Virus record (IMG/VR): IMGVR_UViG_3300041402_000464
Span: 1-59,972 of that record
Origin: a virus
Taxonomy: Duplodnaviria; Caudoviricetes
Strand: one strand, 5' to 3'
Length of the DNA stretch: 59,972 bases
The number at the start of each line of letters is the position of its first letter. Positions within the stretch are counted from its first letter, which is position 1. The notes under the pieces were generated by a model. That model saw nothing but the letters and a program-made list of their open reading frames with translations. It made no database searches and was not told where the DNA came from. Positions 1 through 59,972 of the stretch are shown piece by piece. The translations under genes and the position numbers were made by a program.

Positions 1-127
1 TAAAAAATAATGCGGCGAAAGTATCTCTCGATGCAGCCGTTGATATGAATGTGGCAACGCAGATAAAGGAATCAGAAAAGACGGCTAACTCTGTATTCGT
101 GAGGGAAAACGGACGCAAGGTCTGGTA
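1..127. repeat. Terminal direct repeat (circular contig overlap), identical to 59846-59972
   Basis: TAAAAAATAATGCGGCG...CAAGGTCTGGTA occurs at both ends; 127 nt matches a common assembler k-mer; reading frame continues across the join. Confidence 0.97.
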
Positions 128-1754
128 TGACGTAAGTGAGCCCCTTATTTTGGAATCCCTTACCTCTCTTAATTGGGACGGGTTTAATAGCCGGGCGTTA
201 AAGGCTATGAGGAAGTTCAAGAGGGCCTTTACCATAGGCGTCACCGCTTCTCCTGAGTTCAGGATAGCCAACCTCTTGAGAGATACAATACAATCCGTAG
301 CGGTTGGTAAGATGAACTACAATGTGTTTGACAATGTGTTTGGCGCTGGATGGAAGGGAACAAAGAGGGAAAGCATCACTGAGGCGCGTATGATGGCCGG
401 AGGTGGAATGATGCACTTTGGCCATGAATATGGCGCAGACCCCGACGCAGCAAGATTGATGATCGAAAAAGGGATAAAAGATGATTACATTCTCAATAAT
501 CCAAAGGCCTTTAAGGGTGCAAAACAGGCACTTAATACCTTTTGGGACACATGGAGAGAATTTGGATCACGTCTTGAGAATGTGAACAGGGCTGCACTGT
601 ACGAAAAGAGAGTCAAGGAAGTAGGAGAGTTAAAGGCCAACTTTGAAGCAAGAGACCTGATGGACTTCACTAATCATGGCGCGGCCCCGGCGGTTCGCCT
701 TCTCATTCAGGTTGTTCCCTTTCTTAATGCAAGGATGCAGGGACTTTATAAACTCGGCGGCGCGGCCTTTGATAAAGACCAGCAACGACAACTTGCCGCA
801 GTAACCTCCATGGTGGCCTTGGCAAGTATGGCGCTCTTCCTTACCTTTAAGGATGATGACGATTTTAAGGAAAGGGAAGAGTGGGACAGAGATACATACT
901 GGTGGTTCAAGATACCAGGTAGCGATAAAGCTTTCAGGCTACCTAAGCCCTTCGAGGTCGGAGCCATAGGAACTTTGGCAGAAAGAATGTTGGAGCAGAT
1001 AGTAGATGATGAGGCACACGGGGAATTATTCGCTGAACGACTCGGGCATATGATAGTTCAGACATTTGCTTTCAGTGTTGTTCCTCAGATGTTACAGCCT
1101 ACCCTTGATATTTATTCCAATATAAACCCTTTCACGGATAGGCCGATTGAGTCTATGGGAATGGAGAGGCTTTCAAAGACTGAGCGTAAAAAGGCATGGA
1201 CCTCTGAAACGACTATAGCCATAAGCAAGGGTATGGATGCGGTACTCTGGGACAAAGTGGTATTATCCCCTGTGCAAATTGAATATATGGTAAAAGGGTA
1301 TCTTGGATGGATAGGAGCCATGACACTTGGCACTATCGATAATATCTTCATGGAGCCGCTTACGGGAGCCCCTACGGAGCCTACACGGAGAATAGACGAT
1401 TACCCTGCGGTTGGGAGGTTTGTAAGATCGAACCCTGCCAGGAATACAAAATATGCCACACTCTTCTATGAGCAGCTTCAAGAGATGAATACCGCTTACA
1501 GTGATGTTCAGAATTATCGGAAATTGAGAGAGTTTAATAAGGCAAAGGAATCCCGGCAAAAGAACGTAGAGAAGTTGCGCTGGAGAACTTATTTCAATAA
1601 ACAGCAGAAGCGCCTTAGTGGGATTACTGGCAGAATGAAGTTGATTCAGCTTAATAAAGTTATGTCAGCCACACAGAAACGCGCTGAGATCGATTTGCTC
1701 CAAAGGGAAAAGAACAGGATCCTTAAGATCGCAGTAGAGAGAAGAGATATTTAA
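1..1754 (+). CDS. C-terminal part (LPD38-like region) of the giant large polyvalent/ejection protein that begins at 51241
   Basis: Position 45 equals 59890, same frame as 51241; motifs VPFLNARMQG, REEWDRDTYW, RLPKPFEVG are typical of LPD38. Confidence 0.85.
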   Translation, partial: KNNAAKVSLDAAVDMNVATQIKESEKTANSVFVRENGRKVWYDVSEPLILESLTSLNWDGFNSRALKAMRKFKRAFTIGVTASPEFRIANLLRDTIQSVAVGKMNYNVFDNVFGAGWKGTKRESITEARMMAGGGMMHFGHEYGADPDAARLMIEKGIKDDYILNNPKAFKGAKQALNTFWDTWREFGSRLENVNRAALYEKRVKEVGELKANFEARDLMDFTNHGAAPAVRLLIQVVPFLNARMQGLYKLGGAAFDKDQQRQLAAVTSMVALASMALFLTFKDDDDFKEREEWDRDTYWWFKIPGSDKAFRLPKPFEVGAIGTLAERMLEQIVDDEAHGELFAERLGHMIVQTFAFSVVPQMLQPTLDIYSNINPFTDRPIESMGMERLSKTERKKAWTSETTIAISKGMDAVLWDKVVLSPVQIEYMVKGYLGWIGAMTLGTIDNIFMEPLTGAPTEPTRRIDDYPAVGRFVRSNPARNTKYATLFYEQLQEMNTAYSDVQNYRKLREFNKAKESRQKNVEKLRWRTYFNKQQKRLSGITGRMKLIQLNKVMSATQKRAEIDLLQREKNRILKIAVERRDI

Positions 1755-1808
1755 CTTTCAAAGAAGTCAATTTTTTGATAGAGTTCAGCCATTAAAGGAG
1801 GACTGTAT

Positions 1809-2141
1809 ATGCAGATGGACGATGGAAGTTTCTTAAAATGGGCTACGGGAACTATTATAGGTATACTTAGTATTGTTTTCGGTTCATATAAGTTTACCCA
1901 GAGCCAGATTGACAAACATAAAGCGGCAACCGACAAAAGTATAGAGAAACATAAGGCAGAGGTCCACGCCGCTGAATGTGTCGATGAAAAGAGTTGTAAG
2001 GAAGACAGGGACCATTTAGTTGATCACATGAAGAGAATGGCAACAGATCACGCAACCTCTTCAAAGATTATATTTTTAGAAATTAAAAGTATTAACGATA
2101 AACTCTTTGATATGGCGAAGGATGGCAACCATGGCAAGTAG
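1809..2141 (+). CDS. Small membrane protein, holin/antiholin-like
   Basis: N-terminal TM helix, AGGAGG RBS, directly upstream of endolysin. Confidence 0.5.
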   Translation: MQMDDGSFLKWATGTIIGILSIVFGSYKFTQSQIDKHKAATDKSIEKHKAEVHAAECVDEKSCKEDRDHLVDHMKRMATDHATSSKIIFLEIKSINDKLFDMAKDGNHGK

Positions 2142-2670
2142 AAGAATAGAAGACCTCGCCCCTGACGTTCAGGTAGCCGCTAATCTCATTATGGGAGCCT
2201 GTGATCACGACGGCGTTGATATTTTAATCTATTGCACTCTCAGGCCGCTGGAAGAGCAAGCAAGGCTTTACAGGCAGTCCAGGGCTTTAGTAGAGATCAG
2301 CTACAAGATTCAGAAGTTCAGAGATAGAGGTTTAGGCTTTTTGGCTGATATTCTGCAAAATACAGCCCCTTGTCATGGACCCAAAAGAACAAATGCGGCG
2401 CCGGGGGAAAGCTGGCACAACTACGCCGAGGCCTTTGACGCTGTGCCGATGGTAGGCGGTAAACCTGCATGGAACTACGACGATGCTCCTTTCGAGTGGG
2501 GAGTTTACGGTCACGCTATAAGGGACGCTGGCCTCAACTGGTCGGGTGATTGGAAGAAGTTTAAAGAGATCGCTCATGCACAGAAACGACACGGGAGCAA
2601 CCCTTTGAAAGAATATTCCCCGGAAAAAATACAGGAGATGTTAATAGCTAATGGATTACTTAAAGCTTAA
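2131..2670 (+). CDS. Endolysin, M15 family (L-Ala-D-Glu peptidase-like)
   Basis: MASRRIEDL start; TLRPLEEQARLY, NAAPGESWHNYAEAFD (SxHxxxxAxD), WSGDWKKFKEIAH motifs. Confidence 0.85.
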   Translation: MASRRIEDLAPDVQVAANLIMGACDHDGVDILIYCTLRPLEEQARLYRQSRALVEISYKIQKFRDRGLGFLADILQNTAPCHGPKRTNAAPGESWHNYAEAFDAVPMVGGKPAWNYDDAPFEWGVYGHAIRDAGLNWSGDWKKFKEIAHAQKRHGSNPLKEYSPEKIQEMLIANGLLKA

Positions 2671-3307
2671 AATACTGATTGTTTTATTTCTATTTCCTTC
2701 TTTGTCCTACGGGGCAACGCTGGAAATAAAGCTGGTCAAACCTATGAACGGGCATGAATATGATATTTCTTTATCAGATTCAATAGACGCTATCCAGTTA
2801 AAGGCTGAGTACTCCCATAGTGAAATTGAAGGTATACTAGTCGAAGACAAGGGATCTTTAGAAATCTATTATGATAGGCCTATAAATGATAAATGGAAAA
2901 CATGGTTTTTTAATATTGCTAAATACGACAATGTAAATGGAATCAGAGAAAACTACTTGGGTGCTGGGCCCAAGTATTATATATTGAAGGGGGACCATAA
3001 ATTATCGTTCAGCACGGGCATATTGGCCGATTATGACCACATTACAGGCAAATGGAAGGTAAGGGCTTCACATCGACCTGTATACTCTTACAAGGACATT
3101 GTGGAGGCCGTCTATTACTCCCAACCCGACATCAATGATTCGGATGATTACATCGAGAAATACGAAGTTAGTTCTATTGTGCCGTACACTAAAGGAGTCG
3201 GCAAGGTTTATTGCTTGAAGGAATACCGGTCTTTGATCGGGATTATAGAGAAGGAATGTGGGCTTTTATTAACTATTAAATTTGGAGAAACTAGGGAGGT
3301 GAAATAG
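2651..3307 (+). CDS. Exported protein, possible outer-membrane beta-barrel (DUF481-like)
   Basis: Signal peptide (LFLFPSLSYGA), alternating aromatic beta-strand pattern, YLGAGPKYY. Confidence 0.45.
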   Translation: MDYLKLKILIVLFLFPSLSYGATLEIKLVKPMNGHEYDISLSDSIDAIQLKAEYSHSEIEGILVEDKGSLEIYYDRPINDKWKTWFFNIAKYDNVNGIRENYLGAGPKYYILKGDHKLSFSTGILADYDHITGKWKVRASHRPVYSYKDIVEAVYYSQPDINDSDDYIEKYEVSSIVPYTKGVGKVYCLKEYRSLIGIIEKECGLLLTIKFGETREVK

Positions 3308-3311
3308 AAAA

Positions 3312-3491
3312 ATGACTAATATTAGAACAACAGCAACAGCCGTGGTAACACTCTTATCAGTATTTGCACCAAAATTTTTAGGCTATGAGATTGATGCCGA
3401 GACTCAGCTTGCTATGGTGACAGTAGGTGTAACCATTATCGGCTTACTGGCCAAGGATAGCAATGTAACCGGCGGTACAAAACGGCAGTAA
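3312..3491 (+). CDS. Holin-like protein, 59 aa, two TM helices (below ORF-track cutoff)
   Basis: Hand translation MTNIRTTATAVVTLLSVFAPKFLGYEIDAETQLAMVTVGVTIIGLLAKDSNVTGGTKRQ; lysis context; GGAGG RBS. Confidence 0.65.
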   Translation: MTNIRTTATAVVTLLSVFAPKFLGYEIDAETQLAMVTVGVTIIGLLAKDSNVTGGTKRQ

Positions 3492-3515
3492 TTAATTTTA
3501 ACAAAAGGAGAAAAA

Positions 3516-3857
3516 ATGTTTAAGAAAATAAGTATACTTCTAATGTGCGTGGCTTTCTTCTCAGCTTGTGGCTTGAACACATTACCGGCGCCCGAGAGTA
3601 CGCAGGAGAGAATAGCCTATGCAGAGGCTACATTGACCGGCATTACCATCACGGTGACAGACCTGAACGACAATAGGCTCATATCTCTTAAAGATGTCAA
3701 GTCTATGGATAAGATGATCACCGATACCGAAGACCTATTGCAGCTCGCCAAGGCAGCATTATTCGCGGCAGATGAGGCCAAGGCCAAAGGCAATCTCATA
3801 GCAGCCTTGACGCTATTAACAGAGCTTAATCGAATTATAACCGCAAGGGGGCAATGA
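3516..3857 (+). CDS. Lipoprotein, spanin-like
   Basis: Lipobox FFSA-C after hydrophobic signal; lysis cluster. Confidence 0.55.
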   Translation: MFKKISILLMCVAFFSACGLNTLPAPESTQERIAYAEATLTGITITVTDLNDNRLISLKDVKSMDKMITDTEDLLQLAKAALFAADEAKAKGNLIAALTLLTELNRIITARGQ

Positions 3858-4072
3858 TGAATGCAATAACAGTAACGACAGGGTTAAACGTATTACTTAC
3901 AGTCCTCAGTAAGGCCGCTGAATTGTCTACGCTCATACAAAAAGCCAGGGACGAGGACAGGGATATCAGCGCGGAAGAGTGGAAACAATTAGATCTTGAC
4001 CAAGCCGAAGCTCATGCCAGTCTTAAGGAATCCATAAAGAAACGCGAAGATGAAGATTTAATCAACAGGTGA
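3854..4072 (+). CDS. Hypothetical protein (lysis cluster)
   Basis: ORF coupled to upstream gene by ATGA overlap. Confidence 0.6.
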   Translation: MMNAITVTTGLNVLLTVLSKAAELSTLIQKARDEDRDISAEEWKQLDLDQAEAHASLKESIKKREDEDLINR

Positions 4073-4094
4073 GCTAAGAAGCTCTCATTTTTTT

Positions 4095-4131
4095 AAAGCC
4101 CCCATGGAAAATAGACCGTGGGGGCTTTTTT
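4095..4131 (+). terminator. Rho-independent terminator ending the late/lysis operon
   Basis: AAAGCCCCCATGG...CCGTGGGGGCTTTTTT. Confidence 0.8.
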
Positions 4132-4180
4132 GTCAAAAATTCCTTTAAAACAATCACTTACAAAGTAATAAAATAAAAAC

Positions 4181-4210
4181 TTGACTATTCATAGTTCGCC
4201 CTGATAGAAT
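4181..4210 (+). promoter_or_regulatory. Sigma70-type early promoter
   Basis: TTGACT-18nt-TAGAAT with extended TG and an A-rich UP element. Confidence 0.65.
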
Positions 4211-4241
4211 CTTATTAAGTCAAAAGCGAACAAGGAGACGT

Positions 4242-4439
4242 ATGAGAATAGGATTACAAATAAAGATAGCTATGGTTGGGGAGGAATTAAGCGCAGCTGA
4301 TTTAGCTCGTAAGGTAGGGATGTCCAGGGCTCATTTAAGTGAGGTTCAATCGGGCAAGAAGAATCCATCTATTGTTACAATAAATAAGCTTTGCGAGGCT
4401 TTAGGGTACGACTTAATGCTGGTTAAAAAGGAGGCTTGA
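4242..4439 (+). CDS. XRE/Cro-like helix-turn-helix regulator
   Basis: LSAADLARKVGMSRAHLSEVQSGKKNPSIVTINKLCEALG. Confidence 0.9.
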   Translation: MRIGLQIKIAMVGEELSAADLARKVGMSRAHLSEVQSGKKNPSIVTINKLCEALGYDLMLVKKEA

Positions 4440-4600
4440 GTGGATAGCAAAGACAAGAAAGATACAAACGACGTAGTTGTATGCGGGGCTAGAAGTTGCA
4501 CCTACAATAAAGATAGTAAGTGTGGAGGCCTTATGGCTGGAGTTATTACAGTAATAGGTATCGATGGTCAGTGCATTAGATTTGAAGTGCAGGCAGGAAA

Positions 4601-4789
4601 ATGAATCTTCTCTGGGTAAGTATTAATTGCTGGCATGAGGGACACGACGACCTTGCCGATGAATTAATGGACCGGGTAGATGATGAAGGGGCTTGGTGGC
4701 TTTACTACGATTTGTGTGTGTCAATATTAGATAAATCAACAATGAAGGGGTGTTTATGCCTGATAATGACGATCATTCCCTTGATATAG
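4601..4789 (+). CDS. Hypothetical protein
   Basis: ORF with RBS in early small-gene cluster. Confidence 0.35.
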   Translation: MNLLWVSINCWHEGHDDLADELMDRVDDEGAWWLYYDLCVSILDKSTMKGCLCLIMTIIPLI

Positions 4790-5073
4790 AGGAAGAGAAG
4801 GAAGCTACTGAGCAGACAGCGCCTTTCGAGCATTGTCCTGATTGCGGCACAAGAACAGGGGGCGGCAGGTGTGGGTTTTGTAGAGAATTAAGTTTTGATT
4901 GGGGAGAGAGTCAATGTCACAGGTAAGTAAAGATAAAGAGCTACACGAAAATAAAGAGTGTGACCCTCTATACTGCCCTTTTTGCGAAAAGATAGCGATA
5001 AGGGCTAGGGATTGGGATGAAGGTAAGGCCGATTTCCGGCTTCACGAAAAGATAGATGATGAAGGAGAAGATC

Positions 5074-5244
5074 ATGACTAAAGAAGAAATAGTAGTGGCA
5101 GACATGTTGTTGGAGGCAATTAACAAAGCAGCGAGTGATGCAACAACGGGAGGAACATTCACACCAAGATCACAGGCAATATCAGACTACGAGAGATTTA
5201 TTTTAGCAGCCTCTATCCGGGCAAACATAAAAAATTCAGATTGA
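5074..5244 (+). CDS. Hypothetical protein
   Basis: AAGGAG RBS before MTKEEIVVAD. Confidence 0.45.
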   Translation: MTKEEIVVADMLLEAINKAASDATTGGTFTPRSQAISDYERFILAASIRANIKNSD

Positions 5245-5346
5245 TGACGCAGGACCAAATCAATAAATCAAGAGGAGGTGGCTTATGCACTCATAAAATA
5301 AAGGGTTCCGGCATACCTTAGCCGAGTTGCATTTTGGAAGTTACTT

Positions 5347-5383
5347 AAGGGGGAGAGTGATGGGTCGCCCTCCCCCTTATTTT
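5347..5383 (+). terminator. Terminator-like hairpin
   Basis: AAGGGGGAG...CTCCCCCTT followed by ATTTT. Confidence 0.5.
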
Positions 5384-5459
5384 AAAGCTTATGAGTCTTT
5401 GTATATCTTCTCTTGGAGGGTATACCAAGTTTCATAAATCAAAAGAGTGTGAGGTTGAT

Positions 5460-5642
5460 ATGAAAATGTTGGGAAAATTATTATTTACATTACTGTTCCC
5501 GTGGTGGCTGTTTAAAGCAATTATATTTTGGAAGAAGAATACAGCATTTATGTTTGTACAATACGGGATGCTATATGAAAATATGTTTGTCGGTAAAGAA
5601 GGATTCAAGGATTGGGTTGACATTACATTTTCGCTAAAATAG
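5460..5642 (+). CDS. Small membrane protein flanked by 16-bp direct repeats
   Basis: GAGG RBS, hydrophobic LLFTLLFPWWLF; AGTTTCATAAATCAAA at 5428-5443 and 5647-5662. Confidence 0.5.
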   Translation: MKMLGKLLFTLLFPWWLFKAIIFWKKNTAFMFVQYGMLYENMFVGKEGFKDWVDITFSLK

Positions 5643-5680
5643 TAGGAGTTTCATAAATCAAACTAATAGGAGGGTAGAGT

Positions 5681-5925
5681 ATGCAGGATTTTGAAAGGGT
5701 AATAGAAGAGGGGGCGATCTCTTAAAGGGTATGCTTAGAGATTACCAGAAAGATATCAAGAAGGCCTATCTCAAGACTGAGGATATGACAATAAACCTTG
5801 GTCTTAAGCTGACTCCAAGCGATACCGGAGTGAAAATTGAAACCAAGATAAACTTCGTGGAATCAAAGATTACCGATACCGCAACCATACTGGTATCAGA
5901 CACAAAGGATATGTTCCGGGAATAA
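5681..5925 (+). CDS. Hypothetical protein, apparently frameshifted at a G run near 5710
   Basis: RBS+ATG at 5681 reaches a stop at 5723-5725; one extra G fuses it to ORF 5731-5925. Confidence 0.4.
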
Positions 5926-5947
5926 AATATTAAAAAGAAAGGGGTAG

Positions 5948-7222
5948 ATGATCATGGATGAGAAGAATGAAATACAGGTAGTTGATTTTGAAAAGTTGCC
6001 AATAGATTACAGCGATACTGGTGTAACGGAAGCAGTATTGACGAAACTAAAGGAGGACTACGGTGTAGCTCCTGACTGTAGCACGAAAGAAGGATATGCT
6101 ATAGCAAAGGCAGGCCTTACGTTACTTCGGACGCTCAGGGTTAAAATAGAAGCAAAGCGTAAGAAAAATAACGCCGGGGCCGTTTCGTATAAAAAGAGGA
6201 ACGATGGTGAGGCAGCAGGCTATATTTCTTTCATAGTTGCCTTAGAGGAGCCCATGAAAGCAGGAAAGCAGGTTCAGGACGCCATCAAGGAAGAAGAAAA
6301 GAGGGTTAAGGCCGAGAAAGAGAAGGAGAGGGTAGCCGCCATCGAGAAGGATATCAACACGATAAGGAACGTCGTTCTTGACTGCCATGGTAAAACCTCT
6401 CTTGAATTGTCCGGGATAATCGGATCTCTTGAGGAAACTGAGATCGCCTTAGATCGCTTTGCCGAGCATACACCTATAGCCGAGGCTGCAAAGATTGAGG
6501 CTATTGAGAAGCTTGAAGAAATGAGAGATCAGGCTTTGATTACTGAAAAGGCCGACGAAGAGCGCATAGCCGAGGATGCAAGGTTGGTTGCGGAGCGTGA
6601 AAAGCTTGAGGAAGAACGCAAGATTGAGGATAAAAGGCTGGACGATGAGCGTGAAAAACTTAGGCTTGAAGGACTTGAAGCTGGTCGTATATCAAAGATC
6701 AAAGATAAGATTCAGGCCATAAAGGACCGGGGCGCCTATGACCCAGATGCGACGGCAGAGAAGATATTGGGCCGGATTCATGTTTTAGAAAATACACGGG
6801 CAAGTAAAGAGGTCTTTGAAGAATTCACCGAAGATGCTCACATGGCCTGTGGTCTCGCGCTGTCTGCGCTTAAAGATTTCCATACCGTGAGAGTTGAGAA
6901 AGAGAGGTTGACAGCGGTAGCGGCCGAGGAAGCTATTAAGGCCGACGAAGAGGCTGCGGAGTTAGAGGCTTCTAATACTGAGGCACCCGAGGAAGAACCT
7001 CTTTCTGGTGAAGATGATGAGGTTGTTGATGCCGAGTTTGTTGAGGAAGAAAATCAGGTAGACGCGGTAAAGACAAACGAAGATATCGAATTTGCAGATC
7101 GTATGGCTTTCGTTGATGCCCTTGTCAAACTCTTCCCTGCTGTTCCCACTCCAACCGCGAACGGTATTTATCGCGCCATGAAAGAGGGTAAGATACCTTT
7201 TAAATTCATAGGAGGTGAATAA
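5948..7222 (+). CDS. Long coiled-coil early protein (DUF1351-like)
   Basis: Glu/Lys/Ala-rich heptads; sits upstream of the RecE/RecT module. Confidence 0.55.
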   Translation: MIMDEKNEIQVVDFEKLPIDYSDTGVTEAVLTKLKEDYGVAPDCSTKEGYAIAKAGLTLLRTLRVKIEAKRKKNNAGAVSYKKRNDGEAAGYISFIVALEEPMKAGKQVQDAIKEEEKRVKAEKEKERVAAIEKDINTIRNVVLDCHGKTSLELSGIIGSLEETEIALDRFAEHTPIAEAAKIEAIEKLEEMRDQALITEKADEERIAEDARLVAEREKLEEERKIEDKRLDDEREKLRLEGLEAGRISKIKDKIQAIKDRGAYDPDATAEKILGRIHVLENTRASKEVFEEFTEDAHMACGLALSALKDFHTVRVEKERLTAVAAEEAIKADEEAAELEASNTEAPEEEPLSGEDDEVVDAEFVEEENQVDAVKTNEDIEFADRMAFVDALVKLFPAVPTPTANGIYRAMKEGKIPFKFIGGE

Positions 7223-7560
7223 TGTCCCAGATAAATGATCTATGCCGTAAGGCGCACGAAACAGCCAAGGAGAAAGGCTGGCATGAAAAGGAGGTACCGG
7301 TATCTGAATTTATCTCTAATACTCATGGCGAGCTATCAGAGGCCTTTGAAGAATACAGAAAAGGGTTCCCTTTGAGAGCAATATATTATTCTGGCGAGGA
7401 AAAGGAGAAGCCAGAGGGTTTTTCTGTTGAACTCGCTGATGCAGTTGTCAGAATTTTCGACTTCTGCGGTCTCCATGGTATTGATCTCGAAAAAGCCATA
7501 CAGATAAAAATGGCTTTCAATAAAACCAGATCATACCGCCACGGGGGGAAGATCGTATGA
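7222..7560 (+). CDS. MazG-like nucleotide pyrophosphohydrolase
   Basis: HGELSEAFEEYR...ELADAVVRIFD...KMAFNKTRSYRHGGK. Confidence 0.85.
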   Translation: MSQINDLCRKAHETAKEKGWHEKEVPVSEFISNTHGELSEAFEEYRKGFPLRAIYYSGEEKEKPEGFSVELADAVVRIFDFCGLHGIDLEKAIQIKMAFNKTRSYRHGGKIV

Positions 7561-8408
7561 GTGATATCCCGGAGAAGATAATCCTTGAGCCAGGTATCTA
7601 TCCAGATATCTCCAATGAAGACTATCACAATAAAATTGAGGGGGTAAGCAACTCTTGGCTGCAAAAATTCAAGTATTGCCCTGCTAATGCCATACTTCAA
7701 CAGAATAGTGAGGCAGATCACTTTGTTTTCGGACGAGCCTTTCACGCCTTAGTCTTGGAAGGCCCCGTTGTTTTCAATAACGAGTTTGCTGTTTCTCCTG
7801 ACCCGCCCTGCCCTGCCGATAGAAACCCTAAAGGATGGCGTAATACAACTGATTATAAGGCTGCCATAGCAAAATTTAAGGCTCAAAATATAGGCAAAGC
7901 TCTCATAAGCTTGGAAGACTACAAACACCTCAAAGGGATGGACTCTGCGGTCAAGAAACATCCTCTAAGCAAAGAGGTCTTAAAAGACGGTATTCCTGAG
8001 CAAACTGTTATCTGGATAGATGAAGACACGGGGCTAAGGTGTAAGTGTAGACCTGATTGGATACCCACTGGTGACAACAATGCTTTAGCTGATCTTAAAT
8101 CTGCGAAGGGTGCGGCCTACCATGCATTCAAAAGATCTATGTGGGATTATGGTTATGATCGGCAGGCTGCTTTTTATCTTGATGGATACAATGCGGCAAC
8201 AGGTTCAGAGTTTGATGCCTTTGTTTTCCCTGTAGTAGAGAAGAAACCTCCATATCTAACAGGTTGTTATCCTGTGGGCGAAGAAAGTATGACCAGGGGG
8301 AGAGTGGAATATAAAAAGCTTTTAGGCCAGGTAAAGGAATGTATGGAAACCGGATACTGGCCACCTTATGTTCTTGATTGGCGAGAGCCAGATCAAAGCG
8401 AACTTTAA
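7557..8408 (+). CDS. recE: RecE-like exonuclease VIII (PD-(D/E)xK, DUF3799)
   Basis: GIYPDISNEDYH, FGRAFHALVLE, CKCRPDW, DLKS, YDRQAAFYLDG. Confidence 0.85.
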   Translation: MSDIPEKIILEPGIYPDISNEDYHNKIEGVSNSWLQKFKYCPANAILQQNSEADHFVFGRAFHALVLEGPVVFNNEFAVSPDPPCPADRNPKGWRNTTDYKAAIAKFKAQNIGKALISLEDYKHLKGMDSAVKKHPLSKEVLKDGIPEQTVIWIDEDTGLRCKCRPDWIPTGDNNALADLKSAKGAAYHAFKRSMWDYGYDRQAAFYLDGYNAATGSEFDAFVFPVVEKKPPYLTGCYPVGEESMTRGRVEYKKLLGQVKECMETGYWPPYVLDWREPDQSEL

Positions 8409-8430
8409 TAATTCAATAAAGGATAATAAA

Positions 8431-8643
8431 ATGAAATCGTATATAGGATGCAAGATAATACAAGCAGAAAAAATGACACAGGGCGCTTTTTTAGATGAAA
8501 AAGAAGCTCCTGTACCTACCGAGGCCGTTGGAAGGAAAGGCTATAAGGTAAAATACCCGGACGGATATACAAGCTGGTCTCCCAAAGAAGCTTTTGAATT
8601 AGCTTATAGGAAAATAACTGATTCAGAAAAAGAACTAATTTAA
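8431..8643 (+). CDS. Conserved small phage protein (YIGxK...GYKVKYPDGYTSWSPKEAFE family)
   Basis: Recognisable widespread phage motif; start re-assigned to ATG 8431. Confidence 0.7.
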   Translation: MKSYIGCKIIQAEKMTQGAFLDEKEAPVPTEAVGRKGYKVKYPDGYTSWSPKEAFELAYRKITDSEKELI

Positions 8644-8794
8644 TTCAATTTGATGGGGTGAGGTGAAGCTAAAACAATAGTGTTGGAACTTCATACTCTG
8701 AGGCAATGGTGTCTTGCAAAGCATTTGATGTGCGTTATCTTGTAGGATATAGCCCCCATCAATCTTTTAAATACAATAACGAAAGGAGAAAATT

Positions 8795-9841
8795 ATGTCT
8801 GAAAGAAAACAGTTTGAACTGATGGCGCTGGAGGCTAAAGGTGCCTTCTTAAAGGTTTCCGATGAGGCAACTTTCAGTAAGGAGATTATGTATGCCTTGC
8901 AGATATTAAGGGGGAGTTCGTACTTACAAAGATGTGCGCCTCAAACGATTAAAAACGCTGTCACAAACATAGCTTTGACAGGTGCAACATTAAATCCTGC
9001 GCTACAACAGGCGTTTCTTATACCTAGAAATATAATGGTAGACGGCAAAAAAGTAATGTCCTGCTGCCTAGATTTCTCTTACAGGGGCCTCATTAAGATT
9101 GCAACCGATACCGGAAGCGTTACCCATTGGGATGCTGTAGAGGTTTTCGAGGGTGACGACTTTGGAATAATACAGGGTTCCGAAAATCCTCACGTTCATC
9201 ATATCCCAAAATTCCCACGCGACCCACAAGCTCCATTAATAGCTGTTTATTCCAGAGCAACCCTGCATAACGGGGATAAGTCTTTTCTGGTCATGGAGAG
9301 GCATGAAATTGAGGCCACAAGGAAGACCTCTCAATGCCCTGAATCCCCAGCTTGGAAAAATCAATACGGGGAGATGTCTAAAAAAACGGTAATGAAACGG
9401 CACTACAAGACTCTACCCCAGACAGATCGCATGGCCGAGGCTATTCAGGTCTTAAATGAGCATGAGGGCTTCGAGGTCAAAAAGAAGGGTGATAAGGCTA
9501 AAGATATCCTCAATAGATTCGGCTGTGATAATTCGGAAGAGGCTGAATACACAGATATGAACGAGACTCCAAGAGGTGAAGAGGCGTCGGTAGAGAAGAA
9601 ACCGGAAGCAGCCCCTGGAAGCCCCGAGAAGAAGGAAGCTGCCAAACCAAAGGGTAGTGCCTCTCCTGCACAGATCAAGAAGATTCAAACCGTTATGAGC
9701 GAGATGGGCCTTAAGTCCGAAGACGAGCAGCTTGATTGGATTACTTTCAACTTCGAGATCAAGATACCTGCGGTTGACGGCCTAAGTAAAGATCAGGCTA
9801 ATCAGATCATCAAAGGTCTTGAGAAAACAGGTAAAAAGTAA
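8795..9841 (+). CDS. recT: RecT-family ssDNA annealing protein
   Basis: TLNPALQQAFLIPR, SYRGLIKIA, PAWKNQYGEMSKKTVMKRHYKTLP. Confidence 0.9.
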   Translation: MSERKQFELMALEAKGAFLKVSDEATFSKEIMYALQILRGSSYLQRCAPQTIKNAVTNIALTGATLNPALQQAFLIPRNIMVDGKKVMSCCLDFSYRGLIKIATDTGSVTHWDAVEVFEGDDFGIIQGSENPHVHHIPKFPRDPQAPLIAVYSRATLHNGDKSFLVMERHEIEATRKTSQCPESPAWKNQYGEMSKKTVMKRHYKTLPQTDRMAEAIQVLNEHEGFEVKKKGDKAKDILNRFGCDNSEEAEYTDMNETPRGEEASVEKKPEAAPGSPEKKEAAKPKGSASPAQIKKIQTVMSEMGLKSEDEQLDWITFNFEIKIPAVDGLSKDQANQIIKGLEKTGKK

Positions 9842-9847
9842 TTCAAT

Positions 9848-10032
9848 TTGTGAGGTGGCGGAATAGGTAAACGCAGGTGTCTAATTTCTACAACCTTGTC
9901 GATGTCGCAATAGTAGAGGCAGAAGAGAGTAATGGCAATTGCAGGGTGACTATACAGGTAACAAATTGATAGCCACAAATAAAACGGAGACAATGGCTGG
10001 CGCTCCATCCTGTCAAATCCCTGCCCTCACAA
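9848..10032 (+). ncRNA. tRNA-like structured RNA with enlarged anticodon and T regions
   Basis: Acceptor-like TTGTGAGG/CCTCACAA, D-arm TGGCGGAATAGGTAAACGC, split T-stem GCAGGG...CAAATCCCTGC. Confidence 0.5.
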
Positions 10033-10050
10033 TTCATTTAAGGAGATATT

Positions 10051-10458
10051 ATGGGTAAGCGTGGTGAGATTCATCCGGTATACGGTATGACGGAAGCGGC
10101 TTTCTTTGGTAAGTTTAGAGCAGCCATAAGGAAGGAATGGCGCAATAGTAAAATGTATAAAGATGTAGTCTTAAAGGCACGAATACCATGCACCGACGGT
10201 AGTAGAAAGAAGTGGGTAGTGCCTTGCGCTGACTGCGGTACGTTATATTATCTTGACCAAAGAATTAAGGTTCCTACTGCCGATGGCAAGAAGATGAAAG
10301 ATGTTCCGGCATACCAAAGAGATCATAAGACTGACGCTGGTTCATGTAGGACGTTTAAAGAGATAGGGGAGTTTGCTGAGAAAATGAATTGTCCATCTGA
10401 AGAGTTGCAGATAATGTGCTACCACTGTCACTATAAGAAAACACATAAAAAGGAGTAG
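10051..10458 (+). CDS. Zn-binding HNH-like phage endonuclease
   Basis: CADCG ... RDH ... LQIMCYHCHYKKT. Confidence 0.65.
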   Translation: MGKRGEIHPVYGMTEAAFFGKFRAAIRKEWRNSKMYKDVVLKARIPCTDGSRKKWVVPCADCGTLYYLDQRIKVPTADGKKMKDVPAYQRDHKTDAGSCRTFKEIGEFAEKMNCPSEELQIMCYHCHYKKTHKKE

Positions 10459-10464
10459 GTTGCC

Positions 10465-10947
10465 ATGGCAAGTGAATCAACTCAGTTCAAAGAAGGCGAG
10501 GAACACACCAACTGGAAAGGTGGATATTATTATGATGCTTGTGGATACAAAAGAATATTAATATCCAAAAATACCTATCGGTGTGAGCATGTACTTGTCA
10601 TGGAAAAACATCTTGGCAGAAACCTGTTAGCAGATGAGATTGTCCATCATAAAAATGGGGTAAGGGACGATAACAGGTTAGAAAATTTAGAGTTGATGTC
10701 TCGGAGCCAGCACAACCGACTTCATCAAACCGGGAAAAAGGCTTCGGAAGAAACAAGGGCAAAATTTAGGCGTCTCAGGAAGGGTACAAATCAAAAAGAA
10801 AGTCATAACCAGTGGAGGTCTGATATAACTAAAGACAAAGTAATAGATGTTATCGCGCAAACAAAAACATTTAAAGAGGCAGCTAAATTTTTAAATATAA
10901 CTGCCGATGCACTAAGGATACGACGAAAATATTATAATTTAAAATAA
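10465..10947 (+). CDS. HNH homing endonuclease (NUMOD3-like tail)
   Basis: NWKGG, EHVLVMEKHLGR, VHHKNGVRDDNRLENLELMSRSQHNRLH. Confidence 0.9.
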   Translation: MASESTQFKEGEEHTNWKGGYYYDACGYKRILISKNTYRCEHVLVMEKHLGRNLLADEIVHHKNGVRDDNRLENLELMSRSQHNRLHQTGKKASEETRAKFRRLRKGTNQKESHNQWRSDITKDKVIDVIAQTKTFKEAAKFLNITADALRIRRKYYNLK

Positions 10948-10959
10948 GGAGGTTTAAAT

Positions 10960-11397
10960 ATGTCAGGTTTAAATAAGGTCCAGCTCATTGGTAATGTGTG
11001 TCATGACCTTGAAGTGAGATACACAAAAAGCGGCCAGGCCGTGACGAGTTTTAGTCTTGCAACTAATGAAAGGTGGACGAAAAAAGACGGCACAAAAGAG
11101 GACAAGACAGAATTTCATCGCATTGTGATCTGGGGGAAGCTGGCTGAAATATCAGGGGAATATCTCTCTAAAGGAAAACAAATTTACGTCGAGGGTAAAA
11201 ATCAGACAAGGGAGTGGGACGATAAAGAGGGTAATAAGAAGCAGACTACAGAGGTTGTGTGTCACGTTATGACTATGCTTGGTCAGGCTTCGGGTTCTTC
11301 CTCTCCGTCTACTGGTGACAGTTCTGCTTCGTCTGGTGGCCAACAAAGCTCAAGCGATGGAGAACCAGACTTCGAGGACGACGACATCCCTTTTTGA
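10960..11397 (+). CDS. ssb: Single-stranded DNA-binding protein
   Basis: LNKVQLIGN OB-fold start, C-terminal DDDIPF. Confidence 0.97.
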   Translation: MSGLNKVQLIGNVCHDLEVRYTKSGQAVTSFSLATNERWTKKDGTKEDKTEFHRIVIWGKLAEISGEYLSKGKQIYVEGKNQTREWDDKEGNKKQTTEVVCHVMTMLGQASGSSSPSTGDSSASSGGQQSSSDGEPDFEDDDIPF

Positions 11398-11519
11398 TCT
11401 ACAATTTGTGAGGTGGCAACAAAGCCTGTCAATCAACTGTCAATTGCATTGATACCTAACGGGCCTCACGATCCTTAATTTCATTGAATCCACTATTACA
11501 GTGGATTCATTAAAGGGAA

Positions 11520-11643
11520 GGATAACGCCATTATCAGCGGCCGCATTTAGAAGGGAGACCTATGAACACTGAAACGGGAACAGAAAGCAACACAGATCAA
11601 AGTGAGACAACGGTTAGCGGTCGGTTGCATAAATTTGTTATGC
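11520..11643 (-). repeat. attC site A (124 bp)
   Basis: Minus strand: GCATAAC AAATT TATGCAAC CGACCGC...GCGGCC GCTGATA ATGGC GTTATCC. Confidence 0.8.
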
Positions 11644-11876
11644 CTGTCGTGCTTGGAGAAGGTAAAAAGTGGGATCGGACAATCCCCTTCTCAAAACTAA
11701 GCGAGGAACTGGCTGAAAGGAAACTCGGGCAAACTTTAAAACAACTGATGGAGTGTGGTGGGGTATCCCCCAGCGAAGCAATAGCTATTATGGAGGGCGA
11801 CGCTTGGAATCATGTATCCGATAAAATTGGTTTAGAGATATTAAACCATATATTCTATGCAGCACCAAAGGCATAA
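11562..11876 (+). CDS. Cassette 1 hypothetical protein
   Basis: RBS and ATG inside attC A loop; stop TAA in core of site B; GQTLKQLMECGGVSPSEAIAIM. Confidence 0.7.
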   Translation: MNTETGTESNTDQSETTVSGRLHKFVMPVVLGEGKKWDRTIPFSKLSEELAERKLGQTLKQLMECGGVSPSEAIAIMEGDAWNHVSDKIGLEILNHIFYAAPKA

Positions 11877-11997
11877 CGACCAAGATCAGGGGCTTGCGGG
11901 CCACCTGAGACAAAGGAGGAATTAAGACAATGACTGAAGAAGCGAAAACCCCAGACGAAACTAGTGGTAGCGAGTCCCTTGCAGCGCCTGGTTCTGC
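11871..11997 (-). repeat. attC site B (127 bp)
   Basis: Minus strand: GCAGAAC CAGGC GCTGCAAG GGACTCGC...GCAAGCC CCTGATC TTGGTC GTTATGC. Confidence 0.85.
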
Positions 11998-12211
11998 CGC
12001 GCCTAGATATTTTACCGTGGGGGAACTTTGGGGGCCATGCCCATGCTTAGTGGATGGATGCCCGAGTTATCTGGCTTGGACTATTAAATTGACTGCCGAG
12101 GAAAATAATAAGCTACCCGAGCAATCTGGACCGGAAGCTGTAAAATATATATTCAAGCATAAATTAGGAATACCAATGTGTGAAAGTTGCTTGGGAAAAG
12201 AAAAGCGGTAG
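11930..12211 (+). CDS. Cassette 2 Cys-rich hypothetical protein
   Basis: GGAGGA RBS and ATG inside attC B loop; CPC/CxxC motifs. Confidence 0.7.
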   Translation: MTEEAKTPDETSGSESLAAPGSAAPRYFTVGELWGPCPCLVDGCPSYLAWTIKLTAEENNKLPEQSGPEAVKYIFKHKLGIPMCESCLGKEKR

Positions 12212-12414
12212 AACAATTAAGCTCAGGGTCTTCGGACGCTGGAGGAGGCGGAAAGATGGATTGTGTAAATACAGAATGTGATGGATATGATGAAAACTGT
12301 GTGGATAACTGTAGTGCGTCAGATATGTATAAAGCTGAAGAGTGTTGTGACTATAAACCCCTTAAAGCCCAGACAGAACCCGTGGCCGAAGTACCTTGCA
12401 GCGCCGGGTTATCT
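12208..12414 (-). repeat. attC site C (207 bp, long coding loop)
   Basis: Minus strand: AGATAAC CCGGC GCTGCAAG GTACTTCGG...CCGAAGAC CCTGAGC TTAATT GTTCTAC. Confidence 0.85.
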
Positions 12415-12570
12415 GTGGAGCTATTAAAAGAAAGATGTGAGGGACTAGAAACCATTCAAACCTGTTTCGAAGATGCGGCAAAAAATGTGATTACCGGATG
12501 GGAATCGGATGATAAGCAAATGTTTATTAGAGGGATAAAGGGATTGCAGATATTAATGGGGAACAGATAA
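12256..12570 (+). CDS. Cassette 3 Cys-rich hypothetical protein
   Basis: GGAGGAGG RBS, ATG 12256 inside attC C loop; stop in core of site D. Confidence 0.7.
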   Translation: MDCVNTECDGYDENCVDNCSASDMYKAEECCDYKPLKAQTEPVAEVPCSAGLSVELLKERCEGLETIQTCFEDAAKNVITGWESDDKQMFIRGIKGLQILMGNR

Positions 12571-12620
12571 CTATGAATTCAGAGCGAGCGTTAGCGATGC
12601 GCTGCAATGGCGTGTTATGG
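12565..12620 (-). repeat. attC site D (56 bp)
   Basis: Minus strand: CCATAAC ACGCC ATTGCAGC GCATCGCTAACGCTCGC TCTGAAT TCATA GTTATCT. Confidence 0.85.
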
Positions 12621-12647
12621 CACATGATTATCTAGGAGGATAAAAAA

Positions 12648-12848
12648 ATGGGGTTGGTAAACGGATTATTAAGATGTAAAAACTCTACAAGTGGAGAACA
12701 TTCTTGGAGAGGCTCGGACGAACAGAGAGCGCCTAGAGACAGAGGCAAGCCCGAAGTGTGTAGCTTATGCAATCAATTTCTTGAAACCGTAAAGAAGAGA
12801 ACAGAAGATTATCGTCAAGCCCTAGAAGAAGGGCGCGAAACATTTTAG
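12648..12848 (+). CDS. Cassette 4 hypothetical protein
   Basis: AGGAGG RBS; C...H...CSLC. Confidence 0.65.
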   Translation: MGLVNGLLRCKNSTSGEHSWRGSDEQRAPRDRGKPEVCSLCNQFLETVKKRTEDYRQALEEGRETF

Positions 12849-12855
12849 GATTGTG

Positions 12856-12925
12856 CCATAACTGTGAGCTAAATCGCTGACATAAACGAAGTGTTGGCAG
12901 TCGAAATTTCAGCGCTTTGTTATGC
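12856..12925 (-). repeat. attC site E (70 bp)
   Basis: Minus strand: GCATAAC AAAGC GCTGAAAT...ATTTAGC TCACA GTTATGG. Confidence 0.8.
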
Positions 12926-12948
12926 GCTGGCTAATTAAGGAGGATAAA

Positions 12949-13152
12949 TTGGAAGAGATGATAAATAAGATATGCGGTCAATTGCCGGAAGGCTGGGAAA
13001 TAAACTTGTGCATGGAAAACGGTGCGGCCTGGGTGGAGTTAATTAGCCAGAACGGAAACGGAGGAGAGGACATGCATATAGATGGGGGAGATAAAACCCT
13101 TGAAGAGCAATTAAATGAGGCATTGTGTGTTGCTAACGGGTTTAGCGCATAA
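12949..13152 (+). CDS. Cassette 5 hypothetical protein
   Basis: AGGAGG RBS then TTG (or ATG 12958); LPEGWEINLCMENGAAWVEL; stop in core of site F. Confidence 0.7.
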   Translation: MEEMINKICGQLPEGWEINLCMENGAAWVELISQNGNGGEDMHIDGGDKTLEEQLNEALCVANGFSA

Positions 13153-13275
13153 CGATGGAGCTAACCAGCCACGGGGTAAAGGCTAAAGCCCTCAAGTTAG
13201 CATTATTATTTATTAACCTTTCCCTTATCCAACTTGACACCTCTGTTAGTGGTCTGGTTGAGCGTGGGGTTAGGT
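13147..13275 (-). repeat. attC site F (129 bp)
   Basis: Minus strand: ACCTAAC CCCAC GCTCAACC AGACCAC...GTGGCT GGTTAGC TCCATC GTTATGC. Confidence 0.9.
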
Positions 13276-13796
13276 GATGAAGCGTTGGTTGAAATATCTT
13301 CCTTTTGCGGCAACGGTTCGGCTGTTTTTTTATGAAGAGCCGATGACTGAGAAGCGGATACTTCTTGAGACACTGTATTTTTCATTTTTGCTTGGAGGTA
13401 TATCGTGCCCATTGACGCTGTGGCTGCTATTAAAGCTCCAAGCAGGGCACCAATGAAAGCAAAAATTGCTAATTTTTTAGATAAAGCAATTTGCTTGCCG
13501 TGAATTTCAAGAGTGAGGTCTTCTTGTTTCTGATAAATTTCACGTGTAAGTTCAGCTTGTTTATCGTGAAGACGTCTAGCAGAAGAAGATTGATCGGAGG
13601 CAAGATTATGGTTGGCGCGAAGTTGTTCTTCAAGAAGTTGTTCGTTGAGACTATGTTGCTCTTCAAGTGACTTGTTTTTTAGAACAAGTTTAATAATCTC
13701 GAAGTCTGAGCTGGTGCCACCAAGTTGAGCAATAGCATGACAAAGATCAGATGGTTGCATGGAACTATAATATAAAAATTTTTCTGATGGATTCAT
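13206..13796 (-). CDS. Cassette 6 coiled-coil protein with TM helix (only canonically oriented cassette gene)
   Basis: 196-aa ORF, TM LAIFAFIGALLGALIAATAS; starts just after core of site G and reads into attC F. Confidence 0.7.
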   Translation of the reverse strand: MNPSEKFLYYSSMQPSDLCHAIAQLGGTSSDFEIIKLVLKNKSLEEQHSLNEQLLEEQLRANHNLASDQSSSARRLHDKQAELTREIYQKQEDLTLEIHGKQIALSKKLAIFAFIGALLGALIAATASMGTIYLQAKMKNTVSQEVSASQSSALHKKTAEPLPQKEDISTNASSPNPTLNQTTNRGVKLDKGKVNK

Positions 13797-13805
13797 ATTT
13801 TAAAC

Positions 13806-13876
13806 ACCTAACGAAAAAGCTAACCCTGTTGGCTGAACGGAGTGAAGACAATCCGTGGTTGAGCGCGGGGTTAGAC
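13806..13876 (-). repeat. attC site G (71 bp)
   Basis: Minus strand: GTCTAAC CCCGC GCTCAACC...GGTTAGC TTTTTC GTTAGGT. Confidence 0.9.
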
Positions 13877-13891
13877 AAAATGGAGGTTGAC

Positions 13892-14095
13892 ATGGGATGG
13901 TTAACAAGGTTATTTGGGCAGAGTGGGAAAGTAAGGTTTGAAGGCGTGACTATCGAAGGGCAAAAATTTACAGGGAAAGTTAAAATAGAAATATTTAACA
14001 TGGACAAAGAGGAAATTGAAGCCAAGCTGAAAGATATGCTTTATGTAGAAACTGGACAGAAAGCAAGAGAGCTTCATATTGTGGCTTTTGTCTAA
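13892..14095 (+). CDS. Cassette 7 hypothetical protein
   Basis: GGAGG RBS, MGWLTRLFG; stop in core of site H. Confidence 0.7.
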   Translation: MGWLTRLFGQSGKVRFEGVTIEGQKFTGKVKIEIFNMDKEEIEAKLKDMLYVETGQKARELHIVAFV

Positions 14096-14154
14096 CGACC
14101 AAGATCACCGGAAGGCACCGCAGGTGACTTTCCGTGTGAAGCGCATTGTTATCT
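14090..14154 (-). repeat. attC site H (65 bp)
   Basis: Minus strand: AGATAAC AATGC GCTTCACAC GGAAAG...CCTTCC GGTGATC TTGGTC GTTAGAC. Confidence 0.8.
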
Positions 14155-14181
14155 TGCGCTATTAATAGAGAGGATAAGTCA

Positions 14182-14361
14182 ATGAATGATTTTATAAAGT
14201 TATTGAAGAAGTTACTTGTTGCCGAAAACAATAAAACAGAGGAAGAAGCTGAAAGGATTGTGAAGAAGCATCCTAACATTGTGACGCAGGGGATTATGAG
14301 CAACAGATTGAGAGCGACAGCTATGGCATTAGAAATGGCCGAAGATAAGGAAGCAAGATAA
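14182..14361 (+). CDS. Cassette 8 hypothetical protein
   Basis: GAGAGG RBS; stop in terminal core site. Confidence 0.65.
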   Translation: MNDFIKLLKKLLVAENNKTEEEAERIVKKHPNIVTQGIMSNRLRATAMALEMAEDKEAR

Positions 14362-14385
14362 CCTTAGAATATGTGGACATTTAAT
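14356..14385 (-). other. attI-like / primary insertion site (single core, no hairpin partner)
   Basis: Minus strand ...GTCCACATATTCTAAG-GTTATCTTGC; core complementary to the other end of cassette 8. Confidence 0.5.
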
Positions 14386-14398
14386 CTTGAGATAGATT

Positions 14399-14770
14399 GT
14401 GGATAAGTTTGCTAAACATAAGAAACTTAGAAAGAATCAGCGTAATAGGAAGCAATATTTGCGCTTAAATTCTGACGAGCCTATTCGAGAACCATATTAT
14501 CAGCCACCCCAGTTAAGAGGTATCAGGATTTACGGCGACATGGATATGGGATATCTCAGGCTTATCTATATTTCCTTATGGAATAGCGGAAGGATCGACT
14601 CATATTTTGTCAGAAGAGAAAAGCCTGAGAATATAGGCCATAGACCTAAACTGGATGATGATCATAAAGGCTGGTGGTTGGACGATGGAGGCAATAAAAA
14701 GAAATATGGCAAGGTCAACCTTGATAAAGAGATTAGACGCGCTATGCCTGGAATAAGAAGGTTTGATTAG
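14399..14770 (+). CDS. Hypothetical basic protein
   Basis: 123-aa ORF, no tyrosine-recombinase motifs. Confidence 0.55.
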   Translation: MDKFAKHKKLRKNQRNRKQYLRLNSDEPIREPYYQPPQLRGIRIYGDMDMGYLRLIYISLWNSGRIDSYFVRREKPENIGHRPKLDDDHKGWWLDDGGNKKKYGKVNLDKEIRRAMPGIRRFD

Positions 14771-14772
14771 GC

Positions 14773-14801
14773 TTGACAATTACAAGAGTAAACCATAGGA
14801 T
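14773..14801 (+). promoter_or_regulatory. Sigma70 promoter of replication operon
   Basis: TTGACA-17nt-TAGGAT. Confidence 0.7.
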
Positions 14802-14875
14802 TAAGTATCGTTGAGTTTTGGCGATCTTCAAATACCTTTTGCGAGGACTGAAATGAAAAAATACTTTAAACATAG

Positions 14876-14956
14876 AACCCCCTTGTTATGGATGCTGGTT
14901 GCTGAAAGGCGCTGGAGCGGTCATTTCCCGTTCGCAAACTCCATGACAAGGGGGTT
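14876..14956 (+). ncRNA. Structured leader RNA, C4-antisense-like
   Basis: 17-bp stem AACCCCCTTGTTATGGA/TCCATGACAAGGGGGTT; inner CGGTC and TCGCAAA complementary to upstream TTTGCGAGGACTG. Confidence 0.45.
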
Positions 14957-14977
14957 GTGCGTTTAAGGGAGACTGTT

Positions 14978-15355
14978 ATGGAGATAAAGGAATGCCCAAA
15001 ATGTAAGTCCACGAAAGGTTACTATTTTAAAAACACGGGAAGCTATAAAGAGGCCCACTTATTCAACATTTGTGCACCTAGAGACGAGAGATTCAAAGAC
15101 ATGCACGGCTCTTTAAAGGTGTCGAGTTTAGGTAAAAACGCTTTTTGTATAACTTGTGACAGAAGGTTAGAGGAATTAGACAGGAGTCCCGACATGAAAG
15201 AGAAAAAGTTAGAGTATTATAAGGTGATCGCAGACGGCAAAGATCAAGGCATTATATTAAAAACCCACAAGCAGAAAGTGCGCACTATGAAAGTCCTCAG
15301 AGGAATAAAATTAGTTACAGCTACCGAAGAAGACATTAAAAGATACAACGGATAA
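14978..15355 (+). CDS. Zn-ribbon hypothetical protein
   Basis: CPKC ... CITC; GGGAG RBS. Confidence 0.6.
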   Translation: MEIKECPKCKSTKGYYFKNTGSYKEAHLFNICAPRDERFKDMHGSLKVSSLGKNAFCITCDRRLEELDRSPDMKEKKLEYYKVIADGKDQGIILKTHKQKVRTMKVLRGIKLVTATEEDIKRYNG

Positions 15356-15364
15356 AGGTATTAA

Positions 15365-16162
15365 ATGAAACATAATTACGTCCCAGATGGATGCTTTCTC
15401 TTAGCCAGACAGATATTTGAATCTGCTATATGGAGAGATGATCCGCACGTCCTGAAGTTGTTTATTTATTTGATGGGACAGGCTCGACATAATACGAAGC
15501 CTAAAAAATATCCTTCTTTTGAGGTCAAGCGGGGGGAACTGGTAACAAGTCTTGCAAAAATCTCTGAAGAAAATGAGTATAGCCAGAACGGAACTATCAA
15601 AACTTGGCCCCGAATGAAGATATCTAGGATGCTTGATTTACTAGAAAAACAGGGTTACGTTAAGAAGCTTTGTGACACCTATGGTACACATATAAGTATA
15701 TGTAATTACAACACTTATCAGGATATCAACAACTACAAGTGTGACAGTGGTGGTACACAAGTGTTACAGGACTGTTACAGCGGTGTTACAGGGGTGTTAC
15801 TAAACAAGAATGTAAAGAAAGGTAAGAATGTAAAGAAAGAACCGTCAGTAGGGTTTGAAGATTTCTATAAAGCATACCCTAAAAAGAAAAGCAAAGGTCA
15901 AGCTGAGAAAACTTGGCATAAGCTTTCCCCTGATAGCGATCTTTTAAAAGAAATACTAATAGGCTTAGAGTCAGCTAAGAAGTCTGAGGACTGGACCAAG
16001 GACAATGGTAAGTATATTCCTCACCCATCAACGTGGCTAAATGCTAAAGGATGGGAAGACGAAATAACCGAGTCTAAAGACTATGAAGTAATTATAGACG
16101 GCGTATCTACTCCCATGACCGAAACAGAGTATAAGCAATGGAAGGTTGATAATGAAAGATGA
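15365..16162 (+). CDS. Phage replication initiator (replisome organizer)
   Basis: KRGELVTSLAKI, ISICNYNTYQ, FEDFYKAYPKKKSK, KYIPHPSTWLNAKGWEDE; internal iterons. Confidence 0.85.
   Translation: MKHNYVPDGCFLLARQIFESAIWRDDPHVLKLFIYLMGQARHNTKPKKYPSFEVKRGELVTSLAKISEENEYSQNGTIKTWPRMKISRMLDLLEKQGYVKKLCDTYGTHISICNYNTYQDINNYKCDSGGTQVLQDCYSGVTGVLLNKNVKKGKNVKKEPSVGFEDFYKAYPKKKSKGQAEKTWHKLSPDSDLLKEILIGLESAKKSEDWTKDNGKYIPHPSTWLNAKGWEDEITESKDYEVIIDGVSTPMTETEYKQWKVDNER
15739..15840 (+). repeat. Putative replication origin: iterons plus A-rich repeat inside the initiator gene
   Basis: TGTTACAG at 15762, 15773, 15784 and TGTTACTA at 15795 (11-nt period), then AAGAATGTAAAGAAAG twice. Confidence 0.75.
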
Positions 16163-17189
16163 CGGATACATGGACGACTTGGCTGCTGAAAATGAAGCTA
16201 TAGACCGTATTGAGCATTTAGAGGGGAAAGTATCCTTGTGGGTACTTCAAGCACATGGCGAGTTTAGATTATCTGAAATTGTTAAGGACTTAGGCATAAC
16301 TTCAAGCGACGATGTTAGCGGTTTGAAGGATGCTCTCTATGGGTTGTGCTGTGCTGGCAAGATCAAGGAGAATAAAAAGAAGAACGGAGTATACAGAAAG
16401 CTTGATATTGAATTAAATAAAATGAAGCGGGTAGAGAACAGGCCCCTGCCGATGGATCTAATTTGGCCACTTAAATTACATGAAAGGGTTATTACTAATA
16501 TTGGATCGCTCATCGTTGTAGCTGGGATTCCTAATTCTGGGAAGAGTTGTTTCTTTTTGAATTTTGCCGATATGAATAAAGATAAATATAAAATCAGATA
16601 TGTTTCGTCTGAGTGGACAAACGCGGAAAGGGATGAACAGCTTGAAAGCTTCGGGGCAGATATCGACGAATGGGACAGTAAGATAGATTTCTACGCAAAA
16701 AAAGATGTAACAAGTTCATTTGATAATTATATCGACCCTGAGAATATTACAATTATAGACTATTTTGAGAGCTATGATGATTATGCAGGCATAGCAGGGG
16801 CATTAAGGGATATTGCCGATAAACTCACTACGGGTATCGCCATTGTAGGACTGCAAAAAAAGATTGGTGCTGCTCATGGTAGCGGAGGTGAGGGAACTAA
16901 AAACAGGGCTCAACTTTATATAAATATAGATAGAAACGAACTTGATCCCCGGAAACGAATTGCTACTATCACGAAACTAAAGAAGGCCACCGATAGAAAG
17001 TACAGCATAGAGCATTTGAGTTGCGAGTTTGAGTACAGCGACAAAGGCCGCATGGTAGAGCAAACAGGATGGGGCAAGATAGTTGAGATGAAGCAGAAGA
17101 ACGTATTGGTGGAGAAATATATCCAGGTAGAGCGTTGGGCTAACCAGAAACCTAAAGAGGAAGAGGAGCCAATATCATGGACCAGGTAA
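16152..17189 (+). CDS. P-loop ATPase, RecA/DnaB-like helicase
   Basis: Walker A AGIPNSGKS, Walker B ITIIDY; coupled to initiator. Confidence 0.75.
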   Translation: MKDDGYMDDLAAENEAIDRIEHLEGKVSLWVLQAHGEFRLSEIVKDLGITSSDDVSGLKDALYGLCCAGKIKENKKKNGVYRKLDIELNKMKRVENRPLPMDLIWPLKLHERVITNIGSLIVVAGIPNSGKSCFFLNFADMNKDKYKIRYVSSEWTNAERDEQLESFGADIDEWDSKIDFYAKKDVTSSFDNYIDPENITIIDYFESYDDYAGIAGALRDIADKLTTGIAIVGLQKKIGAAHGSGGEGTKNRAQLYINIDRNELDPRKRIATITKLKKATDRKYSIEHLSCEFEYSDKGRMVEQTGWGKIVEMKQKNVLVEKYIQVERWANQKPKEEEEPISWTR

Positions 17190-17392
17190 GCGAAGCGTAT
17201 TCAGTTGGTGCGGTAAAGGTGATAATGAAAGGATATGTTTCCGGGGGCCTCATGAAACTAAAGAAAGAGTTCCCAGAGGCTTACCGCGATATGGAAATAA
17301 AGCTTGAAAGAAATTTTACTCAGGATGGAGTTGATAAATATGTTAAAGATTTAATCTTCGGGCTAAAAAAAATAGGATATTGGAATGTCTAA
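17177..17392 (+). CDS. Hypothetical protein
   Basis: Coupled ORF with GAGGAG RBS. Confidence 0.55.
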   Translation: MDQVSEAYSVGAVKVIMKGYVSGGLMKLKKEFPEAYRDMEIKLERNFTQDGVDKYVKDLIFGLKKIGYWNV

Positions 17393-18086
17393 ACTCACTG
17401 ATTCAGCGATAAAAATTACACGTAAAGACCATCAAATTTGTGTGATTTATAAAATAGTGAATAATACTAACGGTAAAATTTACGTAGGCCAAACGGTTAA
17501 TTTATATGACCGCTACAAGAGACATAAACGCAGCCTTGCGGAAGCAGATGAACATAATAGACCCTTGGTTTCTGCATTTAAGAAATATGGATTTGAAAAT
17601 TTCTCTTTCATGATTCTTGAAAACATTGATTGTGATACAAAAAAAATAACAGAAAGAGAACAGTACTGGATGGATAAATTTCAGAGTTGCAGAAAGAGCA
17701 ATGGATATAATGCTTGTCCTGCGGCTGGGTCTCCTTTCGGATATAAACATTCAGATGAAACAAAAGCTAAAGTGTCAGCGGCTTCAAAAAGGAGAAGGCA
17801 TACAGATGAAACAAAGAAAAAAATGTCTGAGATACAGAAAGGTAAAGTGATAAGTGCTGAAACGAGAAGAAAGATTAGTGAGTCTAAGAAAGGGGTAACT
17901 CCGAATAGGGTATATGGTAAAAAAGTGATTCAGTTTGATAAGGTAACTAATAAACAGATTGCTGAATTTAAAAGTGTAACTAAGGCCAGTAAGGAAATAG
18001 GGGTACATTTATCAAGTATTGCAAGAGCATGTAAAGTTAAAAGATATACCGCTGGTGGTTTTTTTTGGAGATATGCTAATGTCTAA
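17385..18086 (+). CDS. GIY-YIG homing endonuclease with NUMOD3/NUMOD1 repeats
   Basis: VIYKIVNNTNGKIYVGQT, REQYWMD, GYN, repeated HSDETKAKVS/HTDETKKKMS. Confidence 0.9.
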   Translation: MSKLTDSAIKITRKDHQICVIYKIVNNTNGKIYVGQTVNLYDRYKRHKRSLAEADEHNRPLVSAFKKYGFENFSFMILENIDCDTKKITEREQYWMDKFQSCRKSNGYNACPAAGSPFGYKHSDETKAKVSAASKRRRHTDETKKKMSEIQKGKVISAETRRKISESKKGVTPNRVYGKKVIQFDKVTNKQIAEFKSVTKASKEIGVHLSSIARACKVKRYTAGGFFWRYANV

Positions 18087-18363
18087 AATAACGGAGTCTT
18101 CTCGTGGCTCCATCTGCATCAAGTGTGGTGCGCCAAGGGCGTATGCCTGCCACCTAAATGGTCCCCGGCAACATGCCTTCGGGAAGGGTAGGGGACGCAA
18201 AGGGCATGATCTCGTCTCGGCTGAGTTCTGTCACAGATGTGACCAGGAGTTCACAGAGGGGAGTACGGCATTAAGGTGGGAAGATAAATGGCACAGGTCA
18301 GAGGAGTTTCTTTTTTATGTCACTTTAACAAACATTAGACGCTACGAGGAGGGGAGATTATGA
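18079..18363 (+). CDS. DUF1364/YbcO-like Zn-binding nuclease-fold protein
   Basis: MSKITESSRGSICIKCG...ACHLNG...GKGRGRKGHDLVSAEFCHRCD. Confidence 0.7.
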   Translation: MSKITESSRGSICIKCGAPRAYACHLNGPRQHAFGKGRGRKGHDLVSAEFCHRCDQEFTEGSTALRWEDKWHRSEEFLFYVTLTNIRRYEEGRL

Positions 18364-18809
18364 AAAATCAGGATATAGAAGAGATAGCGAAAATACCTAA
18401 AGGGTTTCTTTTAACGCAAGAGAAGCTTAAAAAGATTATGGACGTTAGGTTAGGGCAATTTGATTGTTTAACTGAAGAGGAAGTCACAGATATTTTTAAA
18501 GAGAAAGAGATAAGGCCGGAGAACTCAGGAGAAACATGGGAATATTCCCCGAAAGACCTCAAGCTATTTACTTTCACTAATAGCGGCTTAGGGTTATCAG
18601 CTATAGATGAAATTGGACAAACAGGCATAATTCCTCCTGCTATGGTTCATGGTAAAAATGGATACACTCGAATAGATCCACCAGTAGAAGAGGTCTGGGG
18701 TGAAAGTGCAATACAAAATGACAGATATAAGGCGGCTCAAAAGTATGCCAACGAAGTGGCGCGGCAGGCGTTAGAATTTCTTGACGAAATGAAAGAGGAC
18801 AAACCATGA
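18360..18809 (+). CDS. Hypothetical protein
   Basis: Coupled 149-aa ORF. Confidence 0.55.
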   Translation: MKNQDIEEIAKIPKGFLLTQEKLKKIMDVRLGQFDCLTEEEVTDIFKEKEIRPENSGETWEYSPKDLKLFTFTNSGLGLSAIDEIGQTGIIPPAMVHGKNGYTRIDPPVEEVWGESAIQNDRYKAAQKYANEVARQALEFLDEMKEDKP

Positions 18810-19255
18810 AGCTCTATTTTAGAAAAGTAGGCAATGTCTATGTTTTAGACTCCGGCGACGATGATAGCGGTATCAAGCAGGGTGAAATTGTAAGTGCTGA
18901 GATCAAGCGCCTCAGGAACTACCGTTTTCTTAAAAAGTATTTTGCCTTGATGAATTACGCTTTTGGTGTCTGGGAACCTGAATGTTTAGAATATAAAGGG
19001 AAACAAGTAGGCAAGAGCTTTAAGCAGTTCAGGAAGGATATCACCATCTTGGCCGGATACTATACTTTAACAGAGAATGTCAAAGGTGAGGTTCGAGCAG
19101 AAGCAGACAGTATATCTTTTGGGAAAATGGATGATGATAAATTTGAAACTCTCTATTCAAAAACTATTGACGTTCTTCTAAGACTTATTTTCAAGAATTA
19201 CACAAGGGAAGATGTAGATAAGGTAGTTGATAATATAATAGGCTTTGATGGATAG
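18806..19255 (+). CDS. DUF1367-family protein
   Basis: RNYRFLKKYFALMNYAFGVW, FRKDITILAGYY, SISFGKMDDDKFETLY. Confidence 0.8.
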   Translation: MKLYFRKVGNVYVLDSGDDDSGIKQGEIVSAEIKRLRNYRFLKKYFALMNYAFGVWEPECLEYKGKQVGKSFKQFRKDITILAGYYTLTENVKGEVRAEADSISFGKMDDDKFETLYSKTIDVLLRLIFKNYTREDVDKVVDNIIGFDG

Positions 19256-19372
19256 CAGGAATAGGCGCGAATCAAAAGATAAGGCATATAGGGAGAATTA
19301 GCGCGATATAGCCAAGGGGATTGCATAGGCCATACGTTTTAAATCGCTTGTAGGGCGAATATAGAGGTTGGA

Positions 19373-19573
19373 ATGAAAACAAATACTGAAATAGATCAGA
19401 TAACTCAAGAAGCCAAAGAAGCTATAGACCGTATAATACAAACAAGAGGCATTACATTGGTGTGTCGTAATGGACATACTGTAAGCGTAAGATATGAACA
19501 AGGGTCTATTGTTGACGGGAAGTATAAAGAGGAATATGTAAGAGAAATAGAACTTGATAATGTCCCTTTTTAA
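19373..19573 (+). CDS. Hypothetical protein
   Basis: GAGG RBS; last gene of rightward early unit. Confidence 0.5.
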   Translation: MKTNTEIDQITQEAKEAIDRIIQTRGITLVCRNGHTVSVRYEQGSIVDGKYKEEYVREIELDNVPF

Positions 19574-19581
19574 GAACAAAG

Positions 19582-19605
19582 AAAAAGGCGGGGATTAACC
19601 CGCCT
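19582..19605 (-). terminator. Terminator between convergent operons
   Basis: AGGCGGG/CCCGCCT stem with U-tract on minus strand. Confidence 0.65.
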
Positions 19606-19608
19606 CTC

Positions 19609-19767
19609 TTACTTCTCTTTCTTTCTGCCTCGGCCTCCTGGCTTCTTCGGGCCTTGATCCCACCTCGGATTATTACAGGCCGGACACGCAGAAGGCCTGC
19701 CAGGTTTCGTAGGCCACCAATCATGCTCACATTTTTGACAGTGACATTTTTCGATTGTCTCTTTCAT
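19609..19767 (-). CDS. 52-aa Zn-ribbon protein (below ORF-track cutoff)
   Basis: MKETIEKCHCQKCEHDWWPTKPGRPSACPACNNPRWDQG...; GGAGGGG RBS. Confidence 0.65.
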   Translation of the reverse strand: MKETIEKCHCQKCEHDWWPTKPGRPSACPACNNPRWDQGPKKPGGRGRKKEK

Positions 19768-20082
19768 ATCCCCTCCTCAACGCATTTAAAATCTATGCAG
19801 TTATTACTCACTCCAAGCCTTTTGGCTGTTAAAGCTTTACCTTTTAACATCTGAGGTATAGTTAATCCCTCTACTGGCATAGAACAAACTTTTTTCCCTT
19901 TGTAATAAAATTGAATCATAACTTTTTCTCCTTTGATTTAAGTGTAAAGCTGGTTTGCTTGCTTTCAAGTTCATCATCAATAACCTTAAGCCGCCTTTTG
20001 AATTCCTCATAATTAATCAGGTTGGCTCTGTAGTCATAAAAGACTGTGGCGCATCGAACTTTTAAACTATCCATCTGGCCCC

Positions 20083-20418
20083 CTATTTCTTAAAATGCGG
20101 ATCGTCCGGCACTTTCAAGCCATATTTAGCGGCAAGATGTTTGTATTCATGTGCCATACACTCCTCTGGCCAAGGAACATAGCAATGAAGATCGTTTTTA
20201 CTTGAGACAAAGAATCCAGTATATTCGCCTCGCTCACTCATCCCTACCTTTTCCCTATCCCAGCGCCAGTTATAAGTATAGGCGTTTTCCATTGCTACAC
20301 GCGATTCGTGCAGGATTAGAGTGTGCCTACTTATCTCTATCCTCTGGGGCTTATAGGCATGGTGAGCGCATCCGGTTTGTAGTAACAGCATTCCGGTTAA
20401 AACATATCTATGCTTCAA
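20083..20418 (-). CDS. Putative lipoprotein with HExxH motif
   Basis: LLLQTG-C lipobox-like; AHEYKH. Confidence 0.5.
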   Translation of the reverse strand: MKHRYVLTGMLLLQTGCAHHAYKPQRIEISRHTLILHESRVAMENAYTYNWRWDREKVGMSERGEYTGFFVSSKNDLHCYVPWPEECMAHEYKHLAAKYGLKVPDDPHFKK

Positions 20419-20611
20419 TGGATACCTCCTTTCGGTTGCGTTCGTTTATGAATTCGGTTAAATCGTTTTGGTTAAGACCGGCTTGCCATAAAAACTTGTC
20501 TTGGCAGGGTTTACATTGTCCGTGAGATATTCTAGGATCATTTAAGCTTAATAGCCCTTGGTATAATACTTTTTTGCAATGCCCACATACCGCTGTTATT
20601 CTCTCTCCCAT
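20408..20611 (-). CDS. Small Zn-binding hypothetical protein
   Basis: CGHC...ISHGQCKPC. Confidence 0.6.
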   Translation of the reverse strand: MGERITAVCGHCKKVLYQGLLSLNDPRISHGQCKPCQDKFLWQAGLNQNDLTEFINERNRKEVSIEA

Positions 20612-20689
20612 TGTCTTTGTGCCTCCCTTAAGTTTATTGTTTAATCAATCAAGCCCGACCTCCTCCGAAGAGAAGAGCGGGGGGAGAGA

Positions 20690-20944
20690 TTAAATCTTGT
20701 AAAATTCCTTTTCCGTTAAGTGCTTGGCCTCGTACTTGCCGCCCACTATCCTAAAACAAGCATAGACGGGGAATCCCGCAGCGTTATGAGTCTTGGGCTC
20801 GCCTACAAGAAAGGCGTTGTGCTTCATAGCTTGAGGCGGCAAGGCTCCCAGCATTTCATCGTACATATTCTGTGTTGTAGGTTGCCAGGTCTCTGGGTGT
20901 GCGTCCATAGCGTTCCAAAGGTCGCTCCATTCGTAGCCTTTCAT
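20690..20944 (-). CDS. Hypothetical protein (DUF1419-like)
   Basis: MYDEMLGALPP...FLVGEP...YACF. Confidence 0.55.
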   Translation of the reverse strand: MKGYEWSDLWNAMDAHPETWQPTTQNMYDEMLGALPPQAMKHNAFLVGEPKTHNAAGFPVYACFRIVGGKYEAKHLTEKEFYKI

Positions 20945-20959
20945 AGTCTCAATCCTCCC

Positions 20960-21331
20960 TTAACAAGCCAGCCTAGAGTCTTTATCTAGGCCATTAGTGT
21001 TTATATGGTTTGCCTCACAGCAATCGAAGCAGATTGAGTCGACATCAAAGCCTGTGTGGTGATCGTTTTTAAGCATTAAAGTGTTTTTATAGGTGAGGTT
21101 ATCATAGTAACGGGTTTTATAATTGTAAGTCATGAGCAAAGCCGCTATCTGTATTGCTGTTTGTGGTTGCGCCTCTGCCCGTCCAGCTTTTACTTCGAAG
21201 CGCAGTCCCGTATTTTCAAGGATATGCTTCATAGCAACATCGTTGATCTTGTCTCCGTCGATAAGAACCAGTAACGGCAGATTCTTTGTGTAGTCCTTCC
21301 CGTTACCGTTTACTCTTGTTATTGTTTCCAT
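20960..21331 (-). CDS. Hypothetical protein
   Basis: GAGGTG RBS; leftward operon. Confidence 0.6.
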   Translation of the reverse strand: METITRVNGNGKDYTKNLPLLVLIDGDKINDVAMKHILENTGLRFEVKAGRAEAQPQTAIQIAALLMTYNYKTRYYDNLTYKNTLMLKNDHHTGFDVDSICFDCCEANHINTNGLDKDSRLAC

Positions 21332-21475
21332 GATTTCACCTCTTTGTTTAAAGTTATTGCCTTAACAGCCTCAACCCACCCGTGCAGTATGCAAAGAATA
21401 TAATTCCCTTTGCCTTTCTTTACTGCTCCGTTGCCGCATATCGGACAATGTAGGTCTTGTAGGGTTAGCATGGTC

Positions 21476-21715
21476 TTAACCCTTTACCGTTTGAAGCTTA
21501 TTTATGTTTAATCCGTGCCTTACGTTGGCATTGCTGATCCCAGCATTGAAAGCGGTTAGATCCATTTCACCTTCCATCATAGGAAGTAACTCATTGCCTC
21601 CGTGAATAGCGTAGTCATACCCAGCAAAGGCAAGCTCAGTATTTCTTGTAGCTAGTGGCTCACCCTCAATGTTCTTCATACCCTCGTCAATCTCTTTTGC
21701 TATTTGTGCGTTCAT
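21476..21715 (-). CDS. Hypothetical protein
   Basis: GGAGGG RBS; leftward operon. Confidence 0.55.
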   Translation of the reverse strand: MNAQIAKEIDEGMKNIEGEPLATRNTELAFAGYDYAIHGGNELLPMMEGEMDLTAFNAGISNANVRHGLNINKLQTVKG

Positions 21716-21857
21716 GGTCTAACCCTCCAAATTAAGTAATAGACTTATAATTACGAATAATACCCAGAAGCGCCAATCTGTGACCGCACTCCATAAAGCT
21801 TTTAATAATAAACAAATCATACCGTCCTCCATTTAATTATTCTTATCTCTTGATTAA

Positions 21858-21895
21858 AATATATCTAATAGTATTCACCCTGTCAAATACTATTA
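21858..21895 (-). promoter_or_regulatory. Leftward sigma70 promoter with overlapping inverted-repeat operator
   Basis: Minus strand TTGACA-17nt-TATATT; TAATAGTATT (21866-75)/AATACTATTA (21886-95) inverted repeat. Confidence 0.7.
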
Positions 21896-22159
21896 TGCAC
21901 TCAAACCATAAATGGTTCTAAAGAACTATACCCACTAGTCACAAAGAACTACTCCCCTCTAATTATAAAGAACTATAAAAAAGACTTGACAAGCCCCTCT
22001 CTCTCAATGTATATATCTCTCTGTTCCCTTCTTATTAATAAACGTGATGCTTATTAACTTTAAAAGATATATAGCTGTAATGCTTATTTATATACATATC
22101 TATATAGGGAATTTCTAAATAATTAAAAAAAAAGAAAAAAGAAAGGGTAGATACATCTC

Positions 22160-22783
22160 ATGGAAGACAAAAATACACCACCAGCCAAACCATTATTCTC
22201 CAATCCACCAACAAATAGATTACAATCAATCCAAGAAGAATTAATTAACGAAACTTCATCCGAAATACCTCTCGAAACTATCAAAGATATTCCCTATTCA
22301 ACCAGATCCTCTCGAATAACTACTGCTTTACTTAAACTTGACGACAAACAACGAACCATCGTTAAAGCAAAAACAGAAGGAAAAACCGATAAAGAAGCCT
22401 TAGAATCAGCCGGTTACTCTCCTTCTTATATTAGAAACGAAGGAAAGAAACTTATTGAAAAACCAGCCATACAATCAACTTTGCAAATAATTATGGATAA
22501 TTCAGGCATTACAGATGAATTTATGGTAGGAAAACTCAAAGAAGGAATGGACGCCACTCGAACAATCGTTGTAAAAGGTGGAAAAGACAAACCAGACAAG
22601 ATAATCGAGTCAAGCGATCATTCAGTCCGGCATAAGTTCATCGAGACAGGATTAAAGCTAAAAGGTCACCTCGACAAGAAAGTTGACATAGTTCACCACA
22701 AATCACATGAAGATCAGCTGCGGGAACTCCAAGGCGGTGAGATCATAGATGCAGACTACGATGAAATCCTGCCAGATGCTTGA
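22160..22783 (+). CDS. terS: Terminase small subunit (putative)
   Basis: HTH-like EALESAGYS, KLKEGMDAT, DHSVRHKFIETGLKLKG; upstream of TerL cluster. Confidence 0.7.
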   Translation: MEDKNTPPAKPLFSNPPTNRLQSIQEELINETSSEIPLETIKDIPYSTRSSRITTALLKLDDKQRTIVKAKTEGKTDKEALESAGYSPSYIRNEGKKLIEKPAIQSTLQIIMDNSGITDEFMVGKLKEGMDATRTIVVKGGKDKPDKIIESSDHSVRHKFIETGLKLKGHLDKKVDIVHHKSHEDQLRELQGGEIIDADYDEILPDA

Positions 22784-22909
22784 ATTATCATCAAATAGCC
22801 AAGGGGGTAGCAAGGGTGTCTCTTCTTGAATCGCTTAAATCGAGTATTTGGGCTTCGACATCTTCCCTTCTCTCTTCATTACTATGAAAAAAGGTCAAGA
22901 ATAGTCAAG

Positions 22910-22937
22910 AGTTTACATAATAAATGTTATAAGACGT
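22910..22937 (-). other. dif-like XerC/XerD recombination site
   Basis: Minus strand ACGTCTTATAA-CATTTA-TTATGTAAACT (11-6-11 geometry). Confidence 0.75.
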
Positions 22938-23000
22938 AACTTAATCACTTACAAGTCAATGATATCAACGGTTTACAGCGTTTCAAGAGATTATCACCAG

Positions 23001-23032
23001 TTATCCACAGGCAATATGACAAGTTATCCACA
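23001..23032 (+). promoter_or_regulatory. Two perfect DnaA boxes
   Basis: TTATCCACA at 23001-23009 and 23024-23032. Confidence 0.55.
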
Positions 23033-23373
23033 GTTTGAGGACATAACATGACCGAATACTCACCAACATTATCACTGATCTTTCCTCGATCATCTTCTAT
23101 TTACTTCTTCTCTATTCGATTCATACTGATAAGCAGCATCATCCTGTCAAGCTGGGCAGCATGCCATCCATTACAAGGAGGAGAAGCAGCGGCCAGCACT
23201 ATAAAGGAGAGCAGCACCATCAAGACCACCATAGCCCACACCCCCCACCACCCATTGACCCCTTCTCTCTCAGGTCCACAGCAATCTTTATATATCGACC
23301 TAGGCTATTCAAACAACTCCTTTTCTACAACAAAGAGGTATAAAAATTTTTCTCCCGATTTTTAAGATAATTA

Positions 23374-23625
23374 ATGATTTTATATCACTATACAAAAAAA
23401 GAAAATTTAGAATCTATTTTATTGAATGGATTGAGGCCAAGTGAATTGGGTATTGTTTACTTAACGCCATCTCCTGAGAAGTTAAAAGGTTTTGGAGATA
23501 TTTTATTGGAGGTAGAGACAGGTGATTTAAAATTAACCTGTTTTGAGGATTGTGAGGATTGGGAGGTATTATGCTGGGGTAGTATTGGACCTGAGCAGAT
23601 AAAATTTTTTTCTAATTTTTTTTAA
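23374..23625 (+). CDS. Small ADP-ribosyltransferase-fold-like protein
   Basis: LYHYTKKENLESILLNGLRP...VYLT...ILLEV...E pattern. Confidence 0.55.
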   Translation: MILYHYTKKENLESILLNGLRPSELGIVYLTPSPEKLKGFGDILLEVETGDLKLTCFEDCEDWEVLCWGSIGPEQIKFFSNFF

Positions 23626-24011
23626 CAAAAGGAGGAAATGCAACATGAAACATATTTTAAAGATAGAGCCAGCAATACCACCGAAGGAGAGACACCGTAT
23701 TGAGAAGTTTTTAGCAGAGGAAATGGGGTACAGATGGAACGGAGGTGGGCAAGCAACTGACGGAAGTTTTTCAGATATATCTTTTGAAAGAGAAGACCCG
23801 AGGGATAAGGATGGGAGGGGTTGAAATATGTGGGGTGTTTTTGAATATGATGAGAGTATCCATATTATCCCATGTGATGAAGATGGTAAAAAATTTTCGC
23901 CCCATGTTGGCCATCAATTGTGCCAGTGTCAACCTGAAGTAATAGCATGGGGTGAAGATGGTCGTATAATTTTTAATCATAATCAAGTTAATTGATATGT
24001 AGTGAGTAGAT

Positions 24012-24039
24012 TTGACATTGGGAAAGGCTTTGCTATACT
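24012..24039 (+). promoter_or_regulatory. Sigma70 promoter
   Basis: TTGACA-16nt-TATACT with extended TG. Confidence 0.65.
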
Positions 24040-24115
24040 GATAACAAGAGGGAAAAATAAATTTTTTTGTTTTAAACCATATTAGATTGCGCGGGTAGCG
24101 CCGGGAGGTGGCAGG

Positions 24116-24352
24116 ATGGATGTAGTAGAGTTGCTTAAGGATATGAAAGAGGCATGTAAGATTAAGTGTGATTGTAGTATAGAGCTTGAAGATGACAATT
24201 TGATTTTAAAATGGGATGGTAAAGTATGGGGCCACAGGGCTGTTATATCTCCGCTGGACTTACTCAACCCCAACCACCTAAAAATGAGGCTTGAACATTC
24301 TGGCTATGCAATAGGTAAACTGCTATCCGATATAAATAAAGGGGGTGGTTGA
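24116..24352 (+). CDS. Hypothetical protein
   Basis: GGAGG RBS; coupled series. Confidence 0.5.
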   Translation: MDVVELLKDMKEACKIKCDCSIELEDDNLILKWDGKVWGHRAVISPLDLLNPNHLKMRLEHSGYAIGKLLSDINKGGG

Positions 24353-24587
24353 TATGTTATTCATAGGCGGGTCACAGGATGGGAAGTATATAGATGTTCC
24401 AAATGGTATGAATGAGAAGGTATATATGCATGGCTCACCATTGTCTAAAACCCCCCCTAACGGGACGTTGGAGAAGTATAGGAGGGTAAGTATATCCCTA
24501 TGCGAGATGATGGTTGTAGAATATTTATCTGTGGGTGAGGTAATACCCCGTCTGATGGGCCACTACAGGCCGGAGGTGGGCTCATGA
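24345..24587 (+). CDS. Hypothetical protein
   Basis: LFIGGSQDG motif; coupled series. Confidence 0.55.
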   Translation: MVDMLFIGGSQDGKYIDVPNGMNEKVYMHGSPLSKTPPNGTLEKYRRVSISLCEMMVVEYLSVGEVIPRLMGHYRPEVGS

Positions 24588-24991
24588 TAGTTGTATTAAA
24601 AGTAGAGACAATAGAGGTTCCCGGTGATGTATACGAGTATGGAGACTTTGGAAAGCCAAGAGTAAATGCCTATCGTCCCGGCGACGTACCGGAAGAACGG
24701 TCTTGCAAGAGAGAATTTATACAAGGCAGGCGTTTTATCGATGAAAACGGGCGTGAGCTTATCATGGGTATGACTAAACAAGCACACTCAAGGTTGGAGG
24801 TTCCGTTTAATGTTATTAGTAATCTACAGGAGTCACTAGCGACACACCGTCAAGACAAGGTGAATCGGGATGCCAGTATAAACAGATATCAGTCCTGTAT
24901 TTCTAAGCTTGGTCGAACGGGTTTTTGGAAACGATTTAAATTTCTCTTCACTGGAATAATGATCGAGGAAGAGCCAAGGCCGAAGGTGTAG
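24584..24991 (+). CDS. Hypothetical protein
   Basis: GGAGG RBS; coupled series. Confidence 0.55.
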   Translation: MIVVLKVETIEVPGDVYEYGDFGKPRVNAYRPGDVPEERSCKREFIQGRRFIDENGRELIMGMTKQAHSRLEVPFNVISNLQESLATHRQDKVNRDASINRYQSCISKLGRTGFWKRFKFLFTGIMIEEEPRPKV

Positions 24992-24993
24992 CC

Positions 24994-25245
24994 ATGATAT
25001 ACGGTAATAAGTCGGTGAGGCCTGAGAGTGTTGGTAAAATCTTTCGTGGGGATAAACACCGGAGACCAGTTGATATTATCACTATCCGGGCCATAAAAGG
25101 GCTCATCTGGGGCTTTTACTCCCCTTCCCCGTGGACGGTATGGATAAGGGTTGCCGCCCTCCCCTACGGGATAGAGGTAACGAGGTTTGGGTATCTGACA
25201 TGGTGGAAGCGTTACGAGGTGAGAGTCTTGAGGGTTACGCCATGA
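24994..25245 (+). CDS. Hypothetical protein
   Basis: Fills gap, overlaps next start. Confidence 0.35.
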   Translation: MIYGNKSVRPESVGKIFRGDKHRRPVDIITIRAIKGLIWGFYSPSPWTVWIRVAALPYGIEVTRFGYLTWWKRYEVRVLRVTP

Positions 25246-25457
25246 ACCGTAGATCATTCCTGAAACGAACAGCGGCTTTTGTGGCGGTTGCGGTGGGTGT
25301 GCCGGCCACTATGATCCCGAAAGTCTTGGAAGCGGCGCCAGTTGTTCCGGCCTTGACTTTCCCTCCACATGCGGTATATCCTTCTTTTAAGTCATTTATT
25401 CCTGAACTATGGAGTAAGGAATTGTTAAAACAGGCACATAAAGGTTTTTTTCAATAA
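25242..25457 (+). CDS. Twin-arginine mini-protein with capsid N-terminal-like motif
   Basis: MNRRSFLK + hydrophobic stretch; FIPELWSKELL. Confidence 0.6.
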   Translation: MNRRSFLKRTAAFVAVAVGVPATMIPKVLEAAPVVPALTFPPHAVYPSFKSFIPELWSKELLKQAHKGFFQ

Positions 25458-25490
25458 ATATCACAAACACTAAACGTAAGGGGTAGACTT

Positions 25491-25934
25491 ATGAATAGGA
25501 AAATAATAACCGACGAGAAGTTCTTGACTCAAACAAGTGTCGAGGCCAACCTTGCCATTATCAAGCAGGATTCTCCCATCATTCAAGATCTTATAAAGGT
25601 TGCCGAGGAGAACAAAGATTATTGCCTTTGTCTCACTGGCAACCAGATCGGATACTATGAAAAGGTGCTGGTAATTAAAACCAACGCCGGGTCATGGGCC
25701 GCGATCATCAATCCTACCATCATTGCCAAGCATGGGGGCCGGAAGAAAAGCCGTGAGCTATGCCTTTCCCATCCAGGCAAAAGAATAATCACCAAGAGAT
25801 ATAAAGAGATCACTGTTACATACCATGTTTTTGACGATGATGGTAAGCTGATCGGTCTTAAAAGCAAGTTCAAAGGTCTGCCGGCGGTAACGATACAGCA
25901 TGCCATAGATCATTTCAACGGTGAGGCAATATGA
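25491..25934 (+). CDS. def: Peptide deformylase homolog with degenerate motifs
   Basis: CLCLTGNQIG, INPTI, ELCLSHPG, QHAIDHFNG versus canonical GxGxAAxQ, EGCLS, QHExDHLxG. Confidence 0.85.
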   Translation: MNRKIITDEKFLTQTSVEANLAIIKQDSPIIQDLIKVAEENKDYCLCLTGNQIGYYEKVLVIKTNAGSWAAIINPTIIAKHGGRKKSRELCLSHPGKRIITKRYKEITVTYHVFDDDGKLIGLKSKFKGLPAVTIQHAIDHFNGEAI

Positions 25935-26257
25935 GAACTTTTGAAATGGCAATACAGTCAGATTTCGCAACAGGAGAAATAGGATTGTATATTGCCGAAC
26001 GCAGAGATGGCGAACTTTATATTGCACAACCTATCGAATTAGTGTTCGAGCACGTACCAAGAGGCCAACAATCGAAAGGTCCGACCATATCAGTTAATCA
26101 TTTCGATTCTAAGGAATTCTTCGGCGCCATGCAAAAAGTTATGTCTGAAAAAGGAATTGAAACTGAAAGCGAGAGTATGGCAAAGGGTAAACTTGAAGCC
26201 ACTGTTCATCACCTTGAAGACATGAGAACTCTTTTAAAACTTAAAAAGAGAGGTTGA
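25931..26257 (+). CDS. Hypothetical phage protein
   Basis: C-terminal GKLEATVHHLEDMRTLL motif. Confidence 0.65.
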   Translation: MRTFEMAIQSDFATGEIGLYIAERRDGELYIAQPIELVFEHVPRGQQSKGPTISVNHFDSKEFFGAMQKVMSEKGIETESESMAKGKLEATVHHLEDMRTLLKLKKRG

Positions 26258-26567
26258 TATGATTCACTGGACAATAGTATTGCTACTTTGTTCCTTAAGC
26301 GCAAGTCTTGGTTTTCTTCTTGCCGCATGCCTTTCTGCCAGCAAGGAAGGATGATCGACCTGATCACAAATTTAGGCCAAGTTGCCCCGACCTCTAATGA
26401 AGAAGAGGGAATGGAAGCCAGCTATAAGCGACCTTTTGTAGAAGACTCCGGGGATATGGAAACTTTCGACGCTCCTATTGATGTTATCAGAGATGGTTTA
26501 TCCGAGGCCTGTGTGGAAGCTTTGAAAGTTAATACTACAGGGGATTGGAAAAAAGAAGGATTTGTAG

Positions 26568-28340
26568 ATGTCAGAAAAAAAAGATAAACTATCTAAAATA
26601 GCAGAGCTTAAAAAACCTTTCCTTGAGAGCTTTTCCTATTATGCTCCCCGGTGCCTTAAAATCCAGATTGAGGACACTACAAAGGGCTCTAACCTGATTC
26701 CTTTTACACTCAAGACGACTCAGCGCGTCATGGAGGCCATACTTAAAGATATTAAGGCAAAGGGGCGCCTTATCCGTGTTCTCATCCTTAAGGCCAGACG
26801 ACAGGGCCTCAGTACATGGGTTGGTGGCCGTGCCTACTGGCATACGTCGAATAAGTTTAACCGGTATGCCGTGACAGTAACACATGAGCCAGAAGCAACC
26901 GACTTCATCTTTAAGATGACTAAGCGTTTCCATAATCTCGTTCCTGAGATATTCAAGCCCCAAACAAAACAGAATAATGCAAAGCTCCTTGAGTTTAACA
27001 ACAAGGAAGGTACAGGCCTTGACTCTGCCTTTCGTGTGGGTACAGCCGGTAAGAGTGACTATGGTTCTGGACAGCTTATCCACTATCTGCATTGCTCCGA
27101 AGTTGCCAAGTGGCCGAAAGAGACCGCGACGGACCTCTTGACCTCTCTACTACAGACAGTTCCGAAAGATCCGGACACGGAAATATATCTTGAATCGACT
27201 GCCAGGGGGATCGGCGGTGAGTTCCATACACGCTTCAAGGGCGCAAGGTTTAGGTATATAGCCAAGATCAATAAAGAGGGCCGTATATCCTATAGCTCAG
27301 AGATTAATGAAGATGCAGAACTGAGTAATCAGTATTCCATGGTTTTTATTCCTTGGTATATTGACCCTAAATACCAGATGCCTGTATCTGAATATGAGGA
27401 TATGACAAACTCTACCTTCGAGCTTAATGAGGAAGAGCGTCAAATGAAGGATGAGCATAACCTTATTGTAGATCATCTTGTATGGCGTCGATGGGCTATC
27501 TCTAACCTTTGTGGTGGCAATATAGAAACATTTTGGCAGGAATACCCTACCACATGGGAAGAAGCTTTCCTGACTTCCGGTAATCCCCTCTTTGATAATA
27601 AGAAGCTCTCTATTCTCAAAAAGAACGCTCCGACGCCCATCGCCCGATATGATCTTCTTTTCCATAATCATCAATGGACGGTAGAGAAACACGGCAAGCT
27701 CCGAGTGTGGAAAGAACCGGAACCAGGCAGGCATTACATAGTCGGTGCCGATATTTCCGAAGGCCTCACCACGGGAGACTTTAGTTGTGCCGATGTGATT
27801 GATCATCTGACGGGTGAACAGGTGGCACATTGGCACGGCAAGATAGATATAGACCTATTTGCTAAGGTTTTATTCTATTTAGCGACACGCTATAATAACG
27901 CATGGCTGGGACCGGAAAAGAATAACGCAGGAATAGGCGTCATCAATCGTCTGCATAATGATATGGAATATGCCAAACTCTATGTCGAGCAGGTTCCTGA
28001 TCCGCCGAATAAGTCAAAGAAACGCTATGGATGGGTAACAAACAAATCAACTAAATATGAAATGACGCAATATCTCATTGAGGACGTCCGGGAAGACTCC
28101 CACGGCATTAAGTGTGCCGAGACCTTTGAAGAGATGATGAGTTTTAAAGAGCAGGAGAACGGGAAGAGAGAGGCCGATGCCGGATGCTTTGATGACAGGG
28201 TAATGTCTATGGCCATAGCCAAGATACTGAGGGTTAAACTTCCCCCTCCCAGCAGGACAAATAAGCCGGGCGGTTTTCAGCCAAAGGGTAGGATTGGAAG
28301 AGGAAACAGAGGAAGACAGGCCTTAAAGGGGATTGTATGA
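26568..28340 (+). CDS. terL: Terminase large subunit
   Basis: ILKARRQGLST, LHCSEVAKW, ESTARG, QEYP, GADISEG, FDDRVMSMAIA. Confidence 0.95.
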   Translation: MSEKKDKLSKIAELKKPFLESFSYYAPRCLKIQIEDTTKGSNLIPFTLKTTQRVMEAILKDIKAKGRLIRVLILKARRQGLSTWVGGRAYWHTSNKFNRYAVTVTHEPEATDFIFKMTKRFHNLVPEIFKPQTKQNNAKLLEFNNKEGTGLDSAFRVGTAGKSDYGSGQLIHYLHCSEVAKWPKETATDLLTSLLQTVPKDPDTEIYLESTARGIGGEFHTRFKGARFRYIAKINKEGRISYSSEINEDAELSNQYSMVFIPWYIDPKYQMPVSEYEDMTNSTFELNEEERQMKDEHNLIVDHLVWRRWAISNLCGGNIETFWQEYPTTWEEAFLTSGNPLFDNKKLSILKKNAPTPIARYDLLFHNHQWTVEKHGKLRVWKEPEPGRHYIVGADISEGLTTGDFSCADVIDHLTGEQVAHWHGKIDIDLFAKVLFYLATRYNNAWLGPEKNNAGIGVINRLHNDMEYAKLYVEQVPDPPNKSKKRYGWVTNKSTKYEMTQYLIEDVREDSHGIKCAETFEEMMSFKEQENGKREADAGCFDDRVMSMAIAKILRVKLPPPSRTNKPGGFQPKGRIGRGNRGRQALKGIV

Positions 28341-28603
28341 ACAGAAGAGATGCTATTAAGAAGTGTGCCGCGTTATTGGGAGCTGCGATACTTGCCCCTA
28401 AAGTTATGGTAGATTTATTATTTAAGCCCAAACATATACCACTGAGTAATTGTAGCTCAGGGATGAGCACATTGATGGGTAATAAGTATGAATCATTAAC
28501 TCACGATCAGAAAATGGATCTTTGGGCTGAAGAAGCGGCTAAAGAAATGGCGGCAAAGATAGATAGAGATATTTTGGAAGAAATAATTAAGGCTGCGGCA
28601 TGA
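28337..28603 (+). CDS. Twin-arginine mini-protein with capsid-like helix
   Basis: MNRRDAIKKCAALLGAAILAP; WAEEAAKEMAAKIDRDILEEI. Confidence 0.6.
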   Translation: MNRRDAIKKCAALLGAAILAPKVMVDLLFKPKHIPLSNCSSGMSTLMGNKYESLTHDQKMDLWAEEAAKEMAAKIDRDILEEIIKAAA

Positions 28604-28782
28604 CTGGAAACAGGATAATAGACGAGCATGTTGATGTTGATAAGTTAAACCTCATAACTGAAATCCTTGAAGCAGGTAAGATTCTTGACAACCAGAAAAT
28701 ATCAATGGTAAGTAGGATGGGGATAGACGGAGATGGTAACATTATTGGATTCACCAATAAATATGGAGCGATATTGCCGTGA
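28600..28782 (+). CDS. Hypothetical protein
   Basis: Coupled ORF. Confidence 0.45.
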   Translation: MTGNRIIDEHVDVDKLNLITEILEAGKILDNQKISMVSRMGIDGDGNIIGFTNKYGAILP

Positions 28783-28975
28783 TTAAATCAGCCAAAACCC
28801 AGATTAGAGATGTAATCAGGATGCTTGATGGCATAAAAAATAAGCTTAAGAAGATCCTTGATCTTTTGGAGAAAATAGCCCCTGAATTGGATTAAACTTG
28901 ATTTTTCATGCCTTAAGTGGTAGTGATTAGTTTGAAAATAACTATTTACCGCCCTTAAAGGTAGGAGGTTTTGAT

Positions 28976-31072
28976 ATGGCATTAGAGGCAATTCCAACAA
29001 GTCCGGCTAGTTCAGCCGGTACTAACGGCCTTATTCGCGTTATGAATAATGAACAAATTAACGCAGCAGAAAAAGCGGCACAGCCCGTAGTTCCCCCTCA
29101 AGAAGAAAATCTTAATCACCTGGCCGGACGCCTCAATCACTATTGGCAACAAGCAAAAACAGCCAAGCAGGAAGTATCGGAGCGACTTTTAAAGTGTAAA
29201 CGTCAAATAGAGGGTGAATATGAACCAGATGTAAAGGCCGCTATCAAAGCCATGGGCGGTTCAGAAATCTTTATGATGATTACAGCACAGAAAAAGCATG
29301 ATCTTATGTCGTGGTTGCTGGATATATTGAAACCAACTGGCCCGAAAGACAGACTTTTTTCCCTCTCCCCTACCCCTATCCCAGACCTTCCCCCAGAAGT
29401 AGAACAAGAAATGTCTCGTCGCGTTATGAACGGCTTAATGCAGGAACTTACCATGCGTGTCGCCGCGACAGGTGAGCAGGTCGATGACGCTCAGATCAAT
29501 GAGCTTATGGGCGCCATGATGGATGACGCCACAGAAAAGATAAAGGTTGCCGTAAACGAGAAGGCCGCAGAAGTCGCAGAGCGCATGAGCGTGAAGATCG
29601 ACGACCAGATGGTAGAGGGTAAATGGTATAGGATTTTCAAAGATGTTATAAATGATTTTTGCAGTTTCCCTTCTGCAATTATGAAAGTTCCTGTAGTTAA
29701 AAGAAAGAAGCGTAAAGCTTATGTCCCAGATCCCGTAACGGGTAAATGGGGTATTCAAGTTAAGAAACAAGTAACGGCTGGGTTTAGCCGAGTATCACCA
29801 TGGAACTTTTTTCCCGGCCCGGATACCAATATCGATGATGAAGGGCAGATATCCGGTTATACTTGGGAGCGCCATAGATATAGCAGGAAGCAGATATCAA
29901 ACCTCATAGGCAATCCGGGCTATAAAGAAGATGCGATCAGGCGTGTTCTACAAAGATATAAAGATGGAGGCCTTAGAGAGTGGCTTTGGGCAGACTCAGA
30001 ACAAGAAAGACTTGATGGTAAGCAAAACTATCATTCATCTGAATTGATCGATGCGCTTGAATTTTACGGGCCTGTGCGCGGACAACTCTTGCTCGATTGG
30101 GGTATGGGTGCAGATAAGGTGCCTGATGCCGATATGGATTATGAGATAACCGCTATAATGATTGGCGGTGAGATTATCAAGGCCATTGTTGAGCCTGATA
30201 AACTGGATAGGAAACCATACCTCATATCTTCATTTGAGAAAGTACCTGGCTCCATATGGGGCAAGTCTCTCCCTGAAAGAATCGAAGATACTCAATCTAT
30301 GTGTAACGTATCGGCAAGATCGCTTCATAACAACGTAGCCATTGCGTCTGGCCCCACAATTGAGATAAACGCAAATAGGGCTGAACTAGACGCTATTTCT
30401 CCATGGATGATAATAAGGGCAACCGAAGACCAGATGAACTCCGGCAAAGCTGTCAACTTCTATCAAACAAGCATGCATGCAAGTGAACTTATGCAGGTTT
30501 ACATACACTATAAGAAAGAGGCCGACAATCAATCAGGAGTGCCGGCTTTTGCTCACGGGGATACTGCGGTGGGTGGTGCAGGGAATACGTCGTCAGGCCT
30601 ATCCATGATGATGTCAGCGGCAGGTAGAGGCATCAAGGCCAGTGTATCCAATATTGATATTGATATCATCGTTGAGGGTACTGAAAGAATGTATGATTTC
30701 AATATGCTCTATGATGAAGATGAGACCATAAAAGGTGATGCCAGGGTTAAGGCCGGCGGCAGCGCCTCTATGATTGCAAAAGAGCAGTTATCCGTAAGAC
30801 AAAAAGAGTTTATGGATTCTTTGGGCGGCAATGAGATGGCTATGCAGCTTGTGGGGCTTGAGGGGCTAGCGTACCAGATAGAGGAAGGGGCCAAGGCGGT
30901 AGAGCTTGACCCGGAGAAGCTACTACAGGGCATCCTTTCGGCAGGAGGTGGTGGCATGCCTATGGGTGGTGTGGCTCCCGGTCAGATGCCGGGCGGTGCA
31001 AATCTATTACCAGACGGATCACCCGCTGGGGGTGAAGCCGCAAAAACAGTATCAAATGAAGGGGGTAGTTAA
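28976..31072 (+). CDS. Portal protein
   Basis: 698 aa after TerL; RVSPWNFFP, FEKVPGSIWGKSLPE, NTSSGLSMMM. Confidence 0.9.
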   Translation: MALEAIPTSPASSAGTNGLIRVMNNEQINAAEKAAQPVVPPQEENLNHLAGRLNHYWQQAKTAKQEVSERLLKCKRQIEGEYEPDVKAAIKAMGGSEIFMMITAQKKHDLMSWLLDILKPTGPKDRLFSLSPTPIPDLPPEVEQEMSRRVMNGLMQELTMRVAATGEQVDDAQINELMGAMMDDATEKIKVAVNEKAAEVAERMSVKIDDQMVEGKWYRIFKDVINDFCSFPSAIMKVPVVKRKKRKAYVPDPVTGKWGIQVKKQVTAGFSRVSPWNFFPGPDTNIDDEGQISGYTWERHRYSRKQISNLIGNPGYKEDAIRRVLQRYKDGGLREWLWADSEQERLDGKQNYHSSELIDALEFYGPVRGQLLLDWGMGADKVPDADMDYEITAIMIGGEIIKAIVEPDKLDRKPYLISSFEKVPGSIWGKSLPERIEDTQSMCNVSARSLHNNVAIASGPTIEINANRAELDAISPWMIIRATEDQMNSGKAVNFYQTSMHASELMQVYIHYKKEADNQSGVPAFAHGDTAVGGAGNTSSGLSMMMSAAGRGIKASVSNIDIDIIVEGTERMYDFNMLYDEDETIKGDARVKAGGSASMIAKEQLSVRQKEFMDSLGGNEMAMQLVGLEGLAYQIEEGAKAVELDPEKLLQGILSAGGGGMPMGGVAPGQMPGGANLLPDGSPAGGEAAKTVSNEGGS

Positions 31073-31074
31073 GA

Positions 31075-31307
31075 TGGCAAATGGTTTTATGTTCTTTGTG
31101 GACGGGAAAAAAGGTGGGGACTCAATAGAGTTCTTAATGAAAAAGGGTTATGCCAAAGGTTTTGCTCAGGACTTGCTTGAGGCAATAGACAAGATGGCTA
31201 AAAGCGATGAGGATATCGTTTTCACTTTCCACGGGAGGCCATTGGCAAAGAGCCAAGTCCTTCTCGAAGAGATCAAAGAGAACTCAAGGAGGATTATTAC
31301 CCATTGA
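31075..31307 (+). CDS. Hypothetical protein
   Basis: MANGFMFF start just after portal stop. Confidence 0.45.
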
Positions 31308-31564
31308 TGCTACCTAAAGGAAAAGACGAGGTTCGGAAGGGATTACTTCAATCCATAGTTGCGCTTAACAATAACCCCGACTTTGAAGCCGTGATGGAGT
31401 ATCTTGACGAAGCAGGCCACTATTGTGCTGCTCAGGCATGTGTTCAGCAAGACGATAGCCTTGCAAAGAAATGTGCCGGTGGGTTTATCACTCTCCATGA
31501 GTTTAAAAAGCTTGTTGAGGGTGCTGATGAAGAGCTTGAAAGGCTCAAAGGTAGAAAGAAGTAA
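31304..31564 (+). CDS. Hypothetical head-module protein
   Basis: Small ORF between portal and scaffold. Confidence 0.6.
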   Translation: MMLPKGKDEVRKGLLQSIVALNNNPDFEAVMEYLDEAGHYCAAQACVQQDDSLAKKCAGGFITLHEFKKLVEGADEELERLKGRKK

Positions 31565-31654
31565 CTTTATTATTGACTTTTAAGCCTATAGGTGCTTTAA
31601 ATAGGCTTTAAGTAACAAAACAGAATTGTCGCACCCTTGGTAACACGCTAGGGC

Positions 31655-31696
31655 AAAGACCACGTTGATGAGGAAATCATTGCGTGGTCTTTTTTT
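31655..31696 (+). terminator. Rho-independent terminator before scaffold leader
   Basis: AAAGACCACG...CGTGGTCTTTTTTT. Confidence 0.75.
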
Positions 31697-31709
31697 GTTT
31701 AAAGGGCAA

Positions 31710-31845
31710 CCGGAATACCTCTTAGAGACTCCGGGAACCTGAAAATGTAACAAGTCGAAGACCGTATAAGGCGGCTCGACACAACAGAACAACCGAAGAC
31801 CGCATAAGACGGCTCGGTAAAGCCAAGACCGTGAAGTCGGCTGGC
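31710..31845 (+). promoter_or_regulatory. Four tandem hairpins in the scaffold 5' leader
   Basis: Co-varying outer stems CCGGA/TCCGG, GTCGA/TCGAC, ACCGA/TCGGT, GCCA/TGGC with shared A(G/T)AC core. Confidence 0.65.
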
Positions 31846-31859
31846 ATGGAGGAAGTAAG

Positions 31860-32810
31860 ATGATACCAAAGAGCGTTCAAGATCAGGCAAAAAGAGCAGA
31901 TGATTTACTTAAGGCACAGGCTGGTGGAGGCAAAGAAGAAGGAACACCAACAAAGGTTGAAGTTGAACCTGCGAAGGCTCCTGTAGTTGAACCTGCCAAA
32001 GTAGAACCAGTTGCCGCAGTATCGCAACCTGTTATTCCTGTGAAGGGCTCAGAAGATTTCGAGCAGAAGTACAGAGTTATACAGGGCAAGTATAATGCAG
32101 AAATTCCTGCACTACAAACCCAGGTTGAGACTCTTACTGACCAAGTTAAGAAGTTCATGGAGAACAAGCAAGCTGAACCTGCTAAGACGCCTGAAAACTT
32201 CAACGAGGCTGTTAAAGCCATGGAGGATCAATACGGGCCAGAGTTTACCGAAATGGTGAACAATGCGGCAGGGGCAAGGGCGGCAGAGATAGCCAATGGG
32301 ATTGTCGATGAAAGGCTTAAGGACATCAATCATAGGGTTGATACCGTTGCGGAAACGCAGGTCCAGACAGCTTCGGAAAAGTTCTATGGAAATCTCAATA
32401 CTGGTTTATCCAATTGGAAGACGATTAACTCAGACCCTACTTTCTTGGCGTGGCTTAGTAAGCCGATTGATGCCGAGCTTGGAGGTGAAACCTATATGGA
32501 TAAGTTGAAAGCGGCCTACAACTCTCTGAATGATGCAATGGTGCTTACAATCTTCAACAGGCATCTCAAACTTAATCCTCAAGCAGCACAGGATAATACC
32601 TCTAAACTGGAAGAGTTGATTGTTCCTGAAAATCAAGGTGGTGGGGAAGACCTCACTAATCTTAACAAGGAAAAGAAAACTTACACTCAGGCAGAGGTAA
32701 GCCAGTTTTACACAGACAGTGCAGCTGGCAAATACAAAGACAGGCCCGAAGAGAAGGCGCAAATGGAAGCGGATATATTCGCAGCGCAGTCAGAGGGCAG
32801 AATCACATAA
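31860..32810 (+). CDS. Scaffolding protein (putative)
   Basis: EQKYRVIQGKYNAE, NWKTINSDPTFLAWL, C-terminal AAQSEGRI; directly before capsid gene. Confidence 0.75.
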   Translation: MIPKSVQDQAKRADDLLKAQAGGGKEEGTPTKVEVEPAKAPVVEPAKVEPVAAVSQPVIPVKGSEDFEQKYRVIQGKYNAEIPALQTQVETLTDQVKKFMENKQAEPAKTPENFNEAVKAMEDQYGPEFTEMVNNAAGARAAEIANGIVDERLKDINHRVDTVAETQVQTASEKFYGNLNTGLSNWKTINSDPTFLAWLSKPIDAELGGETYMDKLKAAYNSLNDAMVLTIFNRHLKLNPQAAQDNTSKLEELIVPENQGGGEDLTNLNKEKKTYTQAEVSQFYTDSAAGKYKDRPEEKAQMEADIFAAQSEGRIT

Positions 32811-32856
32811 TCAAGCGCAACCATTGGGCTGCGCTTAAATCTTAGGAGGTTTTAAA

Positions 32857-33789
32857 ATGTCACTAGATAGAGCGGCGGGGCATCCCAATTATTCATCTGA
32901 TGGAACCAATAAGTTTATCCCGGAGATATGGTCCGGCAAGCTTATTGAGAAATTTTACGCAGCCACAGTTTTCGGTGCGATAGCAAATACCGATTATGAA
33001 GGCGAGATCAAGGCGATGGGCGATAAGGTTATAATCAGAACCAGAGCCGATATTACCGTCAAGCCGTATGTGAAGGGAATGGAGCTTGAGTTCGAGAACC
33101 TTGAGTCTCCCAGCAAGGAACTTCTGATCGACAAGGCTTGGTATTTTGCCTTTGCGCTGGATGACGTCGATATGCACCAATCAGACCTTGCCCTTATGAA
33201 TGAGTGGTCTGATGATGCTTCGGAGCAAATGAAGCAGAAGGTAGACCAGGATATTCTTGGCAGTATCTACGCTGATGCCAATGCGTACAACAAGGGAGCT
33301 ACAGCCGGTAAGATTTCAGGCAGTTTTAATATGGGGGAAACCACTGCTCCTGTTGCCATTACCAAGGGAAATATCCTTGATTCTATCATAGATGCCGGTA
33401 CGATTCTCGACGAGCAGAATATCCCTGAGACTAGCAGGTTTCTTGTTATTCCTGCATGGATGGCTGGTCTGATCAAAAAATCTGATCTGAAAGATGCGAG
33501 TCTTTCCGGTGATGGTACTTCCATTATGAGGAACGGAAGGCTTGGTATCATCGACAGGTTTACTCTGTATACATCTAATAATCTTAGCCCTGTATTAGAT
33601 AGCGGTTTTAACTGCTACAACACCCTGTTCGGCCACATCTCTGCTCTGACGTTTGCATCTCAGATCAATAAGGTCAAAAAGGTGGAGCCATCAAAAAGTT
33701 TCACCGAAGGTGTGAAAGGCTTGCAGGTTTATGGATATGAAGTCCTCAAGGATGAATCTCTTGGTGTTCTTTATGCCCGTAAAGGCTAA
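32857..33789 (+). CDS. Major capsid protein
   Basis: FIPEIWSGKL, NTDYEGEIKAMGDKVII, GLQVYGYEV. Confidence 0.93.
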   Translation: MSLDRAAGHPNYSSDGTNKFIPEIWSGKLIEKFYAATVFGAIANTDYEGEIKAMGDKVIIRTRADITVKPYVKGMELEFENLESPSKELLIDKAWYFAFALDDVDMHQSDLALMNEWSDDASEQMKQKVDQDILGSIYADANAYNKGATAGKISGSFNMGETTAPVAITKGNILDSIIDAGTILDEQNIPETSRFLVIPAWMAGLIKKSDLKDASLSGDGTSIMRNGRLGIIDRFTLYTSNNLSPVLDSGFNCYNTLFGHISALTFASQINKVKKVEPSKSFTEGVKGLQVYGYEVLKDESLGVLYARKG

Positions 33790-33866
33790 ATCTTAATTAA
33801 TCCATGGTGAGGGGCTCAGGCCCCTTTGCCATACCTTTTAACTTAATCCTTTTGGGAGGATAAAAA

Positions 33867-34304
33867 ATGTCTGAAATTACTTCAATGAAAGCTCCTGGCG
33901 CTGGTGAAAAAGGCTGGCAGGCGGTTGATAAACAGTATCTACAGGAAGTTACTCTCGACTTTTCTGATACAGGTGCATTGACTACTGATAGTGTTGTGGT
34001 ATTCAATGTCAAGGCCAAGCAGTTGCTTATGGGCATGCTCGTAGAGGTCGTAACGCCAGAGGGCGCCACAGCAACAATCGATATCGGCCTTACCGGTGGA
34101 GATGTAGACAGGTTCATCGATGGTGCAAATATCAACGGTGCGGCTGGTACGGTCCAGAAGTCTGGTGATGCCGGTACTAAAGAGGTGATCGTTGCCGAAG
34201 GTGGTTATTATTTTTCCGCTGCAGACAACATTGATCTTCTGCCGCTGAATGATCTTGACACGGCAGTTATCAAGGTCTTTGCATGGTTCCAGGACCTTAG
34301 CTAA
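33867..34304 (+). CDS. Capsid decoration/cement-like protein
   Basis: Follows MCP; ATATIDIGLTGGDVDRFIDG. Confidence 0.6.
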   Translation: MSEITSMKAPGAGEKGWQAVDKQYLQEVTLDFSDTGALTTDSVVVFNVKAKQLLMGMLVEVVTPEGATATIDIGLTGGDVDRFIDGANINGAAGTVQKSGDAGTKEVIVAEGGYYFSAADNIDLLPLNDLDTAVIKVFAWFQDLS

Positions 34305-34309
34305 GGAAT

Positions 34310-34330
34310 GGGGGCTTAGGCCCCTTTTTT
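34310..34330 (+). terminator. Rho-independent terminator
   Basis: GGGGC TTAG GCCCC TTTTTT. Confidence 0.75.
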
Positions 34331-34356
34331 CTTTAAACCTTAAGGAGAGGTGTGAA

Positions 34357-35070
34357 ATGTTTAAAAAATTATCATTATTCGTGATGCTTATATGTCTCAC
34401 GTTGTTTCTAAGCAATCCTGCATATGCCGCATGGCGTAGCGAACTGGCAATTGGGACGCTTGAGCTTCAAGGGAATAGTTCAGGAACTACCCAGACACTT
34501 ATGATAGACAGGTTTGGGAAGATCCTCCTGCAGACAGGTACTACCGTTCCCGCTGACGGGACAACAGGTTTTGCCAAAGGTGGAAAGTTTATTGACACTG
34601 ACGCCGTAAATGCCATGAGGTCTATTTATGAGAACCAAGGTACTACGACCAGCAGCGCCTTTAAAGTTTCCGGTGGAGAAGAACAGGTCCTTGCGGCTAC
34701 ATATGATTTTGCTGTAGACGGTGGGACTCATAATAGTTCTTATGGTCTAGGAATTTCCTTGCCAGACAATGCCATAGTCACTAGATCTTGGTATGAGGTG
34801 CTTACCACTTTCCAAAGTTCTGGTGATATAACCGCAATGTCTTTGGATATACCTACGGATGATGCCGCAGGACTTGTTGCTTTTACTGCCATAAGTACAA
34901 CCGGGGATGTGTGGGATGCTGGATACCATGAAGCCATACAGGTTGGGACGACTGCTACTTTTGCGGAGAAAACCACCGCTGAGAGAGAAATCACTTTTTC
35001 AATCAATAGTAGCGAAAATCTTACCGCAGGGAAGGCAACCTTCTTTATTGAATATGTTGTGACTGAATAA
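34357..35070 (+). CDS. Virion-module protein with signal-peptide-like N-terminus
   Basis: MFKKLSLFVMLICLTLFLSNPAYAA; beta-rich body. Confidence 0.65.
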   Translation: MFKKLSLFVMLICLTLFLSNPAYAAWRSELAIGTLELQGNSSGTTQTLMIDRFGKILLQTGTTVPADGTTGFAKGGKFIDTDAVNAMRSIYENQGTTTSSAFKVSGGEEQVLAATYDFAVDGGTHNSSYGLGISLPDNAIVTRSWYEVLTTFQSSGDITAMSLDIPTDDAAGLVAFTAISTTGDVWDAGYHEAIQVGTTATFAEKTTAEREITFSINSSENLTAGKATFFIEYVVTE

Positions 35071-35151
35071 ATTTATTTGTTCAGTAAAAGAGGAGGGGCG
35101 GCGTCTACCCCGTTAGCCCCTCCTCCCACTTAATAATTGTGAGGTGACATT

Positions 35152-35532
35152 GTGAAAAAATATATAACCGGAATACTCTTAGTTCTTCTTTTTATCAGTT
35201 CTGCTTACGCCGGAACGATCATGTTACGTGGCGCTACCGCAACAGGGGAAAGTGGCAGTTTATTTGTTGACGGAGAGAAATACCATACCTTTAATTGCTC
35301 CTTCCTTACTTCGACATCTATCACGGCATTTACCGCTGTGTTACAGGGCTCAATCGACGACGAAACAACTTGGTCTGATCTTGGAACCAACGTCTTTGAT
35401 GCCACAGAACTTTCAAATAGATATAGCATGATGCATCCGGTCAGCAGGGCGGTAGATCATGTCCGGATAAACATAACGGCGCTCACAGGCACAGACCTTG
35501 ATGCTGACTGTTATTACAGGTCAGGGAGGTAA
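35152..35532 (+). CDS. Virion-module protein with signal-peptide-like N-terminus
   Basis: MKKYITGILLVLLFISSAYAG; LQGSIDDETTWSDL. Confidence 0.65.
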   Translation: MKKYITGILLVLLFISSAYAGTIMLRGATATGESGSLFVDGEKYHTFNCSFLTSTSITAFTAVLQGSIDDETTWSDLGTNVFDATELSNRYSMMHPVSRAVDHVRINITALTGTDLDADCYYRSGR

Positions 35533-35535
35533 GCC

Positions 35536-36495
35536 ATGAAAAGATTATTTCTAACAAGTCTGTTCCTGCTTTTTACCTGCCTCTATGCCTATGGTGATAC
35601 AGAGGTTGTAGGCCTACCCGGTGGTGGCGGTATTTCCGATGGTGATGATGTTACCTTTGGCTTTGGTGTTTTCAGTACAATCCTTGATGATGCTACAGGA
35701 GATGAAGCTGCCTTAACCGTAAAATATGAAACCAATAAGGCTACATCCGGTATTGATTACGGGATTTTTCTTGACTACACGGACACTAATAGCCCTGGAA
35801 CCAGTTATGCTTTTATGTTTAAAAAAAACGGGGTTGTTACGTTTTCGGTACAATCTAATGGTTTTATGGCTGCTTTAGGCGGTATTACTGCTCCTAAGGT
35901 GGAGCATCCGTCAAACAATGCTCCCCTCCTCTTAAGGTCTAGGCCAACTTTTTCCACAGCAGGAACAGGGGTACGGCTTCAATATGGGTCTACTTCGTCG
36001 GCCTCTACAGGACAATTCAATGCAGTTGCTATAGAGCAGATTTATAATCAATCAGGGAATGCAGGTTATACTGATTTATTCCTCAATCATTCCACTATAG
36101 CCGAAGGTTCGGGGGATAAATATTTCATACAGGCCGCAGAGAATAACGATGTAAGGTTTTCGGTTGATAATCACGGGAGTTCTGATACTGGAGGAGCGGT
36201 TGCCTTCTCAGGAATATCAACCGCAACGGTAGATTATACAATAGGTAATTTTAAAGACGACCCCACATGGTTCATAGAATGTGATGCAACCTTAGGAAAC
36301 ATATCAACTACTCTTCCCCTTGTAGCAGATAAGAAAGGAAGACTGTTGGAAGTCAAATTAATGTCTGCGGCCAATGGTTGTTACTTAGATGGTAATGGAG
36401 CAGAGACTATAGACGGAATAACAGGGCAGGCTATTACAACTCAATATAATATAATAAGCTTAATTGCAGGGGCAACCGAATGGTTGATACGGTAA
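35536..36495 (+). CDS. Fibre-like protein with signal-peptide-like N-terminus
   Basis: MKRLFLTSLFLLFTCLYAYG; C-terminal DGNGAETIDG...EWLI fibre domain. Confidence 0.65.
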   Translation: MKRLFLTSLFLLFTCLYAYGDTEVVGLPGGGGISDGDDVTFGFGVFSTILDDATGDEAALTVKYETNKATSGIDYGIFLDYTDTNSPGTSYAFMFKKNGVVTFSVQSNGFMAALGGITAPKVEHPSNNAPLLLRSRPTFSTAGTGVRLQYGSTSSASTGQFNAVAIEQIYNQSGNAGYTDLFLNHSTIAEGSGDKYFIQAAENNDVRFSVDNHGSSDTGGAVAFSGISTATVDYTIGNFKDDPTWFIECDATLGNISTTLPLVADKKGRLLEVKLMSAANGCYLDGNGAETIDGITGQAITTQYNIISLIAGATEWLIR

Positions 36496-36499
36496 TATT

Positions 36500-37066
36500 A
36501 TGAGTTTAGCAAGAGCAGCAGGATTCAATGATTATCTGGGATCAGGACTAGCCTTACCTAAAGGGGGAGCGAATCAACCATCACTATTGGAGTTTAGGAA
36601 TGGGCTTTATTTAACAGCTTTCACGGGGGTAGGCGGGTCAATAGAAGAAAGTTGGACAAGTTTTCATATCTTGCATGATTATACTCCTGGGAAAAAAGCA
36701 TTCCCCCACGTTCATTGGAGCCACAACAATGCGTCACCTTCCGGGGATGTAGTTTGGAAAATAGATTATTCTGTATCTAAAGGGCATAGCGGCGGGGTAT
36801 TCCCAGCACCTACTACAATCAGTCTGCAACAAACCGCAGAAGCTCAATATACTCATCATATCATAGAAACTTCCGATGGTAACGCCATACCAGCAACAGA
36901 ACTTGAGCCTGATACAGTAGTGATAATAAGGATATATAGGGATCCCACAGATGGAAATGATGATTTTGAAGATAATGCTTTTCTTCTGAATGTTGATTTG
37001 CATTATGAGAGTGATGGTATGCTAACAAATGAAAAAGTTAGACCATTTACAAAGCGGAGATTTTAA
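36500..37066 (+). CDS. Structural/hypothetical protein
   Basis: FHILHDY...FPHVHW...DLHYE domain common near phage fibres. Confidence 0.65.
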   Translation: MSLARAAGFNDYLGSGLALPKGGANQPSLLEFRNGLYLTAFTGVGGSIEESWTSFHILHDYTPGKKAFPHVHWSHNNASPSGDVVWKIDYSVSKGHSGGVFPAPTTISLQQTAEAQYTHHIIETSDGNAIPATELEPDTVVIIRIYRDPTDGNDDFEDNAFLLNVDLHYESDGMLTNEKVRPFTKRRF

Positions 37067-37102
37067 GGTGCCTAGAAACGGAAGAAGTTAGAGGGGCTAC
37101 AG

Positions 37103-38941
37103 ATGGAAAAATTAGTAAAATACGGAGAGGAATTTGTTTTCTATATCTCCCTAAAGACAGCCGGTTCTGACGCATATCAGGTTAATCCTACTCTTGCGGC
37201 AGGCGATGTCAAGGTGACTCAGGATGGAGTTGACTTTGGTAATATAGATACTCTTCCGGTAGTAGCCCCAGCAGGAGGAACGCAGGTAAAGGTAACTGTC
37301 TCTGTAGCGGAATTGACCGGTAAACAGATCCAGATTCAATTCATCGATGCGGCTGGGGCTGAGTGGAAGGCAGGTACAATCAATATCTCAACCTATGCCC
37401 ACGCAGACGCGCAACATCCTTATAGGGGAGAAGGTATTTACGACCGAGTTATTACAAGTACTAATCACAATGTCACTAAATCAGCCGCTAAATTTCTCAG
37501 GAGTACTGAAGAGTATCAAGGGTATGAGGGTGGTTTTATTTATATTGATACAGTTAATGGTACGGCTGGCTCAGACCCATATACTAATGGTAAAATTGAC
37601 AAGAAAGTAAATAATTTGGCAGATGCCTTGAGTCTTGGCACAGCTCTAGGGATGAATGACTATCATGTATCGGCAGGGTCTTCTCTCACTTTTGTATCAG
37701 GGCAAGCCGGACGTTCATATATTGGTCACAATTGGTCACTAGATTTAAACGATCAAGCTATAGACGGTATCTATCTTCATGGACCAGCCGTTACTGGAGC
37801 AGCCACCGCCGTCTCAACACCGCCTAAGCTTGAAGATTGTAGCTTGAACGGGGTTACGTTGCCTCCCGGACATTATATTGCTTGCGGTTTTTCTTCCACC
37901 GTGTTAGCTGGAGCAGCAGGAGATTTTTTCTTTACGAATTGTGAATCCGATTTGGCAGGAGGCTACCCATGCTTTGACTTTAACGCATCCATCGGTGATG
38001 TTAATGCCCTGTTTAGAGAGTATCGGGGTGAGATAGAGTTTAAGAATATGGGTCAATTGGGCACAGATTTGGCCAGTGTTGACGGTAATGGTAGAGTTAA
38101 GATGAATGCTACCAGTATTGGAGGCATTATCTCGGTTCAGGGACATCAAGAACTTATAAATAGAGCAGCCTTTATTGCAGCTGGTGGAATTGTTAATGAT
38201 GCCTCAAGGTTTGCAACTGACCAATTGGCAGATGTCGGTACTATTCTTACTCTTGTTGAAGCCATTGATACTTCAACTGAACTAGCAGCAAAATTTGACG
38301 AGATTAAAGGGGCTGGCTGGACAGATGAGACTCTAAGGAGTATCAGGACCTCAATAGGATCAATAGGCGGCATCCAGGGCGCAAATGCTATTACCATTCA
38401 AATATATGAGACCGACACGACGACTCCGATAGTAGATGACACAATTGCCATATGGAATAGCGATCAATCACTTATGTTAGGTACGGCCAAAACAGATTCA
38501 AACGGACAAATTAGTATAGGGCTTGATGATGGTACATACAAGATTGTATCGCAGAAAGCAGGTATTGAATTTGATGTTCCTGAAACAATGGTTGTAACTG
38601 TTCCGGCTACTTTTACTTATTATGGAACGCCTGAGACTTATCCTGTTCCATCTAACCCTGATGCCTGTAATGTTATCTGCGATCTTAAAGATTTTGGATT
38701 AGACCCGAAGGCTGGTGTTACCTTTATCGCAAGACTGACAACTACACCTCAAGCCGTCAGTGGGGCTATTTTAAATGCGGAAGCATGGTCAAGAGATACT
38801 GATGCGGAAGGCCGGGCAATTCTTACCTTGCCACAGGGCGTTAAATTTACTATATTTTCAACAGCACTTGGGGGAGACAGTAAGACCATCCGTATTGACA
38901 CGGCGGCTCTCTCTTCGCTAATATTGGCAGATCAAGTGTAA
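37103..38941 (+). CDS. Multi-domain structural (fibre/spike-like) protein
   Basis: 612 aa, Gly/Thr beta-rich; C-terminal TDSNGQ...LDDGTY. Confidence 0.65.
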   Translation: MEKLVKYGEEFVFYISLKTAGSDAYQVNPTLAAGDVKVTQDGVDFGNIDTLPVVAPAGGTQVKVTVSVAELTGKQIQIQFIDAAGAEWKAGTINISTYAHADAQHPYRGEGIYDRVITSTNHNVTKSAAKFLRSTEEYQGYEGGFIYIDTVNGTAGSDPYTNGKIDKKVNNLADALSLGTALGMNDYHVSAGSSLTFVSGQAGRSYIGHNWSLDLNDQAIDGIYLHGPAVTGAATAVSTPPKLEDCSLNGVTLPPGHYIACGFSSTVLAGAAGDFFFTNCESDLAGGYPCFDFNASIGDVNALFREYRGEIEFKNMGQLGTDLASVDGNGRVKMNATSIGGIISVQGHQELINRAAFIAAGGIVNDASRFATDQLADVGTILTLVEAIDTSTELAAKFDEIKGAGWTDETLRSIRTSIGSIGGIQGANAITIQIYETDTTTPIVDDTIAIWNSDQSLMLGTAKTDSNGQISIGLDDGTYKIVSQKAGIEFDVPETMVVTVPATFTYYGTPETYPVPSNPDACNVICDLKDFGLDPKAGVTFIARLTTTPQAVSGAILNAEAWSRDTDAEGRAILTLPQGVKFTIFSTALGGDSKTIRIDTAALSSLILADQV

Positions 38942-38966
38942 AAACACTAAACGGGAGGGTAGTAAA

Positions 38967-39305
38967 ATGACAGATAGATATCTTAAGAAAGACGGGACAA
39001 GGGAGGTTCTTATATTCACAGAGCTTCTTAATAAAAGGCCTGATATGATTGAAATATCAGAGAAGGAAGCAAAGGCGCTTATGTCCGGTAAGGTTGAAGA
39101 GCCGGAAGATAATGATATATCCGTGGCGGCAAGGATGACTCTCATAAAAGAGGCAATAGGTGAACTTGACCCTATAGATGGCTGGACCAAAGGCGGCAAG
39201 GATAATGAAGGTAGTGTTCCAAACTGCATAGCATTGTCAGCGGCTTTAGGTTTTGACGTAAAGGCCAAAGAAAGGGATATTGTTCTTGCTGAAATGGAAG
39301 GGTAA
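38967..39305 (+). CDS. Hypothetical virion-module protein
   Basis: GGAGG RBS; before adaptor gene. Confidence 0.6.
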   Translation: MTDRYLKKDGTREVLIFTELLNKRPDMIEISEKEAKALMSGKVEEPEDNDISVAARMTLIKEAIGELDPIDGWTKGGKDNEGSVPNCIALSAALGFDVKAKERDIVLAEMEG

Positions 39306-39308
39306 AAA

Positions 39309-40010
39309 ATGGATCTCCTTGGAATCAGAACTGATGTAAGGGGCGAACTTGATGATGCTGTTGGGGCTACTGAGTCCCAGCAGCTTTGGAAAGATTCGGA
39401 ACTTAACGGCTATACCAATGAAGCTGTAGATGTCTTTTGTCGAGAGATCCCCCTTATCATCGATTCATCCACAGCGGCAGATGATGATTCTATTGCTCTT
39501 TGTCAGATAACTACTGAGGATGGAACTCAGGATTACGCCCTGAGCCCCAAGGTGGTGGCTATAAGGAGAGCAAAGGTAAGTGGTGAGCTAAGACCCTTGG
39601 TTGAGGCCGAGATGGACCTTCTGGACAAGAATGATTCGTATTGGGACGATGTTTCAGAGAAATACAGGCAGACGCCGCTATATTATCTTCTTGGCAGGGA
39701 GACAGACAAACTCACCCTGATTAGATGTCCTGATGATATCTACACAGTAAATTTGACGGTTCAAAGGTTGCCGCTTGTCGATCTCGCTGCGGATGGCGAT
39801 GTGCCAGAAATAAGCAGCGCATACCACAGGTTGTTATTTTCGTACATTAAATATAAAGCATATATGAAACGCGATGTCGAAACTTTCTCAGAAAGAAAGG
39901 CAGGCGCAGAGTATAAACAGCATTTGATTGATCTCGAAAAAGCAAGGGTTGACGTTATGCGAAAGATTACAAGCAGGCGGGTAGTAGGTATAGGAGCAGC
40001 GTTCAGATAA
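39309..40010 (+). CDS. Head-tail adaptor protein
   Basis: LWKDSELNGYTNEA, PEISSAYHRLL...KAYMKRDVETF. Confidence 0.75.
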   Translation: MDLLGIRTDVRGELDDAVGATESQQLWKDSELNGYTNEAVDVFCREIPLIIDSSTAADDDSIALCQITTEDGTQDYALSPKVVAIRRAKVSGELRPLVEAEMDLLDKNDSYWDDVSEKYRQTPLYYLLGRETDKLTLIRCPDDIYTVNLTVQRLPLVDLAADGDVPEISSAYHRLLFSYIKYKAYMKRDVETFSERKAGAEYKQHLIDLEKARVDVMRKITSRRVVGIGAAFR

Positions 40011-40924
40011 TGGCCCTCTCCCCTACCCTACGATTTAGACAATTCAAAGGCATTAATAATGTCGATGATCCTGTACGCCTGCATGAAGGTAATAAGGTTT
40101 CCGGTTTGACTTCTTTGGTCGAGGCAGAGAATGTTGATATTGATTCCAGGAGGATGCTATCAAGGCGTGATGGTATGTTGGCGCCACGATATGTAGGGGT
40201 TGTTCATTCTATATGGTCCAATGAGAATGAAGATATTTGTTTCTTTGTCGAAGGCACGGAGCTTAAACAGCTTTTTAGTGATGACACGACAGCGGTTGTA
40301 AAGACAGGGCTTACTCCGGAACTTGAAATGTCTTATGTTGAGGTCAATAATATTGTTGTTATTACAAACAATCAGTTTATTGGATATATCCAGGACGGTG
40401 CGTATAAAGATTTTATTGATCCCGATGGCAGGGGGAAGATAAGGCCCATACCGGGACATCTTATAGAAACATTCCAAAATAAAATATTGGTTGCAGTAGG
40501 TAGTGCGATTTACTTCTCCGATTCTATGATGTTGCACAACTTTGATCGTAGGAAAAATTACCATCAATTCCATGGCGTCATCTCTATGATAAAGGCTGTG
40601 AAAGATGGTGTTTATATATCAGATAGCAAGGATACGTATTTCCTTGCTGGTGGTGATTTCCAAAAGGCAAGGGCAGACAAAGTTGCTGACTATATGTCTT
40701 TCAATGATGGTGCGATAAGGCTTGAAGGGGAAGAATTGGGGCTTGAGGGGTATTCAGGCAAGGTGATCATGTGGGCATCTGAAAAAGGTATCTGTGTGGG
40801 GGCCGACGGGGGGCGCTTTGCCAACATAACTAAACTCGTATATTCACCCGGTTCTACTTGGAATAGAGGGGCCGGGCTTTTCAGGAAAGATAAAAAACAA
40901 TACATCGTATCTTTACACAATTAA
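40010..40924 (+). CDS. Tail tubular/nozzle-like protein
   Basis: FKGINNV...AENVDID...LSRRDG; podovirus gene order. Confidence 0.7.
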   Translation: MALSPTLRFRQFKGINNVDDPVRLHEGNKVSGLTSLVEAENVDIDSRRMLSRRDGMLAPRYVGVVHSIWSNENEDICFFVEGTELKQLFSDDTTAVVKTGLTPELEMSYVEVNNIVVITNNQFIGYIQDGAYKDFIDPDGRGKIRPIPGHLIETFQNKILVAVGSAIYFSDSMMLHNFDRRKNYHQFHGVISMIKAVKDGVYISDSKDTYFLAGGDFQKARADKVADYMSFNDGAIRLEGEELGLEGYSGKVIMWASEKGICVGADGGRFANITKLVYSPGSTWNRGAGLFRKDKKQYIVSLHN

Positions 40925-40939
40925 TAGGAGGAAAAGGAT

Positions 40940-41695
40940 ATGCCTTTAAGATACAGTAGTGGAGCAGTAGATTTTTTTCAGGAAAACGGAGGTCAAAAAG
41001 AGGCTTTTCACGATGGAATAATCGATATATATTCAGGGTCGCAGCCTGCGTCGGCAGATGCCGCGAAGACGGGTACGCACCTAGCAAGGATTACTCTTGC
41101 TGGTGGAGCTTTTACAGCAGGGGTTAAATCAACCAGAAGGATGGATAAGGCCACGATCACTTATGATCAAGATGGTGATGCCTATGCTCTCGTCATAAAT
41201 GGAACATCTTACAGCTATACTTCCGAGATTGGGAATGATGCCGATGACGTAGCCTTGGCGCTTGCCGCGCTTGTAGATGCAAGTCCTGTAGTGTCGGCCA
41301 CGGCCATAGCCAACGTGATTACCGTAAGGGCGCTTTATGGCGGGGTAGATTACACGATAGCCAACACCGGCACAACTACCGGTGGCAACAACGTGGTAGC
41401 CTCTGTCATAGCCAATGCCAGAATAAACGGCCTACAATGGGGGGATTCGGTCCTTGGTGTCCTTTCCAAAGAGTCCGGGGTGTGGGAAGGGGTTAATCTT
41501 GCCTCTGGGACAGCAGGTTATTTCAGGTTTAAGGCCAATGCCGTAGATGATGATTCGGAAAGTACGTCTCTTGTCAGGCTTGATGGTAATATATCGACAA
41601 GCAATGCGCCGCTTATTATATCCGGGGGCATAAATTTAATAAAAGACGCCATAACAACAGTTCAAGCTGGTACTGGTACAAGGCCAAAGAGCTAA
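40940..41695 (+). CDS. Tail structural protein
   Basis: IDIYSGSQPASADAAKTGT...GTAGYFRF...RLDG. Confidence 0.65.
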   Translation: MPLRYSSGAVDFFQENGGQKEAFHDGIIDIYSGSQPASADAAKTGTHLARITLAGGAFTAGVKSTRRMDKATITYDQDGDAYALVINGTSYSYTSEIGNDADDVALALAALVDASPVVSATAIANVITVRALYGGVDYTIANTGTTTGGNNVVASVIANARINGLQWGDSVLGVLSKESGVWEGVNLASGTAGYFRFKANAVDDDSESTSLVRLDGNISTSNAPLIISGGINLIKDAITTVQAGTGTRPKS

Positions 41696-41698
41696 TAG

Positions 41699-43717
41699 GT
41701 GGCAAAGACTAATCTTTATGGTGACACCGCCATGGCAGGTCTATGGATAGGGTATGCACAGAAGAAGCTTAAAAGACTTAAGGCTTTTATGGCAATGGCT
41801 GACATACCTCTTAAGAGCAGGCGATTTCAGCTTGACGGTGTTACCATATTGGTTAAGTCAAAATTCGGAAGTGATGAAATAAATATCTGGGCAGAAGCGT
41901 TAGGCGGGATCTTCTTCATATGTCATGTAGGAGAAGATACCGGGGCCAATGGATATACTAAAAATGTCTATAAGCTAAAGGGGGATGGATTGGTTGAATT
42001 AGCATCTTCGATTACATCAAAGGCGTTTTCGGTGGCCGGACTTAATCTTATCGATGATGGAAAGTATTTTCTTGATTATGACCTCAACACCTATGACGAT
42101 CCCGACGATTATGATTACAATTTCAACCCTACTGGCCTTGTTGCAGAGGACGGCAGCGGCACGGCGATATCTAAAATATCCGGAAAAAATGGGCGCTTTG
42201 CTCTCAATCAATCTTTCGAGGAAGAGTTTTTCCGTGCTTACGTCAATGATGTAGATGGCACAGACCGGTCTTACCTAGTTCTTGATGACTCTCTTACATT
42301 CAGGCCTTATAAAATCAAAGGCAACCCGGTATTCAATCGATATACCGATGACTCCATTACTTATCTTCATTCGCGAACCAAACATGATCCGTCGAGCCTG
42401 GTTCTAAGGAACGATATGTATAACGCTGGTATCGCTGATGGTTTCGGTGATAGTCTTTTGGTTATCAACAAGCTCTATGATAAAAAACTTGCCTTGGATG
42501 ATGACGATAATGAGGTGAAGACTGAAAAGACGATAAATGATGATGCCAACGGTGCGGCCCTTTACGGGGCAACTAGGTTCTATCTCAATAAACAAACAGA
42601 TCAGGATATAGGAAGAGTAAAGACTTTCGCTGGTGGTGCCAACTTCGCGGAGCCTGCAGTTAGAGAAGTCTATGGAGCAGGCGCCACGGAAGAAACTTTC
42701 CACCGGGCCGACGACCAGAGTACCAACACCTTCTTTATGAGAGGCAACACAGTTTATGGTTCAGATAAAGACCCTGGTGGACACATCAAGATGCCGCCAA
42801 ACTTCCCCCACTTGGCCAACGATATTAAGCTTCCTTACACTTTTACCGATGAAGGTTTGCTCACCTATGTACGGATGCAAAAGAACGACGCATACACAAC
42901 TTTAAATACTGGTCTCTATGTAGCTGGCCAGCTTATAGAAGAATCAGGGATAGAAGATGTGTTGGTGTTTGCCGATGGAACCGGTGGGGTAGCTGATAGC
43001 ACTACAGGCAGATGGATTGCCGAGAATAACGGCCCTATAGTGGTAAAGAAGACGGCTTATACTATTCTTCATGCTCATCACGATGAAAACTTTGACGCTG
43101 TGCTTTACAAGAAGACCGTATACAAGGCCGATTCAGACGAACTCTTACCGTACAGGCAGTTGAATATTTTAGGTGATCAGCTTGACCCGGTAATGGGCCA
43201 GATTAAGAAAACTCTCATTGAATCTGAATCAACCTACTATATAGTTGTAAACGGTGTTATAACACAACTCAAAGATTCTGACGATGTGGCATATAGCTAT
43301 ACATCTAAAGAGTATACCTTAACGGCACAGACGGTTGCAGACGGGGATGGTGGACATCCACAGATATTTATTTTTCAAGACTTACCGTGGGTTGATATTG
43401 ACAATGATGGAAATAGGCAAATAACAAGGATATTCACCACAGCTACCGATAAATCTCTTTTATTTGGCTTTGATGTGTGGGATGCTAAGAGCAAGCATGA
43501 CGTGGTATACAATGATTCAAACCCGGCCTATAAATATCTGTGGTCCGATTATGATACATCGTTTACGGCCTACCCTCCCCTTGTTGACCTTGAGGATATC
43601 GAGGAAAGGAAGTGGTTAATGTTTGATGTTGATGGAGAGTCAAGAGAGATCATTCCTCCAAAAGAAGACGGAATCGATTATAAACGAATTAACGGATTAT
43701 TAATGGTGAACGCATGA
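41699..43717 (+). CDS. Tail/structural protein
   Basis: 672-aa ORF in tail module. Confidence 0.6.
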   Translation: MAKTNLYGDTAMAGLWIGYAQKKLKRLKAFMAMADIPLKSRRFQLDGVTILVKSKFGSDEINIWAEALGGIFFICHVGEDTGANGYTKNVYKLKGDGLVELASSITSKAFSVAGLNLIDDGKYFLDYDLNTYDDPDDYDYNFNPTGLVAEDGSGTAISKISGKNGRFALNQSFEEEFFRAYVNDVDGTDRSYLVLDDSLTFRPYKIKGNPVFNRYTDDSITYLHSRTKHDPSSLVLRNDMYNAGIADGFGDSLLVINKLYDKKLALDDDDNEVKTEKTINDDANGAALYGATRFYLNKQTDQDIGRVKTFAGGANFAEPAVREVYGAGATEETFHRADDQSTNTFFMRGNTVYGSDKDPGGHIKMPPNFPHLANDIKLPYTFTDEGLLTYVRMQKNDAYTTLNTGLYVAGQLIEESGIEDVLVFADGTGGVADSTTGRWIAENNGPIVVKKTAYTILHAHHDENFDAVLYKKTVYKADSDELLPYRQLNILGDQLDPVMGQIKKTLIESESTYYIVVNGVITQLKDSDDVAYSYTSKEYTLTAQTVADGDGGHPQIFIFQDLPWVDIDNDGNRQITRIFTTATDKSLLFGFDVWDAKSKHDVVYNDSNPAYKYLWSDYDTSFTAYPPLVDLEDIEERKWLMFDVDGESREIIPPKEDGIDYKRINGLLMVNA

Positions 43718-44634
43718 CTTTAAATCCTTTTGGAACATTCGGGACCGGGTATGATGTAGGTTCATATGGCACGGCCTCACCATTTACTCCTAGACGTACT
43801 GGCAGCGGATCTAGAAGCCACTCTTCCGAGGCGAGTTTAGGGGGGGCTGGGGCTATGGGAGCTTCGGAAGGTGAGGGGGTCGGTGATCCTGATGGTGTAT
43901 GGGGGATGGCAACACCATCCGCAATTCCTCAGTTCTCATATAAATTAAAAGCCAGTAGACGAGTTGATTTTAAAAATGAATCTCTTAATGCCGTGCGTTA
44001 TTTATGGACATTTTATTTTAAACAAACTTCATTTGTTATAGCGGAAACATCTCAAGAGAATCCGGTTTATTTTTATCCTTTTGCCGGCGAGGGGATACAT
44101 ACTTACAATGTAAAGTTGAGGGCCTACAATGCTGATGGTGCTTATGAAGATATTACCATGCAAATTGAAGTTGAAGATCTAGCTCCGGATTGTGACTTCA
44201 CCTATATAGTGAGTGGAACATTGGTAAGATTTACCGATATATCTACTAATATTGATTCTGATTCTCCTTATTGGAGTTTTGGAGACTTTGAAAGTTCAAT
44301 AGAAAATAATCCACATCATACATATGATGGCAATGGCACATATACTGTAAAACTTGTCAAGGGCTCATTCAATAGAACTCAGTTTATCGTAATAGATGCC
44401 GAGGTATTATTATCATGTGATGCCGCTTCAGGCGCTACAGGGTATAAATGGGAGCGTTCCCCTGATGGAGTAGATAATTGGATTGAGTTTGCGGATACAG
44501 AAGATGAGAGCGTAGGAGTTACAGAGGCAATTCATGGGATAGATTCGACGGTAGTAAACTATTTTAGGGTGAAAGCTTATAATACTGGTGGTGATTCCGA
44601 TTATTCAAATATAGCAAATGTGAGGTGTAATTAA
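43714..44634 (+). CDS. PKD and FN3-like domain protein
   Basis: WSFGDFESSIENNPHHTYDGNGTYTVKL; YFRVKAYNTGGDSDYSN. Confidence 0.8.
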   Translation: MTLNPFGTFGTGYDVGSYGTASPFTPRRTGSGSRSHSSEASLGGAGAMGASEGEGVGDPDGVWGMATPSAIPQFSYKLKASRRVDFKNESLNAVRYLWTFYFKQTSFVIAETSQENPVYFYPFAGEGIHTYNVKLRAYNADGAYEDITMQIEVEDLAPDCDFTYIVSGTLVRFTDISTNIDSDSPYWSFGDFESSIENNPHHTYDGNGTYTVKLVKGSFNRTQFIVIDAEVLLSCDAASGATGYKWERSPDGVDNWIEFADTEDESVGVTEAIHGIDSTVVNYFRVKAYNTGGDSDYSNIANVRCN

Positions 44635-45506
44635 TGTCTTTAGTAATAGCTGATCCAATAACTTGCCCGGCTTCTGTAGATTACATGGAAGTATATGATA
44701 ATATTCTTTACGTTTTAGGGACTAATGGCACGATGTATACGTATAATACAACCAACAATACCTTAATAGACTCATGGACTTTCTGGGGGTCAATGTTTAT
44801 CATCTGCGATGGTTATATCTTTGGGGTGGATGGAAATTATATATGGCGATATGAACTAGACGGAACCTATCTGGACGAGAACAGATTATGGGCTTATTAT
44901 GATGGAGACCGTGTTGTAAGCTCAGGCTACACTAGTGTCCCTGGAGAAAACTATACTTTTACTTTTTTAAATATAAGTAGAGCCGGAACTGATTTAGTAG
45001 GGTGGAATAATTCTGCCTTACTAATATTTAACTACACAACTGGAGTAAAGGTATCCTCTTGGTATTCGAGTTCAAGCCCTCCTGCCAGGAATCAACGCAC
45101 AATTCAATTTGGAGCAACCGATAGTGATTTCTTGTTTCATAATTTTGATGGGGCAAATTTTGATAATATAACAGCTTTGCCCTCAGAACTTGAATTTACC
45201 GTGCCGGCTTGGTCGAATGAGTATATAGCTGCATCGGGTGATAAGATATATCATGTGGATGACACTAAAGTATTAATTAGATCCCTTAGTGGGACTTTAT
45301 TAGAGACTATTAATACAGCATATACCCTAAAGTTTTTAGGCGTAACTTCGGACAATTCGTCTTTATTTGCTGTAGATAGTGATAATCAAGATACTATTCT
45401 TTCTTTTCAGAATATTGAGCCACCTTCAAACCCTACTGGTTTAACAGCAACATGCACCAAAGAGTCTGTTCCACAAATACCGGGATTTACGATTACATTC
45501 GGATAA
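44634..45506 (+). CDS. Beta-propeller-like structural protein
   Basis: Beta-rich, lower GC; C-terminal PPSNPTGLTA. Confidence 0.55.
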   Translation: MSLVIADPITCPASVDYMEVYDNILYVLGTNGTMYTYNTTNNTLIDSWTFWGSMFIICDGYIFGVDGNYIWRYELDGTYLDENRLWAYYDGDRVVSSGYTSVPGENYTFTFLNISRAGTDLVGWNNSALLIFNYTTGVKVSSWYSSSSPPARNQRTIQFGATDSDFLFHNFDGANFDNITALPSELEFTVPAWSNEYIAASGDKIYHVDDTKVLIRSLSGTLLETINTAYTLKFLGVTSDNSSLFAVDSDNQDTILSFQNIEPPSNPTGLTATCTKESVPQIPGFTITFG

Positions 45507-45517
45507 GGAGATTGTAA

Positions 45518-46438
45518 GTGATAGCTAATTTCAATTCAGGACTAGGCAGCGGCTATACCTACCTTTGGGAATTTGGCGACGGTCAATCGTCTACTGATGA
45601 GCAGCCCATACACGATTATCTTTATGCAGGAACGTATGAGGTAAGGCTTACCGTTACAAATGATTTTGGTGATTATGTTTTTACGCAGCCTGTCACGATA
45701 GCCTCTGAGTTTAGTATCGACTTGCCAGTTGCTTCTTTTACTGCCGATGCTCAATCTGGGGCCTCTCCCTTGGCCGTTGTCTTTACCGATACCTCTACCG
45801 GAGATATATCTTCATGGGAATGGTATGTCAATGATGTGCTTGAGAGTTCCGTCCAGGCCTTTAGTCACACCTTTACCGATGATGGGACCTACACGGTTAA
45901 GTTGAAAATCAATGGCGCTGGTGAGGCTATAGCGACGATGGTTGTAATAGCTGGGAGCCTTGCAAGCCTCCCTCCGATAATCACAGAACTTGGTGCTACG
46001 AAAACATCATCCATTACCGGGGAATTAGCAACAACCTTCTCTGCTACAATTAACGGGGACGTAACCGGATATCTCTGGGAGTTCGGGGACGGATATACGT
46101 CAACCGATGATAACCCTGTCCATACATTCAGCAATATAGGCACATATACCGTATCTCTTACCGTGACCAACCTTAATGGACCTACGACCTCTACAATAGA
46201 TATTAGGGTAGTGGATGCCGGATCTTTTACAGGAATGAACCAAGATGCGTATATCAACGGCGTTAAAATAGGCTTTTATGTTGTTGACGCGGTAGACCAT
46301 ACGGTGAGAGTATACAAATCAGAGACAGAACCTATAACCAATTTCGGCTCCATAGGGAATGGAGATGGTCAATTTAACAATCCTACCTCTATTGCGATAG
46401 TGGGGGCCAATAAGCTCTTGGATAGAGTGGAATTATAA
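45518..46438 (+). CDS. Triple PKD-domain protein with NHL-like end
   Basis: YLWEFGDGQSS twice, FTDTSTGDISSWEW, FGSIGNGDGQFNNP. Confidence 0.85.
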   Translation: MIANFNSGLGSGYTYLWEFGDGQSSTDEQPIHDYLYAGTYEVRLTVTNDFGDYVFTQPVTIASEFSIDLPVASFTADAQSGASPLAVVFTDTSTGDISSWEWYVNDVLESSVQAFSHTFTDDGTYTVKLKINGAGEAIATMVVIAGSLASLPPIITELGATKTSSITGELATTFSATINGDVTGYLWEFGDGYTSTDDNPVHTFSNIGTYTVSLTVTNLNGPTTSTIDIRVVDAGSFTGMNQDAYINGVKIGFYVVDAVDHTVRVYKSETEPITNFGSIGNGDGQFNNPTSIAIVGANKLLDRVEL

Positions 46439-46453
46439 TAAACGGAGGATACC

Positions 46454-47155
46454 ATGGCGGTAACAGCAATCACCAGCGATAGATATAAGTATGCACTCGT
46501 AACAAAACTAATAGACTTAGAGAATGATTCAATAAAGATTCTCTTAATGAGAGATGGATTTATTTTTGATAAAGGAGATCATCGACTCCTTGTAAATATC
46601 AAGCTCAATGTTGTTATAGACGCGACTGGGAATACCATAACGGTAGCTGATGCAGGCAATACGTTTATCAGAACGTCCGGCAGTTTCTTGACTGATGGGT
46701 TTGTGGTAGGAGGTGAGGTAACGACAACCAACTTTACCAATGCGGCCAATAATGGAACGTTCCTTATTTCGGCTATTTCTGCCCTGGTAATGACAGTCAC
46801 GACTACAGCGGGTGGCGATCCGTCTTTGACAGACGAGACAAACACAACCGTCAATAACCTGACGTGGGATCTGGATGATGAACTAGCCACTGGCAACGGG
46901 TATACTCAGGATACCAAGGTGCTGGCTAGTCCGGTTGTGACAGAAGATAATGTAAATCATTACACAAACTGTACCTTTGATGATATAACATGGCTTGCAT
47001 CTGGTGGCATAATAGGTCCATCGCCCGGAGCAATCCTTTACGATGACACAACAACTGAAAACACTATAATAGGATACATCGACTTTGACGGTGATGAATC
47101 GAGGACTGCCGGGCTTGACCTTGATATTAAAAACATAGAGCTTAGGGAGATTTAA
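46454..47155 (+). CDS. Tail structural protein
   Basis: IDLENDSIKILL...ELATGNGYT...IIGYIDF. Confidence 0.7.
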   Translation: MAVTAITSDRYKYALVTKLIDLENDSIKILLMRDGFIFDKGDHRLLVNIKLNVVIDATGNTITVADAGNTFIRTSGSFLTDGFVVGGEVTTTNFTNAANNGTFLISAISALVMTVTTTAGGDPSLTDETNTTVNNLTWDLDDELATGNGYTQDTKVLASPVVTEDNVNHYTNCTFDDITWLASGGIIGPSPGAILYDDTTTENTIIGYIDFDGDESRTAGLDLDIKNIELREI

Positions 47156-48207
47156 TGGCTGATGCGACGCCCATACTGGCGCCCCCATTAATTAACACTA
47201 CATATCTCGACGCGGAGACTGACGGCGATATAGTTGGAGTTGTATTTCAAACTCAATCTGTTCTGGGCGCCTCTCTGGTTGCCCTCCTGTATGTAGTTGA
47301 CTCCGGCAATCATCGTATTCAGGCCTTTGATTATCAGGGGAACTTTAAATTTTCCTTTGGTTCTTTTGGGACCGGCAATGGTGAATTTAATGAGCCTTAT
47401 GGTATCTGCACAGATGGAGAGAAGCTTTACGTTACCGATTCTGGAAATAACCGGGTACAGGTCTTTGATCTGTATGGTGCATATCTCTACCAGTTCGGCA
47501 CCTATGGAACTGCCACGGGAGAATTTGACTCACCCCGTGAGATAGCAACGGAAGGTTTATTCCTTTATGTTGCAGATGAACAGAATCATAGATTCCAAGT
47601 TTTCACAATGGATGGGTTGGATCTTCTCGCCATAGGTACTTTCGGAACTGGAGAGAATCAGTTTGAATACCCATACAATATATCCGTTGATTCTGCCTAT
47701 GTTTATGTAACAGATACCGTCAGAACTCAGACCTTTGCAAAAACATGGATACCCGATGTCTATATGGACATGACGATGCCCATGGATACCATGGAAATGG
47801 TGGCCGATACGAGGTATAGCGAGTTATCTCTTGATATGCCTATGGACACTATGGAAATGGTGGCGATCACGTCTTCTTTAGCCACTATGGATGCTGTCAT
47901 GCCGATGGATGAAATGGCAATAGTGGCTAAAATAGCAACACAGATAGCGATCATGGACGCAATAATGCCTATGGATACCATGAGAGTCACTATGGCTTCG
48001 GGTGTTTTGGTAGAATTTAACGCAGTAATGTCTATGGATACCATGAGAATTAAAATGACAACAGGTAGATTGGCAACATTAAATGCTGTCATGCCCATGG
48101 ATAAAATGGCAATAGAGGCACATCAAAGAGGAGAGGCAACCTTGGACTGTGAGATGCCTATGGATTATATGGATATGACAGCTTATTCAGGGGGGGCTTT
48201 CTGTTGA
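47155..48207 (+). CDS. NHL-repeat protein with Met-rich C-terminal repeats
   Basis: YVVDSGNHRIQAFD...FGSFGTGNGEFNEP repeats; seven MPMD(T)M units. Confidence 0.85.
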   Translation: MADATPILAPPLINTTYLDAETDGDIVGVVFQTQSVLGASLVALLYVVDSGNHRIQAFDYQGNFKFSFGSFGTGNGEFNEPYGICTDGEKLYVTDSGNNRVQVFDLYGAYLYQFGTYGTATGEFDSPREIATEGLFLYVADEQNHRFQVFTMDGLDLLAIGTFGTGENQFEYPYNISVDSAYVYVTDTVRTQTFAKTWIPDVYMDMTMPMDTMEMVADTRYSELSLDMPMDTMEMVAITSSLATMDAVMPMDEMAIVAKIATQIAIMDAIMPMDTMRVTMASGVLVEFNAVMSMDTMRIKMTTGRLATLNAVMPMDKMAIEAHQRGEATLDCEMPMDYMDMTAYSGGAFC

Positions 48208-48662
48208 GCAAAAAAACAATAGTAATGAATGTTAAGAATAGGGGCGTTACTGAATATACGAATTATTGTTTTAATTCCTTTTGCTGTTTTAATGGAAAAT
48301 ATCTTGGAGCAGATAGCAACGGGATATTTGAATTAAGCGGTGATGACGATAATGGAACAGATATTGACGCTCACATAAAGACCGCTACGGCTGATGTAGG
48401 CAAAGGCCAACCAAAGAAACTCAGGGATGCGTGGATATTCGCTCGAAAAGGTCTTATGACTTTCACCGTTATAGCTGATGAGGACAACGAATTTACTTAC
48501 AATGCCGACGTAGAAAATAGTAAGATCCACGAAGAAAGGGTGAAGATTGGCCGGGGCATTAAAGGCAGGGGCTTTAGTTTTATACTGGCAAACGTAGACG
48601 GTAGTGATTTTGATATAGATAGTGTTACCGTTTTAACCGACAACATAAGAAGAGCGAGGTAA
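48204..48662 (+). CDS. Conserved tail-associated protein
   Basis: VTEYTNYCFNSF...YLGADSNGIFELSGDDDNG...RVKIGRGIKGR. Confidence 0.7.
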   Translation: MSKKTIVMNVKNRGVTEYTNYCFNSFCCFNGKYLGADSNGIFELSGDDDNGTDIDAHIKTATADVGKGQPKKLRDAWIFARKGLMTFTVIADEDNEFTYNADVENSKIHEERVKIGRGIKGRGFSFILANVDGSDFDIDSVTVLTDNIRRAR

Positions 48663-48668
48663 AACATT

Positions 48669-50144
48669 ATGGCTGATGCAGCAGAAGTAGATGCTTTAGT
48701 AGAAGAAAAGATCACCCAGATGGACACCATTTCAACAACTGCGTTGGAAGGCGCTCAGGTCTTCCTTGAGGGTATGCTTGGAGCAATGCCAAGGACGCCA
48801 TCATATGAATTTATCTCTGAAATGCCGCTTGATATGCTGGGAGATCCTATTGATGCAGATGAACCCGAAAGACCCAACATAGACAATCTGGTAGATAGTA
48901 CTGCCTTACCTGATACGGAAGCTATTGTTTTCCCTGATCTTCCCGATGATGAAGATACGGAATTACCGGCAAAGATTATCTTGGAAGATATTGCTACCCC
49001 TGACGATATCAATGTAGAGATAATAACGTTAGATCCTTCCTTGGTTTTTCCTGTAGATACAATGACTGATTCAGATGTCAGTCCTTTTGATTATACTGAA
49101 CTGGAATATCAATCAGATTTACTTGAATCCATTAAAGCCAAGTTTCTTGCCGAGGTAGAAGAAGGGAGTACTGGCCTTACCCCCGAAGCAGAAGCAGCAC
49201 TTTACACATTAAGGGATGAGCGCGATGAGGAAAAATTCGACGATGATCTTACAGCAATAAAAGATGAGTGGTCTCAAAACCTTTTTGGTTTACCAAACGG
49301 TTCACTACAGGCAGCTATAGATGATCATTACCATGAGTATTTTCTTCACAAATTGGACAAGGCAAGAGAAGTTCAGGTTAAGCAGTTCGATTTAATCCAA
49401 GCCAATACACATTTTACTTTAACAACGGCTGTCAATCTTGAGGCTCAGTTAATACAGCATGCAGATAATGTAGCAAACAGGGCTTTAGAGGCTGCAAAGT
49501 CTGTTGTTAATCTAGGGATAGCCCTATTTAACGTACAGTTACTACGATATCAAACGGCACTTGAGGCATATAGAACCGGCGTACAGGTCTTTGTGGAAGA
49601 GTTAAGAGCCGAAGGACTTAAGGTTCAAAACTATACAGCCCAGATGCAAGGAGCTAAAGTTAAGGCTGACGTTCAAGGGCAAAGGATTTCAAATTATACC
49701 GCGCAGATATCCGCTGTGAGTGAGATTTATAATAACTACAAGGTTCAAGTGGAAGCTGCAGGCGTTAAAGCCACCGTCGAGGCCGAGAAGTTAAGGGCCT
49801 TTAAGATCAAGGTGGAGGCAGAGGTTGACAAGGTAAGGGCTCTTGTTGCTATCTACGAGGCAGATACAAGCAGGTATAGAGCAAACGTAAGTAAGGGTTC
49901 GGTAGAGGCAGAATTGAGACTTAGGCAACAAGACCTTATCTCTCGCAACCATGAGGGTAATCTTAAAATTGCAACTGAGACTGCCAGGATGAATCTTGAC
50001 GCTCTTGCTAAAAACTCTCAAATGATAATTAACGCTTCGCTTGGTGGTGCAAGGAATTACTCAATACTTGCCTCAGCCGCGATGGATTCAATTAATTCAG
50101 TGGTACAGCTTGGGTCTACTTCAAGCGTATCAGCAACCGAATAG
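48669..50144 (+). CDS. Internal virion/tail-associated helical protein
   Basis: Acidic Pro-rich N-half, long helical C-half. Confidence 0.65.
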   Translation: MADAAEVDALVEEKITQMDTISTTALEGAQVFLEGMLGAMPRTPSYEFISEMPLDMLGDPIDADEPERPNIDNLVDSTALPDTEAIVFPDLPDDEDTELPAKIILEDIATPDDINVEIITLDPSLVFPVDTMTDSDVSPFDYTELEYQSDLLESIKAKFLAEVEEGSTGLTPEAEAALYTLRDERDEEKFDDDLTAIKDEWSQNLFGLPNGSLQAAIDDHYHEYFLHKLDKAREVQVKQFDLIQANTHFTLTTAVNLEAQLIQHADNVANRALEAAKSVVNLGIALFNVQLLRYQTALEAYRTGVQVFVEELRAEGLKVQNYTAQMQGAKVKADVQGQRISNYTAQISAVSEIYNNYKVQVEAAGVKATVEAEKLRAFKIKVEAEVDKVRALVAIYEADTSRYRANVSKGSVEAELRLRQQDLISRNHEGNLKIATETARMNLDALAKNSQMIINASLGGARNYSILASAAMDSINSVVQLGSTSSVSATE

Positions 50145-50154
50145 ATAAAGGGAG

Positions 50155-51240
50155 GTGACAGGGATGCCATCACATTATAATGATGAAAAAAAGAGATCGA
50201 GGCTTCCGGGACTTAAGCCAGGGGAAGCGCTTACCACGGCAGGCCCAGGTTTAGAGGCAGTTAAAAAAGTAGTTGGCGGTGTAACTGGAGCTATAACTGG
50301 TGGTGAACCAGTAACGCCCTATAGAGGTTATGGTCTAGGGGAAAAAAGAGGTATGGGCTTTATGGAAGCCGGTATACCTATCCCAGAAGATCAGGCAGGG
50401 GTAATGCAAACTATGCCTACTAAACCTGTTGCCTTGGGGGGTATTTCACCAAAAACACCGGGCGTAGTAGATATAACGCCACCAATGGGCGGTGGAGCAG
50501 GAGCTATACCAGGTGCCATGCCTACCGGTCCAGTTGATCTCACGCCTAGATTGGGAGAAATAGAGGCAGGGGTTGAAGGTGCATTACCGGCTGCTTTCGA
50601 TACAGAAAAAGCACATAGGTTGGGGATGGAGAGATATGGAGAAGGGCAGGTTTATCTTCCTCCCGGACAGCGATCAAGATATGCCGATATCATGGATAGT
50701 GTTCTTGGTCCTGCCCCTACCCCTCCGGCTGGCGCAGCCCGACCAATAACAGAAGGGATACCATCTGAAATTACGCCTCCGGCAAGAAGTGGTAATGCAA
50801 TGGTTGACTTATTCCGTTGGGTGTCACACAATAAACGTCTCCAGCAACAAAACAAACAAATGGCCGAGCAGAAACGGTTGAACCTTGAGGCACAGAAGTA
50901 CGAAGGCGAGCAGGAATTTAAAGAGAAAAAGCTTGTCTCTGAGGAAAAGGGTAGGAAAGGAGCATTAGATTTAAGTAGAAGAAAGGCCATCGCCACAGAA
51001 GCTAAAGGGGCTGTAAAGCTAGACCCTTTCGTAAAAAGAGCTAGGGATATTGCCTTAAAGAAAAATCCTGATTTTGCGTACTTGCCTAAAGAGGAACAAG
51101 ATACTATAATACTCCAAGAGATCGAGCGTACCCAGAAGCTACACGGGCAAGATAAAAAGCCAAAGCCCAAAGAAGGGGATACGAAAACGCTTGGAGACAA
51201 AGAATATAAGAAAGTCAACGGTAAGTGGATGGAGGTATAA
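50155..51240 (+). CDS. Internal virion (ejection) protein, putative
   Basis: Gly/Pro-rich then coiled-coil; precedes giant gene. Confidence 0.6.
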   Translation: MTGMPSHYNDEKKRSRLPGLKPGEALTTAGPGLEAVKKVVGGVTGAITGGEPVTPYRGYGLGEKRGMGFMEAGIPIPEDQAGVMQTMPTKPVALGGISPKTPGVVDITPPMGGGAGAIPGAMPTGPVDLTPRLGEIEAGVEGALPAAFDTEKAHRLGMERYGEGQVYLPPGQRSRYADIMDSVLGPAPTPPAGAARPITEGIPSEITPPARSGNAMVDLFRWVSHNKRLQQQNKQMAEQKRLNLEAQKYEGEQEFKEKKLVSEEKGRKGALDLSRRKAIATEAKGAVKLDPFVKRARDIALKKNPDFAYLPKEEQDTIILQEIERTQKLHGQDKKPKPKEGDTKTLGDKEYKKVNGKWMEV

Positions 51241-54200
51241 TTGAAGGAAGTCACTGACCCTAATATATTAAGCCAGCTTGACGCCGAAGAACCAGCAGGG
51301 AAGGAAGTCACCGACCCTGCTATTATTTCTCAACTTGATGCAGGAACGCCAACCGGTAAACCTGTAACAGATCCCAATATATTAAGTCAACTTGAAGCGC
51401 CCTCCCCAGAATTATCAGAACCTAATAGACTTCGGGCTAAGTATGGTTTTCCTCCTATTGAAGATGTGCCGGCTGCTATCCCAGAACCGGGATATGACGT
51501 TCTTGGCGGGGTGGCTGATATAGGTAAGCTCTTATATGATATCCCTATTCAAACTAAAGGTGCCATAGCTCGACTTGCCGAAGAAGAAGATCCTCTTGCT
51601 ACAATCGATTGGCGCGATAGATGGGTTGAAGAGGCCGGGGCCAGAACAGAAAAAAGAATAGAAGAGCTTGGCGAAAAAGGCGAAGAGAAGGTTTTACCTT
51701 GGGTTACAAGAGGTGATATAGCTGAAACATCTGGAAGTACCGGATTCTCTCTTGCAAGTATGGCCGCTGGTGCGGCTGGTGCTGGTGCTGGTTTTATTTC
51801 GCCTGTTCCTGGTGGAGCCGCAATAGGTATGTTGGGCGCCTCGGGTGCGGCAGCCTACAAAATGGATAAGACTGCCTTTACCGCCGATCTGTTTGCTGCT
51901 ACAGAAAATGCTCTTGGCAGAAAAATGACTCCGGTTGAACGCAAAGAGTTACTTGAAAAAACAGCAGATGCAAGAGAAAGCCATGCACTTTGGGAAGCTG
52001 GGCCAGAAGCAATAGGTAATCTTCTTTCTATAGTTGGAGTGGGTCAGATATTTAAAGCGGCAGGTGGTAAAAATGTTATAAAGAAAATCGTCAAAGGTCT
52101 TGCTGGGATATATGGTGGAGAACTTACCACTGAGACTGTTACACAGATTGGACAACAACGAGCCGAAGTAGCCGCTGGTTTGTCAGACGAAGAAGCACGT
52201 TCCTTTTTATCTCTCGAAGATATAGCAACTTCATTTAAGGAAATCGCACCATCCGTAACAGTCTTGTCCTCCCTTATGGCTGGTGGTGGCGCTGTTGCTG
52301 GCGGTGTAAGTAGACAGTTAAAAAAGAAAAAAGAAGAGGCAATCCCCTCCCCTGCCCCCATAGAAGGTCAAGACACCGTTGATGCAGCCATAACAGAAGA
52401 CATCAGAAAACCTACCACGGATGAACTGGTAGAAGAGGCATATCAAAGACAGCAAGCCGCTAGACCTGCCGAGGCTATCCCTGAAAAAGAAACCGATATA
52501 CAGACACTTTTAAGAGAGATCAAGGAAGCGAAGGCCGAAGAAGCAGCACCCGGCAAAAGAGCCAAGGTTCAAGAACTTGTTGAGGAAGCTCACATTAAAC
52601 AGCAGGCCATCCCCACGGAAGCTATTGACTCTCAAGAAACCGTTGACGAGCAGATCAGGGAAGATATAACCAGAGAACCCACCGAAGAAGAAGGGTTGGA
52701 AGAGATCGGACCTGTTGAGGTTTTCCGTGTAGACAATGCCAGCGGTGCTAAAAGAGATCATTTCACTTTTGTCGGTCCCAATGCAAGGGCTGTAGCAGAG
52801 AGGGAAGCCGCGAAACTTGCCACAGCAGAAGGGCAACCTCAAAAGGTTTATGCTGTTCCCCCAGAAGAGGTTTTTGATAAAGGCGGTGTTAAGGTAGGCG
52901 AGTGGGCTCCTGGTGCTGATGTTTATGAAAACAAAGAAAAACTTGATACGGCCAAATTTGAAGCTGTGACAGATGCTATACAGCCTATGTCCGATGAAAG
53001 GATAAGGTCTTTAAATCGACTTAGAGCTATAAAGCAAAGCCCTGAACAGGCAGAAGCAGCAGCGCAGCGTCTTGGAGTAGATAGTTCAGAGATTGTTACA
53101 GCAGCCGAGAACATAGAAAAAAACGGTATGCCTACCAATGATATAGAGAGAGCCCTTGTCAATCTTGCATGGGCCGATGAACTTACCGAACAGGCACAGG
53201 TAGAGGCACCAGCTCCAATAGAAGAAGCGCCGATACAGGCAGCACTTCCTTTTGCTCCCGAAGCGGAGGCTGTGACTCCCGTTGCTCCCGAAATTGAAGA
53301 GATCGAGAGGCCAGCAGGTGTCTTCGATGATCTCTTTGCGGAAGCCAAAAAACCAAAGGCGCCTAAAAAGGTGAAAGCGGAGATCGCGGCTATCCCCACT
53401 AAAAAACCTGTCAAGGCAGAGATAGTGGGCGAGGTTTACGCAGGAGAGAAGGACGGATATAAGCTTTATGTTGATGAGGCCGCTGGTAAGAGGATTATTG
53501 AGCATCCATCTGGATCAAGGCTTGTAGAGACCACTAAAGACGGCAAGAAGACCGTTGAGGTGATCGGCAGCGCAGATGATTTTGGCAAAAGGACCACTGT
53601 TCAGGAATTGGACGACGCCAGGGAGTTAGGTGTTTCACTGGAAGCCAGGAGGCCGGAAGCTGACACCGGCATCTCTAAGCCTACGCGCGATAGTAGTCCT
53701 GCCGACACCAAATTGTTTGGCGATATTTCTAATGCTGAGGCCATCAGAGTACAAGGATTTAAGTCTCTCGACAGGGAGAGGCAACATATGGTGGTCTCTA
53801 GTATGGTTTCCGCGCTTCACGAGAAGAAGATTCTCGATTTTATTATTGAGACCGTTCCCATCAATGTGATGAACAGCCTCATCGGAAAGAAGTTTTCTGC
53901 CAAGGGATTGCTCGATAACCCAGCGATGCTCACCGATAGGCTTGCCATCCCGAGTAACAAAGCGATACCGATGCCTGTAATCAGATTTATTGATTCTTTG
54001 GCGTCCTCGCTCAAAGGTGGACTTACACGCCTTGGTGCAAAAAAATCTAGTTTGATTTTCCCTGTAACCCCAAGCGGTGCTATAGTTGATACCACAATTA
54101 GTGCAGACCAAGACCCTGCTAGACCTGTAACTAGATTGGCACGTCTTGGAGCAGAAGAACTTGATTTGCCCAGACCTGATACGACCATTCCTTCTACTGA

Positions 54201-57200
54201 AGCTATTTCCACAGGTAGAACACACAAGGATTCTCAAATTCATACCTCCGTTATAAACGAACAAGTTGTTAATGTAGATATTAACCCAACCGAAGCCCAA
54301 AAGCAAGCGGGAAATTATCTAAAAGGGACGCTCAATATTCAAGGTCTTAATATTACTATTGAGAATCCTAAAGGTTCCGAGCGCACAGGGAAAGAGGATG
54401 GCGATACATGGACATCCAAGATGCACGTTGACTACGGATACATCAAGGAGTCAGAAGGCGCAGACGGGGAGCACGTGGACGTTTATATCGGCCCTAATCC
54501 TGAAAGCGAAACTGCCTATGCAGTTCACCAGATAGAGCCTGAAACGGGCAAATACGATGAAGACAAGGTAATGATCGGCTTTGATTCCCAGGAGGAGGCA
54601 GAGGCCGCTTACCGGAAGCAGTACGACCAAGGCAAGAAGGATAAGCCAAACAGGATAGGCGCTGTTACCTCTATTGCCATAGAATCTCTCAAGGAGAAGA
54701 TTAAGGCTGATGAAGTTATTGGCGAAGAAGCTATTAAGCAGATTGAGTTTAAACCAGAGGTGGTCAAGGAAGAGGTGGCTGCTCCAACTAAAGAGAAAGT
54801 TCCGGCTCCCCCTTCTCTTCCTTTAACTCAAGAAGGCGATATACTCACCAAGTCTGGTAATCCTTTTAAAACAAGGTCAGCAGCAATAACCGGTATAGTT
54901 GCCAACAAGAAACAAGATCAGGGCTATGTTCCCATAGAGGTCGAAGGTGGTTGGGTAGCAAGATCGGAAAAAGTAGCGCCTAAATTAAAGATCGAGTCCA
55001 TTAAAGCAGAACATGATGGTGAACCTGTTACCAAGACTGAAACAAAAGATATCCTTGATGATGCCAAAGAAGAGGCAAAAGATGAAGGCATTACTCCTGC
55101 GGGACAAAAAACTTTTCTTCTTTCCGAGATTGATGATGGATTAAAGGAAGCTCCAAGCGAGTCTGAATTAGAGGGCGTGGCTCCCAGAGATTATGGCAGG
55201 GTAAAGATCGAAGTTCCCGGAGATGGCACTTTTAACATCATCAATACTAAAGAAGCCCTTACGGAGTTCAAGTCTCTTGTCAAAAAGAACTTCCCCGGCA
55301 AAGAAGCGGCCAAGAAGGTGGCAAAGAGATTTGTGCCTCCTAAGCCTACAGCAGGTAAAGCAAAGGCTCTTAAAGATGTAAGACAAGGTATCTATGAAGG
55401 CAAACCTTACCATACTGATGGGCATGTAATCCTTCTTACAAAGCCTGCTCTCAAACCCAAACAGATAGACGATTCTCGCTGGGAAGACAGACCCACTATT
55501 GATGCCAGTATAATAAAAGATTTAATTCCAAAAAAGGGCGACAAGGTTACAGATATTGAATTTGTCGCTTATGAGGCGGGTGAAAGCCAGAGCATATCTA
55601 ACCTGCCTATACCTGATCTGAGGGAAGATAAGCGATTCACTGGCGCACCGAAGGCCCGTCTTATCAGTGAAAAAGGTGAAGTTTATATTGGGCAAGACTA
55701 TTATAATTATGTCCTGAGACATTTTCCTGATGCCACCTTTCATACTACCGATGAAGTAAGTCCTGTCTTGGTCAAGGATGGCAAAAAAACAGTAGGGATA
55801 GTTATGCCTATTCGCATTGAAGCCGCAGAAGTTGGAGTTAAAGAAGTTCGGATACCGAAGGAAGTTCCCGAAGCTGTGATGTTTAGCCGCGCCGAGGCAG
55901 ATAACATCATCCAAGATAAAACCGAAACTCAAGTACAGATAAATAATCAGTGGTTCCATAAGAGGATGGTTGAAGAGCAAGGATATAATTTTGATGATCT
56001 GAAAATAGGCGAAGAAACAGCCTTTGCTCAAATAGAAAAGAAACCTCCCATAATAACTGAAGCAAGTAAAGTTGTTCCAGCTGAACTTGATACGAGTGAA
56101 TATTCCAAAATATTCAAAGATTCGGATAGTGTTCAAGATCATAATGCCAAGGTAGAAATTCATGAAACGCTAATGACTGGCGGCTTGATGACTGTTGATA
56201 CCTTGATGAATTTGCGAGATCTGAGCGAGAATCTTGAATATGACCTTGAAAGAGTTGGAGATAAAAGGTATATAAGTGAAATTATAGCAGAACATGAAGG
56301 TGAAGAGATTAAAGATGAAATTCCTACACCTCCCGAAGATGTATTTGAAGCGGCCAAGCTTTCTAAAGGAATAACAGATGACATTATGGAGGCAGGTTAC
56401 GTTCTTCCCGATGGAACCTTGTTGGATTTTTCTGGGAAAAGAGATGGTGGCCCAGCGGGAGAAAGAGCCGAAGATCATAGACAACTTGGTTTTGATATTA
56501 TCGGTGATTTTTCTCAGTTTTACAGTGGTGAAATGATAGCCTTCCAGAAGGCCGGTGCCGCAAGAATTGATGCAAATTCTGGTATGATCGATTTGGAAAT
56601 ATTGCCAACAACGGCACAACTTTCCACTATAAGAGAAGTCTTGGAAATAAAAGGTGAAGGCTATATAGATTTACAGGATGGAACTCGGACAACACATCTT
56701 GATATACAGAACCCAAGCAGAGCCGCTGGGCTTATAAAGCGTTTTTATGCCGGTGAGGATGTTGGCGGTAAGCCAGTATTTAAAAAGAAAGACTTTCTCG
56801 GAGAGGGCCTGCCGGTAGAAAAAATTAAAGAAGTCCCGTTGAAGGCTGATATAGAAGCCGCTGTTGATATCATCACTACGAAGTGGAAAAACAGAGATAT
56901 TACGACTGTGAGCAGGATGAATCAACTACCTTCTCATCTCCATGATGCCGTTATTGCGGCCAAGGGGAAGAAAGATGTTGAGGGAATATTCGACCCTGAG
57001 ACCGGAAGAGTTTATCTGATAGCTGAAAATATAGATTCGCTTGAGAGGGCTAAGACTGTTTTATTCCATGAATCCCTTGGGCACTTCGGGATAAGAGGCT
57101 TATTAGGGAAAGACATTACTCCTGTGCTTAATCAGGTCTATATCAAATACCGTGCTGAGGCCCAGAAGATTGCCACAAAGTATAAGTTCGACCTCTCCAA

Positions 57201-59972
57201 AGAACAAGGCAGGCGGCAGGCGGCAGAAGAAGTCCTTGCGAATATAGCACAGACAAATAGCGACCCCGGCATTATAAAGAAAGCAATCGCAGCTATACGG
57301 AATTGGCTGAGAAAGATGGGCTTTGATATTGAGTTATCTGATAGTGATATCCGCTCCATGATGGCCCAAGCCGCAGACTTTACCCGTGAAGGGAAGAAGC
57401 CATTGTCTATGACAGGCATGGTGGCATATGCAAAGAGAGCCCCTGCCCCTATATTCTTCTCCAAACTTCAGGAAACCATAGCCGACAAGATGCCTAGCAA
57501 GGCCCCCGTTGATACCGTGAGGGGTATTATTAGGGACGTTAAAGCCGAAGAGGTCAAGTGGTCCGGTATAGAGGATTATCTTGTTGATAAGAAAACAATA
57601 AAGAAAGATGAATTGCTTGCTTTTCTTCAGGCGAATGAGATACAGATTACGGAAGTATCGAAAGGTGATGTCACAATTAATATGGTATGGGATGGCAATG
57701 AACTGACTATCCCTGATGAGGGCATTACGCCATATTATATAGAACAAGATCCCTCCAGTGATTTATGGGATGTTTATAGTGTTGATGAAGGTGGCGTCGT
57801 TGCGACTGAAACCACAGAAGGTCGAGCAAAGGCTTCGGCGGAAGATTTAGCCAGAACTGAAACTGGTCTATTTGAAGATGAAATTGGGAAAACTAAATAC
57901 TCCCAATACACCCTCCCCGGCGGCGAGAACTACAAGGAGATGTTGCTGACATTGCCTTCGGCGGTACAAACAAAAGATGATATCGCACAATCAATTTTTA
58001 GGCTTAACTATGACCAGCTATTCCCAGGGCAAAAAGCTGATGTTGACGCAAAGATTCCAGCACCATTACCCGGCTTTGAAACCTCCCACTGGGACGAGCC
58101 AAACGTCTTTGCTCATATCCGCTTCAATGAAAGGACCGATGCCGAGGGCAATAAAGTCCTCTTCCTTGAGGAAGTTCAGAGTGATTGGGCGCTTGAGGCC
58201 AGGAAGAAGGGTATTGCCGGGGAAGTCCCTCAAGAACTGAAAGATAACTGGACTGAGGCAACAGAAGCCTTTGAAGCTGCCAGGAATGAATTGTATAAAA
58301 AATATGATATTAGCCCTACGTCAACAATGCCTTGGCCTACATTGTTACAAAAAGCAACAGAGGCAGAAACTAAACCTTTACTCGAACTCAGGGCCGAAAG
58401 AGACAAATTCGGTAGAGAGGTTGATACTTTTCTTCAGGGTGTACCCGCTGCCCCCTTCCTCACGGGCAATAAATGGACAGAGCTGGCCCTCAAGCGGATG
58501 CTCCGCTATGCCTCTGAGAATGGCTTTGACAAGGTTGCATGGATCTCCGGTCAGCAGACTGCGGATAGATATGATCTGAGTAAGGTCTTAGATAAAATAC
58601 TATATAGTCAAAATGAAGATGGCACTTATAACATACTTGGTTTAGAAAAAGGCCAAGAGATAGCGTCTATAGCTCATAAAAACCTATCAGACAGTGATTT
58701 AGAACGCTTTGTTGGTAAAGATGTAGCGACTAAAATAATAAAAGATGAGGGTACTAAAGCAGGGGAGCAAATTTTCAGGCAAGATGCAAGTGAACTCTCT
58801 GGCGAAGACCTCAAAGTAGGCGGCGAGTGGGCCTTTACTCTCTACGATAAAGTCATTCCTAACTTCCTGAAGAAATATGGTAAGAAGTGGGGGGCTAAGG
58901 TTGGGGAGAGTGAGATACCTATAGATAGAGATAAAGCTTTACTCACCTTTGATGAGAGGGAAAGGATGGAGGGGGAAGATATTACCCCTTCAATGACTCA
59001 GCAATCCATCGACATAACTCCCGAAATGAAAGAAGCCGTACTTGAAGGCAGACAGCCGATGTTTGCCCGTAAAGAAGTGGAGCCAGCTTTCCGTAGAGAT
59101 TATACCACTGCACAACAAGAAGCACTTGGAAAGATTGCTCCTGAGATAAAGAAGGAGACAGTAGCGGAAAAGTTGGCTGACTTGAAAGAAAACCTTGGCA
59201 TCAAGATAAAGCAATCAGTTGTCGATCAATACGCCTCTCTTAAAGAACTTACGAAGCATGGATATATGCTTGCGCGTATGAGTAATACGGCATCGGGGAA
59301 GTTGGAAGCTATCTTTAGGCATGGCAAGCTTAGGATGCTAAAAGATGGAGCCATAACTGTTGATACTACCGGTAAAGGGCTTGCCAATATACTTGCTCCT
59401 CTCGGCGGCGAGCTTAACGATTTCTTTGCATGGATCGCGGGGAACAGGGCCGAGGGTTTGGCAAAAGAAGATAGAGAAAGATTATTTGATAAAACGGATA
59501 TCGAAGCATTAAAGGCTCTCAATCAAGGCAAGATGGAAGATGGCAAAGCAAGGCCGATTGTATACGCACAGGTTCATAAGGAATTTAAAGACTTCCAGAA
59601 GTCCGTACTTGATGTTACGGAACAATCAGGTCTTATCAATAAAGAAGAAAGGGCAATCTGGGAGCAGAACTTTTACATACCCTTCTATCGTGTTTTGGAA
59701 GAACAGGCAGATACTCAGGGGCCTAAGACACTTGAATCTCTCACCGGACAGACGGCTATCAAACGTCTTAAAGGGGCAGATATAAAACTTAATGACCTGC
59801 TTTCAAACGTGCTGATGAATTGGAATCATCTTATTGGTGCATCATTAAAAAATAATGCGGCGAAAGTATCTCTCGATGCAGCCGTTGATATGAATGTGGC
59901 AACGCAGATAAAGGAATCAGAAAAGACGGCTAACTCTGTATTCGTGAGGGAAAACGGACGCAAGGTCTGGTA
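51241..59972 (+). CDS. Giant large polyvalent/ejection protein, continues through 1-1754 (3452 aa in total)
   Basis: GGAGG RBS + TTG; no closed ORF in this frame in the track, consistent with an open frame to the contig end; iPPase-like domain (~54270-54630), zincin HESLGH (57067-57084), EEVQSDW domain. Confidence 0.88.
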   Translation, partial: MKEVTDPNILSQLDAEEPAGKEVTDPAIISQLDAGTPTGKPVTDPNILSQLEAPSPELSEPNRLRAKYGFPPIEDVPAAIPEPGYDVLGGVADIGKLLYDIPIQTKGAIARLAEEEDPLATIDWRDRWVEEAGARTEKRIEELGEKGEEKVLPWVTRGDIAETSGSTGFSLASMAAGAAGAGAGFISPVPGGAAIGMLGASGAAAYKMDKTAFTADLFAATENALGRKMTPVERKELLEKTADARESHALWEAGPEAIGNLLSIVGVGQIFKAAGGKNVIKKIVKGLAGIYGGELTTETVTQIGQQRAEVAAGLSDEEARSFLSLEDIATSFKEIAPSVTVLSSLMAGGGAVAGGVSRQLKKKKEEAIPSPAPIEGQDTVDAAITEDIRKPTTDELVEEAYQRQQAARPAEAIPEKETDIQTLLREIKEAKAEEAAPGKRAKVQELVEEAHIKQQAIPTEAIDSQETVDEQIREDITREPTEEEGLEEIGPVEVFRVDNASGAKRDHFTFVGPNARAVAEREAAKLATAEGQPQKVYAVPPEEVFDKGGVKVGEWAPGADVYENKEKLDTAKFEAVTDAIQPMSDERIRSLNRLRAIKQSPEQAEAAAQRLGVDSSEIVTAAENIEKNGMPTNDIERALVNLAWADELTEQAQVEAPAPIEEAPIQAALPFAPEAEAVTPVAPEIEEIERPAGVFDDLFAEAKKPKAPKKVKAEIAAIPTKKPVKAEIVGEVYAGEKDGYKLYVDEAAGKRIIEHPSGSRLVETTKDGKKTVEVIGSADDFGKRTTVQELDDARELGVSLEARRPEADTGISKPTRDSSPADTKLFGDISNAEAIRVQGFKSLDRERQHMVVSSMVSALHEKKILDFIIETVPINVMNSLIGKKFSAKGLLDNPAMLTDRLAIPSNKAIPMPVIRFIDSLASSLKGGLTRLGAKKSSLIFPVTPSGAIVDTTISADQDPARPVTRLARLGAEELDLPRPDTTIPSTEAISTGRTHKDSQIHTSVINEQVVNVDINPTEAQKQAGNYLKGTLNIQGLNITIENPKGSERTGKEDGDTWTSKMHVDYGYIKESEGADGEHVDVYIGPNPESETAYAVHQIEPETGKYDEDKVMIGFDSQEEAEAAYRKQYDQGKKDKPNRIGAVTSIAIESLKEKIKADEVIGEEAIKQIEFKPEVVKEEVAAPTKEKVPAPPSLPLTQEGDILTKSGNPFKTRSAAITGIVANKKQDQGYVPIEVEGGWVARSEKVAPKLKIESIKAEHDGEPVTKTETKDILDDAKEEAKDEGITPAGQKTFLLSEIDDGLKEAPSESELEGVAPRDYGRVKIEVPGDGTFNIINTKEALTEFKSLVKKNFPGKEAAKKVAKRFVPPKPTAGKAKALKDVRQGIYEGKPYHTDGHVILLTKPALKPKQIDDSRWEDRPTIDASIIKDLIPKKGDKVTDIEFVAYEAGESQSISNLPIPDLREDKRFTGAPKARLISEKGEVYIGQDYYNYVLRHFPDATFHTTDEVSPVLVKDGKKTVGIVMPIRIEAAEVGVKEVRIPKEVPEAVMFSRAEADNIIQDKTETQVQINNQWFHKRMVEEQGYNFDDLKIGEETAFAQIEKKPPIITEASKVVPAELDTSEYSKIFKDSDSVQDHNAKVEIHETLMTGGLMTVDTLMNLRDLSENLEYDLERVGDKRYISEIIAEHEGEEIKDEIPTPPEDVFEAAKLSKGITDDIMEAGYVLPDGTLLDFSGKRDGGPAGERAEDHRQLGFDIIGDFSQFYSGEMIAFQKAGAARIDANSGMIDLEILPTTAQLSTIREVLEIKGEGYIDLQDGTRTTHLDIQNPSRAAGLIKRFYAGEDVGGKPVFKKKDFLGEGLPVEKIKEVPLKADIEAAVDIITTKWKNRDITTVSRMNQLPSHLHDAVIAAKGKKDVEGIFDPETGRVYLIAENIDSLERAKTVLFHESLGHFGIRGLLGKDITPVLNQVYIKYRAEAQKIATKYKFDLSKEQGRRQAAEEVLANIAQTNSDPGIIKKAIAAIRNWLRKMGFDIELSDSDIRSMMAQAADFTREGKKPLSMTGMVAYAKRAPAPIFFSKLQETIADKMPSKAPVDTVRGIIRDVKAEEVKWSGIEDYLVDKKTIKKDELLAFLQANEIQITEVSKGDVTINMVWDGNELTIPDEGITPYYIEQDPSSDLWDVYSVDEGGVVATETTEGRAKASAEDLARTETGLFEDEIGKTKYSQYTLPGGENYKEMLLTLPSAVQTKDDIAQSIFRLNYDQLFPGQKADVDAKIPAPLPGFETSHWDEPNVFAHIRFNERTDAEGNKVLFLEEVQSDWALEARKKGIAGEVPQELKDNWTEATEAFEAARNELYKKYDISPTSTMPWPTLLQKATEAETKPLLELRAERDKFGREVDTFLQGVPAAPFLTGNKWTELALKRMLRYASENGFDKVAWISGQQTADRYDLSKVLDKILYSQNEDGTYNILGLEKGQEIASIAHKNLSDSDLERFVGKDVATKIIKDEGTKAGEQIFRQDASELSGEDLKVGGEWAFTLYDKVIPNFLKKYGKKWGAKVGESEIPIDRDKALLTFDERERMEGEDITPSMTQQSIDITPEMKEAVLEGRQPMFARKEVEPAFRRDYTTAQQEALGKIAPEIKKETVAEKLADLKENLGIKIKQSVVDQYASLKELTKHGYMLARMSNTASGKLEAIFRHGKLRMLKDGAITVDTTGKGLANILAPLGGELNDFFAWIAGNRAEGLAKEDRERLFDKTDIEALKALNQGKMEDGKARPIVYAQVHKEFKDFQKSVLDVTEQSGLINKEERAIWEQNFYIPFYRVLEEQADTQGPKTLESLTGQTAIKRLKGADIKLNDLLSNVLMNWNHLIGASLKNNAAKVSLDAAVDMNVATQIKESEKTANSVFVRENGRKVW
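53635..54243 (-). CDS. HNH homing endonuclease nested antisense in the polyvalent gene
   Basis: Two CxxC...FFCxxxC Zn modules, EHRWVIEQSLGR...VHHIDGNGLNNKIENL, C-terminal HTH GLSIRNIAKQFGVGRTTIARRL. Confidence 0.85.
   Translation of the reverse strand: MNLRILVCSTCGNSFSRRNGRIRSGQIKFFCSKTCQSSYRSSRVLVCTNCGINYSTAWGYRENQTRFFCTKACKSTFERGRQRINKSDYRHRYRFVTRDGKPIGEHRWVIEQSLGRKLLSDEAVHHIDGNGLNNKIENLLLVKRGNHTRDHHMLPLPVERLKSLYSDGLSIRNIAKQFGVGRTTIARRLRDAGVSFRPPGFQ
59846..59972. repeat. Terminal direct repeat, copy of 1-127
   Basis: Exact match to window start. Confidence 0.97.

Follow-up and report, generated by a model that had tools for sequence, protein, structure and literature searches.

Integrase-less attC clusters (CALINs) in virulent phages have been published together with IntI1 assays (Qi et al., 2023; PMC9892861). 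The screen of 10,705 phage genomes from NCBI in that paper yielded 17 CALINs with a minimum of two sites each, and the published examples include Tetrasphaera phage TJE1, Pseudoalteromonas phage PH101 as well as Polaribacter phage P12002L. In the IntI1 assays, five of six phage attC sites recombined with attI1 (section 3.4 of the paper). The main text of that paper holds no discussion of ORFs antisense to attC. Phage attC clusters without an integrase are therefore already known and are not new here. On the other hand, we found no published description of systematic inversion of the cassette genes, of start codons inside attC, or of arrays of the sizes reported below.

The window, that is, the whole stretch of DNA analysed, is the 59,972-bp record IMGVR_UViG_3300041402_000464 (G000), which is 100% complete and has direct terminal repeats. 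The source habitat of this phage is marine sediment. The early region of this apparently virulent 60-kb tailed phage contains an array at 11520-14362, in which each cassette consists of one small ORF and one attC. It is probable that the array is a CALIN of eight genuine cassettes that are swapped at G|TT by a host IntI acting in trans.

Layout of the array

The features are listed below; attC coordinates run from the AAC core to the GTT core in + strand numbering. R2 is a covariance model that we used as a proxy attC model, trained exclusively on 31 attC sites taken from bacterial integron arrays. IntI scored above the TIGR02249 cut-off in 4/5 tested source genomes of these training arrays.

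7557..8408, + strand: PDDEXK (DUF3799) exonuclease, RecE-like, in the upstream recombination module (PF12684, E 4.5e-31)
8795..9841, + strand: RecT single-strand annealing protein (PF03837, E 1.3e-26)
10960..11397, + strand: SSB, final backbone gene ahead of the array (PF00436, E 7.6e-37)
11471..11523, no strand: imperfect inverted repeat of 24 bp abutting the outermost core GGATAAC; left array edge (repeat search)
11520-11643, - strand: attC S0, 124 nt; RBS and ORF1 start codon (+ strand) in the loop (R2 9.7 bits, E 3.4)
11562..11876, + strand: ORF1, 104 aa, without a known family; stop TAA within core GCATAAC
11871-11997, - strand: attC S1, 127 nt; loop encodes RBS and 21-aa leader of ORF2 (R2 28.6 bits, E 8.7e-5)
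11930..12211, + strand: ORF2, 93 aa, without a known family; stop TAG within core GTAGAAC
12208-12414, - strand: attC S2, 207 nt; contains RBS and ~50 codons of ORF3 (R2 10.1 bits, E 2.7)
12256..12570, + strand: ORF3, 104 aa, without a known family but with a Cys-rich N-terminus; stop in core AGATAAC
12565-12620, - strand: attC S3, 56 nt (R2 8.0 bits, E 8.8)
12648..12848, + strand: ORF4, 66 aa, AGGAGG in front; no known family
12856-12925, - strand: attC S4, 70 nt (R2 24.0 bits, E 1.1e-3)
12949..13152, + strand: ORF5, 64-67 aa (start TTG 12949 or ATG 12958); stop in core GCATAAC
13147-13275, - strand: attC S5, 129 nt; canonical L box GCT[C]AACC / GGTTAGC (R2 44.0 bits, E 1.6e-8)
13206..13796, - strand: ORF6, 196 aa; coiled-coil and hydrophobic segment; no assigned function
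13806-13876, - strand: attC S6, 71 nt; canonical geometry 7-5-8...7-6-7 (R2 39.9 bits, E 1.7e-7)
13892..14095, + strand: ORF7, 67 aa; stop in core GTCTAAC
14090-14154, - strand: attC S7, 65 nt (R2 30.6 bits, E 2.9e-5)
14182..14361, + strand: ORF8, 59 aa; stop in core AGATAAC
14356-14362, - strand: terminal core (minus-strand GTTATCT) without hairpin; first cassette/backbone junction, at the attI position

The earlier note had extended the array to 14385, but the lone core at 14356-14362 closes it and its end is therefore 14362. The junction abuts backbone that is conserved between G005 and G004, in which homology resumes straight after the equivalent AAC, and no promoter facing the array was found from the first-cassette side. 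The inverted repeat at the left edge belongs to the backbone and is conserved (G005 16097-16153, G001 5338-5393, and also L073), and homology stops at the core. Two HNH-type ORFs (10051-10947) lie a little upstream of the array.

The hairpin sites and their cores

S0-S7 are genuine integron-type attC sites. When R2 was run over the full length of G000 with filters off, it gave 11 matches with E<=10, eight of which were S0-S7 at the exact coordinates and all on the minus strand, just as the earlier note had placed them; its expectation that they would pass an attC model was borne out with this proxy. Five sites (S5, S6, S7, S1 and S4) were strong, with E between 1.6e-8 and 1.1e-3, and three were weak and individually non-significant (S2, S0 and S3; 8.0-10.1 bits, E 2.7 to 8.8), while the three remaining matches in G000 had E 2.9 to 9.7. 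S0, weak when taken alone, was aligned by R2 over its full length; in the separate alignment of the arms it reads TAT[G]C[A]A... As a control, R2 was applied to phage TJE1, where it recovered all three published attC sites, on the gene strand. Other viral loci, 890 kb in total, gave 12 matches with E<1e-3, which fell in only 5 of 100 loci.

The cores R'' (..AAC) and R' (GTT..), imperfectly inverted, were present at both ends of all eight sites, several of them off strict RYYYAAC at one position (e.g. GCATAAC, GTAGAAC), and the unpaired spacers were 5 nt and 5-6 nt. An extra base on one arm had been claimed for every site. In seven sites, anchored arm alignment assigned such bases to the 5' arm of the minus strand, but S1 fell below the threshold, and S3 and S4 had one extra base on the opposite arm as well. 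The strand asymmetry of the extra bases and the spacer lengths were kept at every site in phages of 40% and 60% GC. S5 and S6 have the canonical C as first extra base on the top strand, whereas S0-S4 have G there and therefore C on the bottom strand; a bottom-strand G of attC has been described as conserved (PMC5371416). Among seven sites folded as ssDNA, only two, S6 at z -3.6 and S7 at z -2.1, were clearly better than shuffles, and the other five (z -1.6 to +0.9) showed no stability gain over them. The minimum-energy folds of S0 and S1 differed from the attC fold. Usual attC sites are about 57-141 nt long, and S2 with 207 nt is longer.

Complementarity of the cassette ends beyond the core was found in all eight cassettes of G000. 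The end-string pairs are 11637/11869, 11991/12205, 12408/12563, 12614/12852, 12919/13144, 13269/13805, 13870/14086 and 14148/14353; all 16 strings that had been proposed were at the expected places, with one mismatch in 11991/12205. Across five phage arrays, a cassette's own ends were complementary over at least 5 nt beyond GTT/AAC in 40/56 cassettes, and non-own end pairs had complementarity of at least 4 nt in 5% of 3080.

These end signatures bear on whether the hairpins may instead be regulators of early-operon RNA or DNA (for processing, translational control or termination), or targets of an unrecognised phage recombinase or nuclease such as the HNH-type proteins, that only look like attC. 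The sense RNA does have the same hairpins with RBS and AUG in the loop, the two HNH-type ORFs are just upstream, and many ORFs across the whole G000 stretch are without a known family (Pfam). We regard this explanation as improbable, since the core extensions covary between cassette ends, which requires that a circular intermediate be cut at the core and finds no explanation in a regulatory role. Moreover, the sites score with a model built from bacterial attC only, with the correct asymmetry, and an Rfam search gave zero matches. Promoter-like matches in 11300-15000 were at chance level (8 versus 6.6 +/- 2.5 in shuffles), none of them regularly placed ahead of the cassette ORFs, and terminator-like matches in the array were likewise at chance with none on the + strand.

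Gene orientation and genome context

The claim that the complete genome has no integrase was confirmed by a six-frame scan of the whole record with PF00589 and TIGR02249, which gave zero matches. With PF00239 and PF01797 added, zero matches were obtained in G000, G001 and G005 (100%, 95% and 95% complete, respectively), and neither tyrosine, serine nor Y1 recombinases were found in the complete G000 record. With eight sites in 2.8 kb and no intI in the genome, the locus is classified as a CALIN, and not as a complete integron, which has intI beside the array.

Seven of the eight ORFs lie on the + strand, antisense to attC and with attC at their 5' end, as the earlier note had described, and translation of ORFs 1-3 starts inside attC loops; in the long sites, RBS, start codon and the initial 20-50 codons lie within the loop. 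In the canonical layout, a promoterless ORF precedes its attC and runs in the same direction. This is found in 1/8, namely ORF6 alone, which opposes the phage operon. Counted by the longest ORF per interval, the gene is antisense to attC in 6/7 G000 intervals (7/8 with cassette 8), 6/8 in G005 and 21/24 in G001, and all five large cassettes tested in relatives encode DNA methyltransferases, confirmed by Pfam, in antisense orientation to attC. On the other hand, our bacterial control arrays are co-oriented: in those with the same attC family, 4/6 ORFs have a Pfam match, all co-oriented with attC. The attC top strand is the phage minus strand, and thus the sense strand of the operon is at the same time the bottom, recombinogenic strand of attC.

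This layout also weighs against the array being a passive passenger, that is, a fragment of a host chromosomal array gained by illegitimate recombination and without a role for the phage, for which Vibrio anguillarum prophages are a precedent (Qi et al., 2023; PMC9892861). The attC type of S5 and S6 is indeed that of a family of chromosomal arrays in Betaproteobacteria and other bacteria, with the full site in 8/120 pattern matches. However, host arrays of this family are co-oriented, whereas here 7/8 genes are antisense, co-directional with the operon and equipped with Shine-Dalgarno sites, and both the GC content of the array (0.42-0.43) and its skew are those of the phage. In several phages, moreover, the locus is conserved and its boundaries fall exactly at cores, and the relatives bear typical phage accessory genes, orphan methyltransferases. 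A passive origin is thus hardly credible.

We favor active exchange, in which a host-supplied integron integrase would excise and insert cassettes in trans at G|TT. Phages may draw on a common pool of antisense cassettes adapted to phages; those of the relatives include orphan DNA methyltransferases, likely anti-restriction genes. Inversion would permit the genes to be co-directional with phage transcription, and it may also place the attC bottom strand on the strand that is most often single-stranded, either as the lagging-strand template or as the non-template strand. Bacterial attC sites showed more folding and recombination when their bottom strands were on the template for lagging-strand synthesis (PMC5371416). 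The GC skew of G000 rises near-monotonically along the gene direction, and the lagging-template argument is inferential.

Related phages and known systems

At least four more phage contigs (G005, L035, L073 and G001) carry arrays with different genes and common attC types. They share with G000 only attC-sized blocks bounded by cores, and no cassette body. Copies of S1 in G005 and L035 (90-92% identity) are fused to other ORF bodies, copies of S2 (three in G005, and also in L035 and L073) have conserved ends and a variable middle, 52 nt of S3 are 100% identical to an L073 site, and S7, whose + strand extra bases are read as G and T, is 85% identical to an L035 site. Backbone homology picks up exactly at the cores on both sides of the array. 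It had been anticipated that relatives would hold other cassettes at the same locus and that homology would break at the AAC/GTT cores, and both proved right. In another pair of contigs, G002 and G003, a common block of 232 nt with 95% identity covers a cassette body and the top-strand downstream attC and stops 12 nt short of the attC end. In the source-like run X1, other contigs carry S2 and diverge at 12212 and 12412-12414; excised circles and single-cassette gain or loss were not seen among the X1 contigs, which cannot show rare forms. Since no cassette is common to the relatives, no event of gain, loss or reordering can be reconstructed.

Such a pattern may also be left by a relic, in which integron cassettes were captured once by an ancestor and only homologous recombination between attC repeats now moves them without an integrase, catalysed by the phage's own RecT with DUF3799, ERF with YqaJ, or Rad52-like protein. 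Recombination genes do recur near the arrays (RecT in G000, ERF and YqaJ in G005, Rad52-like in G001), and annealing proteins of three different families are directly upstream of them. This recurring position may matter for the mechanism, as the earlier note proposed, although ordinary synteny among early regions could account for it. The attC types, 50-200 nt long and 85-100% identical between cassettes and phages, are enough for annealing-based exchange. Moreover, a crossover within attC leaves both complementary ends on the cassette body, and therefore the end signature survives homologous recombination. The zero integrase matches in G000 and the weak folding energies at most sites also agree with a relic. 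On the other hand, the homology blocks end at cores in many independent comparisons, which is not predicted by exchange of homologous segments. The asymmetry of extra bases and the spacers of 5 and 5-6 nt are maintained at both 40% and 60% GC, which points to continuing selection for IntI-type recognition, and attC sites of published phage clusters are active with IntI1 (PMC9892861). We consider the relic rather unlikely, and prefer the exchange by host IntI.

The array resembles the CALINs of TJE1, PH101 and P12002L as a phage attC cluster without integrase whose cargo is small ORFs and orphan DNA methyltransferases. The cluster of TJE1 also adjoins an SSB gene, and R2 detects the sites of both TJE1 and G000. 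However, TJE1 has three attC sites co-oriented with its genes, whereas G000 has eight and its relatives 8 to 27, and in G000 the genes are antisense to attC with ORF starts within attC loops.

Outside integrons, there is a likeness to the mobile cassettes that T4-type phages carry as PeSL (promoter-early stem-loop) modules, reportedly described by Arbiol et al. in 2010. Each PeSL module has an early promoter, and the shuffling is thought to be driven by homologous recombination. They similarly comprise small accessory early-region ORFs flanked by repeated stem-loops, and their content differs between relatives. On the other hand, promoters in the G000 array are not above chance, at odds with the promoter that defines PeSL, and the G000 repeats match integron attC and the cassette ends bear the G|TT signature of circular cassettes.

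Reverse-oriented cassettes of chromosomal integrons, mostly toxin-antitoxin genes with their own promoters, are a minority of their arrays. They share with the phage cassettes an ORF antisense to its own attC, but in the phages inversion is the rule (7/8 in G000, 21/24 in G001), and the phage genes appear to be promoterless and read from the operon, with the start often within attC.

Finally, bacterial sedentary arrays (betaproteobacterial/Rhodocyclaceae L175 and L155; Vibrio superintegrons) likewise contain many short cassettes of unknown function, with lineage-homogeneous attC, unrelated genes and complementarity of own ends, and the attC sequence family of L175 and L155 is that of S5 and S6. 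Unlike the phage arrays, which are without intI and antisense, they have intI (4/5 source genomes) and co-oriented genes. In chromosomal arrays, the bottom strands were on the template of the leading strand in 25/30 (PMC5371416), whereas in the phage arrays the attC bottom strand is on the sense strand. Thus, the antisense layout, common to related uncultivated phages, departs from that of bacterial integrons.

Identity of the attC sites

The window carries an integrase-less integron cassette cluster at a site that is fixed in the early region of a phage family, with variable content and with genes inverted relative to their attC sites. The features on which this rests are as follows.

11520-11643, minus strand: attC site S0
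11871-11997, minus strand: attC site S1
12208-12414, minus strand: attC site S2
12565-12620, minus strand: attC site S3
12856-12925, minus strand: attC site S4
13147-13275, minus strand: attC site S5
13806-13876, minus strand: attC site S6
14090-14154, minus strand: attC site S7
14356-14362: lone ninth core

The earlier note had proposed minus-strand attC geometry for eight hairpin sites, and this geometry (a 7-nt core with AAC at its end, a 5-nt spacer, one stem arm bearing extra bases, the loop, the other arm, a spacer of 5-6 nt and a core that opens with GTT) was present in S0-S7, with all of the quoted cassette-end strings at their expected positions in the window. The array itself also held up, except that its right end moves from 14385 to 14362, since the lone ninth core closes it there. 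With regard to the covariance-model check suggested in the note, model R2 placed S0-S7 at exactly these coordinates, all on the minus strand.

The models were built from bacterial sites. A 17-nt pattern from S5 and S6 gave 120 hits in bacterial genome contigs, with a complete site in 8, and model R1 from these eight sites uncovered the full surrounding arrays (14 sites at bacterial locus L175, 7 at L235 and 7 at L155). R1 was dropped for R2, because the origin of the pattern makes R1 circular for S5 and S6. R2 was built from the 31 best bacterial attC sites as a proxy for IntegronFinder's model; it still derives from the same seed, and the scores of S5 and S6 are thus the least independent. 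Of the five R2 source genomes tested, four have an integron integrase that passes the TIGR02249 cut-off, at 293-480 bits. Alignments A1 and A2, made with MAFFT from the phage sites, misplaced the 3' arms and were kept out of model building.

Over the entire window with filters off, R2 gave 11 hits at E<=10, eight of which are S0-S7. S5, S6, S7, S1 and S4 scored 44.0 to 24.0 bits (E 1.6e-8 to 1.1e-3), S2, S0 and S3 scored 10.1 to 8.0 bits (E 2.7 to 8.8), none of these three being significant alone, and the other three hits were weak (E 2.9 to 9.7). As a control, R2 was run on other viral loci totalling 890 kb, and E<1e-3 was reached by 12 hits, in only 5 of 100 loci; this background came from the pattern AACNNGGCGCTGCAAGG, which was too loose and retrieved at least 119 loci, mostly by chance. 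In Tetrasphaera phage TJE1, the three sites detected by R2 lie on the gene strand immediately after orf1-orf3, in agreement with the three attC sites, two of them assayed, that were reported by Qi et al. (2023; PMC9892861), which supports the model. Among the IMG/VR loci reached with the loose pattern, L017, L094, L096, L014 and L045 each had one to three attC hits at E<1e-3, and in L017 the ORFs between sites that are preceded by Shine-Dalgarno (SD) sequences are again antisense to attC.

In the seven sites detected by an anchored arm alignment, it is the 5' arm of the minus strand that carries the extra bases; the scanner behind this alignment missed S1, had a background of about 25 hits per strand in 60 kb and was used for arm details only. 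Folding as single-stranded DNA was clearly better than shuffles for S6 and S7 only, and Rfam at gathering thresholds gave no matches over the window.

The ends of the cassettes bear a second signature. The variable bases beside the cores pair between both ends of one cassette and not between both ends of one site. This own-end match reached at least 5 nt beyond GTT/AAC in 40 of 56 cassettes from five phage arrays, and 5% of 3080 non-own end pairs reached at least 4 nt. Complementarity of this kind is left when a cassette circle is opened at G|TT and joined again, and we know of no regulatory hairpin that would yield it. End complementarity cannot tell which strand is the attC top strand; the + strand was rejected for this role in favour of the minus strand on the basis of the strand of the covariance-model hits, the arm with extra bases, the starts of ORFs inside loops and a block of cassette body plus attC common to two related contigs, G002 and G003.

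Gene polarity in the window and its relatives

Relatives were sought as other IMG/VR contigs retrieved with the same sequence patterns, and the phage arrays found have 8 to 27 sites.

Related viral contigs and their attC sites under R2
G005: 44 kb, 95% complete; 8 sites at E<0.03
G001: 49 kb, 95% complete; 27 sites at E<0.05 in three blocks that span about 11.6 kb of the 49 kb (L129 326-13659; L131 7768-9057)
L035: 10 sites at E<=0.19, 8 at E<0.01
L073: 8 sites at E<=0.19, 5 at E<0.01
G002: 17 sites
G003: 8 sites

G001 and G005 are true tailed phages, and both have portal and terminase genes. One attC of G001 is duplicated at 100% identity (1-118 and 47981-48098).

In the window, seven of the eight cassette ORFs are on the + strand and the attC sites on the minus strand, so that the genes are antisense to attC as had been claimed; ORF6 (13206-13796) is the sole canonical, co-oriented gene, and a 48-aa antisense ORF in the same cassette is probably spurious because ORF6 is the gene there. 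ORFs 1-3 begin inside the loops of S0-S2 with SD sequences ahead, and six of the seven + strand ORFs end at a TAA or TAG within the next core. Neither a promoter signal above chance nor a terminator-like site on the + strand was found in the array, which therefore looks like part of the early operon. The eight cassette proteins gave nothing above threshold with Pfam and PHROGs. A search with the ORF6 protein found no relative in metagenome contigs, and ESM Atlas returned only generic coiled-coil look-alikes with scores <0.9.

Bacterial arrays of the same attC family have large ORFs on the attC top strand; Pfam domains were found in four of six bacterial cassette ORFs tested, and all four are co-oriented with attC. 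In the low-GC phages, the longest ORF per interval is antisense in 6 of 8 intervals of G005 and 21 of 24 of G001. This measure was ambiguous in the 60% GC phages G002 and G003, which were left out of the polarity count; SD and GC3 evidence leans antisense in G002, G003 and L017, less cleanly. An SD-preceded antisense ORF of at least 35 aa is present in every interval (55 cassettes, five arrays), though not all of them need be real; 27 start inside attC and 32 stop in the next core. Moreover, all five large cassettes tested in the relatives encode DNA methyltransferases (Pfam: C5, N6/N4, MT-A70) antisense to attC, and these orphan enzymes are likely counter-defence genes.

Array boundaries and surroundings

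Comparison of the window with G005, L035, L073 and G001 was in line with the expectation that related phages differ precisely at the cores: homology blocks begin and end there. Nucleotide homology within the arrays consists of attC-sized blocks only (90-92% identity over about 120 nt for S1, 100% over 52 nt for S3, 85% for S7, conserved ends for S2-type sites), and no cassette body was common to the window and any of the four at the nucleotide level. In tblastn, matches were limited to the attC-encoded leaders of ORF2 (residues 1-21) and ORF3, plus distant similarity of S2-type bodies. Cassettes with a long S2-type attC encode a loose protein family (window 12256-12570; L005 665-985 and 1832-2140; L035 2258-2566; L073). 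In these proteins the N-terminus is Cys-rich and variable, one segment that the attC arm encodes is conserved, and the C-termini show distant similarity (37-40% identity over about 67 aa).

The array has exact edges on both sides. Its left edge is marked by an inverted repeat of 24 bp, conserved and ending in GGATAAC in the window, G005 and L073; on the right, the backbone common to G005 and G004, another fetched viral record, starts directly after AAC. A search of metagenome contigs with the left-boundary pattern gave 94 loci, none homologous to the array by blastn. Run X1, from marine sediment, is the one public run holding the phage and likely its source. Examined as contigs, it contains other contigs with the S2 site that diverge from the window at 12212 and 12412-12414; no contig joined across a whole cassette, and none of the contigs listed bridged 12241-12383. 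Three 'skips' in this run were rejected as cassette joins, being located inside S2-type and S5-type loops and reflecting other copies of those attC types.

The block common to G002 and G003 (232 nt, 95% identity) consists of a cassette body and the attC that follows on the top strand, and stops 12 nt before the attC end. On the gene side, three attC blocks run 30-40 nt beyond the GTT core toward the gene start. Both observations fit a unit made of attC plus a gene beginning in or just after it. Extended blocks were seen between L035 (3268-3370 and 700-784) and L073 (reverse complement, 2537-2638) and between G001 and L035 (3277-3371); they reach into the 5' UTR of the next gene, even though this gene is not the same in each case (N6/N4 versus C5 methyltransferase). 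Different ORFs thus seem to share a reused attC-plus-UTR module.

The window record (59,972 bp, direct terminal repeats, completeness rated 100%) carries nearly all genes on the + strand. Its T4-type terminase large subunit (TerL) has about 30% identity to known phages and its portal is SU10-type; no near-identical DNA was found in the phages collection, and no related viral loci were retrieved with its RecT. The early region runs from a PDDEXK exonuclease through RecT, a Cys-rich ORF, an HNH endonuclease and SSB to the attC array and the replication genes.

7557-8408: PDDEXK exonuclease, upstream of the array
8795-9841: RecT, upstream of the array
10465-10947: HNH endonuclease, flanking the array region
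10960-11397: SSB, just before the array
17385-18086: GIY-YIG/NUMOD homing endonuclease, flanking the array region
25491-25934: peptide deformylase gene, preceding the packaging genes

In TJE1, the SSB gene directly follows the attC cluster. A single open frame leaves the 3' end of the window record and resumes at its 5' end (51241-59970 plus 3-1754); it totals about 3,490 aa and contains an LPD38 polyvalent-protein domain, so the record is circularly permuted across a giant virion-protein gene. Downstream of the array, a strong promoter-like site (14773-14801; TTGACA, 17 nt, TAGGAT) is followed by a long hairpin (14865-14967; 15 of 16 bp paired in the stem) in the gap before an ORF at 14957-15355. 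This stretch (14773-14967) has a conserved counterpart in G005 (tblastx, 14800-14995 versus 20042-20237) and no Rfam match; possible identities are a small structured RNA and an origin-like element.

Possible mechanism and relation to known phage attC clusters

The complete window genome encodes no integrase, as had been noted. Tyrosine recombinases were also lacking in G001, G003, G004 and G005, that is, in all of the five fetched viral records but G002, and no serine recombinases or Y1 transposases were found in the window, G001 or G005. G002 (37123-37632; a viral contig of 60% GC) encodes a 396-aa tyrosine recombinase about 2 kb from its 17-site array; it scored 26 bits against an IntI cut-off of 265, was rejected as an integron integrase and is probably an ordinary phage integrase.

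The earlier note had suggested that the phage borrows a host integron integrase to shuffle its own accessory genes. Site identity, inversion and absence of an integrase stood; as for the borrowing, a host enzyme would most likely act in trans on the folded + strand, with cassettes excised and inserted at G|TT. The main rival is that homologous exchange inside the repeated attC sequences, driven by phage annealing proteins, reshuffles the arrays. Exchange inside attC would keep the cassette-end signature, and three different annealing-protein families lie just upstream of arrays (ERF with YqaJ in G005, L126 13713-15079; Rad52-like in G001, L129 5671-6393; RecT with the PDDEXK exonuclease in the window, 7557-9841). 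Such exchange may contribute.

Under the action of a host integrase, the target site would set the orientation of the array, and the phage operon would then express only cassettes with the gene antisense to attC; this orientation-dependent expression would select a phage-adapted cassette pool. Recombination is higher for attC bottom strands on the lagging-strand template, an orientation that most large bacterial arrays avoid (PMC5371416). An antisense gene might give the phage both co-directional genes and an exposed bottom strand. The GC skew of the window follows gene direction. We tentatively raise the possibility, less likely than not, that tailed phages of several lineages keep their own antisense-cassette pool, in which attC serves as 5' UTR and as the leader-coding portion of the gene, the sense strand is the recombinogenic bottom strand exposed by replication or transcription of the early operon, and co-infecting phages exchange anti-defence and other accessory genes through host integrases hijacked in trans, at a fixed G|TT site next to the recombination module. 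If so, cassette genesis would have left a visible mark in the reuse of one attC-leader or attC-UTR module across unrelated ORF bodies.

Should host integrases shuffle these arrays, virulent phages would also be using integrons as an exchange platform for their own accessory genes, beyond bacterial adaptation. Whether strand exposure governs attC recombination, as the rule has it, can be tested naturally on the consistent inversion, and how cassettes originate can be studied on a concrete data set, the attC-leader module fused to unrelated ORFs. Moreover, survey pipelines expecting an ORF upstream of attC will mis-assign antisense phage cassettes.

Qi et al. (2023) reported 17 attC clusters without integrase, of at least two sites each, in 10,705 NCBI phage genomes, noted methyltransferase cargo in them, and found that phage attC sites work with IntI1, five of six recombining with attI1 (PMC9892861). 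Arrays of 8-27 sites in phages and a common insertion point beside the recombination module were not found in the literature consulted, the text of PMC9892861 included. Neither were a systematic antisense layout, translation starts inside attC or one attC-leader on unrelated ORFs, with the qualification that the supplements of that paper, which list all 17 attC clusters lacking integrase (CALINs), may bear on orientation. Integrase-less attC clusters in phages are thus already known. The window array differs from the TJE1 cluster in its inversion: in TJE1 the genes are co-oriented with attC, unlike the antisense layout of the window.

Follow-up and report, generated by a model that had tools for sequence, protein, structure and literature searches.

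Between the ssb and replication initiator genes of a marine-sediment phage lies an array of eight hairpin sites (A-H, positions 11520-14154) that is likely to be a phage-borne cluster of integron attC sites without intI, set in an early operon, with inverted polarity and with sites A-C acting as translation start regions that supply the ribosome-binding site, the start codon and the initial 20-50 codons of the next gene. The attC site is usually seen as a non-coding hairpin after a gene that is read from the integron promoter. In phage arrays of at least two unrelated groups, attC is predicted to stand, as a rule, before the gene, on the coding strand and partly translated. As read from the sequences, inverted coding polarity combined with translated attC loops of up to 207 nt appears to be new in a CALIN-type array and not described before.

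An attC-type array in the early region of a sediment phage

The window (the whole stretch of DNA that was analysed, a virus record of 59972 bases) has direct terminal repeats and is 100% complete, and its + strand carries nearly all genes of the phage genome. PHROG matches identified the following genes around the array:

7557-8408: exonuclease VIII-like gene, upstream of the array
8795-9841: RecT, upstream of the array
Two HNH endonucleases, upstream of the array
10960-11397: SSB, upstream of the array
15365-16162: replication initiator, downstream of the array
26568-28340: terminase, downstream of the array

With RecT, SSB and the exonuclease upstream and the replication initiator downstream, the array lies in an early recombination/replication module. 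As the integron integrase model TIGR02249 was unmatched anywhere in the 59972-base record, which thus holds no intI, the array is of the CALIN type. Its sites and genes are as follows:

11470..11526, + strand: left border of the array, which includes a 9-bp hairpin and whose end is AAAGGGAAGGATAA/C; conserved in the sister contig G007
11520-11643, + strand: site A, 124 nt; R' GGATAAC, R'' GTTATGC; loop with SD GGGAG and ATG at 11562
11562..11876, + strand: gene cA, 104 aa from the loop ATG, 78 aa from ATG 11640 inside R''
11871-11997, + strand: site B, 127 nt; loop with AGGAGG, then ATG 11930
11930..12211, + strand: gene cB, 93 aa, with a predicted attC-derived leader of 21-24 aa and a conserved Cys-containing core
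12208-12414, + strand: site C, 207 nt; 5' arm with GGAGGAGG, ATG 12256, 150-nt loop
12256..12570, + strand: gene cC, 104 aa; stop TAA in ATAAC of site D
12566-12620, + strand: site D, 55 nt, probable; read by eye, the weakest among the eight sites
12648..12848, + strand: gene cD, 66 aa; own AGGAGG after the site, stop 10 nt short of the core
12856-12925, + strand: site E, 70 nt; four bulges, all in the 3' arm
12922..13152, + strand: gene cE; frame open from ATG 12922 inside R''
13147-13275, + strand: site F, 129 nt; Burkholderiales chromosomal-integron type
13206..13796, - strand: minus-strand gene, 196 aa (184 aa in the database call); canonical orientation to attC F
13806-13876, + strand: site G, 71 nt; type as F
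13892..14095, + strand: gene cG, 67 aa; start after the site (GGAGG), stop TAA in TCTAAC of site H
14090-14154, + strand: site H, 65 nt; 5' arm identical to that of site B
14182..14364, + strand: gene cH, 59 aa; ends ATAA/C, the right end of the array, with no attC behind

Six of the seven + strand genes stop in a core sequence, as the original prediction had stated: cA, cC, cE, cG and cH end in (A/C)TAAC (cA in the ATAAC of site B, cE in that of site F), and the TAG of cB abuts the AAC of site C, giving TAG-AAC. For cH the agreement carries a caveat, in that its TAAC (14361-14364) is without a following attC. The likely start of cE is TTG 12949 or ATG 12958, downstream of an AGGAGG, and at five of the eight sites in the window the gene start lies after the site. 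The sole minus-strand cassette gene (13796-13206) ends inside the loop of F and has only two distant homologs, of unknown origin. Pfam and PHROG held no family for any of the eight cassette proteins.

On the + strand, no terminator-like sites were found at 9700-15400, and promoter-like sites were not enriched (11 found versus 12.4 expected). The missing terminators would fit read-through from an early operon and prove nothing. Searched against the GenBank phage collection, positions 10000-16200 gave only a 72% match, over an ssb stretch. Among viral contigs, RecT of the phage had no relatives, and its replication protein matched three distant loci, which were uninformative. Rfam gave nothing above threshold on 9700-15100; a sub-threshold c4-2 match was seen at 14877-14957.

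The hairpins carry attC-like bulges in one arm

All 2317 AAC..GTT pairs of 45-215 nt in the whole window were scored in a strand-neutral scan for arm pairing. Sites F, C, A, B and E ranked 2, 3, 4, 8 and 10, respectively, G ranked 16 or 20 and H ranked 22; site D fell outside the top 40. Rank 1 was taken by a perfect 16-bp hairpin at 14865-14967, which is bulge-free and hence not attC-like. All seven scored sites (D unscored) have two to four bulges in the + strand 3' arm, two each in sites A and H, and none in the 5' arm. Candidates with attC-like bulges and a score of at least 8.6 numbered three in the 57 kb outside the array versus seven in the 3 kb inside it. At all eight sites the R' and R'' boxes pair and AAC..GTT flanks are present, R'' often being GTTATG, one step from consensus, and in the best arm alignments an unpaired central spacer of 5 or 6 nt is found on both arms. 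Against a quoted attC length range of 57-141 bp (PMC5027507), sites A, B, E, F, G and H lie within and sites D (55) and C (207) outside.

As a model of such sites, we built a covariance model, R1, from 50 non-window sites of the Burkholderiales type. The 21-pair structure of its alignment is 89.8% paired, and five of six inner-helix pairs show compensatory changes. With filters off, R1 gave five matches in the window, each of full length and on the + strand: site F at an E-value of 2e-13, site G at 4e-8, site B at 0.24, site E at 7.1 and site C at 8.2. Sites A, D and H were missed at E<=10; C-type sites of sister arrays scored 3e-4 to 5.5e-6. Folding energies of the long-loop sites were no better than those of shuffles (z -0.65 to +1.2, DNA and RNA), whereas the short sites G and H beat shuffles (z -2.5 to -4.6), with G at -4.6 (DNA) and H at -3.9 (DNA) and -3.2 (RNA). 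In the RNA MFE structure of site A, both arms are paired.

The phage coding strand corresponds to the attC bottom strand

According to Nivina et al. 2016 (PMC5027507), the attC bottom strand carries RYYYAAC in R' at its 5' end, and its extrahelical bases are found close to L''. The first of these bases is usually G and the last T, with a 6-bp stem between them and spacers of 5-6 nt (PMC5027507). Read by eye, the + strand 3' arm of site F has a G bulge, a 6-bp stem and a T bulge, and thus matches this bottom-strand pattern exactly. In sites A, B, C and H, the bulges are C or A, then T, at shorter spacing than in F.

Used as a pattern, the 3' arm of F and G was found in 50 stretches of viral contigs. 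Its majority 20-nt form occurred in bacterial genomes, chiefly those of Burkholderiales, with at least 120 matching stretches, of which many stand in dense arrays. An integron integrase above the curated cut-off was present in five of five bacterial genomes with R1-type arrays. In all three bacterial integrons that were looked at in detail, R1 matches the strand that encodes intI, and the array is on the 5' side of this gene; the bacterial cassette genes lie opposite to the R1 strand, 76:12. Because bulge side, R1 strand and intI orientation agree, R1 represents the bottom strand, which makes the seven + strand genes inverted compared with canonical cassettes. Together, these three independent lines indicate that the + strand, the coding strand of the phage, is the recombinogenic attC bottom strand, in line with the earlier assignment of attC (its top strand) to the minus strand. 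Of the eight cassette genes, seven follow their attC and are coded by the bottom strand; only 13796-13206 has the canonical form. With its bacterial-type attC, this gene forms an ordinary cassette of host design, and polarity-preserving site-specific insertion would give such a minus-strand cassette.

Predicted translation starts lie inside attC loops

Sequence and ORF checks bore out the claim that the loops of A, B and C hold a Shine-Dalgarno sequence and an ATG (11562, 11930, 12256) and that the frame runs on through the 3' arm, which reads in frame as ..SGRLHKFVM, ..SESLAAPGSA and ..EVPCSAGLS, respectively. Site C has the claimed 207 nt, with ~43 codons preceding its 3' arm (about 45 codons in the loop had been claimed); its loop encodes a four-Cys module and its 3' arm PVAEVPCSAGL. 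The leaders predicted from the loop starts include MTEEAK.. and MDCVNTECDGYDE...

Homologs support the use of these starts in two genes. Whereas the cB homologs P0013-15 begin M(DSKP)RYFTVGEL, the window reads ..SAAPRYFTV (LAAPGSAAPRYFTVGEL), with Pro in place of Met. Neither cB nor cC has a Met or an SD-preceded start after the GTT core. With Pro at the place of the homologs' Met, and neither Met nor SD past the core, cB would depend on the loop ATG, and the alignment indicates that an ancestral Met was lost in cB. For cC, a full HMMER scan of 1.84 billion representatives returned 24 proteins. Sixteen of them, of ~100 aa, align only with residues 1 to ~55, that is loop plus 3' arm, and share KPLxAxxEPVAEVPCSxGL, while their C-terminal halves are unrelated. 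The four Cys in the site C loop are invariant in 17 sequences with 28-47% identity to cC. A Cys module shared by unrelated bodies argues for protein-level constraint on this loop, and the homologs of cB and cC thus point to loop starts in both genes.

The start of cA may be either the loop ATG or the ATG inside the R'' box GTTATG. Its body is conserved in six homologs, in which M27 is invariant; the leader is similar in P0005, different in P0006, P0007 and P0009 and absent in P0008, and P0011 has the window cA leader (93% identity) on an unrelated body. The R''-box Met is invariant, and the public call (78 aa, from ATG 11640) begins there. At positions 2412-2568 of a sister array (L028), the only loop ORF has 27 codons and overlaps the true start.

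Inverted cassettes with loop starts recur in phages

R1 matched 194 sites in 53 viral loci, often in arrays of up to 13. The best 150 of these 194 matches, corresponding to 128 non-redundant sites, were compared with the best 150 of 240 bacterial matches, both sets having been retrieved by the 3' arm motif of F and G and not by that of A-E or H. A loop ORF was counted if an SD-preceded ATG in the loop opened a bottom-strand frame of at least 30 codons past the site. Among the best 150 matches of each listing, such ORFs occurred at 58 of 128 viral sites versus 6 of 150 bacterial sites. Loop-ATG ORFs as such were found at 70 of the 128 viral sites, 58 of them preceded by an SD, and in a top-strand mirror control none of 20 ORFs had one. 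GTTAGGC can be read through in two frames, and both are in use (28 and 26 ORFs); 22 of these 54 ORFs stop in CCTAAC. Genes lay on the bottom strand in a ratio of 79:11 in viral arrays (GC-rich contigs) versus 12:76 in bacterial arrays, with gene strand in GC-rich loci set by our own GC1/GC2/GC3 codon-position heuristic.

One of the GC-rich loci (L008) belongs to a complete record with terminal repeats, its array lying amid genes for a single-strand annealing protein (SSAP), a Mu Gam-like protein, a primosomal protein and NinG; we take the GC-rich contigs with arrays to be phages. An integron integrase was absent in four of five other phage records tested. These counts support the view, put forward in the original prediction, that inverted cassettes with loop starts are a phage-specific, phage-adapted class and not randomly flipped host cassettes.

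Sister arrays and the units of exchange

Two sister phages are closer to the window. The first (record G007, locus L028), 95% complete and syntenic with the window phage, has in order genes for an annealing protein and for an exonuclease, an SSB-like gene that ends DDFEDDDIPF, the same GTGAGGTGGC element as the window, with an HNH gene, and the array. Window and G007 share a near-identical left flank up to GGATAAC(G) and are unrelated beyond, which places a crossover at the R' box. For the genes after the two arrays, homology was not demonstrable (E 0.012). The second (record G006, loci L084 and L067; 26 kb, 51% complete) has ~14 + strand cassettes followed, on the same strand, by an integron integrase (316.8 bits, cut-off 265), whose ATG lies ~60 nt after the ATAAC of the last cassette. 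Further downstream are genes for tail sheath, tape measure, baseplate, major head and protease. L084 and L067 were among 63 matches, about the chance level, to a 15-nt motif common to sites B and H, and are real relatives. Of two further alignments, A4 was too variable to serve in a locus search and A5 gave no match in viral contigs and one metagenome contig.

All 21 R1 matches in G006, L028 and the metagenome contig L249 fall on the coding strand. Loop ORFs with SD and ATG are present at three of eight sites in the window, eight of ten in G006, five of eight in L028 and one of two in L249, with products of 72-115 aa; the window and its low-GC sister arrays combined have loop starts at 17 of 28 sites. 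Two cargo proteins of the sister arrays could be named: an N6_N4 DNA methylase (51.9 bits) and, encoded behind a C-type site, the restriction-alleviation protein Lar (41.3 bits). A guess that a 330-aa cassette protein of G006 is a C5 methylase was dropped, as it had no Pfam match. The cargo probably serves anti-restriction or host takeover.

According to the original prediction, the loop travels with the gene to its right, and several junctions agree with this. A 375-nt duplication in G006 spans one AAC to the next, comprising attC and right-hand gene, and the G007 border falls at R'. Likewise, the similarity between two further loci (L030 and L049) begins at R' of the upstream site, and one contig of run X2 has R' of A (11527) joined to R' of C (12212). 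The rule is nevertheless only partly true, because attC modules are also fused to unrelated genes. In blastn comparisons among the three low-GC arrays, almost only the sites are shared, the flanking genes differ and homology stops at GTT. Near-identical modules of loop and leader stand before unrelated genes: the B-type at four sites in three phages (copies of site B, 90-92% identical, occur once in L028 and twice in G006), with C-type and H-type modules also recurring (site H is 85% identical to G006 5466-5523). Many metagenome contigs start at 12212 (AAC), end at 12411-12414 or keep the arms with another loop interior, and contig depth reaches 400-440 on C-type arms versus 0-20 elsewhere in the window. 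In another case, gene bodies that are 99.5% identical follow two different loops. Bottom-strand integrase crossover alone cannot account for the R'' junctions; homologous recombination in conserved arms, or a cassette-creating process, could.

Alternative explanations

The hairpins might be attC-like in form only, representing mobile regulatory and homology modules of the phage, much like the PeSL cassettes of T4-type phages, with genes shuffled by RecT-type homologous recombination between the conserved arms and no integrase involved. Such shuffling would suit the confinement of between-phage homology to the sites with both flanks different, the breakpoints in both arms, the position of arrays next to RecT/exonuclease or SSAP/Gam genes, the lack of an integrase in the window and in four of five other phage records, and the weak folding of the long sites. 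However, identical arm sequences build intI-bearing bacterial chromosomal integrons, the bulges show integrase-specific asymmetry, and G006 has an integron integrase in canonical position relative to its sites. The window moreover holds a host-type cassette with polarity preserved, and in the assays of Qi et al. 2023 (PMC9892861) IntI1 acted on five of six attC sites from virulent phages. Hairpins that are attC-like in form only therefore seem unlikely to us, and an attC cluster served by an integron integrase remains the preferred reading.

Two further alternatives concern how the sites are read. It is very unlikely that the loop ATGs are not real starts, with proteins beginning at or after the R'' core and attC forming a 5' untranslated hairpin: although the public cA call starts at ATG 11640 with a Met invariant in homologs, the loop ORF at L028 2412-2568 has only 27 codons and overlaps the true start, and the gene start follows the site at five of the eight hairpins in the window, cB and cC are without a Met or SD-preceded start past the core, the Met of cB homologs aligns with Pro in the window, four Cys are invariant in the site C loop across 17 sequences, and an SD precedes 58 bottom-strand loop ORFs versus none of 20 top-strand mirror ORFs. 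We give very little chance to a + strand that is the attC top strand, with canonical cassettes whose genes extend 5' into the preceding site. The + strand does also read RYYYAAC..GTTRRRY, homology of shared modules does stop at GTT, and stops in TAAC are common in canonical cassettes. In contrast, the bulges are asymmetric at seven of seven sites, R1 polarity goes with intI in G006 as well as in three of three bacterial integrons, the genes of bacterial arrays are found on the other strand (76:12), and a G/TT boundary would split cA, cB and cC in two.

A model for inverted phage cassettes

The preferred reading, a phage attC cluster of inverted polarity, suggests a model in which each unit would read C, attC, gene, ..TAA without spacer DNA. 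At the long sites A, B and C, an SD, an ATG and a hydrophilic or four-Cys leader would have come to occupy the variable end of attC; the ribosome would go on to translate the L''/R'' arm and the gene body, stopping at the TAA of the next R' box. The array would be transcribed together with the upstream early genes. Units would be swapped by an integron integrase supplied in trans, with crossover at AA/C, and presumably also by homologous recombination in the conserved arms, RecT and exonuclease being encoded just upstream. Polarity would let only phage-style cassettes be expressed, so that captured host cassettes, such as the minus-strand gene, would be antisense. Phages would thereby gain a cassette exchange able to draw on a host integrase, with expression kept apart from that of host cassettes.

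More tentatively, phages might hold a mirror-image cassette pool, in which attC is a portable 5' adaptor, comprising recombination site, ribosome-binding site, start codon and leader, that can be fused in frame at R'' to any small gene, and opposite polarity is an expression barrier. If so, phage cassettes would be silent in host integrons and host cassettes silent in phages, with one integrase for both. Near-identical modules joined at GTT would then represent fresh cassette formation, making cassette birth directly observable; natural junctions between an attC module and a new gene bear on the origin of cassettes. The arrays also point to a large untapped set of small phage early proteins, and the sister cargo includes an orphan methylase as well as Lar. 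Such loci would be mis-annotated by gene callers and by IntegronFinder-style pipelines, in which attC is expected to come after its gene; the public cA call omits the leader.

Comparison with known systems

A literature search of freely accessible full texts (main text) returned no start codons in attC loops and no systematically inverted phage cassettes. Among the closest known systems are integrons and CALINs of phages, with 17 CALINs described (Qi et al. 2023, PMC9892861). As in those, there are attC arrays, small genes mostly of unknown function, virulent as well as temperate phages and methyltransferase cargo. In contrast to their usual arrangement, coding polarity is inverted throughout in the array described here and the loop is predicted to be translated; the main text of PMC9892861 makes no mention of start codons in attC or of bottom-strand genes. 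Short structured repeats that flank small novel genes and mark exchange points in a hyperplastic region are also known as PeSL cassettes of T4-type phages (PMC2839356, PMC4122927). PeSLs are promoter-terminator motifs without a link to a recombinase, whereas the motifs here are attC sites in common with integrons and lie partly inside coding sequence.

The array also resembles sedentary chromosomal integrons of Burkholderiales, whose R', L', L'' and R'' arms are as in sites F and G and in ~190 GC-rich phage-contig sites. In Rubrivivax, Ideonella, Roseateles and Accumulibacter, chromosomal integrons have the same bulge pattern and arrays of a single polarity. Their sites differ in length (129 nt in most), in a terminal stem that is long and paired, and in having SD plus ATG in only 6 of 150 (best 150 of 240), and their arrays differ in having genes on the top strand (76:12) and an adjoining intI. 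Chromosomal integrons do contain inverted cassettes, for example of toxin-antitoxin type, which are bottom-strand genes with their own promoter and a minority in canonical arrays. Unlike these, the phage array is nearly all inverted and promoterless, and attC provides the putative translation start.

Cassette arrays in related records

The array design of the window is also seen in an independent 1.4-kb metagenome contig (L249, 1-1424), where it is present three times. There, a site resembling the Burkholderiales-type sites F and G precedes a homolog of cA, the gene behind site A, and the R' box of this site is TAAT, not TAAC. After the cA homolog and its F/G-like site comes a 209-nt site resembling site C, with CxxC..CxxC in its loop.

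Two features were located in sister phage records:

L028 (array locus of G007), 2412-2600: attC-type site with a short loop ORF
L247 (stretch of G006), 6154-7131: full integron integrase gene

The loop ORF in L028 has just 27 codons and its end overlaps the cassette gene's true start codon; it looks like a coupling leader ORF, not a fused leader. In G006, a myovirus-like phage contig, ∼14 cassette genes lie upstream of the integron integrase, in the same direction and all pointing toward it. We found no description of phage cassette genes all directed at a downstream co-directional integron integrase.

Other features of the window

At window 51241-59970 one reading frame stays open for at least 2910 codons, up to the record end. 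Repeated or conserved elements were located as follows:

Window 9845-10045, window 11403-11470 and L251 2880-3085: CAATTTGTGAGGTGGC motif or associated stretch
Window 14864-14968: perfect 16-bp inverted repeat, GAACCCCCTTGTTATGGA / TCCATGACAAGGGGGTT

One copy of the CAATTTGTGAGGTGGC motif follows RecT and another follows SSB. The first begins 200 nt of conserved non-coding sequence (..CAGGGTGACTATAC..AAATCCCTGCCCTCACAAT) immediately 5' of an HNH endonuclease gene; in G007 this stretch likewise lies upstream of an HNH gene. A comparison with Rfam gave no hit for the stretch, which could represent either a structured RNA or an element associated with homing endonucleases.

The inverted repeat is bordered by TTTAAAC/GTTTAAG, shortly after a good predicted sigma-70-like promoter (TTGACA-17-TAGGAT, 14773-14801). 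Its match to the Rfam c4-2 antisense RNA was below threshold (25.2 bits versus a gathering score of 41). It showed high depth (126 and 28) in two other metagenomes and so occurs repeatedly in the environment.

Follow-up and report, generated by a model that had tools for sequence, protein, structure and literature searches.

A predicted HNH homing endonuclease gene lies antisense inside an uninterrupted giant phage gene, as do a clade of its relatives

Introduction

Homing endonucleases are thought to persist by riding in self-splicing introns or inteins, or by sitting between genes. Free-standing endonuclease genes of phages sit between genes or split a gene into pieces, whereas I-HmuI, an endonuclease of the HNH_3 type, is encoded within a self-splicing intron. 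In nuclear group I introns, the endonuclease gene can lie on the strand opposite to the host gene, but these introns reside in eukaryotic rDNA and are spliced, so that no host reading frame has to stay open (PMC9548176). A further, unspliced form was described in 2025 as the ShiLan domain, an HNH endonuclease with Zn fingers hidden in a mycobacteriophage DNA methylase (Arsenault, Gosselin and Gogarten, PMC11855218). The ShiLan insertion leaves the host frame open, shows no intron or intein features and is patchily distributed among close relatives, with the HNH being read from the third frame of the same strand.

Here, we analyzed a 59,972-nt stretch of Caudoviricetes DNA (IMG/VR record IMGVR_UViG_3300041402_000464, positions 1 to 59,972; hereafter the window), for which an original prediction, made from the sequence alone, proposed that an intact HNH endonuclease is hidden antisense inside an uninterrupted polyvalent-protein gene. 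Polyvalent proteins are very long, multi-domain phage proteins (Iyer et al., 2017, PMC5512222). We confirm this observation, and find that a clade of related HNH genes is nested in the same way in other phages.

Results

An intact HNH gene within an open host frame

We first examined the open reading frames of the locus. On the minus strand, an ORF spans 53635..54306 (223 aa from a TTG, 202 aa from the ATG at 54243), and on the plus strand an ORF spans 51241..59970 and is open to the end of the record. Because the record is a complete virus genome with a 127-nt terminal repeat, the plus ORF continues in frame to position 1754, giving a gene of 3,452 codons by arithmetic. The features of the locus are as follows.

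51241..59972, plus strand: giant polyvalent-protein gene (host gene), running off the record end and continuing through the 127-nt terminal repeat to 1754
3..1754, plus strand: C-terminal continuation of the same gene, with the LPD38 domain at about nt 855-1409
53626..54270, no strand assigned: inserted cassette of 645 nt, or 215 host codons, with boundaries good to a few nt
53635..54243, minus strand: HNH endonuclease ORF, 202 aa plus stop (stop at 53635-53637), in codon register with the host frame
54025..54222, minus strand: two Zn-ribbon modules (aa 8-73; CxxC...FCxxxC twice)
53791..53967, minus strand: HNH catalytic core (aa 93-151; invariant H106, H125, H126, N134, N138, H147 and H151)
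53671..53772, minus strand: C-terminal helix-turn-helix (aa 158-191)
54244..54270, minus strand: 27-nt leader of the cassette with GGAGGT directly before the ATG
54271..54330, plus strand: conserved block at the start of the InPase coding region, an inferred candidate recognition site
54292..54702, plus strand: InPase domain of the host protein (aa 1018-1154 of the plus ORF), directly after the nested ORF

The minus-strand protein matched Pfam HNH_3 (E=2.6e-9, above cutoff) and HTH_7 (2e-6) and the PHROG HNH endonuclease family (1.9e-19), had 19,491 homologs at E<=1e-3, and kept all 16 invariant columns of a 30-sequence family alignment, including the seven His and Asn residues of the core and C47, C50, C69 and C73 of the second Zn ribbon. 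The first ribbon, at C8/C11/C31/C35, is shared with full-length homologs. An AF2 model reached a mean pLDDT of 88.8. As to a beta-beta-alpha-metal fold, the model resembled I-HmuI (1u3e) with a middling score (Z 6.1, rmsd 2.9, 64 residues, 25% identity), while Foldseek gave E=0.12 and nothing at E<=0.001, and a PDB sequence search matched only the HTH and Zn-finger parts, so that the structural comparison does not settle the fold; nuclease activity was not assayed. The host protein carries InPase (1.9e-45) and LPD38 (2e-35), and its homologs carry many LPD, ART, methylase and helicase domains, as expected for a polyvalent protein.

We next asked whether the open host frame could be due to chance. 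The two frames are in codon register, such that TTA, CTA and TCA codons of the HNH would read as stops in the host gene, and none of these occurs among its 20 Leu and 18 Ser codons. Under the phage's own codon usage this has a probability of 1.9e-5, and 0 of 6074 223-codon windows of the phage's genes are free of these codons. However, a 215-codon stop-free antisense run exists elsewhere in the same host gene, and 6 of the 59 relatives not classed as nested (see below) also have a stop-free antisense register over the ORF alone. The single-locus estimate is therefore softer than 2e-5, and the argument rests on the repeated pattern described below.

The original prediction further reported TATAAC and TCTACA hexamers ahead of the ATG, compatible with a leaderless promoter. 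Both hexamers are present as described, but this idea was not supported: the -35 hexamer lies in host flank, and the TCTACA-17-TATAAC site failed the criteria of a promoter scan and was not listed. The scan found 3 minus-strand sites against 1.5 +/- 1.3 expected, thus no convincing antisense promoter, and no RNA data were examined. In the window's own copy, the GGAGG ends only 1-2 nt before the ATG.

The nested gene is an insertion that is polymorphic among relatives

An alignment of homologs showing an insertion of about 200 residues had been named beforehand as a test of the interpretation, and such an insertion was indeed seen. The related proteins P0003 and P0004 join ...DDARE directly to (D)VD..PT(D/E)AQ and lack exactly plus-frame residues 396-610 of our query, corresponding to nt 53626-54270, whereas the related protein P0002 carries the segment. 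Between the window and P0002, identity is 94.0% in the insert (202/215), 77.4% in the left flank and 68.9% beyond InPase, consistent with recent lateral spread, although dual-coding constraint could contribute. By the shortest mutational path, 7 of the 13 host-frame changes are synonymous for the HNH, and none hits an invariant column. HNH intactness in P0002-P0004 is inferred from the host-frame protein, as their DNA was not analyzed.

Contigs assembled from sequencing runs gave a matching picture. An independent assembly of run X1, possibly the source sample, matched 52400-55300 with 0 differences, and contigs from two other studies span the junctions, with filled junctions in runs X2 (one 6,886-nt contig across 53389-54678, 0 gaps) and X4. 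In X1, a 151-nt contig of depth 3.1 shows the same empty junction as P0003 and P0004, beside the filled contig of depth 28.9. Both-frame dN/dS was not computed on these close variants.

We found no signs of splicing. No Rfam family matched at E<=1 in 53000-55000, a search that covers only described families and hence leaves a group I or II ribozyme core neither demonstrated nor excluded. No Pfam family, and thus no Hint/intein family among those described, matched the host-frame peptide, and the junction residues (Leu...Val-Val|Asn, with the insert beginning with Leu and being followed by Asn-Val) are not the Cys/Ser/Thr nucleophiles that define inteins.

A clade of related HNH genes is nested in the same register

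A screen of other large polyvalent genes for nested antisense HNH genes had likewise been proposed as a test, and it recovered the same arrangement many times. Of 80 viral loci returned, 4 were dropped because the ORF was under 100 aa; in addition to the window, 17 of the 76 evaluated loci are nested. A scan of genome contigs with a closer alignment gave 15 nested loci of 80, one of which duplicates a viral locus, amounting to 31 distinct nested copies in the two collections. Every locus classed as nested is in register 0, which our criterion required; an all-register scan found long antisense frames in another register only in loci L102 and L117, and none of the 160 related loci shows same-strand nesting. 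The hosts are polyvalent proteins with varied domains, including ddrB-ParB, ART-PolyVal, LPD22, MuF, RadC and Acb1, and varied insertion sites. One nested copy (locus L098) lies on a 716-kb contig of a cultured bacterium, Aromatoleum anaerobium LuFRes1, probably in a prophage, though this was not confirmed, so that the idea can be tested at the bench.

In a phylogenetic tree, 17 of 18 nested rows, together with locus L006, fall in one clade (SH-aLRT 95). The nested label needs 3 changes against a shuffled mean of 16.3, and 0 of 500 shuffles were as low. The tree is a quick search with 43 of 70 inner branches weak, and the nested locus L028 lies outside the clade on a long branch. TTA/CTA/TCA codons numbered 0/432 in nested copies against 341/979 in free relatives, a difference that was replicated in the genome loci (0/333 against 438/1465). 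Nested copies also avoid codons that read TAN/TGN in the host frame (34/975 against 607/1938). A Shine-Dalgarno-like 4-mer precedes 9 of 17 starts against a 7% background (P=6e-7).

The original prediction had also asked for an estimate of selection in both frames. Across 136 pairs of nested relatives, differences per HNH codon position are 0.525/0.419/0.627, as expected if the HNH frame is the selected one, and HNH identity is 0.38 against 0.244 for the host-frame peptide. The HNH frame is thus the conserved one, while the host frame is merely kept open. Comparing the insertion sites, the block at 54271..54330 is conserved and abuts the cassette in the window and in loci L005, L007 and L087, whereas the left flanks are unalignable.

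Other searches were less productive. Single-protein scans of viral contigs with the upstream host segment and with the HNH found no relatives. A word-based search of a 5.8-billion-protein collection with the HNH returned one weak hit (P0001) and no self-hit. The host-frame peptide gave nothing when searched against proteins of 378-2000 aa, a range that excludes P0002 (2645 aa), and a scan of metagenome contigs gave two distant loci (L003 and L004), which were not analyzed further.

Discussion

Our data are best explained by a compact mobile cassette (27-nt leader, 609-nt HNH gene and 9-nt trailer, 645 nt in total) inserted antisense and in codon register into the polyvalent-protein gene, at the N-terminal boundary of its InPase domain, an explanation in which we have good confidence. 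The analysis itself shows that the cassette is an insertion relative to close homologs, that the host frame reads through it as 215 extra residues, that the endonuclease frame is the one under purifying selection, and that a whole clade of related HNH genes lives the same way in other polyvalent genes. Beyond this, we infer that the HNH is made from an antisense transcript and nicks or cuts cassette-free alleles of related co-infecting phages near the conserved InPase start, with recombinational repair copying the cassette in (intron-less homing). Expression, cleavage and homing were not measured here. We also infer that, because the cassette is neither spliced out nor free-standing, the phage survives only if the host frame stays open, a filter that would have removed TTA/CTA/TCA from the endonuclease's codons, and that multi-domain polyvalent proteins tolerate the extra peptide between or even within domains. 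The proposed interpretation, an element that keeps its antisense frame open and is tolerated as linker, is thus supported by each of its tests that we ran, although 'linker' may be too simple and the suggested 'third strategy' has a same-strand precedent in print (PMC11855218).

Among alternative readings, true dual coding, in which the host-frame 'shadow' peptide has become a functional module of the polyvalent protein, survives best but appears unlikely. In its favour, an AF2 model built on 4 sequences predicts helices with pLDDT of about 70-88 for the middle of the peptide, at model residues 85-190, such that the peptide may be more than an inert linker, shadow peptides mimic the host in lacking Cys and are 5-fold poor in Tyr and Trp, and TAN/TGN codons are depleted. 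However, the model is shallow, with the five models ranging from 42 to 64 mean pLDDT, shadow identity is lower than HNH identity, the shadow's third positions are not the most variable, no Pfam or PHROG family matches the peptide, and homologs function without it. A similarly unlikely possibility is that the HNH has been domesticated for a phage function, such as excluding competing phages, helping recombination or packaging, or controlling the polyvalent gene through antisense transcription. Long persistence under purifying selection, the SD-like motifs and the several roles of HNH enzymes in phages (PMC11855218) would fit this view, but the presence/absence polymorphism among close relatives and within one sample, the higher similarity of the insert than of its flanks, and the many different insertion sites are all marks of a mobile element. 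A chance passenger, that is, an ordinary free-standing HNH gene whose antisense frame happened to be open, is very unlikely: frame -1 is the most permissive overlap and stop-free runs occur elsewhere, but this reading is already contradicted by the clade-wide pattern, with no stop-shadow codons in 17 and 14 distinct nested copies against about 30-35% in free relatives. Although homing endonucleases usually ride in introns or inteins, and Rfam and Pfam hold only described families, removal by an unrecognised element of this kind is the least likely, as, in addition to the absent signatures, RNA splicing would remove any need for the open frame that 31 distinct copies keep and an endonuclease on the opposite strand cannot be an intein domain.

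It is more likely than not that a diversified clade of HNH homing endonucleases has specialised in living antisense, codon-for-codon in register, inside the giant polyvalent genes of phages, needing neither splicing nor an intergenic site. In this view, its codon usage has been reshaped so that the host frame never meets a stop and hardly ever meets TAN/TGN codons, and each insertion hands the host protein about 200 new residues, a possible source of new polyvalent-protein modules. The arrangement is a habit of a whole clade, not a single oddity, and gives a clean natural case of long antisense dual coding (about 200 codons) with a measurable codon signature. It further shows that giant anti-defence polyvalent genes are landing pads for mobile DNA, and suggests one way such proteins may gain new sequence. 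It also shows that standard gene calling hides these genes; because gene callers discard such nested ORFs, this class of mobile element would be largely invisible in current annotation.

Literature searches, which did not extend to supplements, found no description of antisense HNH genes nested in polyvalent or other open phage genes. The account of polyvalent proteins (PMC5512222) covers the type of host gene found here, but does not mention antisense, homing, intein or opposite strand, and its one HNH mention is unrelated. The endonuclease genes of nuclear group I introns (PMC9548176) share the opposite-strand orientation, but lie in spliced introns. With free-standing phage homing endonucleases and I-HmuI, the window's HNH shares presence/absence polymorphism and an element more similar than its flanks, and its core resembles that of I-HmuI with a middling score, but it sits inside an uninterrupted ORF on the other strand. 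The closest precedent is the ShiLan domain, whose HNH is a distant homolog of the one described here (31-33% over residues 67-182) and is likewise carried by a homing-type insertion that is read through in the host frame without splicing signals. The ShiLan paper contains none of the words antisense, reverse, complement, opposite or polyvalent, and does not report a codon-level signature or a specialised clade. Whereas the ShiLan HNH is encoded on the same strand as its methylase host, which we confirmed, the HNH genes described here are antisense and in codon register, and their hosts are polyvalent proteins.

The giant gene and its antisense HNH gene

The virus record is complete, with a direct terminal repeat of 127 nt at positions 1-127 and 59846-59972, and nearly all of its long ORFs are encoded on the plus strand. 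The last of these ORFs runs off the end of the record and continues in frame through the repeat to position 1754, such that annotation of the linear record would cut the gene in two. By calculation from the ORF ends and the repeat length, the gene comprises 3,452 codons. It carries an InPase domain and, near the C-terminus, an LPD38 domain, the marks of a phage polyvalent protein. The features are as follows:

51241..59970 (+), continuing in frame to 1754: polyvalent gene, with InPase at aa 1018-1154 (E=1.9e-45) and LPD38 near the C-terminus (2e-35)
53635..54306 (-): HNH ORF within the polyvalent gene, 223 aa from TTG or 202 aa from the ATG at 54243
53626-54270: inserted cassette of 645 nt, comprising a 27-nt leader, the 609-nt ORF and a 9-nt trailer
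55522-56163 (-) and 52923-53414 (-): other long antisense ORFs (213 and 163 aa) inside the giant gene
10465-10947 (+): second, free-standing HNH gene (160 aa)

We first asked whether the minus-strand ORF represents a real HNH endonuclease. Pfam searches matched HNH_3 (2.6e-9) and HTH_7 (2e-6), and the PHROG family 'HNH endonuclease' was matched at 1.9e-19. A search of 1.84 billion representative proteins yielded 19,491 homologs at E<=1e-3, the best sharing 58% identity. Moreover, the protein keeps all 16 invariant columns of a 30-sequence alignment, including four Cys, the His-His pair, two Asn and two further His. The AF2 model has a mean pLDDT of 88.8, with its core aligning to I-HmuI at a middling Z score of 6.1 (rmsd 2.9, 64 residues) and its tail aligning to HTH domains. 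The original prediction of an intact HNH endonuclease lying antisense within an uninterrupted giant gene is thus correct, also in its position. The free-standing HNH gene is 44% identical to residues 121-174 of the nested one, but has 8 TTA/CTA/TCA codons in 161, so its antisense frame is closed.

The cassette is an insertion and shows no signs of splicing

Because an insertion of about 200 residues relative to homologs had been put forward as a test, we searched with host residues 450-1250. Three homologous proteins were found: P0002 (2,645 aa), which covers the region fully, and P0003 (4,156 aa) and P0004 (2,479 aa), which match on both sides only. In pairwise alignments, P0003 joins ...QELDDARE directly to DVDTSPTDAQ, and P0004 does likewise. 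Both proteins lack residues 396-610 of the query, corresponding to nt 53626-54270, that is 215 codons or 645 nt. Between the window and P0002, host-frame identity is 94.0% in the insert (202/215), as compared to 77.4% in the left flank, 90.3% in InPase and 68.9% beyond.

A chimeric assembly had likewise been named as a possible refutation, and we therefore aligned public contigs to positions 52400-55300. A 23.7-kb contig of sequencing run X1, possibly the source sample, is identical over all 2,901 nt. In the same run, a 151-nt contig at depth 3.1 (against 28.9) follows the left flank to 53621 and then continues as the empty junction, translating DDAREDVDTSPTDA. A 6,886-nt contig of run X2, from another study, crosses 53389-54678 with 107 differences and no gaps, whereas contigs of run X4, from a third study, cross both junctions. 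The insertion is not an assembly artefact. Filled and empty alleles therefore coexist, once within a single sample. All four runs holding the cassette (X1-X4) are labelled marine sediment or cold seep metagenomes, and the closest relatives in the genome collection (loci L087 and L088) sit in contigs binned as Desulfobacteraceae and Deltaproteobacteria MAGs, which is a hint at the host group only.

We next looked for signs that the segment is spliced out, an outcome that would have spoken against the proposed arrangement. No Rfam family matched at E<=1 in 53000-55000, a search that covers described families only, and no Pfam or PHROG family matched the host-frame peptide. The host-frame junction residues (Leu ... 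Val-Val | Asn-Val) are not intein nucleophiles, and the endonuclease is on the wrong strand to be an intein domain.

The two frames are in exact codon register, so that host stops correspond to the HNH codons TTA, CTA and TCA. The HNH gene has none of these among 20 Leu and 18 Ser codons. With the phage's own usage (29% and 20% of those codons), the probability of this is 1.9e-5, and none of 6,074 windows of 223 codons in the phage's genes is free of them. However, one 215-codon free run exists elsewhere in the giant gene, and the two other long antisense ORFs, which were not searched against families, show that long open antisense runs occur here without known coding content. In addition, 6 of the 59 viral relatives not classed as nested (see below) are also stop-free in this register over the ORF alone (L035, L071, L052, L024, L050 and L073), but have no long host ORF. 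Of these, L035 also shows the nested-type scarcity of NTA/NCA codons (1 of 28) and may thus be a formerly nested or mis-assembled case.

Related HNH genes are nested in other polyvalent genes

The decisive result came from extending the analysis to relatives of the HNH gene; a screen of other large polyvalent genes for nested antisense HNH genes had been suggested in advance. A profile scan of IMG/VR returned 80 loci, in 26 of which an antisense frame is open over the whole match. Four loci whose ORF was under 100 aa were dropped. Of the remaining 76, 17 have no antisense stop and an open frame extending at least 100 codons beyond, or to the locus end. These open frames are often over 1,000 codons, and all are in register 0. 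Two of the loci, L007 and L008, are identical. The nested loci are the closest relatives of the window's HNH. Their host ORFs are polyvalent proteins with varied content, namely InPase, MuF_C/Phage_Mu_F, ddrB-ParB with DEAD/ResIII, Acb1, 2',5'-RNA-ligase-like, LPD22, ART-PolyVal and N6_Mtase.

The insertion sites differ. The cassette lies just before InPase in the window and in loci L005, L007 and L087, after InPase in L012 and L065, inside the InPase domain in L019, and next to other domains elsewhere. In L019 (host ORF 2053-3966, minus strand; HNH at 2935-3468, plus strand), InPase residues 25-97 and 95-144 of the window's domain align on either side of a ~176-residue insert, and the host is an InPase-MuF protein next to the portal gene. 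A close relative of the cassette in L006 (1826-4287) lies between a separate 222-aa InPase ORF and a RadC-like ORF, with an antisense frame that is open only over the cassette (234 aa). This may be a split-gene version of the same insertion.

An independent scan of one genome per prokaryotic species found 15 nested among 80 loci, one of which duplicates L007. One nested copy is on a 716-kb contig of the isolate Aromatoleum anaerobium LuFRes1. Two more distant HNH relatives, L102 and L117, lie under long antisense open frames (923 and 782 codons) in a different register, L102 being from a high-GC genome (GC 0.65); these two loci were not examined further. No same-strand nesting was seen in the 160 loci.

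In a quick ML tree of 77 rows, 17 of 18 nested rows plus L006 form one clade (SH-aLRT 95). The nested label needs 3 changes as compared to a shuffled mean of 16.3, and 0 of 500 shuffles were as low. The nested locus L028 falls elsewhere on a long branch, and many inner branches are weak.

Selection and codon usage

Selection in the two frames, another of the comparisons proposed beforehand, was examined over 136 nested pairs. Differences per HNH codon position are 0.525/0.419/0.627, and HNH identity (0.38) exceeds host-frame identity (0.244), which is the pattern of purifying selection on the HNH frame. By the shortest mutational path, 7 of the 13 host-frame differences between the window and P0002 are silent in the HNH, and none touches an invariant column. 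An SD-like 4-mer lies 4-18 nt before 9 of 17 nested starts, against a 7% background (P=6e-7), whereas in the window itself the GGAGG is unusually close to the ATG.

Codon counts in nested HNH genes and free relatives
TTA/CTA/TCA among Leu+Ser(TCN), viral loci: nested, 0 of 432; free relatives, 341 of 979
TTA/CTA/TCA, genome set: nested, 0 of 333; free relatives, 438 of 1,465
GTA/ATA/GCA/ACA/CCA, viral loci: nested, 34 of 975; free relatives, 607 of 1,938 (Fisher 6e-81)
GTA/ATA/GCA/ACA/CCA, genome set: nested, 27 of 760; free relatives, 842 of 3,131

The scarcity of the second codon class was unexpected. These codons read as Tyr, Cys or Trp in the host frame. Accordingly, the shadow peptides hold 0.5% Tyr, 0.2% Trp and 0.1% Cys, as compared to 2.5%, 1.0% and 0.1% in the surrounding host proteins of the 17 nested loci, which are themselves almost free of cysteine. 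Phe is not depleted. These data do not distinguish selection on those residues from avoidance of codons one step from a stop.

Predicted host-frame peptide and candidate target

To explore what the insertion adds to the host protein, we modeled left flank, insert and InPase with AF2 from 4 sequences. The model has a mean pLDDT of 64, with the other four models at 42-53. It gives low confidence (<50) for model residues 42-83 and 191-259, helices at about 70-88 for residues 85-190, and a beta-rich InPase. Although the model is weak, the prediction looks like a module held on two floppy tethers rather than a plain linker. In the four loci with the cassette before InPase, about 40 nt of the InPase start directly abutting the 5' end of the cassette are strongly conserved, whereas the left flanks are unalignable. 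This fits recognition of the conserved InPase start, which is an inference.

Comparison with known systems

The original interpretation, in which the element keeps its antisense frame open and is tolerated within a modular protein without being spliced out, is supported. Our data show the intact gene, its insertion and its repeated nesting, whereas recognition of the InPase start as well as expression, cleavage and homing are inferred. In an incomplete body of full texts searched without supplements, we found no account of antisense HNH genes nested in open phage genes, and the paper on polyvalent proteins (PMC5512222) has no occurrence of antisense, homing or intein. The closest precedent is the 'ShiLan domain' (PMC11855218), an unspliced insertion in a mycobacteriophage methylase whose third same-strand frame encodes an HNH with Zn fingers. 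A tblastn search with the nested HNH hit those phages at 31-33% identity, and the sequence record confirms the same strand. The paper does not use the words antisense, reverse, complement, opposite or polyvalent. Relative to this recently described kind of insertion, what is new is that the HNH gene is antisense and in codon register with its host, that the arrangement is clade-wide and found in polyvalent genes, and that it comes with a codon signature.
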